From assembly GCA_003971905.1 (NCBI GenBank), contig RSEE01000010.1, forward strand, positions 868,001-932,000: 64,000 nt of DNA. The letters are read 5' to 3'. The position numbers were made by a program, and so were the translations under genes. Positions 1 to 64,000 of this stretch are shown here, piece after piece; the stretch's first letter is position 1, and each line of letters starts with the position of its first letter. Below the pieces are notes generated by a model. It ran no database searches. It was given only the letters and a program-made list of their open reading frames with translations, and was not told the DNA's origin. The stretch comes from Moniliella sp. 'wahieum'. Taxonomy: Eukaryota.

Positions 1-83
1 GGTGGATCCCTAGGTCGACCCTAGGACAGACCTTTGAAACGCTGTCCCCCCTCACCACCATCAACCTCCACATCGACGCCGCC

Positions 84-1185
84 ATGGCAGCACCAACATC
101 GCTTGCCACGTGCTTCAGGTTACCAACGCTCAGGACCAGTGCCTTATTTTCGCCCGGGCGTCGCATGTTGGGCTCCAGCGCCCGCGTCTGCGCGCATGAC
201 AACCCGCTCGGTCTTCCTCGCAACACTGATCCGCCTGCCTTCCCGCGCCGAAGAGGCCCCGAGAAGCGCCGCATTCCACACGCCGCTACGTCGTCGCTGT
301 CTCCTCTGGAAAGGGGGGCGTGGGCAAATCCACTGTGGCGGCCAACTTGGCCGTGGCCTTATCCCTCTCCACCCCCAGTGGGCCAGCGCTTGGCCCCCTC
401 CCCCTGCCGGGCAGCGGCCTCGAGTGGGACTGCTCGACTTGGACGTTTTGGTCCCTCGGTACCAAGACTACTGGGGCTCAAGGACGCACCAGAGCCGGAT
501 TTGACACCGGCTGGGGCACTGGTGCCACTCAAGAGCCACGGGCTGAAGGCCATGTCGCTTGGGTTCTTGCTGCCTCCCTCCTCGGCGCTGCCGGGGATGG
601 ACAGAGCGAGGGAAACGAAGATACGCCAGTGGTTTGGCGAGGGATGATGGTAATGAAGGCCGTGCAGCAACTGCTTTTTGACGTGGACTGGCGTGGACCC
701 GAGTCGCTTTCTTTGCCCGCTGATGTTTCGGCACCAGGGGTGGACGTGTTGGTGATCGATATGCCACCTGGGACCGGGGATGTGGCCTTATCCCTGGTGC
801 AGTTGGCCGAAATCGACGCCAGCGTTGTTGTCTCGACTCCGCAAGAGGTGGCTCTTGCTGACGCGCGCAAAGGCCTGGCCCTGTTCCGGAAAACAGGCGT
901 GCCTGATCCGGGCCTGCTGCTCAACATGGCCCACCTCGTCCTGCCCGATGGCACCAAGAGTGAAATCTTTGGTTCGGCGACCAAGTTTGACGAGCTGGCT
1001 GCCCAGCTGGGTGCACCGTGCTCGGCCGAATCCCTATTGACCCCCAACTCAGTCCTGCAGCCGACCAAGGCCGGCCCGCTTCGTTGGACCTTCTGCATCC
1101 TACAACGGCGGGTGTGACGGCGCAAGCGTTTGCACATGTAGCACAGGATGTATGGCAGCTCCTGTTGAAGCCTAAGAAGGTGTGA
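84..1185 (+). CDS. IND1: Mitochondrial Mrp/NBP35-family P-loop ATPase (Ind1/NUBPL, Fe-S assembly for complex I); frameshifted in assembly
   Basis: Mitochondrial-type presequence, then HDNPLGLP, GKGGVGKSTVAANLA, DLDxFGPSVP, VVWRGMMVMKAVQQLLFDVDW, DVLVIDMPPGTGDV and VSTPQEVALADA spread over several frames; ends KPKKV-TGA at 1183-1185. Confidence 0.9.
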
Positions 1186-1205
1186 GTGGCACTCTTCCAT
1201 CCTTT

Positions 1206-3013
1206 TCACGCCCACGCATCCAGATCAGCACCTCCAATGTCCTCCATCTTGCCCTTGCGGCGAAAGGAAGGGTTATAATCCCCCCATACGCCGCGTGCAA
1301 TGCGGGCAGTGACCAGTTCTGCAATCGCCAGGCTGGACGTCAATCCCGGACTCTCAATCCCCAAAAGACTCACCAATGCTCCTGCTCCGGCATGATTGTG
1401 GGCGGCTGCATCGCGGGCGGGGCTCGAAGTAGGCCCGGGCTGGGAGATGGGCAAGGTGAATTGCCACAGGGGCTGGTCCTGCAGTCCTCGGGCAGCATGG
1501 AACAAGGGAAGGAAATCGACAAAGCCTGCCTCGCCCTGGGCAGGAGCTGAAGGTGGACCAATCAGTTTGGGTCGGATCCCCCCATAGGCCGGTGCCAGCT
1601 CTTGGGTAGCCAATGCAGGCAAATACAGATGGACATCTTCGCCCATCTGCTTCAGCTGGTCGCTCCCTTCGGCGAGGGGAGCAAGGTGGTCGGTCCAGTA
1701 GTCTGCCGCGTCGTCCCCCTCGTTGGGAGGGGAAAGCCATTCGCTGTCAGGGCCAAATCGAATGTTGCCTTGCAAATCAAGTGTGAGGTGGGCTGCAGTG
1801 CGAGCGTCAGCAGTCTGGTTAAGCAAGCGCAGAGGGAACAGGGGATAGACGTACTGCCCAACGACTGGTGGGAATACTTAGCCGCTCCCTCGGCCGTGGA
1901 ACCTCCAAAGTTGGGCGTGGGGTAGATCAAGTGCTTGACTTGACCCACACCGCCTGCCGAACGAGGATAGGAAGCATAGTTTCCCTTGCAATGCCACGCG
2001 GGTAGGTGCCCTTGTTCATTCAAGCGAATCAATCGTGCTCCGGATTTAGTCACTGCCGTCACTTCCCCAGGCAGGGTCGGGTTGGGTCCGGTACCCGAGC
2101 GCAGCAGCTGGTTCATCAGCAGGGGAGCATCGAGCCCCGCAGCATTGATTACCACCTTGGCCATGAGGACGTCAGCGGGAACACCTTCGGCCGCGGCTTC
2201 CTCCACGCTTCCTGTGATGGTCTGCAAGGCAAACCCATTTCCATTGCTCCCGTCGCTGTGAGCATGAATATCCACCACGCGAGTCCCAAGCACGAGTTCT
2301 GCGTTCTCCGCCGCGTCCAGTTGGTCCACTAGCGTTTGCATGTACGTGTGGCTGTCGATAATCCCCGTTTGGGGCGACAGGATGGCCGCGGTAATTTCGG
2401 AGCTCAGATCAGGTTCCAACTCCCGCGCTTGGTCTCCCGACAACTTCTCGAGCGGTGCGGGGACAAGGGGGACAAAAGTGTTAGACGCCTTGCTTTGGGG
2501 GGTTGGAGGGCCATAGTAGGGTGGGACCAAGAGATCTAAGCCCATCGGCAAAGAAGTTACATGGGCCAGCATCCGATCAAAATATGCCGGTTCGGTACCG
2601 ACCACAAGTTTGCCAACTTTTTGGATGGGAACCTGGTGCTGCTCACAGAATCGGTAGAGCAGCTCCCGCCCGCGCAGACACAGCGCCGTCTTGTACGATG
2701 CGGGGGGGTAGTACAGCCCCGCATGCACCACCTCCGAGTTGCGGCTACTGGTTTCCATGCCAACGTGGGCGTGACGCTCAAGGACATACGTACTCTTGGA
2801 GGGGAAGCGAGCAGCCAACGCTGCACCTACTGCCAGGCCCACGCGCCACCACCGACCACGACATGGTCCACAGCCACGTGCTCGCCCGAGCGGAACTGGC
2901 CCCGTACGGAAGCCCCGTACACCGGGGCACTGTCAAGAGGCGAGAGGAGGTGTGCAGACTCCGGATGCACTGAGCAATCGTCGTGGATGAGCGCCGGGGC
3001 GGGCGAGCAGCAT
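1206..3013 (-). CDS. L2HGDH: L-2-hydroxyglutarate dehydrogenase-like FAD-dependent oxidoreductase
   Basis: ETSSRNSEVVHAGLYYP, GKLVV, SPQTGIIDSH, VVINAAGL, KGNYASY, HLTLDLQGNIRFGPD, YGGIRPKL, LLGIESPGLTSSLAIAE; one intron at about 1793-1854. Confidence 0.9.
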
Positions 3014-3602
3014 GGCGGAGATGGTGGAGCTGAGGATGTAGAGGTCTCCGCCTGAGAAATGAGGAATGAGGCGGGTCAGTGCGCGGCTCGGCCAGCTCAA
3101 CATTTCAGTGGAGCACAATCTGGGGTAAACCCACCGGGGCTGCACCGGCCGATTTGGGCAACTGTGCAGGGGAAACCCGCCATCGTGCCTCAGGCTGAGG
3201 CCAAGCCCATCCAACCTCAGTAGCTGCTGATAACCAACTTCCAGAATCCATGGAACCCCATTCTCAAGATTGCACTACATTGCGAGGAACACATAGCCCG
3301 ATTCAGTCATACAAACCACACGTCATATCAATGTGCTCTGCAGCCAATATCCAAGATGGTCGCGAGGATGGAAATGATTGATCTTTTCCTTTCTAAAAGC
3401 AAGATACCGTTTCCATTCTCCCTTACACGCAGACGCAAGTATAGTACACGGGGATGGATTCGAAACGGAACCAAACGAAAATTGCTCTCATGTTGTTCAA
3501 ATGTATTATGGCGCGTAATTTCGTTCCGGGCTGGTGTCATCGCAATTCTGGGAGCGTCCGGCTTTTCGACTGCGGCGACGCATCGGAGGAAGCGTAGCTG
3601 TA

Positions 3603-4704
3603 TCAGAGGGCGCAGGTGACGGTGGTCTCTGCGGAGAAGCCGAAGGGAGGGGGGGGATAGGGTGCGAGGCGCGAGAAGAGTGACCTTTGCGGCGCTGAGA
3701 TCCATTGCTCTGGTGGAGGTGGTGGAGGGGGTGCGGATGTGTTGATGTTGCGTGTGGTATGGGAATGATGACGATGCCCCGAGGGCGTCGCATGCTTTGC
3801 TTTGGGCACCGCCGATTTTCCAGTCTGTACCGACCCAGCCTCGGCAGGTTTCCAAATCTCTTTGCGCCACCACCCCCACCCGGCGCCAGTGTAGAGCCAA
3901 AAGCGCCAGCCAGCGGACCGGCGCGCCTCCAGCCGTTCGGATCTGCGACGCTCAAACGCTGCCCGGTACCGCTCGTAACCTTGCCGGAACTTGACTGGAA
4001 CGCGTGAGGAAAAATGAGTTCTCCTCGGGGTTGGTAGAGGGGGGGATACCGGACAAGGGCATGACGTCTGCTGGCACCCCCGGCCGATCCAGCGGAGCCC
4101 GTTGATGCCAATGAAGAAGCGAAGGGGAACGGGGCAAAGTCAGTGTAGAGGCTGATCTTTCCTTTGGCTTTTTTTCTCCGCCAGGAGTGGGGGAAGCAAA
4201 TGGGAAGAAGAAGCGGGAAATAATGCCACGCTGGGGAGCGGTGCGCAAGTTGAGATGCATGTTCAGGTTTCGTAATGCGCGGTTAGCCTGTTGGCTGTAT
4301 CTGTAGGGGAGTAGAACCAGTTCGTAAGTTCGTAAGCGTGTCCCTGGAGTGAATAGCACGGAACCAACATACCTGTGGGATGCTACGATGCGGTCCCATA
4401 GAGACCCGAGACAAAGAAGAGACAGATTGACGTGCCCAAGAACAAGAAGGCGGAGGTAACAAGGTGGTCCAGAAAGACATTGCGGGTGGGGCGAACTGGA
4501 TGATGTAGGCCAGAGCAAGGCAGACGGTGATGCTGACACAAGCGTGCCCCAGCGGCGCTTGCGTTTGCGCAGACGCGAAGCGGACTGTTTGAGGCGCTCC
4601 TCAAAGATCAGCAGGTCGCGGTATGTTGCAGGCTCCGACGGCGGTCCGCGCGCCATGGAGCCGGGGCACTGCGGCGCCCCTTGTCCACCGGCGGCGGCAT
4701 CCAT
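3603..4704 (-). CDS. SPO7: Spo7-like regulatory subunit of the Nem1-Spo7 phosphatase
   Basis: TYRDLLIFEERLKQ, a hydrophobic TM pair (FLFLGTSICLFFVSGLY), RYSQQANRALRNLNMHLN, and FRQGYERYRAAFERRR after a frameshift; likely intron at about 4303-4372. Confidence 0.8.
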
Positions 4705-4947
4705 CGCTCGGGGGCTCGAGGCGGAGGTGGGGGTGGAGCGGTGGCAGGGGAATGGCCCCAATCGTCAGGTGGGGGTGGGCCGGTTTTGAAACAGGCAGTT
4801 ACATAATTTGGTGTCACCCCCCTTATTTTTATTGGGTGCGGCTTCGCTGGTAGGATCGGCTGGGCGCAGCGCATCTCAGATCGCACTTGCGACGGCCGCT
4901 ACCCCGCTCCCGCCACACTCGGCGAGCCGCACACGCCCACCACCCTC

Positions 4948-6119
4948 ATGTTCCGCCGGAAGCACAAGGAGCGCGACGCTGATGCTGCCGCTGGCCCGCC
5001 GCCACAGCCCAGCCGCAGGAGGCGCACGCCCACCCCCACCATCACCTCGGCCTCCTCCGCCACACCTCCCGTGAGCCCACCCGATCCAACACTAGCAGCC
5101 TGACTGCCGCGCCTATGCCCACCCCGGCCGCCCCGGTCACCTCAACCAACACCAACAGGCTGCGCTCGATTCTCTTCGCGCCAAAGCGTCGAGAGCAAGT
5201 TCTACGATCCCACTCGCCACGACGATGCGTGTCTCTGCCGTTTTTGAGGGCGCGAAAATGGGACCTGGATGCTACCTTTGCCATGTTTTCCGAGGCGGAG
5301 CAGTGGCGGCGTGATTTCAAGGTTGATGAGCTATACCAATCGTTTACCTTCCCAGAAAAGAGGCGGTCAACGAGCTGTACCCTCAGTTCTACCACAAAAC
5401 CGACAAGGATGGTCGTCCGGTCTACATCGAGCAACTGGGCAAAGTCGATCTCAAGGCGTTGTACAAGATCACCACGCCAGAGCGGATCATGCAGAAGCTT
5501 GTGGTTGAGTACGAAAAGTTCCAGCGCGAGCGCTTGCCCGTCTGCTCGTCCGAGCGAGAGGAATTGATCGAGACGAGTGCACGATCATGGATCTAAGAAC
5601 GTGGGTGTGTCGCAATTCTGGAAGTATCAGGGTACGTGCAACAGGCATCCAAGATTGGCCAGTACTACTACCCTGAGACGATGGGAAAGTTTTACATCAT
5701 CAATGCGCCCTACATTTTCACCACTGTTTGGGCTGTTGTCAAGGCCTGGCTCGATCCCGTCACGGTCGAGAAGATCAAGATTCTGGGGAATGGGTACGAG
5801 CGTGAGCTCGCCCAGCAGATTCCGCTCGAAAATCTTCCGGCCTTTGGGAGGCAAGTGCCGCTGTTCAGAAGGCTGCTCCTTGTCGAATGCCGGGCCATGG
5901 AACACCCCTCGTGGCGAGGCGATCATCCGCCAAGCAGAAGAGGACCGGCGCCACAAGGCCCTCCTATTCCGTGACAACGGGTCCAACGTCCAAGCTGCCA
6001 ACCTAGTAGCAAAGCAACCTCTGATCACATCTCTTTCATCAGTTGGCTCCGCTAGTTCGTCGACTGTGGACCCAGGGCAGCCGGGATTGGGGCAGCTGCA
6101 GGAGATGCCGAGCCTATGA
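4948..6119 (+). CDS. SEC14: Sec14 phosphatidylinositol/phosphatidylcholine transfer protein (CRAL-TRIO)
   Basis: [79 protein letters not shown]; multiple frameshifts. Confidence 0.9.
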
Positions 6120-6465
6120 CCAAGGTAGGCAGCGAGCATGCCGTCCAGCCCGCCGTCGACTTGCCAGCGGGTTGGCCGCAGATCCCCATGTGCCTTCTCA
6201 CGCTCGTCTGGGAAGTGGGGGTCCCATCGTCGCACCATGAAGAGTTAGATGGTGCTTTACGCTACATGCCCACTTGTTATGCATTGGTTCCGCAATCTAA
6301 TCCTATGTTGTCTCCGGCCCTGATGTTGATAGCGTCATTGATATTGGAGATTGTTCACTCGGCTAAAACCATCGCCCTTGACCACCTGTGGAAACCCTGG
6401 GGTGATGAGCAGTGAATCAATTTTGGCGTGAGTTGGGTGCAACGGCGATGGGATGGAGAGAGACA

Positions 6466-7457
6466 TTACTTTTTGGTCTTGGCACTGTCGGGATCCTCGG
6501 TGGCGCTGTTGAAAACAATGGTAAGCATGAGCAAAGGAAAAGAGAAAGGAAAGAGGGGACATACACATTGAGCAAAAGTGAATCGGCGTCGAGCATAATC
6601 TTGTTCCCGCTGGTGGACAAAGTCGAAGCGATTTCCCTCGCAGCCTCGAGCTTGCGCAAGGCCAAGAAGCCCTTGTTTTTCTTGAGCGTTCACCAATTAG
6701 CTCGGCCGAGCGGGCCTCACCTTGTGCCTTGACAATGATCGATTGCTTCTCCTGCACCGCCTGATCCACCAGGTAGGCGCCGTTGTGCCGTTTGCTGGGC
6801 AATCTGCTTAGCCTCAACCGCCGCGGTGAACTCGGGACTGAAGGCGACATGCGTGATGGAGACATCATCCAGTACGAGGTTGAACCGCCTGGCGCGGGTG
6901 GTGAGCGAATCCCGGACCAGACGCGACACCATCTCACGCTGAGTGATCAACTGGGACGCATTGAACTGCGCCACCACTGCCTTGAGCACCTCGTTGACGA
7001 TTGATGGCAGCACGCGCTCATCGTAGTCAGCACCCAGTTCACGGTACAAGGATGGCAACTGGTGTGCGTCTGGGCGCGAGAGCACACGGCAGGTGATGTT
7101 GACCATCTGCAGGTCCTTGGTGCCGGTCAAGGAGGCGATGCTGCGCGGCTTGGCACGCACGTCGTAGTCGATGGCATGCTCAAACCAGGGAATAAGGAAG
7201 TGTGTGCCCTCTGGATAGATGGTCGGCAGCACACCATGCACACGGCTGTACTTGATCGCCCGGTGACCACCATCGACATTGAAGAGCGACGCGTTGATGC
7301 CCACAGCGAGCGCGACCAGACCCACAATGGCACCCGTTCCGCCGAGCACACCCTTGGGGGCGCCCCGCCCGCCGCCAGGAAAGCGCCCACGACTGGCGCC
7401 CCTTGCTGTGTCCTGCATCCTGCGCATAAACTCGTCCATCGGCGACCGGGGTGGCAT
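6466..7457 (-). CDS. PHB2: Prohibitin-2
   Basis: [86 protein letters not shown]; terminal intron at about 6507-6566. Confidence 0.95.
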
Positions 7458-8292
7458 GGCGGTGGCCTGGAAAGCTGGGGGAAGCGACGTCAGCGCCAGC
7501 GCCCGCTTCGCTCAAGGCATTCAAAGCTGGGGCGCGCACGGATGGCGGGCACATTCCGAAACCCTACTGCCCCTGCCGTTCCGCCCTCGGCAAGAATGCG
7601 CTAGGGTTGCGCTAAAAATGCCAAAAAGAGTAGCTACCGTCGGTCTTGATCCGACGACCTGTGGGTCACAGAGTAACGTATGAGCCCACCGCTCTTCCGC
7701 CTGAGCTAGGTAGCTGCCGTGCAGTGGCGTTGGAATGTGGAGCTCCTTTGTGCAATGGATGTGATTGTCCGACCTGGATCTACGTCCCGTGTGGGTAAAC
7801 AGAACCAAGCAAGAAGACGGCAAGGAACATGTGAGAGACATGTGTGTTGTGGCGAGGCGGGGCATCCCTTCCTGCGAGGTGTGCTGCTCGGTCTGGCTCG
7901 GCTGGTCCGGGTGTAGGAGCAGGCGATGTGGCGGGAAGAGCGGCGGGTGATGCTGGTGTCGGATCGGCGGCAGAGACGGGCGGGCGAGTGCCGATCGAGG
8001 ACATCCCAGCGGGCTATGCAGCAGCAGCGCCTGGTAAAACAGCACTGGGGTAGACTGCCGCCGTGCCTTTTTCTCGGCCGCGCCGCCGCGCCGGCAGAGC
8101 AGACTGGATGAGTGAAAATCCGAATCCTGGTTGCCACTCATGTGGCGCACCTCCTCCCCTCTGCTCCACCACCCGCCTGCCCCCGCCGCCGCCCGCCGCT
8201 GCTCCCACGCACGCCGCCACCCCCACGCTCCCTCCGCTCCCCACCCCCTCCCCGTGCCTTGGGCCGGCAGCTGAGGCCTGGTGCGCACCACG

Positions 8293-9589
8293 ATGGGGAA
8301 CTGCCTCAGTAGCAAGCCCGACAGCGCCCCCTCCCACAGTCTGCGTCTGCGCCCGCCCAAGCTCGCACGCCAGCCACGCCAGCCACTGCTCCCGTATCGA
8401 CTCCTGCTTCCGCTCACCCCCCACCCCCACCGCAAGTCCAATGCTTCGCTCTCTAATGGCGCCTCGGCGCCCACCAGCAGCGCCGCTGCCGGTCGTCCCA
8501 AGCGCTCTTTCAAGCTCCTTCTCCTCGGGAGCGGCGAAAGCGGAAAAAGTACGATCAGCAAGCAGATGAAGATCATCCACAAAGACGGATTTAACCACTC
8601 GGAGCTACTTTACTACCGCCGGGTCATCGCCAAAAACCTGCTGGAATCCGCCCAGACGATCGCAGTGGCTCTGGTCAAGTACGATCTTCAGCCGCCCGAC
8701 GCCACCACGCGACAAGCAATTCAGCACATCCTCAATTTCACACCAAACCATCCACCTCCGCTCAGGAGCCCCAGTCGGACGCGGTTCTTTCGGAGCCCAA
8801 CAAAACTGAAGAGGGGCAGGAACCCTTGCCCGAGTCGCCCATACCCGTCGAGAACGATGCGGAGCCACCAAGACCGACAGCAGACGAATCCAACCCCTTG
8901 CCCCCCGATATGGGTGATTACGCCAGCCAGCTCTGGGCTTCCGACGTGACGCGCGCCTTCTGGACCAGTATGGGGACAAGTTCTACCTCATGGACAGTGC
9001 TCCCTACTTTTCGAGAACGCAGCACGTATCACCCAGCCTGACTATCTGCCTACAACGACGACGTGCTGCGAGCGCGCTCCAGAGCACAGGGATCACCGAA
9101 ACGACGTTCGCCATGGGAAATTTGCTCACCACTCTTTGATGTGAGGCCAACGCTCTGAGCGTCAAGTGGATCCACTCGTTCGAAGCAGTGACTTCCATCA
9201 TCTTTTGTGTCGCCATCTCCGAGTACGATCAGGTTTTGCTGGAGGATCCAACCCAAAATCGGTTGGACGAGTCCCTGGTGTGTGTTCGAGTCGGTGGTCA
9301 ACTCGCGTTGGTTTGCCGTTCGTGTCATTTCTTTCTCAACAAGGTGGATGTGTTCCGGAAAAAAATTCCTCGCGTGCCGCTGGAAAACACTTATTCCGAC
9401 TATACCGGCGGACCGGATGTGCAAAAGGCGGCCCGGTACGTGCTCTGGCGCTTCACCCAGCTCAACCGGGCCAAACTGCCCATCTACCCCACCTCACTCA
9501 GGCTACCGACACAAGGGCATCGAACAGGTGTTTATTGATGTGAAGGATACCATTGTTCAGAATGCACTGCGAGCACGGCTCTTCTATGA
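8293..9589 (+). CDS. Heterotrimeric G-protein alpha subunit, Gpa3/Gpa2 (group III, cAMP)-like, divergent
   Basis: MGNC lipidation motif, [89 protein letters not shown]; stop position approximate. Confidence 0.92.
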
Positions 9590-10285
9590 CCCAACCCCAT
9601 TTTCCCCGCCCTGCCCCGCGAACCAGCACCGACAAGTTCACCCACCCATTGTCGCCCCGCTCCGTCCTCATGTGCTTCGGTCAGCACGTGTGTCTCTCTC
9701 TCCCCCCCCTCCCTTTCTTCGTTTCTTGCACCTACCGCCTACCACGGCCTTGTCGTACCAATATTTTCGCTCTTGTCCAACCTGTGTGTCACCTAAATCC
9801 ATCGTCAGCGCTTGTGGGACCCATTGCTTCTTCCTCTTCCACATAGCCTGAGCGTTTCCACAAGCGTTTCCATGGGACTGCCAATGTCAAAGCGCGCAAT
9901 TGCGCATTCAGCTTTAAGTTATGTGACGTTACGCCCCAGGAGGTATGCGAGGGTATGCTCCATCGGCACCTCTCGGTTTTGCGATCGACAACGTTCCCAC
10001 TATTTCACCGATCCAGCCCCTTTCGACGTGGAGAAACACTCTTCCGAGGCCGCCTGAGGGCTGGTACTGGAGTGATTGCAGTGGAAGGACGTGTAGTATA
10101 ATACGCGCATAGTTTGGTGACTTTCGTAGAACTTCGAGTAGACACCGTCTCTAGGTACTTGGTTACTTTTGATTAGCTCTCAACTTGCCTGGCCAGGACC
10201 TGGCCTCAGGGCTCAGTGAGGTCTGAGGGGCCCCATACCGGAGATCTGCAGAAAAGGCTCATCATGTTACCGCGTGATCATGTTG

Positions 10286-10310
10286 CCGGTTACCGGTTAC
10301 CGGTTACCGG
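10286..10310. repeat. (TACCGGT)n 7-bp tandem repeat of a palindromic hexamer
   Basis: ccggt-taccggt-taccggt-taccgg. Confidence 0.85.
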
Positions 10311-11498
10311 AGGTATACACGCCAACATGTTAGCAAGAATTAACCTCAAAGCTGAGCTCCAACCTTGAGCCTTTCCCCCTAGGTCACCAGGGTCACCAGA
10401 GTCTCCGGGTCACCTCTGGGATCTGGACCCTTTCGGATCCTCACAATCAAAGGGTAACGAAAAAAGGTTAATTGAGGAGTGGCTAAAATATACGCCGAGC
10501 GGCCCACGTCCCATGTCGCACGTCTCGAGGGATTAATTGGTTGAACGTTGATGATCGATGATCAGTCTGATCGATCATCGATGATCGTCGATCGTCTGTA
10601 GGTTGGAATCACTCGTCCCGTCTGGCACTAGAGGACACTTCACTAGGGCGGATGGATGTCCTACCGCAGACAGGCCTAGTGGGTTCGACGTTGGCATGTC
10701 GATCCCCCTGCTCGGTGTGGATTGCTCTACTGAAGTTGTTAGTCAATCCGGGGCCCAATTGGGTTCAAATCACCACAAGAGCAGCCCGACGGACCCGACC
10801 ACACCAAGGTGTTGGGATCATTGTTGGAAGTGGAGACGACGTCAGTGGGTCTCAATCCACGCCCAAAGGGGAAATTCATCGTGTCGTATAAGCGCTCCGA
10901 ATGCCCAGACAGGAAAGGCAGTGCTTCTCAGATCTCAGTTTTTCCTTGCTCTTTTCCCGTGTCTTTCTTGTCAGCTTGGTTGGGTGGAAGTAGATCGGCA
11001 CCGGGAGTCGTATGTCCTGAACGCACAGCCAAAACCTGTATATATCAAGTGCCGACTCTGATGGTCTCTCTCTCACTTGTCAGAACGCCGTGATCGCGCC
11101 CACTTTTGCCGTCACCACCACTGCCTTCCTATCACTAGTCACTTCTCACAGAGCTGGTCTCTGTGCATTTTCCCCGACCTGACCGGCCTGACCCTTCATC
11201 CGTACCCCATCCCCCTTTTCACCCCCTTCTCCCTCGGCCGGCCCGAATTACCTTCTAACCTCGTCCTCTGGACGTACTTACAAGCTAAGCCACTTCCACT
11301 GCGAGGACAACGGCATCACCTCTTCTCGAGCTTGTGCTTCCCCCTCCTCATCGTCGGCGCAGCAATTATACCTTCTGAGCATCACACCTCCTGTCCTTCT
11401 CCAACATTTCGCCAGGCTGGTTCTGAGCGACATCGTATTCTTCCCATACTTGGCTCCTCCCAACCCTCACCACCCACCCAGTCTTCCGTTTTCAAGAG

Positions 11499-12988
11499 AT
11501 GCGTGTCCTTCGTTGCCTAGCATGGATCGCTATGCTTTCCGGGGCAGTTGAGTCTGCTCCGGTTGGGCGCCGCCTTGACCCGTCCACCTTGGTACAACGA
11601 CGGGAAACTGGCCAGTCATCTCTTGGCCTCCGAGGGCGAGGAAATGATGCATCGGGCGCGCTCCACGCCGCCCTGGTCGGAGCCATTGCACAAGACAAAG
11701 TCAGGAAGGGCAAGAAGGGCAAGAAGGGCAACAGGAAAACCCAAGGCCGGCTGACACCAGCTACCGTAAACCAAGGCGTCAACATGGGCTTCAATTTGTC
11801 TCTGGTGGCCCAACGGGCTGAAGAAATGTCCCAGCACAGCTGGGAGTACGGGACGACAACCGAGCTCTACCTTGAGCTCTACAACCCAAGCCATGCTGTT
11901 TTCGGCAAGCAGGCGTTCCCTCATGGCTCCCTCCCTTCCCTCGCCTCTTCCCCTGCTTTGACCTATGCCAGGCAGCACATCTCCCTCGACGCGGGGGAAA
12001 ATGGAGGGGACTTGGCGGACGGACAAGGCTCCTCAGGGGACCCATGCTCGTTGGGCATGGCAGCCTTGCTGTTGGGCGTGAAGAATGACTCGTATACCCT
12101 GGCTGCCAAGCGTCAACTTGGTAACCTCCTTTCTTCCCCCAGCTACGCTGATGGCACCCTTAGCTCGCGCTCATCAGAGTTGTCCCTCTGGGCCGATTGG
12201 ACAGTATGTTCACCCCCTCCCCCCCTTCTGTGGCGCAGATCTGACGGACGGATTTTCTTGTACAGTATATGGCTCCTCCCTTTATGGCGTACGCGGCGGT
12301 AGCCTCGTCCAACCAGAGTTTGATGCAGGAGACGGTACGGCAGCTGGAGGGGTACTCGAAGCACTTGGCCTTTCGCGACACGGGCAACGCCGCCCCCCTA
12401 GCCAAGGGCTTGTGGCGACACATTTCCGGCTCGGCGTCCCAGTCCCCGGGGCTGTGGACAACGGGCGAGACGTGGGCGTTGAATGGGATGGTACGTGTGC
12501 TGGCCACCTTGGCTCGGTACCCTGGTTCGCCCAGTTGGATCGAGCCGTTGCAAACCTCGGTCACGGCCTTGGTCGAGGGCATCCTCGCCCCTCTCGCCGC
12601 GTGTGCACAGGTGGGCCAGTCCATCGACCCCGCCAATGGCTTGTTGCGCGGCTGCCTCGTCGGCGGACCTAAGGGCGTCAAGGATACTACCCCCACCTGG
12701 GGCGGCGAAGTGGCTGGCACAGCAGGTGTGGTCGCCGCCGTGTACCGCTACGCCGTCCTGCAGTCTGCCGCGGGCGAGGCCGTCAACCCAGCCTACCTCA
12801 CGCTCGCTACGCAGCTGCGCCAAGCCGTCGCCCAGCACGTCTCCACCGACGGCTACGTTGCCCCGTCCATCAACCCGTACGCTTGGACCAGCCCAGCGTA
12901 CGTGTCTCGGTCCCCGGAAGCGCAAGCGTTTGTGGGCTTGATGGGCGCGGCGTACCGCGATTGTGTTTTGGCCAAAGTATGTCAATAG
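11499..12988 (+). CDS. Secreted six-hairpin glycosidase, GH105/GH88-like (unsaturated uronyl hydrolase family)
   Basis: Signal peptide MRVLRCLAWIAMLSGAVESA and dibasic sites; HSWEYGT, GDPCSLG, LWADWT|YMAPPF across intron 12204-12265 (GTATGT..CTGAC..CAG), GLWRHI, WTTGETWALNGMVRVL, SPEAQAFV. Confidence 0.75.
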
Positions 12989-13321
12989 ACGCACATATAT
13001 ATAGTCGTTATTTAACTGTATTCTATACCACTCGACCATCACTAAGTAGTCGTTCCCACTGTGCTGTCCCCCGCCACAGCGGCCAAACGATGGTCATTAG
13101 GACTGAGGACTTGGAACTAGCTCCCCAGTGCAGGGGACTCAACACAGGAGCGTGACGCGTGACGCCGACAACCAAACGGCAAACGAAAGAAAAATACAAG
13201 GGGCAGCAGAGCCCACTATAGTGGATCTTGGTACAGGGCAAAGAAAAGCGCTTCCGGGGGAGGAAGGCACCAAGCGGCCCAGGGTTTCAAACCTCGTGGG
13301 CCGATGAGGCACGGCGGTCCC

Positions 13322-15227
13322 CTAGTGCAACGCCTTTTCGCGCAGCTGGGCACTACGAAGCGAGGACTGTAGCATGGCCAAACGCTCGTCGTACCGCTCG
13401 GCTACCCGGGCGTGCATGAGCACCAGAGTATCTCGGTCCGTTTTTGCAGCAGGCTGTAAGGCGCACCTAAAGACACAGGAGGCGCGTTGGATACAGGTCG
13501 AGCTTGGGGAAAGGGCACTGCATTGGGTGTGGGGCGGTGAGCTTGGCCCGTCGGGGCCGGTGGCGGGAAGGCGGCTTGTGCTCCGCTGGCTTGGCTCGAT
13601 TTGGAACAGAGGAAATTCGACGATGGGGCACAGAGGGCTTGCGAACCAAAAGCGAGCCAAAAATGCTCCTTCTTGCGGCCGAGGGAGGAAAGTTGGCCAA
13701 GGAGGAAGATTGCCAATTCGTGTCCTCGGTTGCTTCGGTTACGTTGGAAACCAAGGAAGACACCGAGTGGCCTGCGCGCTTGTTCCCGTTCCACGCAGAA
13801 CGCGGGGCTGTGCGGGTGGAATGATTTCGTGTGACCGTGGCAGCCGCAAGCCATTTTGAGCCAGCACCTCCTCGATCGAGGCAAGGAGGGCCGTCTGCTC
13901 CGCTTCCACCACCTCAATCTCGGCCTTGATTTCGGCGGGAGACTTGTGGGTGGCAGGAGGGAGGCGAGGATGGGACGCTCGAAAGGAGACCATGGTCTGG
14001 CGGGGGAGGCCATTGACCTTAGCCAAGGCGGCCTCGGTGCGGCTCGCCTGGATCTGCTCCACCAGCTCTCGCTGTTTCCTGGCTTCTCCAGCTTGCGGGG
14101 CAGCCGCTTGCCCGGGCGTGCCCGATCCCGTCGTCGACATGGACAAGACGCTTCCAGGCCTTGGCTCGGACATAGATCGGCGCGGTTTGGTACGGATGCT
14201 GGCCCCGCCCCAACAGCGACGACGCAGGGCCATTGAGAATACTACCTCCATTCTCGGCATCCGAGTCGATTTCCAACGAGGCGACAGAGGCAGTGGCCTT
14301 GCCGAGACGACTCATGACACTGGCCGAGGGGGGAAGGTGCGTTGCCTTCCTTGGGGCGGGACGAGAGCAAGCGCGAGAGATTGGTTTGTCCTGACTCGAA
14401 GGAGCTTACCGACTCGGTGCGCAGCCTGGCCACGGAGGGTTCCGGGGTAAGTCGCAGTTGCTCTGCCGAGTCGTGGGACGCACGCCGCTCCTCCTTGGCA
14501 GGAGAGGATGTGCCTTCGGCGGTGACAGCGGCGGAGAGAAAAGCGGCACGAGCGAACGGTATTCGTCCTGCGTCAGGAGGCCATCGCCATGCGCAACCGT
14601 CAGATCGGTGAGGCGGGTGGCCAGATGGTGTTTGGGGGAAGGGGGATGGTGCAGGTGGGGTACCGAGGCGGAGACCGAGACTTGGGAGGGGGAGCGGAGG
14701 CGGGCGAGAGAGGGCTCGGTGGAAGACGCGGGTATGGTGGCCGATGGGGGCGCTGGGCGGGCGCATGGAGGGGACAGTACAGGAGGCCGAGATGGACACG
14801 GGGGTGGAGGCAATGCTGTAGAAGGAGTGGCGCTGGGCAGCGGCGGGGGACCCAGGTGGTCGGGGGTGGCGGCGGTGCTGACGGCGGTGGTTGTCGTGGC
14901 CTGCGAGCGGTGGGTGGTTCGCGTCGAGACCGAGCCCAGCTGGCTGTCGACCGACGGCGACGCAAGGAACGGCGGGGCGTTCCGCGGCCGCCACCGCGGG
15001 GGGGTTGGCGCGCGGGGAACGGGCGGGACGGGGGGCGCGTTGGCGGGGGGGCGGGCGGCACTGGGGCGGAGGAGAGGTGCCTGCGCAGCTTGAGGCCCGT
15101 GATGGACACGGTGCGTGTGCGGTGGCGCGCGGGCTCGGCGAGGGCAGGCGAGGGACGCGGCGTGCCTGAGGCCGAGGCCGGGGCGGAGGCGGGCGGGGCA
15201 GGGTGGAAGAGGGCAGCGAGCTTCATG
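13322..15227 (-). CDS. Hypothetical Pro/Ser-rich protein with a SHOCT-like motif and C-terminal coiled coil
   Basis: Starts MKLAALFHP; LTDLTVAHGDGLLTQDEYRSL (SHOCT-like); PAEIKAEIEVVEAEQTALL; ends RYDERLAMLQSSLRSAQLREKALH*; stitched across frames. Confidence 0.6.
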
Positions 15228-15761
15228 GCGTGGGTGCGGTGGTGAGTGCTGCCGATGGCGGCCGATGTGATGGCGGCGGGGTCTGGCCCTGAGCCGAGTG
15301 GCCTGTGCGCGGGCAGAACAAAGGGACACCAACGGCGACGTGCAGCCGCAGATGGTGGACTGGGACTGGCCAATCAAATCAGAAACCAACGCAGGCAGCT
15401 CGGCGCAGATGACATGTGGCACGCAGGTGGGTGATTGGAGTGTTGATTAAGCTTTGTGATGGGCGAGGCATGGCTCGGTGGCACAGGCGCAGGTTGAACA
15501 TTGCAACGCCCATCCCTCGCGCATCCTCGCTTGTGGCGCACAAACAACCACACCACCAACAACCCACTTGCCCTGCTCTGCGCTGAACTTCATGCATCCC
15601 CAGCGCCTAGCACCTCAACCCCCCCCCTCTGCTCCTGCCTCCACATGCCCCTTCCGTCTCCCATCAGCAGCCGCTGGCCCACTCGCACAGCCCGCATCGG
15701 ACACGCCGCTCCGTTCCGTCTTGACACTTCTGCTCTCTGCGCTCGCCTCCCACGGCAGCTG

Positions 15762-16923
15762 ATGATGCAGCCCAGCAAGGGCTGCTCTTCGTCTCTGCCA
15801 CCCCCCGAACCCCGTGCGCATCATTGTCATGGGAGGAGAGGAAGACATCAGCAGCCTCCGCTGTCGGGCTCGAGGACGGATGACAAGCACAACGCGGACG
15901 TGCTGCCGACATGAGCACCCCTTCGCTCTCGGGATCGAGAGACGGGGATGACAGAGACGGTTTCTGGCAAGCGTCCACCCAATCGGTCCGTGAAGCGTCA
16001 TCTGATCCCAGACCTAGTTCTCCCTCGGAGCTGTGGGTCGATAGGCCACAAAAAGAATCGCCGCTGCTACTGCCCCTTGGGTCCATCCACTCGTCGCCCG
16101 AACTGGTTCGGCCTGGCAAAAGTCCGACAGGTCCAGTGACGGTCGCTGCTGCCCGAATCAGTATCTCTCTCTCTGCATTGACCACAGCATACGTACTTTT
16201 ACTCGCTCGATGGGCACGTGCGCGCGGTCCATCTCTTTCAGTAGACCAAACAAGCGGTCCGATGGCCCGTGCAAAGGTGGGGGCAATTCGTCGTCACCAG
16301 TTGCATCTACGCTCCCCTGGGATGGAGTGGGGGAAGGCATGCGGTTTTCTTCGAGGGAGAGAAAGGCACGCTTCTCCCCACCCGGAAAGGTGGTGCGCGA
16401 GGCGGCCCAAGGCCCAACTGGATTCTGCCGAGCGCTGCACCCAGGAGGCATGCATGCATTCTCTGAGGAGAGGATGGGACCACATGGCCTTGGAGGCCAG
16501 TTGAACCAGGGCACGCGAAAAGAGTGCTTCGACATTGGGTAGCACCTCACTTGCCAGCTTGGTTCGACCGTCAGCGGCTGTGGGAGTGTGTGTTGGGGTG
16601 GGCGGTGGCGGAGCGTCCATTTTGCGTCGTTTCAGGGCGGTCCGTTTTCCCTGGATTGGTCCCAGGCGAGAAGGATAAAGTCGATCTGGAGCACGGGCTG
16701 CATGTTGGGTTGAAAGAAAGCGGCAGGTGCGTTGGTCAGCGTCAGGGCCCCTGCACAGCCCAAGGCCCTCGAGAGCGGCCGCTGTACGTCAGATGGAGGA
16801 CTGGCCAAGGGGTGTCACCATGAGGGCACATGCAGGGATCACGTACACTCGATTGAGCTGGCGGAAGCCTCGGGAGCAGGAAGAGGGCGGACTGCGAGTA
16901 AGTTGAACGCATCCTGGTTCTAG
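15762..16923 (+). CDS. Possible hypothetical low-complexity protein; boundaries uncertain
   Basis: Overlapping + strand ORFs (15911-16504, 16524-16823) downstream of a C-rich leader; no recognisable domain. Confidence 0.25.
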
Positions 16924-17548
16924 ACGGGGTGGCGGTGCATGGGTGAATGCGGGTACATTGATTGCAGACACATACAGAAGAGGGGAGACAAAAGGTGTTA
17001 TGCGTTGTGCTGCGTGTTAGTATACAGGCCCCGAGCGAACGAGGGGATGCTTGAGACTACGGGAATGACGAGCGTACGCGTGAGAAGAAGGCCTCGACCA
17101 AGGCGGCTGCTCGTGCGCGTCTCAGTTCGGCATGAGTGAGCCACTGGGGCGCATGCTGGATGGCTTGGGCCACGCCCTGTCGGCGTTTGTTCTTGGGCTG
17201 GGTGGGGCAGGCGGCGAGGCGGAGAGCGAGCGGATGGTGTTGCTGGTGGGCGCAGTGGCGACCGGCAGGGCATGGGGGACGACAGCCCAGCGCACAGAGG
17301 GAGAGGGTGTCGGACGAAGTGTCGTGCACTGTCAGCTGCTCCATCCCGCTTGCCAAGCGGACGGCGGCGGTGGAAATAGCACGGCCACTTAACTGTGTTT
17401 CTCTCCCACACAGAGGGGGGCAGAGCGGAATCAGTCTGCTTCCGCCCGCTGCCTGGCTTTTTGGCTGCGAGTGCTGCCGCGTTTCTTCTGGATAGCCGCC
17501 ACTTTCCTAATTATACGCCACCCGTGGAGTCTCGACCTCCAACCTGCC

Positions 17549-20027
17549 ATGCCTTTGTTGCGGTTGCCCTTGCGCGCCGCCCGTTCCGGGGCGGACCCAG
17601 CTCCAGCCTCGGCCGGCCGTCCGTGCTCTTTCGTGCGCTGCCTCCAGGAGAAACCGCGTCCCCATCCAAACCCGCGCCGTGCACCGCAAAGCGTTCTCCG
17701 CCGCCGAGGCGGCCTTGCGTGCTGCCCTCGCCGGCCAAAAGAGCACCAATGCCCATTCCAATCGAACAGCAACAGCAGCAGCATCGGGAACGGGAACGAA
17801 GAGGAACACCGCCAGACCACCACCAAAGCCCTTCATTTTTACCTCGTTGCCGCCACCACAAAAGGACGGCACACCTGCTCCCTCTCAACAACAACCCTCG
17901 ATGCTTAAAGGCAGGCCACAGCGGCCCATGCCTACGTCCCATTCTTCCATTGCTGTGAAAGACAAGGCCATGGAGCTGCAGGAACACATTTTGGCCGCCC
18001 AGCGGCAGCTTGATACCTTGCAATCGCGCCTCTCCCGTCCTGGATCCGACGTGCTGCGCAGCCTCAGTGTCAGTAGCGAGATCCCTGAGCAGGATGAGCA
18101 TGTCCTTCTCCACTTGGCCAGTCGGTTTGAACGCACTTCCTCGGCGGTTTTGGCCGGACGTGAGGATGACAATGCCAACAAAGTGCAGGTCGACTCTAGC
18201 TCGCGCGGTTTGCAAACAGCGATTCGCGAGGCCCGTGCCGAGCTCAACCAAAAAAAATCGGCCAAAGCGACCCTCTTGCGATCCCTCGTGCGACGGCCAC
18301 TTATTTACGATGTACCACGACAAGAAGCTCACCCAGAAAGTTGCTCTCGTGAGCCCTACGTCGCCCGCATTTGAAACGCGCTGCCAAGTTGGTATGCACC
18401 GCCCAAACATAAACAGTCCAATGGGAACTGGCAGAAAAAGGCAACCGCCACCCCTGCCACGCTGAACGTCGCTGCAGTGCCGCCCATACAAGAGCATGTA
18501 CCCGCCACGCTTGGCTATGGCCTTGATCGTGTCCTGTTCAACCCAGGCGTCTCCTGGGTGCAAGACCCGCACACTCAGCAGTTCAACTATGCTCCGCCAT
18601 GCGCAACGTGGAGTTTTCTGTGGACCCAAAGTGGAAAGAGCCTGTCCGCAGCCGACCCAGCATTGGCCAACAAGGTCAAAGCCAAGTTTGTTGCAGAGGG
18701 CGAAACGATGGCGTCGCTCATGTCCCATTTGTTTTTTGTCATCACGGGCTGGCGCACACCAGACTTTGGTGCGTTTGGGCAGCGGTACCAGGACCTGATC
18801 TCATCTGTGCGTCTTTTTTATCTCCTCGGTTCTTGCATCGTACTGACCTTCATGCAGCTTGGGGGGTATAGTTTGGGCGCGCGCTTGCCCTTGCAAGTCA
18901 AACTCATTTATCACGCCTGAGTAATACGTACAGCTTGACGGACATGTCTACGCCGACGGCGGAACAACGTGTTCTGTCTTCCTTGGGCAAAGGCCTCGAA
19001 GCCAAACTCACCTCTACGCCTGAACAGGTCGAGGCGTGGAAACAACGCAACTGGCAACTGTCCAAAAAGAGATGGAAGGCTCGGGGCTTACCACCTGACC
19101 CAGGCTGGAAACATCCTGGTCCGATCTCCAACGCCCTGTATGGATCCCCGCCTGCCCGGCAAGACGTTTAACATTAAACCACGAGGTGTGGTGGCTGTTC
19201 GGGTGGGGAAGATTGGGTGCAGGGATCGGGATATGAGATTCGTCATTCGGCTGGTCTTTGAATTCTTTTGAGCGGGAAAAGTTTGACCTGGTCCGGTCCC
19301 GGATGCTCACCTATCTATTCCAATCCAAGCTTGGTGAGTTGGATGGCACGTTTGTCTGCTACCACAACACGGCACAGGTGTTTGGGTTCGAGTATCTGCC
19401 GCAAGAGGAGATGATGAAGACATTGTCGGCGACCAAGCGCTGTTTGATTCCCTCTTCCACATGATCCTCCTCGTGCTCCAGGACGTCCTCAATGCTGCTA
19501 CGGCGCACTTCCCTCGTCAAACGCTCGAACTCACACTGGATCCCCAGGCAGATCGTCTTGATGTCATCGTCTCCCAGATTGCCCAGGAAAAGGCGGCGCG
19601 AGCCCGGGAGGGTTCTGACTACGGCACGGGATACAGCAAGTTGCGCGGTCCCCACGTGGGCCGACCGGACCAACGTTTTGTTGGAGGTATGTTTGACCGA
19701 TGGGTCAACACCAAATTCCTTTCTGGGCCCTTGCCGAGTACCAAGGAAGTGTCTAAGTTCGGCCTCGACTATCTCATCTGTGCTCGCACCGATCTGAGCG
19801 AGGCAGAGGTCCACAACCTGGATCAAGCCATGCGTTGGTCCCGCCGTGCCATTTCCAGCACGTACATTCCGCATCCCGACGTGGTGGATGAGCGCGAGCG
19901 CTACATTGAGACGATCCTTGCTCACAAGCCTGAGGTCAACCATAAGTTCTTCAAGACGCGTCACGACAATCTGGCGGCAGCGCTTCAAGCCGTTTCTTCC
20001 AAGAGCACGCGGTCGTCCCAACGATAA
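17549..20027 (+). CDS. PET127: Pet127-family mitochondrial RNA-processing protein (divergent)
   Basis: Arg-rich presequence; LGYGLDRVLFNPGVSWVQDP, LSSLGKGLEAKLT, CMDPRLPG, FEREKFDLVRS, GELDGTFVCYHNTAQVFGFEY; intron at about 18806-18858. Confidence 0.8.
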
Positions 20028-20229
20028 CAGACTCTAAGGGCGAGGCGTGTGAGGACGCCCAGATTTGGTCTGGGTGGGAGAGAAGAGGTGTCCACTCGAC
20101 GATTCGGACACGAGCTCTCTTGGTCGTTTGCACCACATTTGTACACCTATACTTCATTCCATTCTAGCAAAGGGAATATGTGCCCAAAAGCATAGTACGA
20201 GCAACACTGCAAACACCATTACATTACCA

Positions 20230-21330
20230 TTACACATTGATATAGTCCCCAATGCGGTCTGCAAACAAAATGTCAGGAAGGTGATAGTGGACAAGAAAGG
20301 GGGGGAGAGATGACGTACCTCGAGCGCCTTGGGCAATACACTCGGCAATCCAGCCCAGAGTGCGAATCTCCTGTTCCTTCAGCTTGGTCCAAGCGTAAAA
20401 GATGGAAAAATTAAATGTTGGATGGTGAGGATTTTGTTGATCCTCACCTCTTCCTTGGAAAACTTGTCTTCCAGGTGATCCAGCTGGGCCTCCTCTTGTC
20501 CAGTGACGCATCAAAGAAGGATTTATACTCTGGCACCATCTCGCACACCCCTTGACCTGCTCCACATCGTCGGCCCGGGCCAGCGCATTGTTGCCTGCCG
20601 GGTACAGCTTCCCACCGAGGGGAAAAGGCGTGCGCGTTCCTCCTTGGTCAAGCCCGTTCCAAAACTGTTAACGGTGATGGAAATGACACGGCGATCGGCT
20701 TCAAAGGCAAGAAGATCTTGCATCGCCTCGGCGTTACACCGCCAAGGAGAGGGAAAATTGATAAAAGTCTTCCAGGTAGGCCTTGTAGAGGGTGTTGCGA
20801 ATAATCTCAATGTTGAGGTCGTCCAGGTCGGCGGCGGAGAGGCAGTCGCGGAAATAGGGTGCCAATGGCGTCTCGACAAGGACGGTTTGGTACAGTTCGT
20901 CTACTGTGTTGGCCACGCTGAGGGCGGGAAGGGTGTCGAACCAGCCTAGAGGGTGGCAGCGCTCCAGCAGCTCGTGGTGTCGCGTTCGTGCAGAGTGCCA
21001 GTGATGAGGAGAATGACATTGTCAATCATGTAGGCGTAGGTGACAAAGTCGAGGAACTTGCTCAGTGGGTACACGGCATTCTCGCGCAGGTACTCGAACT
21101 GTGTTACCATCCGCCTCGTCGCACGGTCCAGGACGACAGCGGTGGTGAGCGGCAAGGGCTCGTTGGCGAGAAAGTTGCCATAGTCGTTGCCGAGAGCTGC
21201 ATGCGCGATCCTCCAGCGTCTCGCACTGGGTCAGCGTCTGGAACTGCGGTGCAGTCAGGAGGCCGTTCATGTAGCCGCGCACCACGCCCTCGAGGTAGCC
21301 GTTGTCGACATTGAACGACAGCATCTCCAT
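20230..21330 (-). CDS. VMA6: V-type ATPase V0 subunit d
   Basis: [107 protein letters not shown]; terminal intron. Confidence 0.95.
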
Positions 21331-21501
21331 GGCGGGCAGCCGCAGTGTGGGTTGTGGGCAGGCCAAACGGTGGTGGAAGGCGGGTGAACCGGGGACGCAC
21401 AGACTTGTTCAGGTGCAAGTGGATGGCACGTGGCATTGCACCGAGCAGCGGAGCGCCTGGTTGGTTAAATGGGCAGGCCAACACCAGCTGATCCGCCCGG
21501 C

Positions 21502-22499
21502 ATGCCCAGCAACACGCCGCTGGGCGGCTTCGTCGCCGGGTATCCGCTGGTGCGCATCGACGACTTTGGCAGCCGCCGCCCGCCGCACGCACGAATCCCA
21601 CCGCATCTCGCACCCGCTCGCCCGGAGACCAGCTGGTTCCCATTCCGCTCAACACGCCCACCCGCGTCCAGTACACCCGGCGTCGAGCTGGTCGTGACGC
21701 TGTTGGATGCCAACCACATGCCGGGAGCGGTCATGGTCCTCATCCACGGCCCGCGCGGCGCCATCCTGCATACGGGCGACGTGCGTGCGGAAGCTTCAAT
21801 GGTCTCCGCTTTGGCCGCCAACCAATTTGTAAGTCGCTGGATTCGCCCGTCGGCCTTGGCCCGCACGCTGGCTCCCGCCGATGGACAAGTGCCACGACTC
21901 CCCTTTGATTCACATGCCCCCATAGGTGCAGACGACCATGTCAAAAGCAAGGACCATGGCGATTCAGAAGGCGCACTGGTTGGACCCCAATGGACCCACG
22001 TATCGACTGCGACAAATCGTCCCATCCAGCAGGAGCAGGATGGCCCCTAGCTGCCCCAGCCGTTCTTGGAATGATCACCGCCGAGAACACCGCTGAGACT
22101 CTTGATAAGTTGGAGCAGAGATGATCGATCGCCATTGGCGAGGGAGGCTTGCTACACTCCGTCACCTCGCCTTGACGTATGGGGACCTGCTCCCCTCTTC
22201 GAGTTGGCTGAGTATCTCCCTTTGGTACTGCAGCCCCAAACCTCACCCACGCGAGCATCCCGCATGCCCCCCATTAGTCGCAAAAAACGGCCCCATACTA
22301 CATGGACGACATGCCACCGCTGGAGGAAGCACCACCTCTGACCAAGCCAAGTCCGCCCAATCCCTCCACCCCTTCCCCGGGACCGCCTGTCTTGTACGCT
22401 ATTCGCCCCAGTCCCATCCTCAGTACTCTTTCCAGTCCCGTCGTTGTCTCCCCCATTGGAATCGCCCGGGCGCGTGTCCGGCTGTCGTTGACCAAGTAA
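21502..22499 (+). pseudogene. Artemis/SNM1 (DCLRE1)-like metallo-beta-lactamase nuclease, internally deleted/truncated
   Basis: GFVAGYPLVRIDDF, LVPIPLNTPT (alternate frame), VTLLDANHMPGAVMVLIHGPRGAILHTGDVRAE; no HxHxDH motif and no beta-CASP region seen. Confidence 0.55.
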
Positions 22500-23407
22500 A
22501 CTAATATAATACCCCCCAACTGAACATGCATTTGGCAACACGACGCCCCAGCCTATGAGACCTGAAAGAATAGCAGTACACAACCATGTGCCCCACCAGG
22601 TCTGTCCATTTAGCTCGTGTGCCTCCGATAGCATCTGGCAGTTAACTCGAAGTGCCTTTGCGTAGTAGCGCCTCAAGGAAGAGTTATGCCACCTTGAGTT
22701 TTGCTTGCTACAGTACAGCTGTCAAGGTATATCAGGTGCAGTTGGACAAGGCCTGGGGCGTAACAACAACTGGCTGCCGGCGAGTTTTCGCTCTTAAAAG
22801 TCGCCGGATCGCACTGAGTACTTTTTATCACACACCCAAGTCGGGCAGTATATATTGAAACGAGCAATAGAACTGGATCAATTGTGTGCGAGGCAACTGC
22901 CCCCCCATATTTAAGCTTCACGCTCCAACCGAGAGTCCCCAGCCGCGCACATTGGTTTCCCTAGCTCGGTCTTTTTCATAGAAAGAAGAGCAGCGTTCCA
23001 CACGCCATCCAGAGAGACGCACCTGAAGGTCATGATCTTCCGCGTTGAAACCTCAGCACCCCAGCTGAGAAACACAAGTGCCCGACTATTTGATGCCTAT
23101 AGTAGTCTGGGACTACTAAATAGTACGAGCGGGGACAGATGAAAGTGTGATTAACACCACGTGTGTCCTCGACGAAGAGACATGCTACCCCTCCTCCTGC
23201 CCCAATCCCAACTCCCCTCTCGTTACGCGTTATCATTGAGAACACAGAAGTGGCCGTAATGATTGCATGATACACTACTGATAACGTGTGGGTGTGTACA
23301 GGCCGCTATAAACAGGCCGAACGCCGAACGATGGCGTGCTCGACTCCCCCCAAAGCACACCTACTTCTCTCTTTCCCGACCCTCGACTCCTATACTATTA
23401 CGACAAA

Positions 23408-25029
23408 ATGAGCCCACCCCAACTCTCCCGTCGAGGCACAGCGCATGCCCAATCGGTCACACCCTTCTGTGAGTACAACAACGCTCCGTTGCAGTTTCGT
23501 GTGTGGGTGATGTCGGAAGAAACAATGCACTGACCCCTGCCACATTACTCCTGTCCTCTTTTCTAGGGAGCATCTTTGATCGCATCCTCTCCGACACATA
23601 TGACGCCGAGAGCAACCCAAACGGCATTGTCAACATGGCGATTGCCAACAATTCACTCATGAGCAAAGATTTGCTAACGTACATGCGGGCCAACTGTGCC
23701 ATGCAGGCCACAGACTTGACCTAGTACGTTGTGCTGTGTATGTTCCCACTATGCTATCAGCTAACATGCGTATAACCCACCCCCCTTTTCTAGTGGAACG
23801 TCCTTGTTTGGTTCCTCCAGGCTTTTTGATGCCTTGTGCAAACTGTACAACTCGGACTACTATCGTCCATTTGAGCCGGTCCGACCGGAACACATTATCA
23901 CAGGTCCAGGCTGTGGGAGTCTATTGGACCAAGTTGCAGAACACCTTGCGGACCCGGGGGAAGCCTTCCTCACTGCTGCCCCCTTGTACAATGGCTTTGA
24001 TGCCGATCTAGGCACGCGGTCGCAGGTCAAGTGTCATGCAGTATTTTCCCCAGACCAGGATGAGGCCGAAGCATCCTCCTTCTCGGGTCTGGGTGCGCTC
24101 CGTGGGTTTGAGCAGGCGTACCACTCCTGCATCTTGAATGGCACGCCAGCCCGTGCGGTCATGGTGACCAACCCGCACAACCCATTGGGACGGTGCTACG
24201 ATCAGGCGGCACTGGTGGCCTATGGCCAGTTTGCCCAGCGCCACAACCTTTTCCTTGTGGTTGATGAAATCTACGCGCTTTCCGTCTTCCCCACCTCGGA
24301 CAACCGGTCCCCCCAGCCCTTTATTTCGGCCTTGTCGATTGATTGGGAGTCCAAGGGGGTGGATGGAGACCGAATTGTGATCCTCAGCAGTGCATCGAAG
24401 GATTGGGGCAGCAATGGGTTGAGGGTTGGACGCTGGTAAGCCGCAACGAGACGTTGCGCAACGCACTCAAGGTCACAGCCAAGTTGAATATGGTGGCTTC
24501 GCCGGCCGATTGCCTCTGGAGCGCCATCTTGACCGACGAAACCTTCTTGCCGTGGTACATCCAGACCAACCAAGCTCGCCTCTCTCACGCCTACGAGACA
24601 GTCAAAGCGTGGTGCCTGGATCAGCACCTGGAATACATCCCCTCCAACGCCGGCCACTTTGTCATGGTCAACCTCAGCACCTACCTCCCCAAAGGCCTCG
24701 GCACGGTCGAGCAACGCGAGACGCATCTCTGGTCCCATTGCCTCAGCCACGGCGTTGCCATCACGCCTGGATTCAATTACCACCACCCAGTCCCCGGTTG
24801 GTTTAGGATCACGTTTTCCCTCGAGCCAGATGCTTTGGCCCAAGGCTTGCTGCGCCTTCAAACTGCGTTGGTCGACGTGATGACACCAAACAGCCCCCGC
24901 ATGGGTTGTCGCATGCATCCGACTTGGCCTCCACCACAGCAAAAACAGCGTTGGATACTTCTGTCCTGTCCCCGTCGCCACCGGGATAAGTACCCTGTGT
25001 TGAGTCGGGCCAAGCACAACCACAAATGA
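23408..25029 (+). CDS. PLP-dependent class I/II aminotransferase-fold enzyme, ACC-synthase-like
   Basis: YDAESNPNGIVNMAIANNSLM, DLTYGTSLFGSSRL, PLYNGFDADL, VTNPHNPLGRCY, VVDEIYALSVF, SASKDWGSNGLRVG (PLP Lys), GWFRITF; introns 23469-23566 and 23724-23793. Confidence 0.85.
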
Positions 25030-25976
25030 ATATGCATCACACTTACGACATACGTGTACTCTCCTCAAGGAAAGATGCAACACACTCCGGTTGCATTTCG
25101 ATGATTCCTTCCCTCGCCGTGAGTGTAGGGAGCCCTGCTCGAATTACTTAGGCTGTCTTCAGGGAATTTGGATTGTTCCTATAAATCCTTGAAGAATGCG
25201 GGTTCGACAGCAGTCCTCTCTCACTCTATTCAGGAATACCGCTACATTCCATATCGGCAGGGAGGAACGATGCCTCCCTTGGGTCCGATTGGCTAGAATA
25301 ACTATCGAAGGCCTTTTGTTGGTGTGAAGCAGATGATGCTCGATTATGAAATCAAGCAACCGTACTTTGATATTATACCTCGGCCATACTCTAGACTTGC
25401 ACCAAAAGTCCGCTATGGCGTTATATGTAGTTGTGTGCGTGCGCATAGTCATTTGATCACTGAAAGAGACAACCGAGTATAAGTATCTCTAGCTGAAGAT
25501 GGTTGCACGCTAATTCTGCGCATGCGGAGACGCCACTGAGATGAACTACCATATGATGATCTCCTGGCGGCGTCAACTACCTCTACAGTGGAGGGAGATC
25601 TGCTGCTAAACAACGCCAAAAAGAGAGAGTACGACGGGCTTAAACTCAACCGTCGGAGCCAAAAAACTGTCACCACGTTTAAGTTCTGTTTGCAGGGTAG
25701 TCCGTTCTGGGGTCTTGTGTGGATGTCAGGGCGGCCCCGCTTGCTTTCTTACATGCAGAGGCAGAAGCCCATGTGGCACTCATCGTACCCTTGGCTTCTT
25801 GCGAGAAGGCGGGCGGCTGTGCAAACGAAGACGTCGAGTGCGGTGAAGGCGAGGTGAGTGAGCACTGTCGTTACGTACGCTGCGCATAAATCAAAGTGAT
25901 TGGTTCAAAGTGAGATGGGGGGATAGACGGCATGTAGTGCAAGTTGCCTCGAAGCACATGGTCGTGCAACCAGAGT

Positions 25977-27025
25977 TCAACCGCGCCCGACGTAGCTAGG
26001 CATGTTGGTAGCCATGATGGTCACCTCCTGGATTTGACCGACAAGGGTAGGTTGGCAATGTGGACAATTTCCTTTGCAACAAATTCACGGTCAAACACAG
26101 GTTCGGTCTTGACCGTCACTCCATCCGCTTGGAGCACCCCCGTGCCCGACATGCGCTTCGTCATGGACGAACTGGCATTGCCAATGTCGATTTGGGACAC
26201 GGCAATATCTGCGGCACAGTAGGTTAGCCATCGATCTTACCTCATTCCCATAGCAACGGAGGAGAGACCCACTGTACTTGCGCCCGTCCAGCGCAAGGGA
26301 TTTGGTCAGGCCCGTGATGGCATGCTTGGTGGCAGTGTCTGGTGGGGCGAGGGTTAGTAGGTATGGAGTGCTATGAGGAAGCGAAAGATGCGGAGCGGGG
26401 AAAACAGACAGGCAGAAGAGTGGGGACGTGGGACCTTGGAGCTGATCGAACCGTTGAGGATGATGCGTCCACCCTTGGTACCCTTGGAGCCGTCCATGTA
26501 GCGGAACGCCTCCCGGCTGCAGAGAAAGGCTATTCGGAGTGAGCTGTATGCACCCAGCAAAACAAACACGGAGCAGAACCAGCACCGCGCCACACCACAC
26601 AACACCACACCACACATACCGCCATTCAGGTTGACATGAACCACATTCGTCCACTGCTCCAAGCTCAACTCTTGGATCGGCACCGCCGGAGCCCCAATCC
26701 CCGCATTGATAAAGATGAGATCAACATGCCCAAACAGCTCCTCCGCCCGCGCAAACATATTCGTCACTGCCCCTTCCTCCCCCATGTCGCCCATGTACAG
26801 TCTTACCTGTCCCCCGGCCTCGGGCGCCTCCTGCCGCACACGCGCAGTAATGCTCTTCACCACCGACTCGAGCGCTTCCAACCGCCGGCCGGAAATGAGC
26901 ATGTTCCATCCATCCAACGCCAGTGCCTCGGCAGTGGAGCGGCCAATGCCCTGCGACCCTCCGGTGACGATGGCGCTGCGCGTGCCGCGGGGGGGCGGGA
27001 AGGTGCGGACGGCAGGATCGGCCAT
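25977..27025 (-). CDS. Short-chain dehydrogenase/reductase
   Basis: AIVTGGSQGIG, DLIFINAG, GGRIILNGSIS, YTATKHAITGLTKSLALDGRKY, QIDIGNA, C-terminal TIMATNMPSYVGRG*; three probable introns. Confidence 0.9.
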
Positions 27026-27450
27026 GACGGTTGGGGCGGGGTGCAAGTTGCGGGGGCTGCGTAGCGCCGAGTCGGGCTGGTGGATGGGACGACGGGATTG
27101 ATGGTCGCTGATCAGTAATCGATGATTGGGGGGCGCTTGTCTGGGCGCTGATGCATGATGTTCACTTGAACGTTGAATGATGAAAATGAACCTTGAAACA
27201 TCGGCATGAGTGTGTTCGTGTATCTTACGTCAGATCCAGCCAGGCCAAACGGGTCAGATGGCCTGCGAGGCTGAGGCCCCTGAGGGAGAGATGACGATTG
27301 GTGGAGGAGGGTGGTGCCGAGGCGTCGTCAACGCAAATAACGCCCGGGCGACGCGGAAGCGGGATAGGACAGCCACTTGGTCTCCGCCTCCTTCAACACC
27401 ACCACGCCTACCCGTTCCTTGCGCTTGATACCCCCCCCCCCTTGCCCACC

Positions 27451-28298
27451 ATGATGAATGTGCGTCGCTCCCGACCCTCGCCAAGGACGTTCGGTCGCTG
27501 ACCCCCTTCCCCTTGTTCGCCGGCAGATTTGGCAGCTGAAGGCCAAGGAGGAGGCCAAGAAGAAGAGCGCCAAGACGTCGCCAGCGCAGCTGCGTGCCCA
27601 GAAGGGTATGCCTCCCCCTACTCGTATCCTTGCTGCCCTAATCAAGACTCACTGACGTTTCCCTCTTCCTCGCCTGCCTCCAGATGTTTCTGAGCTGGAT
27701 CTGCCCCCGACAATGCGAACCGTGTTCCCGGACCCGGCTGACCTGATGCACTTTAAGCTCTTTATCACTCCCGACGAAGGTAGGTTCCCCTCTCTTTGCG
27801 CTGCTTGGCCCTGTGCGTGGCTCTGATGCACCCCTCTCCCCCAGGCATTTACAAGGACGCTACCTTTGAGTTTGACTTTACCATCTCGACCAACTACCCC
27901 CACCAAGCGCCCAAGGTCAAGTGCGCCAACAAGATCTACCATCCCAACATCGACCTCGAGGGCAACATCTGTCTCAACATCCTGCGTGAGGACTGGAACC
28001 CCGTTCTGAACCTCAATGGCGTAATGGTCGGACTCCAGTTCCTCTTCCTCGAGCCCAATGCCGACGACCCTTTGAATAAGGGTACGCCCCCCCTCCCCCC
28101 TTCTTCAGGAGCGCCTCCACTGACTATCTGATAGATGCCGCCGAGGCCCTGCGTCGCGACAGGAAAGCGTTTGCAAGGGATGCCCGGGCTTGCCTCAGTG
28201 GCCGATCGCTACGTACGTTGGCTACCTTGTTTGTCTTGCCTTCCTAGCCCGTTCTAACCTTTCCCCCAGGCGGCGTCACCTACGACAAGCTCCTTTGA
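27451..28298 (+). CDS. UBC12: NEDD8/Rub1-conjugating E2 enzyme
   Basis: [67 protein letters not shown]; five canonical short introns. Confidence 0.93.
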
Positions 28299-28631
28299 TA
28301 TTCCTCTCCCTTGCGGCAGGAGAAACCTCTTCCTTGGTTGGTGCACACCGTACCTCCATCCGCATTTACTTTCCTACGTGTGGGTGCCTTCTTCCCTTCG
28401 CCCCTTGAGATAGGAAGCTGCTAGCTATGCATGCAGGCAGAGCAGGGTGGCCCATATGACAAGCAGTGATATTACCGAGCTTACAATCTGTGCGGAGCTT
28501 GTCCCTGGATGGACCGAGCCCCTCTGGGGCTCAGCTAGAGTGGCGAGGGGAACGGGGCAAGTCAAGGCGCCGAGTCGGGCCCGCAGTGCATCGTCCCAGT
28601 GGGTAATAGGGGAACAAGAGCCAACCAGGGT

Positions 28632-29211
28632 CTAAGCAAAGGACTGAGCTGCGGCCGAGCACGCCTTGAGTTGTTCCAAGTAGTACGCACAGGCGTTCGT
28701 GTCGTTGTTGGTCGCCTCAAAGCAGCGCAGGAGATCTAACCGGGCAGACAGTTAGCCATTGTCATTCGCACAGGCCAATCCACTCCAAATCCAAGTTCAA
28801 ATTCAAAGCAAGCAGGGAGCACGTACCTTTGGACTGCGCTTCGCATGCGGCGCCCTTGGTGGCGTCTTGGGCATTGTAGCCCTGGGCCCAAGCGGCGGGC
28901 TGTTGCTCCTGCTGGGGGGCAGGCGCCGGCTCCGAAGAAGAGGAGCCGCCGCCAAAGAGCATGTTGCTCAGCCCGTGACCAACGGTGGACCCGACCGCGA
29001 CACCTGCCGCGGTAGAGGCCATGTTAGCAAACAGACCGCCGCCGCCCATGCTGGGCTGGGCCATGGGAGGTGGCGCAGCCTGGTGCGGGGCGGGGGGCGG
29101 GGCATGGTGCTGCGGGGGCGGGTGGTAGGCCTGGGTAGAGGCGCTGCGGGAGCCCGAGGGCATGCGCGAGGAGGGCGAGGGGCGAGAGCTGGAGCGGCCG
29201 CCGCGGGGCAT
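28632..29211 (-). CDS. MIX17: Mix17/CHCHD2/CHCHD10 mitochondrial twin-CX9C protein
   Basis: [54 protein letters not shown]; one intron; TATA-like TATATAA about 75 bp upstream. Confidence 0.92.
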
Positions 29212-29646
29212 GGTGAGTAAGTTGGAGAGTGGAAGGTGGAGGGGGTGCGGAACAAGGCGGTGGCGGGGCGGGGCGGGGGGGGTTATATAGGCCGGCGGGC
29301 CACGGACCCTTCTGCTCTCGTTCCGCGCCGGGCTTCTTCCAGCGCCTTCGGGCGCTTCGCCTGCCTCATTAACCGCTGCTGCTCCGGCCGACGTCCACTA
29401 GCCACTGCCTAGTCCCGCCGGCCTGCGCATTACTAATTCCGCTTGCTCCGCCCCGAGCCCCGTGCCAAAGGGAGGTCACGTGCCCCAGCTGAGGTCAGCA
29501 CTGTCAGCTCCTTTTTTTTTTCGAGCCATGCTCCTCTCCGACAGAGGCTATGCTGGACATGCTAGCTTAGTCGATAGCTAGCCAGCCACACCGATTGGCT
29601 CCCGTGCCGTCCTCACCCTCGCCTGGTTGCTCCTCACCACCCCACC

Positions 29647-30021
29647 ATGCCCAAAGCTGGCAAGCTCACCCGTACGTCCCCTCCTCCCGCCCGCCTGGCT
29701 CCGCCTGACCATCTGTTGCCTCTCTTCCTCTCTTCTCTCTAAGGCGCGGAGCGCAAGCAACCTGCGCCCCACCCGACCATCGAGGCCGACGCTGCCCAGG
29801 CAGAGGCCCAGCCCAAGCCCAAGCCCACGTCTTCCGAAGCGTGGACGAGCAGTGTGCAGCAGGCCAAGAAGAAAGGTGCCAATCGGAAACGCGGCTCGCT
29901 GTCCTCGGTCGCGGCGCGCGCCAAGCGCGAAAAGGCTCTCGAGCGCCAAGATCGGCTGAACGCCAAGAAGAACAGGAAAGAAACTCGGCTAGCACGCAAC
30001 CAGGCGGGACGCGGGGAATGA
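29647..30021 (+). CDS. Small basic protein, possibly an Alb1/Ecm1-like 60S biogenesis factor
   Basis: cccaccATG, intron 29672-29743 (GTACGT..CTGAC..TAAG), K/R-rich SSVAARAKREKALERQDRLNAKK; family assignment is tentative. Confidence 0.55.
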
Positions 30022-30051
30022 ACGGTAAGATCGGACAGCTTAGGTTGGAAG

Positions 30052-30088
30052 GGCATGGCATGGCATGGCATGGCATGGCATGGCATGG
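30052..30088. repeat. (GGCAT)n pentanucleotide microsatellite
   Basis: About 7 tandem GGCAT units between convergent 3' ends. Confidence 0.9.
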
Positions 30089-30155
30089 AATGGCGGTGGT
30101 TGATGGGGACAAATGGGTGCATGTGGGGAAGGGAGGGCAGGACGTGGGGTACGGT

Positions 30156-32208
30156 TTACCATGCCAGCAGCGGGGCAACAACGAACGTCAGCAGAGACAA
30201 CAGGTCGTCCAGATCGTCCGAGGAGATGAGCAGAGAGGTGGGACCGAGGCAGGGCACAGGGAGGCGTTGGAGGCGGTGACAACGGGAGACCGTCCAGCGC
30301 AGGCGGTCGAGTCGGCCTGAGCCTCGCGGGCTCCGGTTGATCTCCCCCGAGGCGGGCGTGATGCGAGGTAGGCCCAACTGCTGCAAGGCGCGATCGGACC
30401 AGGACCAGGAAACCCACCCGGCTGGCACACGCCCTGACCAGGTCGGATACGAGTACAGCTGCGCGACGGCCTAGTGCGGTGTAAGAAATAGGTTGCGCGG
30501 GGCATCGTCCACCTGTACCCCCTCCGGCGGGCGGAGATGGACAAGGCGAATTTGCAGAGGACAATGCGCATGCGACCAGGAGAAAAGGCTGTTGCGAACT
30601 AACAGACGACCATTCCCCAATCGTTTTCCTTGGCGTCCATACACGCCCAGCGTCAGGCCAGAAACGTACGCCACAAAGCCGTCTTGGCCAGTGCGGAAGA
30701 AGAAAGGGTAGTTTTGAACAACATGGTGGTGTTGCCGTTACCAAAACTGATTACTAGCGTCTGGCTGGGCGGGTCGAGCGAGACAATGTCACATTGTGTA
30801 GAAGGACTTTGGGGAAACCACAATGCTAATGTTATTTCCCATCCTGAAGGCAACAAGAGGAGACAACGTACCTTGTCTATCGTGGCTACTCGTTCAACCA
30901 AAGCGACAGGATCCTTCGCTTGGAAAGTAAATTCAATCTGTTACGTCAATGGCTTTTGCCCCCGAGGACGGCCGTCAGGGTGCACCATGCCTTGCCCTAA
31001 GCTCCAGATGGGCGCACCTGTGACAAAACGTACCGTACTGCTCATCCTCCCCCAACGCGGAAAAAAAGAGATAGGTACCATCAAAGCATGGGTTGCGCAA
31101 GTTCCGCACGTTCCGCACGCTGCGGTACCTAAACCTTCGTTAGCTTCTCCTTTCCACAGTCGAGAATGCAAGAAGAGAACGTACAATGACCTGCGCAAAT
31201 CCGAGGGGAGGCCACCACAGTCGTCTGGACCTGCTCGTCAGTTTCGACATTATAGATGCGGACTTCTTTCCCGGTCCATCTAGTCCAACGGTTCAGTGGC
31301 TGCAACCCAGCAGACATAGAAGGGGCAACGCACCTTGCCAAGAGGGGCGGGGTAAACGTACGCATCCCCACAGCAAATGGGAACGTGGCGAGTTTGACAA
31401 AGTGGCCGGGGCGAGGGGAGCGGCCGAGGCGGTGGTGGGACAGGTAAGTTTCCAAGTGGTAAAAGGTAGTGCTGGGGGGGCCGCGCCGGGTGCGAGGCGT
31501 GAGCGCAATGTACCCTTTCGGGTGGGAGAGCTGGAGAGCACGACTGTGTCCCGCCTGCTGGGGAGATGGGCGAGGAGGTGTGCACGGGGCCCTACGACCA
31601 ACAGCGCGAGCGGAACAGGATCGTGGTCCGACCAAGCCGTGTCCTGGTCCGCGGTGGGAACCGAAGTGAGGAACCAATATCCACAAGCCATCATGCATCA
31701 TCATGCATCAAACTCGCCGGGCGAAGGAAGACTGGCGGGGTAAAATGTGGGCCATGGGTGGTGGGTCTGGGGCGCGACGAGGCGAGCGCGGGCAACAGGA
31801 GTGTTTTTGGTCAGATCAAAGCCTAGCTGCTGCTCGACCAGGGTTGTGGTACAGGAGACCAAGTGGCGCCATGTCCGGAAGTGCGTCAGCTGCTGCGCAT
31901 CGGACAACGTCTGGCTCGGGGCGGCAAGCTGCCAGCGGAGCACGAGCGTGTGCCACAGCGTGTCGTCGAGCGTCACGGCATGCCAGCCTAGCCAGCACAG
32001 AGCACGCGCGTGAGCCTGGCCGTTCAGCCTGACCCTCTGAGTTCAGGCCGCTCAGGTTGAGCGCTCCCAGGGGTGGCGCACCCGATTCCGAACCCAGCCC
32101 AAGCACACACGCACCTTGGCACACCGCTGCCACATGGGCCAGGTCGCTGGCACTGAGAACGCCTGTCGCGCCAATTTGCACACACACCTCGTACGGCAGA
32201 CTGGCCAT
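30156..32208 (-). CDS. F-box domain protein; frameshifted, 3' end uncertain
   Basis: MASLPYEVCVQI..LSASDLAHVAAVC..LDDTLWHTL F-box pattern; probable intron after the first exon. Confidence 0.65.
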
Positions 32209-32691
32209 GGCGGCCTGGGATAGAGGGGAAAGCGGCAGTGGTGAGATCTGAGATGGTCAGACTGGGGCCAGTCAGTGCTAGCGGGGGGGTACTGTACCCC
32301 GCAACCCCATTGCCAGGGGTCGCGTGAACAGCAAGCAAGCCAGGATCAAAGTAAAGCGTTCATGTGACAATTCATTGTCAGCTTATCGTAACCCCGTCTT
32401 CGATTCATCTACAATCCCGGCGCCCGAACAATGCCAGCTGATTGAGTTGATCGGACCATCGCCCACGTCCAGGACCGCAGTCATCGATGGCAAAAGGGAA
32501 CCAAGTGTGGATTGCACAAGTAGGCAGCCAGTACAGACGCACTTTTTACCAACCCACAACCACGGGCTTTTCGGGACTACATAGATGAAGCAGTTACAAT
32601 CAGTACCGGCGCGCCGCAACGACGCCACGGTGACGCGTTGCGCGATACGACGCGTCACGCGCGTCACGCGGCATGCGGCAAGCTTCAAGCA

Positions 32692-32722
32692 CATGCATGA
32701 TGCATCATGCATCATGCATCAT
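32692..32722. repeat. (ATGCATC)n palindromic heptamer repeat
   Basis: catgcatgatgcatcatgcatcatgcatcat; related copies at about 31690-31710 and 32863-32894. Confidence 0.85.
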
Positions 32723-33099
32723 AGCACGTGACGCGTGGCGTGGGCGTGCAAGATTTCGCCACTTGGTAGTACCCGCTGTAACAGTGTTACACTAAATCCA
32801 ACAAGTGGGGAGAGGGGTTCTCGAAGCAAGGGCACCCCGACTGGTCGCTGAGACTCAGCAGCCATGCATCGTGCATCATGCATCATGCATCATGGCCGCC
32901 CCCTCTGAAAAACGAGTGAAGGGGGGGTGCCTCGGGATGCTCGCTCGCTCGCCCGCCAGAAAAAGTTTGTGCGAGAAAAGGGGGGCTGGGCATGCCAAGG
33001 GTACATTTCAAGTTTGGTAAGGTAATCGAGATCATCGATCATCGACTTCCAGCTCACCAAGCGGCAAGTCCCGGCGAGGGCAGTTCGGGTGTGTGACAT

Positions 33100-33124
33100 G
33101 TGACCGGTGACCGGTGACCGGTGA
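33100..33124. repeat. (GACCGGT)n palindromic heptamer repeat
   Basis: gtgaccggtgaccggtgaccggtga. Confidence 0.9.
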
Positions 33125-33349
33125 ATATGAATACGAATGAGGAGCTCGAGGAGGTGGATGAGGTCATCGACCATCCATCCCATCAGCCCTTGAATTGCAG
33201 GCCCCCTCGCCTTGGCCTCCTCTCTCCTCCCTCTCTCCTCCGCCCGACCCCCGATGCCAAGCACCGATCGCAGCCCTGTTCTCCACTGTTCTCAGGGGGG
33301 GCAGAGCCTACTTGGTGCATCGCGCCACCCAAGTTCGACTCGTCAATCG

Positions 33350-33381
33350 CTAGTTACTAGTTACTAGTTACTAGTTACTAG
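33350..33381. repeat. (ACTAGTT)n palindromic heptamer repeat
   Basis: ctagttactagttactagttactagttactag. Confidence 0.9.
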
Positions 33382-34581
33382 CACTCTCCGAACGGCCTGG
33401 CCCAGCCTAGCCCCCCCCAGCCCGGGTGCCTGGCCCTGGGGTGCGGCAGGGGCGGCGTTTCAATATCGGCTGAGGCTGGCTGAGGCTCAGGCGCTCAGGG
33501 CTGGCTGAGGTGCTGGCTGCTAAAGGCTAAGTAAGCGCCAAGCTAAGCGTCCACTCTCGGCAACCAAGCTAAGCCATGCTGAGTGCTGTGCTGTGCTGAA
33601 CTGGGGCTGGATGCGCGAGACGATGCAGAGTGACTCGGTGACTCGGTGCCGGTGACTAGTGACTAGTGACATTGCCATGCAGGACACCATCCAGTTCGAG
33701 GCTGCGCGGTTCGCATCCGCGTCCAGCCACTTAGCAACTCATTTTTAGTAGCCAGTCGCCGCTCTCGAGCGTCCGCCGCATCAAAGTCCCCCGAGCGCCC
33801 AGCGCTGTCAATGGGAACGTTGCCCATCCGTACAGCGTGCCCATAGCGCTCCTTAGGCGTGGCTGGACAGCTGCTCTCTGGGCGCTTCCAGTTACTAGTT
33901 ACATGTTACAGGAGCAGCTGGGAGACCTATCAAGCTTCACGCGATTCAACCGCCTTGGGCTAGGAAAGCAGGCCAATCTACCATTACCACGCACAGACCA
34001 ACCCCCCAGCCGAGGTCCAGAGAAAAAAGATGGTACGGTACATTCAAACAAACAAATAAGAACCGTCTGAGCGCCAGCGCTCCAGACCAGCAACGAGAGG
34101 TATATGCTGAGAAAATACGGGGGGACGAGCGGAGAGGAGAGCGAGGTACGGCGAGCCAGGCATCCACAAGCTCCACGGGAGCTAGCGAGCGGTCCAACGC
34201 CCGCCTGGTGAACCGCACCGAGAAACGTGACTAGTGACGGGTCCCAGGACGGGTGCGAGGGGGCCAGCTCAGGTCATGGTCATGGGCGCATGCTTGAGAC
34301 TTGAGAGCCGAGGCACAGCGTCCGAGACAGGGCGATCCAATCCAGCGGGGGGAAGACAAAGGACAAAGCGAGGAGTGCGGGAAGCGATGGGGGGAGAGGG
34401 GGGGGCGATGCGAGACGTATGAAGCAGAGACATGGGATGCGAGAAAAATGCAGACCGGGGCGGGGGGGGGTGAAGGGCGTGCGTGCGGAGGCACGCAGAG
34501 ACCCATGGCGGTCATGGATAAAAACAAGTGGGAGAGCGAGGAACCGAGGCTCAGGGACAGAGCGCAACAAGTGACGAGGCG

Positions 34582-34809
34582 CTAGCTCCGCATCGTCCTG
34601 CACCGTGCATCGGCCGGATCGCACACGGGCCCCGTGTGCCTCGTCGTTGCACTGGGGTGCTGGTGCAGGTCGTGCACAGTTTGTTTCGGCAGCGCAGGCG
34701 CGCGGCTAACCGGACGCGCATTGACCAGGTCCGCGTCGCAGAAGACACAGATTCCTGTCCCGGTGCGCGTCACGTGTCCGCACTCGGCGCAGACAGCGTA
34801 CGTCGTCAT
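34582..34809 (-). CDS. 75-aa microprotein with N-terminal CxxC-x10-CxxC zinc ribbon
   Basis: MTTYAVCAECGHVTRTGTGICVFCDADLVNARP; acaaccATG context; canonical 5'UTR intron 34816-34916; TATAAT at 35111-35116. Confidence 0.65.
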   Translation of the reverse strand: MTTYAVCAECGHVTRTGTGICVFCDADLVNARPVSRAPALPKQTVHDLHQHPSATTRHTGPVCDPADARCRTMRS

Positions 34810-34815
34810 GGTTGT

Positions 34816-34916
34816 CTGGGGCGGAGCAAGGGCAGAGGAGGGTTAGCTGAGCGTGGCGGGGAGGAGGCAGACGCGGCCAGGGGGGGGGGGGGGACGTGCG
34901 GCAAACACCAACTTAC
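34816..34916 (-). other. Predicted 101-nt 5'UTR intron of the 75-aa zinc-ribbon gene
   Basis: GTAAGT donor (34916), GCTAAC branch point (34847-34842), pyrimidine-rich tract, CAG acceptor ending 6 nt before ATG. Confidence 0.7.
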
Positions 34917-35128
34917 GGAGAGGAGGCGGCGGAAAGTGGAACGAGGTGGGCGGGAGAAGAGCGCGGTGGGCAAGAGCAAGACGTGCTGTAGAGGAAGCAG
35001 CAGCGTCAGGGAGCAAGCAGGGGCGTCGGCGTAGGAGCGAGCAAGCGCAGAAGCGGTGGGTGGGTGGGGGGGGGGGTAACAATGGGGCGGGGAGCGGGGT
35101 GGGGGTGGCTATTATATCCCCGGGCGGC

Positions 35129-35162
35129 CGTTGAACGTTGAACGTTGAACGTTGAACGTTGA
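35129..35162. repeat. (AACGTTG)n palindromic heptamer repeat just upstream of the TATA-like box
   Basis: cgttgaacgttgaacgttgaacgttgaacgttga. Confidence 0.9.
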
Positions 35163-35906
35163 CCGGTGCAGGCGCAGGGCCCCGATTCGGCGCGGTGGCA
35201 GCAGCGGCGATTGGGGCGATGCTGGCCGCTGACAGCCAAGACGGCCGGCCCAGGCAGGCAGCTCGCCAGTGCCCACAGCCGGCCACGTTGCCGGCGCGGA
35301 CACTGCCCCCCTGCCGCCCATGCCGCCCCCCCCATTATGCATTAGAGCGAGGCGCCGCCAGCGGGGGGCACCGCAGCGGGCACCGCAGCACAGGCGCGGC
35401 TGCAGCAGCGCCTGCGCAGGCGCATCTGATGGGTGATCTTAGCATGCCGCGGATGCGCAGTGGCAGTGCGCAGCGGAATATGCTCAGGCTCACGCGTCAC
35501 GCGTCATGCGTTGCCTGGGGGGTGCGCTGGGGAGGTCACCCGTCTGACATGGCAGCGCATGCTGGGGGCGGCGTGGGGCGGGTGGTGCGGCGTGGTGCGG
35601 CGTGGTGCAGCGGTGGGGGCGATGCATGGGGCCATAGGGCGCCGCCGGCAGGACCCCCATGCCAAGAAGCGTCATCGATCAGCCAGTGGTGCCACTCGGG
35701 GGCTGCGTGCATCGCATCGTCAGTACCAGGCAGTACTCAGTTACTCAGGCTGCTAAGCGTCACAGCCGCTCTCGCACCCTCGAGCAGCTCGGCCGTCCAC
35801 GGGCAACCCCCTGAGCTGGGCCTGCGTCATCGATCATCCGGGTCAGCCACCCATCGAGTCGCAGCCATCGCAGCCACCGGTGAACCAGCGGCATCCATCG
35901 CCAGCG

Positions 35907-35929
35907 CCATGGACCATGGACCATGGACC
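35907..35929. repeat. (CCATGGA)n palindromic heptamer repeat
   Basis: ccatggaccatggaccatggacc. Confidence 0.9.
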
Positions 35930-38900
35930 AGCCCGACCCCATTAGGCCAAGCAGGCAAACAGGCGCTGTGGAAGGCGCGAGTGCATCAGCGCGCTTACCT
36001 ACTCATAATCGCATCCATCTCCATCCATTCCTCCGATCGATGACTGAGCACGGCGCAGTGAACATTGCGCGTCGCGGCGGGGCGGAGCCTCAGCACGCAG
36101 CGCACGCAGCGCTGCGCCGCAGGCACACCCCGTCCCTAGGCAAGCTTCTCGTGACTACTCGAGTGACGACAGTGACTACGACCTACTCCACCTCCTACTA
36201 CCTGCCCCTATGAGGATGCGCTCTCGTTTGCCACAGTAGCGTGCGCCCCAGCATGGCGCCGCACACGACAACCCCACGCCACATCAAAAAGTGGGGGACG
36301 CCAACGCCGAGAGACGAGAGCAGTCGACCTGCGAGGGGGCCCTCCCCCGCCCGCGACGGTACAGACGCAATGAAGGACAGAGCGAGAATCAGGGGCTCCT
36401 GCCCAAGTCGTATGCTCCAAAGTGGTGCTCACCACCATGGCCAAAGTGGAGTAAGGATTGATGCACACATGGCGGGGATGTGGTCCTGCTCGTTTCCCCA
36501 GCTCAGCACTCACATGTCAAAGCGCTGGTCAAACGTGAGCCCTTCTTTGTCGGGGCTCCGCGCATCCACATCCCGCATCACGTCACCGGCGTCACCGCTA
36601 TCCTATCGTGCTCGTGATGGCGCTCTCCCTTGCGAGGGGTGGAGCAGGACGAATATAATAGCTCAAGTATATACCCCGGCCCCGCTGCAATGCTCCACCG
36701 GCCGCCACATGTCTGTCGTATTCTATGTACGTGCCCCCGCAATGAGAGGACCTAGATTCTAACGCGGTGCCCCGTGGTCGGATGGCCATGCCCCGACCCA
36801 CACTCACAAGTTGGCTCCGGTGTGGAGCCCAGACAGACACTGAGTACTGAGATCGGAGAAGCGAGGCCTGGGAAACTCCTACAGTTGTTGTAAGGAAGAA
36901 ATGCAAAACGACGTTGTCTCGCCATGGTATTAGAGCCCCGGGCATCAACATTCAATCCACTACGCCACAAAGTGAAGCTGTTGGAGCACACATGCGCATG
37001 GACGCACATATGCTGTGGGGTGCGGGAGGTGGGGGGGAGTGGAGACACAGAAAGGAACGTCTCCCCTCTCCGCATTGGCTCCCAGATCTCACTACCTGCG
37101 CGCCGTAGCACTTTTGGGATCGATGACAGTAGTGACTGCGGTGCGTGCGCCTCAGCCTCTCAGGAGAAGCGTTAGTTGAATGTTGAGGCGTTGAGCCAGC
37201 AGAGGGCGGTGAACATCCCCTTTGCCCCACCTAGTCAGTAAGGTAGTTTGGGCTTTGTATTGACTTGGCTGGGAGACTGCCAACGGAGGAGCGACCCGGC
37301 TCCACCATTAACAAGCTTCTTACGCGTCGCGTTAATTCTGAGTCAGTACCGGCGCCGGCCGACGGGCTCCGAAAAATTGCCACTTTTCCCCCCGCTCCGC
37401 CGACGAAAACCGGCGTAGACAGCAGCCCCGAGAGCAAGTTATCGATTATCGAGGCATGCCGACATCCGGCCGTGAGATCTGAGACGCGTGAGAGCCTGTG
37501 AGAGCTTAAGGAAGCGGCTAGTCATTAATAGAAAGGCTCTCGCATAGTGTTATTCCTCATAGCACCGCCATTCTTCCACAGGTCTTCTTCGTTTTGGGAC
37601 GTATAGCGCCGTAGCGTGCGTCCATCACTACAGAACAACAGTCCAACGGATCTCAACACCACTGGCTCAGACATCTGTTCTGGAAGGCACATGTCCGCGT
37701 TGTGGTCCCCGTGATACGTGTTCAAACCTTGAGTTATAACGCAGTGTGGGGACACCCCAGGTGGGACCAAGTGGAGAACCCCGGTGTTTCGGAGGGAGAC
37801 TGGGTCGTGTTTATACGGACTAGAAGTGACTATAGTGACAATGTTGACGATATAGTGACTATACAGGAACTGCGGCCGATGTAGGAAAGCGGTGCCGCCG
37901 CGGAGCGGGACCGGCAAGCTGTGCTCTCTCGCCAGTTGCGTCGTTCTCCTGCCCCACACACGCTCCAACTAGGCGCTCGCAGGATCCACACTCTGTCTTG
38001 TTGACTATATAAAAAATTTACCGTGCAAAAGACTATGCGTGTTTAACGTGCTCGTGTGCTCTCTTCCCTCAGGCCTCAGGCCTCATTAATCATTCAAGAG
38101 GTCCCAGGCCGGCATCCGACCTCAGCCTCAGACCTCAGTCCTCACCAGGCTGAGGTCTTCGGTCTCATTTACGCGTCCCATATGGTTTTTTGCTGTCTCT
38201 GTGTAAAGATCGAACGCGGCCGCACACTGGCTCGGGAAGGATCCGCCGGCTAAATTTCTTCGCTCCGGAAGAGGTTCCACGTCCATGATGCATGCGTTGC
38301 ATCTGTTCATCTTCGTACCCCTCTAGCCCAGCCCTTTTCTCATAAAAAAATTCCGTTCATTCTCCGGCCTCGGGCGGGCGTCCTGCTTTCTTTTCCGTTA
38401 AACCAGTCGCCCTCCTTTTGTGGCATGTGAGGTACCTCTGACCTTCAATTGTTGGGACAGGACTTCAGAAGTATACACCCTATACTCATTGATTGACGTT
38501 AAACCGTCCTTCCTCAGACCACAGCCGTCCTGCCACCACGTTCACCTCTGCCCCGCATTTGTTCTCTAGAAACGGAACCGAGTCAAGGATCGCGTCTCAG
38601 CTCTTCTTCCTATAGTGTGAGCCCTGGACTAACGCTCGTTCTTCATCTTCCTCGATGGACGTCCAGTATGCGGTGGGTGTTACTATCCCCCCCCCCGCGC
38701 GCGCGCGCGGTGTCCGTCCTCCCAGTGCCTTCTTTTCTTTCCCAGGTCATGCATCATGTCGCGTCGCGGCCCTGCCGGTAGTGCGTTCTCACTTATAGTG
38801 AAGACGGTGATATGCTATTAGATAATGCTTTTTTGGGGGGCGCAACAGGAAGGATATAACCAAACACCCTTTTTGCTGCCTAGTAACGAGATTCACTAAA

Positions 38901-41900
38901 TGCGTCCCCTGTAAGCAATGCTTAGAGAGGTGAGGAACCAGGGCGTGCGTACAAGGCAGAGAGGATGAGTAGGGCAGAAAGGCAAACTCTTTGAATCAGC
39001 TCATCCCTACTGCTTCCCTTCTCACTTCTCCATACAACAAAGCTCTCTGTGAGTGGGGCGAGGCAAAAGAGGGGGCGTATAGCACGTGGCCTCCTGTATA
39101 ACCAGGGAGCTCCAAATAAGCACTGGGAACTACACGACAGGAGAACAGGGTATTCGGTGAACGGCTTGATGAGGGGACAGGGGCAGCGGGACTCAACAGA
39201 GAAAAGGGAGAAAGGAGAGAAAGGCATGCCGAACGAACTGCACAGGTTAATACACAAGTCAGGCACTCAGCCGGGTGTACAATCTGCCCCTGTTACTTCC
39301 TTTGGGCGTGGTAGAGAGGTATTGGGCCGTGTGCCAAGTCGAGATGGCGTTGTGAGGCAAATAAATGTACACAAAAAAACGGGTACGTACGACAACCCAT
39401 CCAGGTCGCCTCCAGGAGGTTCTGCTTCCCATCCGAGAAAGGAGCAAAAACCGTGTTCATCGAATGCGCTGCATGGCCGAAGAAACAATACACCAACCAT
39501 CCGGCCGCCGCCCGCGATCGTGAGATGGAGACGATAACGATCGAGGAGAATTCAGGATCGAGAACCCCCGCCACCAACGGCGGGCTCTCTCAGATCTCAG
39601 AACTCACTCATGCTCAGAAATGCCGAAGAGTGGGGACAGGCGGGATGGCTTGCGCCATCGCCAGCGGGGATCCTCAGGATGGACAATATACCCGTCAGAT
39701 AATAAGCTACCCACAATAATAAGATTCACGGCGTGTGGGGTATAGGAAGCTATGAAGCTTATTGAAGAAACAGCCTGTTTCACTATGGCATCTCTCTTTG
39801 CAGAGCGAGACAAGAGCCCAGCGCGGGCAAGACACAGGCGCATTGGCACTTGCACCCTATGTAGTCCCTGCTTTGCGATCGCGCATGGCGGGGGGATTGT
39901 TTGCTTTGACGAGGTACACCCGCGGCTGTGTGTGGCATGGCTCCTATTTTTTCCAGGGTACGTATACACACGTCGCGCCACCGAATCCATGCCGAGATCA
40001 TGCGATCATGCTATTATGCCAGCTATATATATGCCCTGTGTGTGTGTACTGTACTAAAGTACTCCCACCGTCGTCAGGCTGCGGTCGCGGCCATCAAATG
40101 CATCCTACTCGTTGCACGCCGCGACCCCCCTATCCTGATATCTTCTCCGCCACACAGACGGTAGCCTTCGTATTTGATCCGCGATCAGAAAAATTGTCCT
40201 CGTAAAGGAGCCATGTCCCACGGCTATTTCAGTTATACTCCCCCTAAGAGCATCACAGGGGGACCACGTGCCCACGAAGTGGAGCGCAGCTGTGGTTTTA
40301 TGATTCGATCTCTCGTCTATGCACTACGGTCAATGCCCTTTCCCCGGCCTAGGCCGGATCGGCGCTTGCGCAAGGTGAGATCTGTCCCCTGCTCTCTGGG
40401 CTGCCTGAAACCTGAGGGCCCGAGGGCTTGCCATGGATTGCATCATGTGTTGCCCGGGAGCAAGCCAGTCTCACCGACAGACAAACAAATGGCAGTGAAT
40501 CGGAATCGGAGCGTTCGAGACAACGGAAGAGGCATGTGTGGGGTAATTGAACTGTTGGGAAGGATTGCATGCGCGTTACGCATTACAGAGCCAGCCTTCA
40601 GTTCTCCAACTATATACGTTCACGTCTATGATGAAGCATGAAGAATGAATGAAGCTTGAAGATAGAACGCGATGAGGCGGGTCGGCACAATCGGACTTTT
40701 CCACGGGGTCTCTTGAACGTTGCGCCTGGCCACGAGTTCCGTGGGAGAGTGTCTCCATAAGATGACCTCTGCAATGGACGCTTGAGAGGGGGCATGCGCA
40801 GATATAGTGCTTTGCTGTAGTCGTCGGGCAGAGCCAAGCAGCGTCCCAGAAGGAAGAGGTTTTTGCGCACACACGTTATTCATATAGGCCCAGGCGCCGG
40901 ACTTGAAAGCGGGGAGCGCCGATGGGCGAGGAAGGACAAACGAACTGTTGATTGAAAGGTGGTTCTTATAGAGTGGAGTGTCTCAAAGAAGGGGAAAGAG
41001 GGAAAGAAATGCTGGCCAGCTTGTTGGCCATCACCATTTGGGATGTATAAGAACAGAGGCAGGTTTATTCATGAGAAGGTAAAAGACCAACAGTCTACAG
41101 TGTAAAGTGGAAAGGAGTCAGAGGGAAAAGTGAGGACCAAGGACGAAAGGCACACGAGGCGAGAGACGAGGCGAGGGTCAAGGGCATGAATCATCTCTCG
41201 CGAAAGTATACACAGGCTCTCAGGTATATAGGAAGACCAATACAACCTTAGTGCAACAGCTAATGTGCACCACAAGATTGGCTGACGTATATGCGTTGTT
41301 GCATCTCGCGTAGCGCCCCCCCCCCCTGCTAACAACATCAAGAATCATGCTGTATGGGCTGTGATTATTACGTCAATGGATGTTGCCCTCATATAACGCT
41401 GTGAACATCTATGGCTGCATGATTCCTTTTACGTCTAAATCCACTGAATGCACGCTTGGACCTGTGAGACCTGGGCCGAGAGTCTGTCAGGTACGGCCGA
41501 GGTCGCTGTTACTGGTGTGCGTTTGCTTTTTGTTCACATCTCTTTTCTCATCTCCTGCTTCGAATGAATTCTACAGGAAAATGCGCGCACGGAGAATATT
41601 GTACAACGATTGTGAGTTACGAGTTTCCTGATCTGTGCGTCCTGTTATTGTGGTCGCTGGGTGAGGCTCTTCCCTCGGCCTGCCCTTTTATTGTTTGTGC
41701 CTTTTCGCTATCATTTTCCCCATCTCCATCTCTTGTTAATCTGTACCTTCTGCATCTTCATCATTATGTATGCACAAAGGATGACGATAACAAACTGCTT
41801 TCTCTCCGCCATACAACTCACGTCTGCTCTGAGGCCAAAATGAAGCATAGTGGCGATAGCCTCATGACGCCCTGAAGAGGCCTTGGATGTAGTAGTAGTA

Positions 41901-44068
41901 GTAGTGATGGTGGCGGTCTAAAGGCGAAGGAACGAGAGACACCTAATACAAACAGCAACAAGCGATTTCCTGCACGATGGATGCGGAACAACAAGAGGAA
42001 AAACAACAGAAGAGCGGAGGGAAAACATATACTTCCATCAAACTGCATCATGCATGCTGATGTACCGCATAATGTACACTGAAGGCAGAAGAGACCATAT
42101 GTGCTGGGGCACAAGAGACTAGTATAAGAGACTAATATCAACTTTTTCTTCAAAAGAGCTGAGGGAGAACAACCCTAGTTCTCATATTGGCAGTTGGGCC
42201 ATACGTAGACTAGGTGGGGCTAGGCCCTAGCCTACTAGGGTCATAGCTTAGCGCTAAGGTTTAGCCCTCACACATGCATCATACTTAGAGAGCGTATATA
42301 GCCTGCCCTTGCCACTTGTCGTCCGTCACGTTTTCCAAAGATGGGCCAATACCCGCTCCTATACCCTTTTCTGCGTGTTTTGGGCTGAAGCCCATAAAAT
42401 ATAGAAGCCCGCCATCCGCGCGTGCACCACGCGCCGAGACGTAAGCACACCGTACCTGGTGGGAGAAGAGAGCATGTTATGCAAATGACACCACCCAACC
42501 TCTCCCCAGCCCTCCCTCTAGGAGCCTCGGAGCCTCCGCCTCAAATCTGGTAATAAGGACTGTTGGATCATGCATTGGATCATGCATGTCATGCCATCTC
42601 TCAACAGTGCGTGTCAGACTTACTTGCCAGGCGGTGTGTCAGGCAGCGAGGAGCCTGAGGGAATTGGGGTGTTCCAGTGGTGTTCCTACAGTGGCGTGTA
42701 AAATAAAATACCCCCTGCGTAGTGTGATGCTCGCGCGCTGGGGGCGCTCTGCATGACGTGTGTGCTAGATGACGCAAAAGCCGCGTGTTGAAGCTGTGAG
42801 AAGCTTCATCACGTCTCTCGATGGATGTCGGATGGGCCCGGCGAGGAATGGAGATGGGCATGGGCAAGAAAAAGTGCAGTGCAGCTTTTGAAGTCGCAGT
42901 CCGCAGCACCGCGCCGGCTCGCAGTTGCGTACCATCAGCTCGAGAGTGAGTGACACAAGTGACTAGTGACAGGACCGCTATTAGGCTCTTGGAGGACAAT
43001 GTTCCAGTTGTTTAGCTCCCGAGACTGCTACGTAGTCCGAGGGTCTACTAGGCGCTACTATCACGATGCCAACTCACTGGTACTTGCCGTACTTACCCCT
43101 CCCCTCCCCTCCCCTCTTCCTGTCATATATCACCCATCATTCCATCTCCGCCCGTTTCCGCCCCACATCCCACGACGGAGAGTCATCTCCACACTCGCGT
43201 CCCCGCCATCCAACGCTATCGCGGCGTTGGACGTTGCAACGTTCGTTCACCGTTCAGCCTCAGCGTCCCCAACGTCTCATCTCCACCGCCTCATCTCCAC
43301 CGTCTTTTGCCCTCGTTTTCCGCAGCCGCAGCCGCAGACAAGCACAATTGGCGATGGAGGCCGATGCATGATGCTTCTCGGGGCAGCGACGTGGTGACGG
43401 ATGATTCACCCCCGTCACCTGGAAGCTATTTGAAGGTACTAAGGCTTGAAGCTTGAACAGCTTTGGACGCGGAGCTGGCGAACGATGGGCGAAGCAGCAC
43501 AATGGCATGGTGGGCGCTCCTCTCGTCTTTGGCAACAATTATGAATCAACGTTCAACGCTCAACTTGAGCCGTGGGATTAGGAGCTGCGGCGCGACGGGC
43601 CGCGGGGCAGGGAGGCGGTGTGGGGGTGTGGCACCTTCCCAATCGCGCAGCACCCCTTCTCACGTGGGATTGCCACGTACCCTCTGCTACTAATCGTGTA
43701 GATTTGTGGTGCCGAAAACGAAAACGGAAACGGCGCGAGCTGCCGTACGGCCGCAGCCCTGCCTGGCCCCCCTTTTCGTTTGGCATCCCCCGCACTCCAC
43801 AGCGCCACACCCGCACAGCAGAGAGCTGCGTGGAGCAGCTGCGCGCTGAGCCTGCGCCCTGGGGTAACCCGGGGTAACCACACTCGGTTCTCGGCGCCAA
43901 TACGCAGTGCGTCCAACGCGTTGCGCCGCTGAGGGCGCTGGGCGCTGAGCGCTCGCTGAGGCAGTAGCGCCGACAGCTCAGCCTGGCGCCATCGCAGCAC
44001 AGCGTCAGTGTCAGGCGCAGTGCTGTGCACAGTCCCCCCCGCTCCCCCCGGACGTGGCCCCGCGAGTG

Positions 44069-44074
44069 TATAAA
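44069..44074 (+). promoter_or_regulatory. TATA box of the 62-aa zinc-ribbon gene
   Basis: TATAAAGG in GC-rich context followed by a CT-rich leader, about 190 bp before ATG 44264. Confidence 0.6.
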
Positions 44075-44263
44075 GGCGCTCCTAGCGCCCCTCCTCCATT
44101 CTCTTTGTCTGTCCCTGGCACGATCCGCCTCTTCTTTGTTGAGTGCTTTCCTACCGCCGTCCACCCCTGGCTCTCTCCTTCGCTCCCCACCCCGACACAC
44201 CGTGCCTTCTTCACCTCAACCCATCCCATCCCCCCGAGAACCAGCCCCTCCTGCAGCTCAACC

Positions 44264-44452
44264 ATGTCTGGCGGCGTTCAGCTCCGGTGCCCAAACTGCA
44301 ACTACAATGTGAGTTACTACTGGGAGCGGTGCAAGAACTGCGGCTTCTTCCTCGCTTGCCGCCCCGGTGCGCCCGATAACGGTCCCCTCTGGCCCCATCG
44401 CCATCTCGATGACCTCTCCTCGGCCTTGTCACGCGAGACGAAGCATTGCTGA
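44264..44452 (+). CDS. 62-aa microprotein with N-terminal CxxC-x10-CxxC zinc ribbon
   Basis: MSGGVQLRCPNCNYNVSYYWERCKNCGFFLACRPG; tcaaccATG context, mostly C/G-ending codons, upstream TATA. Confidence 0.7.
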   Translation: MSGGVQLRCPNCNYNVSYYWERCKNCGFFLACRPGAPDNGPLWPHRHLDDLSSALSRETKHC

Positions 44453-45049
44453 ACAAGCCCCCTCGCACGCCCCCCCCTTCCACCCTCGATCCACATCCTC
44501 TCAACTTCCTGCATTCACCCAAGGCTGGACCTTGAATCAAGACGTTAGGATGGCTTGCTATCCAACCTTGTTCCTCCTGATCGATGATCCCTCTCGAGGC
44601 AACCCTTCCATCCGCACTCGCCACGCTGCCCCACCGTGTGCGCTTACGCATTCGCCCATCGGGGCACCGGTCTCCCCGCCATTTCCCCCCCCCCTCTCCC
44701 CTTTCCCAGCTCCTCTTTTCTATATCCCTGTGTGCACCACAGGGTCATACCATATTGGCATTGGCGTTAGTGCTGTTCCTCGGGCGTGGCCTTCTCCCTC
44801 ACCTTCCTCCTGATCATTGTTCCGTCTTCCCTCGCATCTGCATTGGTGTCTGCACACCCCACTGTACCTATGTATCACCATGGCACCTTGCCTCTGCAGC
44901 AGGCTTCAACTGAAGCTCCCGCAGAAATGATTGTATTCGTGCCAGTCATGCGTGCCATCAAAACAAACCTTCCTTCTGCTCTGCAAGGGGAAGGGCGTAG
45001 AAAGATAATACAGTAGCAAGATGAGGAAGATGGATGTGAACGGTGCGGA

Positions 45050-46057
45050 TCACAGTGCTGTGTCGTCCGGTTGGGACGCCGGGGTGAAGGCAGAGATGGG
45101 GTAGGTAGCTCCTTGCCAATGCAGATGGGCTGCGACGGCAGATGGACCGTCATCAGGCTCTTCCACCAACTCCAACCGGTCCGCCAGGTGGCGCAGGACG
45201 AGCGAGTCGGACAGGGCGCAGACGGGCATGCCGGCGCGCAAGAGCGGCCGTGGGGACGGGTGGTAGATCCGTCCGGTTTCAGGATGGAGGGTCAAGTGCG
45301 CCGGCTCAAACGGCTCCAATCGTCGGCCTGCCACAAAAGCGACAAGTCACTGGGCGTTTTCGGGCAGGGAACCAGGTCGCGGTACACGACCGCCGTCCCG
45401 TCCGGCTCAATGGGACGGACAAAGTTCAGCTCGCCCATGCAGGGGCTCAGGTACCTGTACCCGGCACGCTGGGCTATGTGCGCCGCACGTTGCTCCACCT
45501 CGGCCTTGGTCGCACTAGGCGAGCTGTGCGATACCAGCTGCTCGGGCCAGTCGTGTCGGTCCCATACCGGGACGCCATCCTGGCCCAGTTCCTCGCCCGT
45601 ACAGCCCAGCGTTTCGACCAGTTCCGACAGAGATGCCGCCGGGTACGGGTTGGGCCTGATGCGGACAAAGAAAAAATCAAGAAAGGCTAGGTCCTTGTAG
45701 CACGTCTGCCAACAGCGGGGCCGCGTCAGCGAGAAGTAATAGCAAAGGGGCTGTGCCCAGGCAAGAACACATAGCAAGCGGGGTGAAGACGAAGCGCGAG
45801 CTGGTTACCTTACCGCCATGTTCTTGACCGGCGTGTCGTGCAGAAAAAGTTGGCCGTGCGCATCGACGGCATAGCGATAGATGCGCACCGGCTCGTCTTG
45901 CCGCCCCGCGCCCGAAAGGGGCACGGCCGCCGGCGGGGGTACGGGGGGGAGGCCGAGGCGGACGCAGTGGAGGACACCATGCGCCCCGCCCACGAAGCGG
46001 CGAGGCGAGGCCAGGAACGGGCGGCGCACAGAGGCGGCCGTGCACCCGCAGCAGCAT
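45050..46057 (-). CDS. UPF0598/C8orf82-like (DUF4505) protein
   Basis: [59 protein letters not shown]; intron at about 45709-45812. Confidence 0.8.
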
Positions 46058-46163
46058 GCCCACCGCAGAGCGCAGCCCAGCCCATCGTCGCCACTGGCGG
46101 TGGTGTGCGCGGCGGCCAAGGCAGGCTGCGACGCAGACGGCCGCCAGCGAGAGACGCGGCGCC

Positions 46164-46200
46164 GCATCACGTGATGCCCCCATTGGCGGCGGTGAGTCAT
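46164..46200. promoter_or_regulatory. CACGTG (bHLH/Cbf1-type) palindrome plus TGACTCA (Gcn4/Cpc1-type) site in a bidirectional promoter
   Basis: gcatcacgtgatgc at 46164-46177; tgagtcat at 46193-46200. Confidence 0.4.
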
Positions 46201-46317
46201 GCATCATGGAAGCCACCGACTGCTCGGCGACGTCGAGGGCGGAAGAATTTTGCTGGCCACCACCACCACCACCACCGCCTCTTCTCCTCTCCGTCGACGC
46301 GGCTGCTGCGTCGGTTG

Positions 46318-48989
46318 ATGAGCCACGGGTTCTTCTTCTTCTCCCGCTCGCCGTCCACCTCCCTTCCCCGCCGCTTGCTCAGCACCTCCGCCACCGCCAT
46401 GAGTGCTGCCCAGCCGCCCTGGCTGCGCCCGCACGCGCCCGCGCCGGTGCCCGTGCCGCTGCGTATGCAGAACAGCCTGACGCGCTCCAAGGACGTCTTT
46501 GTCCCCGTCCGCCCTGACGGCGTCGTGACGTGGTACAACTGCGGGCCGACGGTGTACGATGCGTCGCACATGGGTCATGCACGCAACTATGTGACCCAGG
46601 ACATCATCCGCCGCATCCTCCGTGACTATTTTGGCTTTGACGTGCACTTTGCCATGAACATCACCGACATTGACGACAAGATCATCCTGCGTGCCCGCCA
46701 ACAGTTCCTCCTCACTGAAAACCGTACGGCCCAGCCGACGCTTTGCCCGTCCCTGCTGGACCAGGTCCAGCGCGCGACGACGATGCCTACACGCTCACCC
46801 ACCTTGCCGCCTGGACCACACCGCCGCCGCACGAGTCGACGCCCGATCCCGAAGCCATCTTTGAAGCCGTCCGTGCCGCCCATGCCGCCTATGAGCAGAG
46901 CCCGGGCCAAACACCACTGACCAAGCCGGACGGCACCCCAGCCAACGCCGAGAGCAGCGCCAAGCTCAAGATGCACCTGACCGCTGTCCAGTCGGCGCGC
47001 GATGGCTTGTTGGCTGCCAAGCTGGCACCAGCCGGGGAGGATGCCAGTGCGCTGCACACGGCGGCGGGGGATGTGTTGGCGCCGTACTTGGATGCTGCCA
47101 AGGGGGCAAGCGTGACGGATCCTGCGATTTTCCGCGCCTTGGCTGCCCGGTGGGAAGCGGCATTTTTCCACGACATGGCGCGGCTCAATGTGGAGCGTCC
47201 GACGACCCTGACCCGGGTCAGCGAGTACGTGCCGGAAATCGTGTCGTTTGTGGAGCGGATTGTAGAGCGCGGGTTTGGCTATGCCGACGCGGTGGGCAAT
47301 GTGTGGTTTGATGTGCGTGCGTTTGATGGGGCGGCGGTGGACGCTGTGGCGCAGGCGCAGGTCGAAGGTCAAGCGCCAGCGCAAGAGCAAGAGCAAGGCG
47401 CGTGTGCCAGCACACACAGTGCACCACGTTGCACCACGTGTACGCCAAGTTGGCTCCGGCGAGCAAGACGGATTCGGCTTTGCTTGCCGAGGGCGAGGGC
47501 AGTCTGTCGGTGGGCGCGGCGCAGACCCGGGGCAAGAAGAGTGCAGCGGACTTTGCGCTGTGGAAGAGCAGCAAGCCCGGCGAGCCGGCGTGGCCGTCGC
47601 CCTGGGGTCCCGGCCGGCCAGGATGGCACATTGAGTGCAGTGTCATGGCCAGTGCGGTGTTTGGCCCGAAAATTGACATTCATTCCGGCGGGGAAGACCT
47701 CAAGTTCCCGCACCACGACAATGAGCTGGCGCAAAGCGAGGCGTACCACGGCACGTACCAGTGGATCAACTATTTCCTCCACACGGGCCACCTGCACATC
47801 GAAGGCGCCAAGATGTCCAAGTCGCTCAAGAACTTTATCTCGGTCGACGATGCCTTGGCCCAGTACAGCCCTCGCCAATTGCGCCTCGCGTTCCTCTTCC
47901 AGCCGTGGGACCGCAGGATGGACTTTAGTGCCAAGGCGATTGATGAGGTGCGTCGGTTCGAGGCCGCGACCGACAACTTGTTCCGTACCGTGCGCGCGCG
48001 TGTCTTGGCCGCGCAGCAGGCGGCCGGCTCGGACGCCACAGCGCAGGCCCAAGCGCTCGACCCTCCCCTCCCACCAGCGGGGAGGGCATCACGCATGGCT
48101 ACACGCACCGCGAAAGCAGCTTGGCAGCCGCCTGGGTCGCACCCAGCATGCCGTGCGCCTCGCGTTGGCGGACAACTTTGATACGCCACTCGCGCTGCGT
48201 TTGGTCCGCGACTTGATTGGCGAGACCAACGTGTACCTCGACAGTGGCAGCAAGCCCAACCTGCCCGTGGGGGTGCACGTGCACATGCCCACGCTGCTGT
48301 CGGTCGTGCACTGGATGACCCACCTCTTCTCCATCTTGGGCCTCACCTACCCGTCCCCCATCGAGACGCAGTTTGGCTGGGGCGTTGCGCCGGCGCCGAC
48401 GCGCGCCGAGCGCGACGAGCGGAAGTGACCGCCTCCGCCTCTGCATCCACATCAACGGTCGATAAAGAACAGCTGGTCGCGCCGTACGTGACGCTGCTGT
48501 CGCAGTTCCGGGACGAGGTGCGTGCGCTGGCGCGCACACGAGCCAGCCGCCTTGCCAAAGCAACTGCTGGCGCTGTGCGACCGGGTACGAGACGATGGCC
48601 GTCTGGACGAGCTGGGGGTGACGTTGGAGGACAGCACGACGGGTCCGGCGTTGGTCAAGTTTGTGCCGCCGGCCGAGCTGCGGGCGGCGCGCGTGGCGCG
48701 CGAGCAGGCGGCGCAGGACAAAGTCGCGCGGAAACAGGCTGCGCAACAGGCCGCGCGCCAAACAGTTGGCCTCTGGCAAAAAGGTCGTACGCCCCCAGCT
48801 GACTTGTTCCGCTCCGCCCCCGATGCCAGCACCAAGTATGCCACGTACGACGACCAGGGCATCCCGCTCACCGATGCCCAGGGCGAAGCCTTGTCCAAGT
48901 CGCGCCGCAAGGCGCTCGATAAAGAGTTCAAGGCCCAGGTCCGGCTCCACCAAAGTTTCCTCGAGGCGCAGAAGGCCGGCGAGATCTAA
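46318..48989 (+). CDS. CRS1: Cysteinyl-tRNA synthetase
   Basis: [94 protein letters not shown]. Confidence 0.95.
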
Positions 48990-49175
48990 GCCACTACGGG
49001 GGTTTGGGCGCACGGCGGAGAGATGGAGGGGGGGGGGGGAACTTCCGATCCATATCCATCTATACACATACACATGCAAGCAACATGCAACCGATCCCGC
49101 GGCCATGCCGAGGGCACACCGCGCCATAGAAAGCCAAAGGAGCAGGACAGGGCAGGGGAGCCGCGTGGGGTAGTT

Positions 49176-52100
49176 TTAGCTGGGGATGCTGGTGTGGTAA
49201 AACCGCTTGGCCTCGTCCAGCCGCGCGGCCTGGACCACGGCCCACTCTTGGCGCAAGCGTGGCAGCAGCCGAGCCAGCTTGCCCGGCTCGATGCGCTGCA
49301 CGCGCACATCAAACTGGCTCGACACGGGGCGGTGGTCCGAGATGCTAGTGGGCCAAGAGCGGTAGCTGTGGCCCTGCACCGACTGCGGTCGCGGCAACGC
49401 CGGCTCGCGAGCAGGCACGGCGCCAAGGCCGCACCTAGCACCTGCTCCACCAGCTCGTCATCGCCGCGTCCTGCTCGCGCACGCACTTGACGGAAACGTC
49501 GCCCCGGCATCGCACCACAGGATCCGATCGCACCACGCCGGCACACGTTGCTTGCTCGACGTGTCGTACTCGCAAGACAGGTGGTTGTACTTGTACGTCG
49601 GCGCAAACCCGATGGCGCTTCGACAAACCCGCGCAGCGCAAAACTCGCATTGCTACAAGTTTGGCTGCTCAACTGGTCCACATCATGAAGTGCGGCGAGG
49701 TTGCCAGTGTGCAGGTACCCCAGCGTCTCGTCCCGCGTAAGGTCGATCCGATCTACCAGACGCGATCCCTCGATGTTAGCGCTACATTTGTCGTTCACCA
49801 CGGGCGAAAGCAAAGAGCAAAGCAAAGGGACAAGGGAAAGGGACAAGGGGCAGGGGGGAAGGGAAGGGCAAGGTACGCACAGTTCAGATCGCCGCTCCAA
49901 AAGACAATGTCGTGATCCAAGATTTGCTCGCCGTCGCCGCCGCGGGTAAAGGCGAGGGTGACGCGGAGGGCCGGGGGGATGGGTCCAGGGGCGGTGTGGG
50001 TCCGGGCGGGAGCGTGCTGGCAGCCGCAGCACTTTGGGGGAAGAGTTTGGGTGCGGTGAGAATGGTAGCGGCATCCATGTTGCGCGCTTGGACGTGCGTT
50101 GGCCGGCGGCCAAATGCAATTGACAAAGCACAAGCTAGTATCGTCGAGCACGACGCGCGCTGCCACCGCGCCCTTGTTGCCGTACCGACCTCCAAAGCCC
50201 GTCTTGACCGTGCCCACCGCCGCTTCGGACAGCGTGCCGGCCCGAATCTTGCACCGAGATAAACACGCACGTCATCAGGCCCACTAGCAACTCGGACTGC
50301 ACCAGCTCGTACTTGCCCTGCCCAAACGTGTCGGCGACGGCGGTGATGAGCGCGGTGCGCCAGGCAGCATATTGGTGCGAGATGCGGTCGCCCACGTCGT
50401 TGCCCACGGGTTTCTTGGTCGTCGACTTCTTGCCCAACAAGAGACTTTTCGCTGTCAATCGCTTGTCTTCCAGATCAATCAGTTCTGCAACCCAAACACA
50501 ATCACTCGGGGCCAACCGGCTTGATTGACTCCGTGGCACGCGTCGTCATCGTTACCGGCGGCGCGCGGCCAGCACTTCGAAGAAGGTCTGTAGAAATTCC
50601 CGGTTCTCCGGTTGCCCTTGGGACGTTGGAGAAGCAGTGGATCGGCCGCATCGACATTGTACGTCACATGGAGCGTGCGGATGGTGCGCGAGGTAGCCAC
50701 GTGCGGCAAGGAGCGGCCAATGCGACGCTCAAACCAATCGTGCGTCAACAGCCCATCCCACCCTCACCGCCCCGTCCATCCCGCCGCTCACGACCTGCAG
50801 CCGACCCAGCGCAATGCCATCGGGGTCCGTTACGAGCCGCGTAACGGGGTTGCCGCCATGCGCCACCCAGGATTTGACCACCACCAACCGGCATGCCGGC
50901 GTGCGCTCTTTCTGCTCCGCCAGGCCAAACACCAAGATCTTGCCCCCCTTTGTCCCGGCCCAGAGGTACCGTCCGGCAGCCGTCATACACAGGATCGCAT
51001 CCAACGCGTTCTGGTGCACCGCCACACACTGGTACGACGTGCGGGACCATTCGGAGATCTGAGGTGGGCCAGTCAGTAGGGTGTCTCACGGAAAAAGCTA
51101 GGGATAAAGGCCCTGCAGGAGACAAGAGACAAAAGGGCCAAGGGAGAGGCGAACTTACATGGCCTGTCGTGTGCGAGATGAAGACGGTGGCAGGGGAGCA
51201 GGGCACCGTGGCTGCCGCCGTGGCTGGGCCGATCATCACCCCCGCCACGACAGAAGGCAAGCGGGGAGGTGCCGGCAGCGCCTTGGCCGGATCGTCATCG
51301 GCACTGGCAAGGGGCGTGAGATCTGCAGGCGAATGTCGTGCAGGTTGGGGGTATTGGGGGTAAAGGCAGGCGTGTGATCTCCCGCGCCATGAAATGCCAG
51401 GTCGGCCGCACGGCGCAAACTTTTACGGATGGAGCGGGAGGGAATGTTTGTGGCGGTGACCCGATCCTTGCGCCGTACTGCCAGGCTCCGACGCATGGTA
51501 TGCGCCCAACGTCGCCCCGGTTGCCACCCACAACTGATCGCCCACCAACAGCGGCACAACATGGTTCCCCTCGACGGGGAACTCCTGGATGACAGGGGTG
51601 GTGATGAGCATGCGGGTGGAAGGGGTCCGATCGACTCTTCTCGGCAGACGGCTTGTCCGTCAGTCCGCCAGAGGGGCGGGAGGATGGGAGGCTGGCTGCC
51701 TCCTCCTTATCCTGCGTCTGCTCGGTGCTACCCCGGGCAGACGCCGTTTTGTCTCCCAATCCCAACGAAGAGCGCGGTGGGGCGCTGGCCGAATTGTCTG
51801 CGCTGGCCCGCCACGGCGACCAGATGGACATTTTGCCTCCCTCATCCACAACCAGGATGCGGTCGCCCAAGCGGGAGATGCGGACAATCGCCACATTGTG
51901 CACGCCACGGTTGAGCGCAGTACGCACCTCCTTGACCACATCCAGCTCCCACAGCATCCCGCTCGTCGTGCCCACCCATGCATGCCGAGCACTTTCCTCC
52001 GTCCCCGTAGGCCGTAGGAAGCACAGCGCCGTCACACGACCCTGCAACGCAAGGTCCGGGTCTTGGATCGTAGCTACCTTCTCGGGCGTGCTGGCAAGAC

Positions 52101-53483
52101 TGGCTGTACTGCCAGCCGCGCTGGTAAGGGTACTGGCCAACCGAGTGGGCTCGCTCAGCCCGGCCACTTCGGCGCGCACCGTGCCAGCACGCAAGATTTT
52201 GACTTTATGGTTGTGGGCCGTGAGCACCGTCGGACCCGACACGGCAAACACGGAAAAGCGCGCATGCACCACCAGCGAACTGGCACTGCCCACCACCTCA
52301 TCCTCCCCGGTATCCTCCGCCTCCGCCTCGCCCGGAAAGACGGAACGACAGGGGACAGGTTTGCGCGGCACCCAGGTAATCGTGCTTTCCTGGCCGGGCA
52401 TGCCGCCCGTGTCGTACTCGGGCGGACGGCGGGAGGAAGCGACGCCGCCCGCCGGTCCATGCAGCACCACATCCCCCACCTCCCTCTCACCATCATGGCC
52501 GTGGTGGTGGTCACCGTCGACGAGACGGTGCTCGATTGCGCCTGGTACGCCGACCAGCGCACCGTCGGACCGTCCGTGTCCATGTCTGACTCGGAGTCGG
52601 ACGATTCCAGGTCCGAGTACGCCGATCCTTCGCTCGTGTAGCTTCCCTCCTCTTCCAACAGCCCTGACGACGCAGGGGAGCGGGATGTGCTGGCGGGGGT
52701 GCCAATGCGGGGTGTGGGCGGCAAGGTGCTCCGGGACCGAAGGTGGGAGGTGGAGTCGGTGGAGGAAGGGTGGATCGGGGTCAAGGTCGGGACACTCCGA
52801 CTGGGGGAAGAAGGGGCGGTGTGCACCCCGCCGACGGAGGGGGGCGGGACAGAGAGGTGGTGAGCGAGGGCAAGGAAGGCGTCGTCAGGTGCGTCTGCTT
52901 GTTCCTGCGCCAGCTTGGCGGCAGTGGGCGCGGTGCCTCCCCCACCGCATCGCTCTTGTGCGTGGGCGATGCGCCGCGGGACAAGGCGGTGGGTGGTGGT
53001 GGGGCGGTGCGAGCGGGCGACATTTGGGACGGAGACGAAGAGGGTGCGGGGGGACGGGGGACGCCGGGGGTGCGACCGAGAGGCGGATGGGGTGCCGGCT
53101 GGCCTCAGCGTTTGGGTGCGGCGGGGGAGGAGGGGGGCAAGGGGCGGGTGCGGGTGTGGGACGAGGGCGATGCGGGTGCGGATGCGGATGGTGAGGTTGA
53201 TGGTGAGGTTGATGGTGAGGTTGACGGAGCAGACACTGGGGCGGGTAGGGGCGCGTGGGTTGGTGGACGGCGGAGACCCGAGGCGGGGGGGGCGTGCGCG
53301 CGCAATCAAGGCGCGCTCAGGGGCATGTGCGGCGCGGTGCTGGGCCTCCGACAGGCGCTGGTGGAAGTGGGCGTGTGTGTCGGGGGGCTGCTCGGCCGAC
53401 GTGTTGGAGCGGCGGGGCGTTGCTGCGGGAGGGCGCAGGGGCTGTTCCTCCCGGCTGAGCTGCCACAGCGTGGGGGGCGGCAT
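49176..53483 (-). CDS. Inositol polyphosphate 5-phosphatase with Pro-rich N-terminus and WD/beta-propeller-like middle region
   Basis: [62 protein letters not shown]; upstream AWVGTTSG and YLWAGTKGG strands; start approximate. Confidence 0.88.
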
Positions 53484-53505
53484 CCCACTTATGGAACGCA
53501 ATTGA

Positions 53506-53558
53506 CGGACAAGCGATGTCAAGTGTCGGGCAAGCGATGTCAAGTGTCGGACAAGCGA
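53506..53558. repeat. 21-bp tandem repeat, about 2.5 copies
   Basis: cggacaagcgatgtcaagtgt / cgggcaagcgatgtcaagtgt / cggacaagcga. Confidence 0.8.
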
Positions 53559-53831
53559 CGTAAAAGCGACGCCCAAGCGATGGCAACCGACGCACTCGCT
53601 CTGGCCAAGCGATGGTCTGGATGGCCCCTGCACAGAAATACAAACCCAAGCAGGTGTTGGTCACGCCCAGCCGCCCCTGTGACGTCATCCCTACTTTACT
53701 CCAATGTCAAAATTCAAAGTTCAAATCGGACATGTGATGCAGGTGGCACGTGACTCATCCTCGGTCGGAACCAACTCCCACCTGCTTCATTCCGCCCGCT
53801 GCATTCTGCCTCCCCCCCTCCATCCCCCCCC

Positions 53832-54182
53832 ATGGCGCAGGTCGCAAAGCCCGAGCTGGAGCGCTACCTCGACAAGCAGGTGCGCATTGCCCTCCAGGGC
53901 GACCGCCAGGTCACCGGCACCCTGCGTGGGTGGTACGACGTCTTCCTCAACCTCGTCATCGACAAGGCCGTCCAGCAGGTCCACCCGCCCGCTCCCAACG
54001 GCGGCGGCGGCCTCAACCAGCATGCCTGGGTCGACGCTGCGCCGTGCGGCATGGTTGTACGTCCTGCCTTGCCTGCGCTGCTTCCGTGCCGCTGCCCCTG
54101 CTAACCCCATCTGCCCTAGGTCATCCGTGGCAACAGCGTCACCGCCATCGAGGGCCTCGAACCGGTACGGTCGAGGGTGTAA
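53832..54182 (+). CDS. SMX2: Small nuclear ribonucleoprotein Sm G
   Basis: KPELERYLDKQV..LQGDRQVTGTLRG.YDVFLNLVID; CGMV|VIRGNSV across intron 54057-54119. Confidence 0.88.
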
Positions 54183-54293
54183 ACCAACCACGATACCACT
54201 GTCCTGTGTCCCACTCTGCTTAAAAGTCCCTTTCGCTGCTGTAGCAAAATCCCAGATCCGCATTTGTCTCGTACCCGCTAGTGTTGTCGTATA

Positions 54294-56670
54294 TTAGTCC
54301 GACTCCTCCTCCGACTCCTCGTCCGACTCCTCTCCGACTCCTCCAGAATCGACTCCAACACCTCCCTCCCCTGCCCACGCAGCTCCAACACCGCCTCTTC
54401 CGGCACCTTGGTCGTCTCGTTCCCACTGCCCTTGAGCCGGGCCGGCAGCGCCAGCAGCCGCTCCACCGACTCGTCCGGCACATTGGAGGCACGTGACTTG
54501 TACCATTGCATCAGACCTTCTTCGGTAATGATGCCCTGCTCCTCGTCCTCTCGTCCTCCTCCCCTTCCTCCGCCGGGATCGCAAGGTTGTAGCAGCCCAT
54601 CAGCAGTGGGCCGAACAACGGGCGGAAGCCCGGCGTGACGGCACAGTAGGACTGCATGGCACTGATCGCAAACGTCTCTTCGCCCTCTGCGATCTTGGCC
54701 ACAGACTGCCCCACTTTTGCAGCACACTGCCCAGCTCACGCAGGTCGGGCTTGGCCTGTTGCAGAATCCAGGTAAACACGACGGCGACCAACTCGCGCTG
54801 CTCCACATTCGATGCCATGCGTAACGTTGACAGCTCGATCGCCACATTTTCCTTGCGGTGACCCTCCTTCTCAGCGCGTTGGAGCGAGGCCAGCGCCTCT
54901 TGGTAAAAGTCATTGATCTTGTTCACCTCGGCTTGGGCCTCGGCCGCGGTCGCTTGGCCCTCAGTCACCGTCAGAGCCGCCTTGTCCTCCTCCGTAGGCG
55001 AGTCCGACGTATCACTCTCCTCGTCGGACGAAGATGCCAGCTCGCTGTCGCCATCAATCGACGACACATCCTCGTCGTCCGCTGGGCTCGGGCTCGCGCG
55101 TCCGATTTGCAAGTAAGACGCATTGGTCCATGCTTCGATCGGATCTTCTTCTTCCTCTTCCTCCTCCTCGTCCGAATCGTCGACCGTATGGGAGGGCCAA
55201 ATGTGACCTACGCCCCCTGCGCCGAGCTGGGCAGACGCAGGCTCGTCCTTGCTCGAGCGCCCGAGGTAGGCGCCATAGGAAATCCGCCCCACCCGCGTAA
55301 ACGGCGGGAGAGAAACGCCATCGCCCACCACGCATCCATCTGCCACCACGCACCCACGGCCCAGCCGTACCTCCGTGCCCACCCGCACCTTGTCTCCCAG
55401 AATCACATGGTCCATCTACCTTGTCCCCGATCACCACGCCGACCAGAGGTAGGAATGGGCAATGCGGCACTGATTCCCCACCTGGGTATGGTCCCCCAGG
55501 ATGGAATGGGAAATGGACGTGTGCTTGCCAACCCGTGCGTCGCGGCCCAAGACGGTGGCCTTGCCAATGTCGGTGGAGAGACTGAGGTACACGCCCGGCG
55601 CTTGGTACCGCCCGGCCGGGTTGGCAGTGAAGCGCCGTCGTGCCGGGCAAGTACCCGCCCGGCCGAGGGCGTGATCCACTTGCCGACAATGTCCTTGGCC
55701 ACCACATCGTACGTTTGGTATCCCGTACGCGCATGTGGTACCCCCACCCGCGTCGCGCGTGTCCCACGCCACAGGCGCACGCTGCAGGATCGCGCTGGGC
55801 GCGGCCGTGCCCAGCGGTGACGCCGGCGCAACGTGCAAGAAAATCTTGGCGGTCAAAATTTCCGACGTGAGGATGCCCGGGACAAAGTCGCGACGCAGTT
55901 GTTGGTAGTCAAAGTTTTCTGTAAACAATGGCGGCACATCCACACTGCACACGTCCACCCCGCAATCCACCAGATCGTTGCGCACTTCCACATCTGCCGT
56001 CCCTCGTCTGCATCAAACAGCCGCACAGGGAGCACCATGCTCGTCTTGTGCGGCACGGCCGGGATGGACTCGTAGTGCACCAGCTCGTGCGTGAGCGGAT
56101 TGATGACCATCAAACTCCGGTCGCCGGCCGGTCGGCGCGTACTGTCGCCGCTAGCACCCATCGTGCACAGCGTCAAGATCGCATCTTTATCGGCCTTGCG
56201 TCGTTCCTTGTGGATCCGCACCACCTCTTCCAAATCCAAGTTCCCACCCCATCGCATGCACCAGCAGGAAATCCGTCTTGATCAGCTTGGCATTGTCCAG
56301 CTCGCGCATTGCGTCGCCGACGCTCATGCGCTCGGGATGGGCACGACGGTGATTCCCTTGCGACCAGCGACATGCGCTTTGATTTGGTCCGGAAACGATC
56401 GGACAAGGATAAAGGTATGCTCCACCTGGGCCATCGATAACGCTTCCAACGTCCAGTCCAGCAGCGGCACCCCGACCAGCGGCACCAACGCCCGTGGCCG
56501 CTCGGCCGTCAAGGGCAGCATGCGCCCATTGAACGAGTCGGCCAACACGACGGCCACCAGCGCCTCCTCCTCCCCGTCCTTCTTCCGGCAGGCTTGGACT
56601 TGGCGTTGGCGCCCTTGGCTCCTGCCTTGGGCTTGGACACCGACTTGCCTGGCTTGCCCTTGGCTTGCAT
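54294..56670 (-). CDS. GCD6: Translation initiation factor eIF2B epsilon subunit
   Basis: AVVLADSFN..PLT..PRALVPL, VRNDLVDCGVDVCSVDVPPLFTENFDYQQLRRDFV, hexapeptide beta-helix repeats, IELSTLRMASN, W2-like acidic C-terminus. Confidence 0.92.
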
Positions 56671-57036
56671 CGGTGGTGGGTGCGGTCCGAGCTGGGATAG
56701 TGGTGACTCGGGACGAGAGCAGCAGGGGCCGAGTGGGTTGCCTGGCGCAGCGCTCGCCTGCTCTGCCAGCCAGCCTAAAAAGCCTCCCAGCCCAGCTGTT
56801 CCGCACCCCACCCCAATTCCGCCAGTTGGCCCCCCGCCGCTCGGACCGGGCTACGAGTAACTAGTAACCACAAGGCGCACTCTAAGTAGGCCCTGAAATT
56901 AAATGATCGAATCAGAGATCTGAGTGTCAGATCTCAGATGCGCTCGCTTGCCTTTCCTCTCCATCCGCCTCCGCCTCCCCCTCCGCCACCCCTTGCGGAC
57001 TGCACTCGTACCCGCGGACCCGGTAACCGTTGCACG

Positions 57037-57923
57037 ATGGCACCGAAGAGTACGTTTTCGTTTCCTCGCCTCGGTCCTCGCCCGCGCGCGGGACCCGTCC
57101 GGGCCCACTGACCCCTCCCTCCCCGCACCTTAGCCAACTCCAAAGCCGCCGCGGGCCGAGCGCGCAAGCAAGAGCAATCCGACAAGAAGCAGGCGGCGGC
57201 GGCAGCGCAGGCCGAAGCGGCCGAGGCGGCCAAGTGGGAGCAAGGCGCCAAGAAGGGCAAAAGTGCCGGGGAGAGCAAAGCGGACAAGGCGGCGGAAGCG
57301 GCGGAAAAAGGCCGAACGCGAACGTCTCTTGGCCGAGGAAGAAGCTTCCTTGCCCTCCCATGTCAAGGCCAACCCCAAAGCAGGCGGCAAGAAGAAGGGT
57401 CAGGCTGGCGCGTCTGCTAAGGCGCCTGCCAAGGGAACTGGGATTGACGATATGATCACCCAGCTGTCCGCGGCCAACATTGACGATGCGCTGGACGCGC
57501 TGGATGTGGTGAATGAAAAGAGGGGATAAGGCGGCGATGGGGTCCAAGGCGGCCATGGTAGATGCCCACCCGGAACGACGGTTCAAAGCTGCGCTCGAGG
57601 CGTACAAGGAGCGCGAGTACCAGAGCGCACGCAAGGAAAACCCCGGCTTGCGCAAGACTCAGATTGACGACATTCTCTACAAGCAGTTCATCGTATGTAT
57701 CGTTTCTTTGCTCTTTGCTCTTTTCTTGTTTGTGTTTTTGAGGAGGGGGGGGGGGGGGTTCCTGCAATGGGGAGGAGTGGGACTGACGATGGTGCGTCCG
57801 CAGAAATCCTCCGAAAACCCATTCAACCAGCTCCATGTCGCGTACGATGCCGACAAGGCGACCAAGCTGGAAGCTCTGCAGCAAAAGCGCGACCAGACCA
57901 TCCAGCGCCTCGGGGGCAACTAA
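57037..57923 (+). CDS. CCDC124/Oxs1/Lso2-family coiled-coil protein
   Basis: NSKAAAGRARK, AAKWEQGAK, ANIDDALDAL, DAHPERRFKAALEAY, RKENPGLR, KSSENPFNQ; two introns. Confidence 0.88.
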
Positions 57924-58331
57924 CCTGCTCGTTGTCCTATTGTGATGATGAGGATGAGATGGTTCTGCTGCGATGCGTGTGTGTGGAGGAAGTGGTAGTG
58001 AATAGTGTGCAGTTGCTCTTATTACCTTGGCAGGAAGATGTGGCGCTGCTCGCCAGGCGGACTACTGACTGCTTGAGTGGGTAATAAATACGTCGGCAAG
58101 GAGGTGGCTGGGCCACGGAAATTGAAAGTTTGACAGAGGAACCAGGACCAAGACTGGCGCTGCGCTGCGCTTCGACCGCTTCTTCCGCTAGCATTCCGCG
58201 CGCGCCCCCCGCAAGGCCCGCCGAGCGTAGGACGCGTTGTCTTCTTTTGGAGCGCCATCCCTCCCTCGCCGCTTCCTCCCTAGCTTGCTCTTGCTCCTGC
58301 TCCTCCTTGTCGCTGGAAGCACCCGTTCAAG

Positions 58332-59978
58332 ATGAGTGCGCTGGAGATGATCAACCCCCGTGCGGAGGCCGTGCGCCGCGAGCAGGCGCTGCAGGTCAAC
58401 ATTGCCGGAGCCGTGGGGCTGGCGAACGTGGTGCGCTCCAACCTGGGCCCCCGCGGACGATCAAGTTGCTGGTGGATGGTAGTGGCAACCTCAAGATGAC
58501 CAAGGACGGCAAGGTGCTCTTGACCGAGATGCAGATCCAGAACCCGACCGCAGCATGATCGCCAAGGCAGCGGTGGCGCAGGACGAAACGTGCGGCGACG
58601 GGACAACGTCGGTGGTGTTGTTGGGGGCGAGCTGCTAAAGCAAGCGGAACGGTACGTGACTGACGACCGGCTGCACCCGCGCGTCCTGAGCGAAGGGTAC
58701 GATGTAGCCAAGACGGCAGTACTGGAGTACCTGGAAAAGGTGCGGGTGGTACCGACGATGGACCGGGCCACGCTGGTGAGTGTGGCGCAAACGTCGTTGG
58801 GGACCAAGCTGCGTGGCAAGCTGGCCAAGCAACTCGCTGCCGACGTGGTGGATGCCGTGCTGGCCATTAAGCAGGAGAACGAACCGATTGATCTGCACAT
58901 GGTTGAGATTCTCAAGATGGTGCACAAGTCTGAGACGGACACCCAATTGGTCCGCGGCCAGGTCCTGGACCACGGCGCGCGCCACGCCGACATGCCGCGC
59001 CGGGTGGAAAACGCATACGTGTTGACGCTCAATGTCAGTCTCGAGTACGAGAAGACGGAGGTCAACTCGGGCTTCTTTACTCCTCGGCCGAGCAGCGCGA
59101 GAAGCTGGTGGAAAGCGAGCGGCGGTTTGTGGATGCCAAGGTGCGCAAGATTATCGAGTTTAAGCGCGCCGTGTGCGACGAGCCGGCCAAGGCGGACCCG
59201 TCGGCTCCCAAGAAGAACTTTGTCATCTTTAACCAAAAGGGCATTGACCCGCTCTCGCTCGACATGCTCGCCAAGGACGGCATCCTCGCCCTCCGCCGCG
59301 CCAAGCGGCGCAACATGGAACGTCTCCAGCTCGCCTGCGGCGGCGAGGCGCAGAACTCGGTGGATGACTTGAAGCCAGAAGTGCTGGGCTATGCGGGTCT
59401 GGTCTACGAGCAAACGCTGGGCGAGGAGAAGTTTACGTTTGTAGAAAAAGTGGAGCACCCCAAGAGTGTCACCCTGCTCATCCGCGCCCCCAACGCGCAC
59501 ACCACCAGCAAATCCAGGATGCCCTGCGCGACGGTCTGCGCGCGACCAAGAATGCCATCGAGACAAGGCGCTCATCCCGGGCGGCGGCGCGTTCGAGGTG
59601 GGCGCGGCACGCTACCTGCGGCACGTGGCCACCAAGAAGGCCAAGGGCAAGGCCAAGCTCGGCGTCACCGCCTTTGCCGAGGCGCTGCTGGTCACGCCCA
59701 AGACGCTCGCGGTCAACTCGGGGCTGGAGCAGCTGGACACGCTCGTCGCGCTCGAGGACGAGGCGGCAGCAGCGGCAGAGGAGCAGGACACGTTCGCCAC
59801 CCCGACGATTGGCCTGGACGTGGCGACGGGCGAGCCGGCGGACATGGCGGCACTGGGCGTGTGGGACAACTACCGCGTCAAACGCAACCTGCTGCATGCG
59901 GCAAGCGTGATTGCCACCCAGATCCTCGCCACCGACACCATCCTCCGCGCGGGGCGGACGAGCCTCAAGGGGCCGTAG
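58332..59978 (+). CDS. CCT6: Chaperonin CCT/TRiC subunit zeta
   Basis: [108 protein letters not shown]. Confidence 0.96.
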
Positions 59979-60252
59979 CGCGCCGGCTGATGGATGCGTC
60001 GATGATTCGAATGCACGTGGGGGTATTGAGAGCTGTGCTGCAGGAGACTGTAGGATGCGTGTAGGATGCCAGGTGGAGAATGAAAATTTGCAACGTTGCC
60101 AGACAAAACCAGAGCATTCCGCCCGCTGCTTCTGCGTTCCGCGCGCAGGCGGCAGCGGATGATGATGTTTGCTTGGGGTCAGCTGCTCTGGCGCCCAGGC
60201 ACCGCCACCGTCTGGTCCACCAGCGTCTAACCGTCTCCCCCCAGCGATCGAG

Positions 60253-61900
60253 ATGTACAGCCAGGATGATCTGTACGGCGCGCCCTACAGCGCGCCGAAT
60301 CCCTCGCGTCCACCGCCCCCCCCGCGCCTACGTCTGCGCCTGCCAGTGCGCCCCGCGCCCCGCTCCCGCCCGCCGCGGGCCCTCGGCCCGAGCGACGCGC
60401 GGTGCGCAACGCAGCCGCCTTTGCGTCCGACTACGATGAAGGGTAAGTACTAGTCGTGTAACTAGCCGCGTTTGTTTTCTGTGTCGTCTCTTGTCTCCTG
60501 CACCCCCTCCCCCCACCCCCAGCCCTGAGCGTGCGGGACAGACAGGTAGGGGCAGACAGCTAGGTGCACTGGTCGTGCTGTCGTACTCTTCGGCGTCGTA
60601 CCGACGTGCCAATGCATCGTTCGGACTGGTCTGACTCATGCTTGCTTGTTTGCTTGTTTGCTTTGGTTTGGTTGTGGACAGCAAGATGTTTATTGGAGGC
60701 TTGAACTGGGATACGACCGACGAGTCGTTGCACAAGTACTTTGAACAGTTTGGCCCCGTGTCGTCCTGCGTCATCATGCGCGAGGGCGGCACGGGCAAGT
60801 CGCGTGGATTTGCCTTTCTCACATTCGAAGACCCAGCGTCGGTCAACGAAGTGATGGGCCGAGAACATTTTCTCGACGGCAAAATTGTAGGTTCCCCCCT
60901 GGCATGACTCTAGGCTTTTTGCGGCGACATGCGGCGTGCGACGTGCAATCGACCAGACCCAAGTACTGACTGCCACGGACTGTGCCCTTGCCCCAGATCG
61001 ATCCCAAACGCCATCCCGCGCCCGGACCAAGCTCGCACGCAAAAGTGCTTTGTCGGCGGAGTGCCGCAAACGGCGACCCAAGAGTCGTTCCGCAAACTAT
61101 TTGAACGCTATGGCCAAGTACTCAACTCGACCGTCATGATGGACAACGAGACGGGCCGGCCACGCGGATTCGCATTTGTCACCTACGCCGACGATGCTAG
61201 CGTGGATCGCTGTCTGGCCGACGCGCCGCTCAACTACCAAGGCTCGCTGGTACGTTCCATTCTCTCCTGACGACTGTTTGTGGCTCCGTTTTTCGGGTGC
61301 GGGCATGCTGACTTTAGCGAACCCAGTTGGACATCAAACGTGCCTCGGCCAAAAACGACGGGTTTGACATGGGATCCAACTTTCGTGGGCCCCCGCGCGG
61401 CGCTCCGCGGGGCGGCGCGCGACCTGCATGGGGCGCACCAAGAGGAGCTGGCGGATGGGGGGGTCGCCCAGGGTACGAAGGGTACGGCGGCGACGAGTAT
61501 TCCGCTCCGCCCATGCCCGCTGCGCCTCCGCCCCCCGTGCCATTTGACGCTGCGACCATGGCCCAGGTCTTCTCTTCGCTTGAGTACGGCACGCCGCGAT
61601 GGACCCCGGCCGGCGCCTGGGCGCACATCCAGAGCTTGCTCCCTGCTTGGGGCGCTCCTCCTCCGCTCGCCGGGCCGCCAGGCATGATGGGCGCCGCGCC
61701 GCCGGCCTGGGGTCCACCCGTGCCCGCCGGCTCGCCGGCTTGGGGCGGATACGACCGCCAGCGCGAACGGTCGCCTCGCGCGCGGCGAGCCGTACTATGC
61801 CCGGGCAGAGCGGTACTGATGTCGTGTCGTACTGCGTGCTCCCTATCCGCCCTTGGCATCCTGTCCTTTTTTGCAGTGCTGTTCCGTTCTTGTGTGCTTG
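60253..61900 (+). CDS. Hrp1/Musashi-like two-RRM RNA-binding protein; 3' end uncertain
   Basis: KMFIGGLNWDTTDESL, GKSRGFAFLTF, EHFLDGKI, CFVGGVP, TGRPRGFAFVTY, DIKRA, RGG/Pro-rich tail; introns starting at about 60443, 60887 and 61250. Confidence 0.85.
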
Positions 61901-62517
61901 CTCTGGCCTGTGAGCCTGTGACCCATGCGACCCGACCACGGCGCGTTTGTTCTTGTACCCTCTATCTGCCCGCCACGCCCGCCCGGCGCTTGCTCGCCCC
62001 TTGCGTTTCCCACGGAACCCATCGGGGCGTGCTGGATGAACAACCGATCCAATTTCCATGTCCAGCAACCAAGCCAGCGGTGGCAATAGGCCGTGCTCCC
62101 CTCAACAGAAGGTGGTAGTCGTCCGATAGGTTGTTGTGGGATGGTGCGTGCTAGACAGAGAGAACCGGAGGGGCGGGTGAGGCAGAGCGCTAGTCAGTAG
62201 GGCGGGTCGCCGGTAGGATTATCTGCCAACCAAAACGTACGTCGTTCTCCATAGATCAAGGCACCGGAGAGATGGGCTGGGATGGAACACTCAGGACAGG
62301 GGCTTCATATTCATAGTAGCACATAGTAAGCGTCACGTGCATCCCATGGAGTCGGTGCAACGAACCAACGCGCTCGGTAGGTATTCCCGCTCTCGCAGCT
62401 CCCCACATGCTCTCCTCCAGCAGCAACACTCCAAAACCCGCCGGGTCTGCTCCACCCACCACACCACCACCACCCCTCCTCCTCCTCCTGACCGCGCAAG
62501 CGGGCGCCAGGGCAGAC

Positions 62518-64000
62518 ATGTCAGACGCGGATGTGGATGCGACGCCCCATGTGGGGAGCATGGACAACGACAAGCTTCGCTCCCGCCTCCAGGAGGAGCT
62601 CTCGCCTCCTCTCGCTGCCACCCCCCGCGTCTTCACCTCCTCCCCCGACGACCCAGGCTACCCCATCTTTGCTGGCGACCTGCCCTGGTCACAACGGTCC
62701 TGGATGTACCAATTCCGTCCGTTCCGCGGCATGTACTACGATGTGCGCCGCCGTCTGCCTCTCTATCGCTCCGACTGGACCAGCGCCTGTGCGCCGCGCA
62801 ACTGGTACACTCTTCTCGACTCGACTGTGCGCATGTACTTTATCAGTACGTTGTGTTTCCTGCATTGGCTGTACGCGTTCGCATGGTTAACGTGAGCACC
62901 CAGCCTCATGCCGGCTATTGCGTATGTCCTCGACATGAACCACCGCACGCATGGCGTGTACGGTGTGAACGAAGTTATCCTTGCTAGCGCTTTGGCCGCC
63001 ATCGTCTTCCCCATCTTTGGGTGCCAGCCTCTGACCTTTGTGGGTGTGACGGGGCTGATCAATCTGTGCAATTACACCATGTACAATGTCACAGTCCATC
63101 ATTGGGGGTTTGACCACCTCCATTACCTGCGCTTTCAGGCATGGATGCTCATCTGGGCCGCTGGCTTCTTGTTTGCCGGAGCAGCGCTCAACATGTCGGA
63201 CTATACCCGCTTCATCACCGACATGACCTCACAGACCTTTGGCTTTTATGTGGGCGTCGTCTACATTCAGAAGGGGATCGAGCTGCTGATCAATGAATTC
63301 GAGCCGAGCCCCCGAGACAATGCGACCGGGTGGCTGTCGGTGACGATTGCCATTTGTTCACCGTCAGCGTCTACCTTGTTTCGGCGGTAGGCAGAACCTC
63401 CTTTTCCCTTCCGTGTCCGAATGGGGATTGGCTCCTACGCCTTACTGCCGGCTGCATTTTTTGGACGGGCTTCTCGCATTTCCCGCATGGGTCCTTAAAA
63501 CAGGTGCCGTTGGAACGGGGTACCGATCACTCGCTCTTGGTTCCCCACCATGGACCGCGGTTGGTTTGTCGATTTCTGGCACATTGATGTCAAGTGGGTC
63601 TTTGTTGCCCATTTGGCTTTCTTGTCATGCTTCTCTTCTACTTTGACCACAATGTTAGCTCCGTCATGGCTCAGGCGCGTATTCCCCGTTCGAACGCCGG
63701 CAGGCTTCCATTGGGACATGGCTGTCCTCGCTGCCACCACTCTCGTCTCTGGCTTTCTCGGGCTTCCTGCTCCGAATGGACTCGTGCCCCAAGCGCCCGA
63801 ACATACCGACTCTCTCTCGATCTATGCACAGGTGGACCAGGCCCACCACCACCACCACCACCCTACTTTGAATCAGGCACAGCGCCGCTCAACCGAAGAA
63901 CCATCGTATTCCGAGCTAAAGCGCATTCGCACCGTCCAAATGGAACAAGATGTCGTCGGCTCCCTCCCTGCCGGTCCCCGTTCCGCCCCTCAGGAGATCC
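62518..64000 (+). CDS. BOR1: Bor1/SLC4 (HCO3- transporter family) borate efflux transporter; runs off window
   Basis: PFRGMYYDVRRRLPLYRSDW, MYFI|.LMPAIAY, YGVNEVILAS, GCQPLTFVGVTG, TFGFYVGVVYIQKG, FYFDHNVS, GFHWD, GLPAPNGLVPQAPEHT. Confidence 0.92.

Follow-up and report, generated by a model that had tools for sequence, protein, structure and literature searches.

Do two short open reading frames that point away from each other across a stretch of fungal DNA encode stand-alone zinc-ribbon microproteins, or are they chance openings in non-coding sequence? The two frames, P1 and P2, lie in a 64 kb stretch of DNA (hereafter the window) from a smut-related basidiomycete fungus (Ustilaginomycotina). 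They are divergently oriented, with their start codons 9455 nt apart. A first-pass annotation had proposed them as paralogous zinc-finger microproteins sharing a large regulatory region, and the coordinates, strands, lengths and peptides that it gave for both ORFs proved accurate (Table 1). P1 carries CAEC-x10-CVFC at residues 7-24, a knuckle pair like that of a zinc ribbon, ahead of a tail with His/Cys, and P2 carries CPNC-x10-CKNC at residues 9-26 followed by GFFL, which fits the zinc-ribbon consensus. As had been claimed, the CxxC-x10-CxxC motif begins close to the initiator Met (6 residues after it in P1 and 8 in P2), RP follows the last Cys (7 residues on in P1, 6 in P2), and both tails contain His.

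Table 1. Features of the P1 and P2 loci, in window coordinates.
Feature	Position	Strand	Remarks
P1 ORF	34582..34809	(-)	75 aa counting stop
P2 ORF	44264..44452	(+)	62 aa counting stop
TATAAT box of P1	35111..35116	(-)	307 nt upstream of P1 ATG
TATAAA box of P2	44069..44074	(+)	195 nt upstream of P2 ATG
ATG-free run ending exactly at P1 ATG	34810..35320	(-)	511 nt; rank 2 of 1952
ATG-free run ending exactly at P2 ATG	43542..44263	(+)	722 nt; rank 1 of 1952
Candidate 101-nt intron, P1 leader	34816..34916	(-)	GTAAGT...CTAAC...CAG, ends 6 nt before ATG
Heptamer array 1	35129..35162		4.9 tandem copies, TCAACGT on P1 strand
Heptamer array 2	43546..43564	(+)	TCAACG(T/C), 2.7 copies
C-rich tract 3' of P1 stop, possible 3' UTR	34277..34585	(-)
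C-rich tract 3' of P2 stop, possible 3' UTR	44453..44768	(+)
Spacer without detectable gene	35163..43545		exon scan, Pfam and Rfam all negative

How unusual is the cysteine motif? A six-frame scan of the window for CxxC-x(8-14)-CxxC returned two occurrences, P1 and P2 themselves. Among 200 first-order Markov simulated sequences, at least two motifs with the x10 spacing arose in 4, at least two such motifs lying no more than 12 residues from a Met in 0, and at least two at the looser x8-14 spacing in 55; these odds are optimistic because the pattern was picked after the data were seen, and every motif statistic on P1 and P2 is post hoc.

Both ORFs contain the two CxxC knuckles and short hairpin required of the Pfam DZR/Zn_ribbon group, and no Pfam family reached threshold for either. 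P2 missed the gathering thresholds of PF12773 DZR (21.0 bits vs 27.3), PF13248 Zn_ribbon_3 (15.0 bits, cut-off 27) and PF13240 Zn_Ribbon_1 (12.8 bits, cut-off 25). P1 had no match at all to these three families, and its best Pfam scores were also sub-threshold (zf-C2HC5, PF06221, 17.2 bits vs a cut-off of 25.8). The Cys spacing had been likened to that of zinc_ribbon/DZR and RanBP2-type fingers, and C-x2-C-x10-C-x2-C is indeed identical to the RanBP2 spacing. However, the RanBP2/NZF motif is W-x-C-x2-C-x3-N-x6-C-x2-C, and its defining Trp and Asn are, as previously remarked, absent from both P1 and P2; zf-RanBP gave no match even at E<=10.

Similarity searches with P2 also brought up zinc ribbons. 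An exhaustive search of 1.84 billion representative proteins, made with P2 only, gave 0 matches at E<=1e-10 and 8 at E<=1e-3. Six of these eight HMMER matches were multi-zinc-ribbon proteins, aligned within P2 residues 3-49, those of bacterial type spanning just residues 5-31, though the E-values are untrustworthy because the other two were junk repeats. All eight weak PDB matches of P2 were zinc-ribbon or rubredoxin-type chains, and no zinc ribbon was among the PDB matches of P1; all matches of both ORFs lay at E>=0.2. In a protein atlas, the neighbours of P2 were Zn_Ribbon_1/DZR clusters at 0.86-0.88, a lead only, and the best scores for the two ORFs (0.87 and 0.88) were under the 0.9 lead level. 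AlphaFold2, given single-sequence input, produced models (mean pLDDT 46.8 for P2 and 45.9 for P1) whose confidence is too low for them to be informative about the fold. Residues 7-29 of P2 align with the zinc ribbon of bL32 (CPNC...CKNCG) and with the N-terminal zinc ribbon of RadA, but at a non-significant E = 0.25-0.6 and with the rest of bL32/RadA missing from P2, and we read this likeness as a resemblance of fold motif only. Pfam, the protein collections and the PDB yielded no homology to the conserved small zinc proteins of fungi, such as ribosomal, RNA polymerase and Tim proteins.

In a word index of 5.8 billion proteins, neither P1 nor P2 had a homologue of comparable length. The stretch holding the two ORFs is adjoined by a DUF4505/CysRS gene pair and an F-box-like gene, and exons of the pair were used to scan metagenomes. 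The DUF4505-exon scan returned 485 pattern matches, 0 of them confirmed, and the CysRS-exon scan left 80 loci, with top identities of 69-72%. On these 80 loci, tblastn of P1, P2 and the DUF4505 exons gave only chance-level matches (E>=0.2) and no synteny; as the loci supplied no usable relative, this result does not mean that P1 and P2 are missing from relatives. The closest relatives by CysRS exon were two proteins with 93% identity. The proposed paralogy of P1 and P2 found no support: BLASTP gives no alignment between them at E<=100, and the similarity of their DNA does not exceed that of controls (a local alignment score of 36, where shuffles reach 34 and unrelated leaders 46). What the two loci have in common is confined to Cys spacing, start context and a heptamer array, and paralogy is unproven.

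The DNA ahead of the two ORFs bore out most of what had been reported for it. Both starts have an identical CAACC-ATG context, and in both a CAG lies 6-7 nt ahead of the ATG. CAACCATG occurs five times on the two strands of the window, twice at the P1 and P2 starts; 2.5 occurrences are expected, and at least five were reached in 9/100 shuffles. The TATA-like box claimed for each ORF is TATAAT for P1 and TATAAA for P2. These are two of 15 TATAA[AT] sites on both strands of the window, and the leaders that follow them are the longest among the 15-site list and are C/T-rich (0.73 and 0.75). When the window's ATG-to-ATG intervals, 1952 over the two strands, were ranked, the runs that end at the P1 and P2 start codons headed the list (Table 1); that of P1 is 46% C and 65% C+T. 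The C/T-rich leaders of P1 and P2 resemble those of real genes in the window: sense-strand C-rich tracts lie ahead of 21/24 exon-like clusters, against a random baseline of 43%, and both ORFs are located inside such tracts. Each looks like the first ORF of its own small transcription unit, and, as was said earlier, gene callers would easily miss both. The P1 leader also holds a candidate intron, one of five matches to a strict intron pattern in the window; simulated sequence gives 8.3 +/- 3.8, and because random sequence has as many, the pattern alone is weak evidence. Finally, heptamer array 1 contains the palindrome AACGTT and adjoins the P1 TATA box on its upstream side, and the two arrays are oriented alike with respect to their own ORFs.

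Codon usage in both ORFs is intermediate between null and coding sequence. The GC1/2/3 values are 0.63/0.60/0.77 for P1 and 0.55/0.52/0.77 for P2, so that GC3 is the highest of the three, which is also the pattern of real genes (0.62/0.43/0.73 for those used in training); none of the other 50 ATG-initiated ORFs of 50-100 aa at 30-45 kb has a GC3 above 0.77, and the highest among them matches it. Codon-usage scores per codon were -0.064 for P1 and +0.021 for P2, compared with -0.25 (sd 0.20) for null ORFs and +0.28 (sd 0.19) for true coding windows, and both ORFs stayed below 10 bits in the exon scan. Since the training set for this model comprised 2673 codons from conserved genes, orphan genes may score low.

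Where the two proteins would end is less secure. The stops look real, because the frames downstream of both are without coding periodicity. The tract downstream of P2 runs convergently towards the 3' end of the DUF4505 gene, the last exon of which lies at 45053-45346 (-). Other frames are open for 141-166 codons from just past the zinc ribbon (34283-34705 (-) and 44313-44813 (+)); their GC3 of 0.56-0.66 is not above GC2, and they have no exon-like score and no Pfam match. Splicing at an internal GTGAGT (44309) had been named as an event that would remove the second knuckle of P2. No GTRAGT..CTRAY..YAG pattern begins there, and the nearby acceptor-like AGs, read by eye, would bring in a stop within a few codons. 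Homopolymer runs occur in the P1 tail (C4 and G4 at codons 51 and 59) and in P2 (C4 at codons 33, 41 and 44). In this assembly, at least two 1-nt frameshifts fall in some 500 nt of the essential TCP-1 gene. Some of the frame switches seen in conserved genes stem from 1-nt assembly indels, so that an impression of a genome rich in introns is in part mistaken. Because the assembly has such indels, the ends of both ORFs and their C-terminal tails are uncertain.

What lies between the two loci? Codon statistics, Pfam and Rfam all mark the spacer as non-coding. A codon-statistics scan found no exon-like segment across the 15.4 kb stretch holding P1 and P2, Pfam gave no match in ORFs of at least 55 aa at 33.2-45.3 kb (the short frames comprising 98 standard-code ORFs of 55-109 aa), and Rfam gave no match in the spacer. 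Its GC content is 69% at 35-36 kb, with many microsatellites, and ~52% at 38-43 kb, resembling other intergenic dips. The notion of a 9.4 kb shared upstream region is not sustained, each ORF having a TATA box and leader to itself within 200-310 nt, and a regulatory role of the ~9 kb spacer is unproven. Nor did the locus look like a mating locus, as had been suggested. ACAAAGGGA, the pheromone-response element of basidiomycete mating loci, is not clustered there (18 matches window-wide vs 11.9 expected), no short, pheromone-like CAAX ORF was found at the locus, and pheromone receptor and homeodomain Pfam domains had no match in ORFs of at least 55 aa (33.2-45.3 kb) or at least 110 aa (24-56 kb). 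We also rejected a transposon with inverted ends at 35116-35148/43546-43578, whose arms are just the heptamer arrays and for which no transposase or reverse-transcriptase domain was found. A centromere seems unlikely, since GC dips only to 48-54%, which we judged too mild by comparison with small fungal centromeres.

On balance, P1 and P2 are probably, by a modest measure, real, independently transcribed, lineage-specific stand-alone zinc-ribbon microprotein genes; we favour this reading because several independent features (x10 spacing, ATG-free runs, TATA boxes, start context and GC3) coincide at both loci. The main challenge to it is that both frames are open by chance, lying in C-rich, non-coding DNA that resembles promoters or UTRs or in transcripts without coding function, that the Cys pattern is an after-the-fact coincidence, and that no functional protein is made. 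The failure to find homologues, codon usage that is not gene-like, the location in 15.4 kb devoid of exon-like segments and the lack of any alignment between P1 and P2 all agree with this, as does the frequency with which simulations yield two motifs at the looser spacing. Moreover, C-rich DNA is poor in stops and ATGs, and would itself favour open frames and long ATG-free runs. However, chance would also have to supply the exact x10 spacing just after Met, which no simulation produced twice, the two top-ranked ATG-free runs, rare TATA boxes and the same start context at both loci, a GC3 at the maximum for small ORFs of this coding desert, and, in P2, agreement with the zinc-ribbon consensus at positions other than the cysteines (CPNC...CKNCGFFL). 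We regard a chance origin as unlikely, if deserving of serious weight.

Could the ribbons instead be true coding N-termini of longer proteins, with the short ORFs being artefacts of C4/G4 indels or unrecognised splicing? The TCP-1 frameshifts show that indel errors do occur in the assembly, homopolymer runs are present in both tails, and another long frame is open at both loci, but those frames are without coding periodicity, exon-like score or Pfam match, open frames are expected anyhow in C-rich DNA, and the internal GTGAGT starts no strict intron pattern; we consider such truncation quite improbable. Least probable, in our view, is that P2 alone is a real zinc-ribbon gene and P1 a chance look-alike. 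It is P2 only that shows family-level similarity (DZR at 21 bits and the zinc-ribbon matches), whereas the best matches of P1 are at <=17 bits, its PDB search returned no zinc ribbon, and its codon score and GC3-GC2 contrast are weaker. Yet the context of P1 is the more elaborate of the two, with an array by the TATA box, a 511-nt C-rich leader, an intron-like element and CAACC-ATG.

If P1 and P2 are both genes, each would be transcribed from its own TATA promoter into a short mRNA of ~0.7-0.9 kb, whose long, C/T-rich leader has no upstream ATG and in P1 probably holds a 101-nt intron. The first ATG, in its CAACC-ATG context, would open a protein of 62-75 aa. Its N-terminal 30 residues are predicted to form a single four-Cys zinc ribbon, in which two CxxC knuckles flank a 10-residue hairpin and which would bind one Zn2+, and the remainder would be a disordered tail with His/Cys. 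Such a stand-alone ribbon may act as a small nucleic-acid- or protein-binding module, i.e., a regulator or adaptor, and promoters of the TATA type suggest that expression is inducible and not of the housekeeping kind. We infer transcription, translation, zinc binding and function alike from sequence features. A more speculative extension, which we think very improbable, is that this is a co-regulated, lineage-specific, TATA-driven pair with a common AACGTT heptamer array, on either side of 9 kb of protein-free DNA (possibly a non-coding RNA, chromatin or regulatory domain), and that the whole forms a switch-like stress, metal or developmental locus of a kind undescribed in basidiomycetes.

Proteins of the Pfam Zn_ribbon/DZR group are mostly small or repeat proteins of bacteria, archaea and phages. 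P1 and P2 resemble them in their two CxxC knuckles ~10 residues apart, in the CPxC...CxNCG of P2 with hydrophobic residues after it, and in small size with an often disordered remainder, but differ in that their host is a basidiomycete fungus, they have a eukaryotic promoter and leader, and no orthologue was found. To our knowledge, stand-alone zinc-ribbon microproteins are well documented in archaea, bacteria and phages and rarely described in fungi. One archaeal comparison is Brz of Halobacterium salinarum, a stand-alone CPxCG zinc-finger small protein reported to regulate transcription of neighbouring genes (PMC2253796). Brz is likewise a small, intergenic, easily missed one-domain protein with a four-Cys zinc finger, and regulation is the kind of role that P1 and P2 may have. 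It belongs to another domain of life, however, with no sequence relationship shown, and a regulatory function of P1 and P2 is pure inference; set against the CPxCG of Brz, P2 has CPNC-N and CKNCG, and P1 has CAECG and CVFCD.

A gene-free block of 9-15 kb in an otherwise compact genome is itself notable. If P1 and P2 are not expressed, they would amount to a striking coincidence in C-rich intergenic DNA. If they are genes, they would be unannotated eukaryotic stand-alone zinc-ribbon microproteins, and start-context features (ATG-free leaders, rare TATA boxes and a common Kozak-like context) would prove able to pick out small genes that escape codon statistics and homology.

P1 and P2, two short divergent ORFs encoding CAEC-x10-CVFC and CPNC-x10-CKNC, respectively, were recovered with the positions and peptides given by the first-pass annotation (75 and 62 aa, stops included; table). 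When all six frames of the whole window were searched for stop-free CxxC-x(8-14)-CxxC, these were exactly the two motifs found. Both are x10-spaced and begin shortly after a Met, 6 residues past it in P1 and 8 in P2. As a chance baseline, the window was simulated 200 times with a first-order Markov model. At least two motifs arose in 55 simulations with the loose x8-14 spacing and in 4 with x10 spacing, and none had two or more x10 motifs lying no more than 12 residues from a Met, though these odds are optimistic because the pattern was picked after inspection.

Features of the start regions further suggest that both ORFs head real transcription units. The CAACC-ATG context is identical at both, with CAACCATG occurring five times in the window, two of them at these starts; the upstream TATA-like boxes and the CAG 6-7 nt ahead of each ATG are likewise present as first described. 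The two strands together contain 1952 ATG-to-ATG intervals, and the longest two, ATG-free runs of 722 and 511 nt, extend exactly up to the ATGs of P2 and P1, respectively. TATAA[AT] occurs only 15 times on both strands, once 195 nt upstream of P2 and once 307 nt upstream of P1, and the leaders behind the P1 and P2 boxes are the longest among the 15 sites and C/T-rich (0.73 and 0.75). For 21 of the 24 exon-like clusters, a sense-strand C-rich tract is found no more than 450 nt upstream, versus 43% for random positions, and both ORFs lie in C-rich tracts of this kind. In the P1 leader, an element of 101 nt resembling a canonical intron (GTAAGT..CTAAC..CAG) stops 6 nt ahead of the ATG; it adds little, because matches to the strict pattern are no more frequent in the window than in simulations (5 versus 8.3 ± 3.8). 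Introns in this genome may deviate from the strict GTRAGT..CTRAY..YAG consensus used for the scan, since a likely real CysRS intron shows no visible CTRAY branch motif. A TCAACGT array of 4.9 copies adjoins the P1 TATA box, and a shorter one of 2.7 units, oriented alike relative to its ORF, lies ~700 nt upstream of P2; as evidence for transcription units these are only suggestive, because period-7 microsatellites are common here. Such repeats are unusually frequent at 28000-46000, with units recurring at separate sites (CATGCAT and TCAACGT twice each, and GTGACTA/CTAGTTA variants).

Coordinates of features in and around the P1-P2 region
Feature	Position	Strand	Remark
P1	34809-34582	minus	75 aa
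P2	44264-44452	plus	62 aa
C-rich tract containing P1	34277-35216	minus	
C-rich tract containing P2	43977-44768	plus	
Strict intron-pattern match	42963-43096	minus	inside spacer, no coding exon close by
55-aa ORF	ATG at 37692	minus	393-nt ATG-free run; TATAAA at 37815
Period-7 microsatellites (examples)	32692-32722, 32863-32894, 33100-33124, 33350-33381, 33652-33670, 35129-35162, 43546-43564		
F-box-like gene	31704-32256 (near 32 kb)	minus	Pfam, sub-threshold (17.8 bits), split over two frames
DUF4505/C8orf82 gene	exons near 45373-45699 and 45053-45346	minus	Pfam
CysRS	from ~46.2 kb	plus	Pfam
CysRS intron (likely)	47312-47419	plus	GTGCGT...CAG
TCP-1/CCT frame changes	59040-59130, 59510-59600		no room for intron

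Neighbouring genes were called from Pfam searches of stop-to-stop ORFs (sets of 133, 147, 98 and 13); the F-box-like match is probably the F-box gene of the first-pass annotation, broken by an intron or indel. The CysRS exon is 93% identical to two further proteins, its best matches, 74% to Tilletiaria anomala, 72-74% to Malassezia species and 65-70% to Ustilago-type smuts. The window therefore derives from an Ustilaginomycotina fungus, as first proposed, with no close named relative in the collection searched. A codon-usage model trained on 2673 codons from Pfam-matched segments recovers exon-like segments throughout the window, with none of at least 18 bits in 29973-45373 (15.4 kb), unlike the dense remainder (about one gene per 2-2.5 kb). 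In this stretch no transposon signal was seen, nor any transposon domain by Pfam on ORFs of the region. Rfam gave no match at 28-46 kb, and Pfam on ORFs of at least 55 aa at 33.2-45.05 kb gave only the weak zinc-finger matches of P1 and P2. The DNA has 69% GC at 35-36 kb, and its ~52% GC at 38-43 kb is comparable to that of other intergenic dips. Thus, the ~9.4-kb spacer between the P1 and P2 starts is non-coding by every available test. The 55-aa ORF within it has no C-rich leader, motif or Pfam match and is therefore probably a chance ORF. The ideas of a shared 9 kb regulatory region and of a mating or metal-sensing role drew no support from any test run, and no mating-type gene, CAAX pheromone-like ORF or pheromone-response-element cluster was found.

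The window's only two four-Cys motifs coincide with several independent features of start regions, and we therefore lean towards P1 and P2 being real small genes rather than pure coincidence. That they are chance ORFs within C-rich non-coding DNA appears rather unlikely. Their coding statistics are intermediate between null and true coding: the score per codon is -0.064 for P1 and +0.021 for P2, versus -0.25 (sd 0.20) for 201 ATG-ORFs of 50-100 aa from the whole window and +0.28 (sd 0.19) for true coding sequence. GC3 is 0.77 in both (0.73 in the training set), which is in the top 9.5% of the 201 ORFs and equals the maximum reached by the other 50 such ORFs in 30-45 kb, while GC3 minus GC2 is 0.17 and 0.25, versus 0.03 (sd 0.09) for null ORFs of the gene-free stretch and 0.30 for the training set. 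A 5.8-billion-protein collection contains neither peptide, nor any protein of similar length that has three 5-residue words in common with them, two metagenome scans yielded no relative close enough for synteny comparison, and AlphaFold2 without an alignment was uninformative for both.

It is improbable, in our view, that P1 and P2 are instead the N-terminal parts of longer proteins concealed by assembly indels. The essential TCP-1/CCT gene carries two frame changes, one falling at GFF/YSSAEQ, so the assembly contains 1-nt indels, and ORF ends and ORF-based readings of the window are not fully reliable. C4 or G4 runs are present in both tails and absent from codons 1-32, which hold the zinc ribbons. 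No GC3-type periodicity was found in frames continuing beyond either stop, which argues for genuine stops, or at any rate against a long coding extension. A reading in which P2 alone is real seems more doubtful still. An exhaustive HMMER search of 1.84 billion representatives with P2 gave no match at E≤1e-10 and eight at E≤1e-3, six of them bacterial-type proteins whose multiple zinc ribbons align with the P2 ribbon region; because the other two are junk repeats, these E-values are untrustworthy. Its PDB sequence matches are all zinc-ribbon or rubredoxin-type chains (E 0.2-1); the P1 search returned no such chain. Both fall below Pfam thresholds (P2, DZR, 21.0 versus 27.3; P1, zf-C2HC5, 17.2 versus 25.8). 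The proposed paralogy of the two drew no support: the peptides are unalignable, and the loci show no DNA similarity above controls.

If P1 and P2 are real genes, they would be separately promoted, each encoding a protein with a single N-terminal zinc ribbon followed by a disordered tail whose length is uncertain. Such products would probably act as small binding or regulatory modules, and their expression is probably inducible, because the promoters are TATA-type. P1 and P2 are probably best placed among the stand-alone zinc-ribbon small proteins, a known class.
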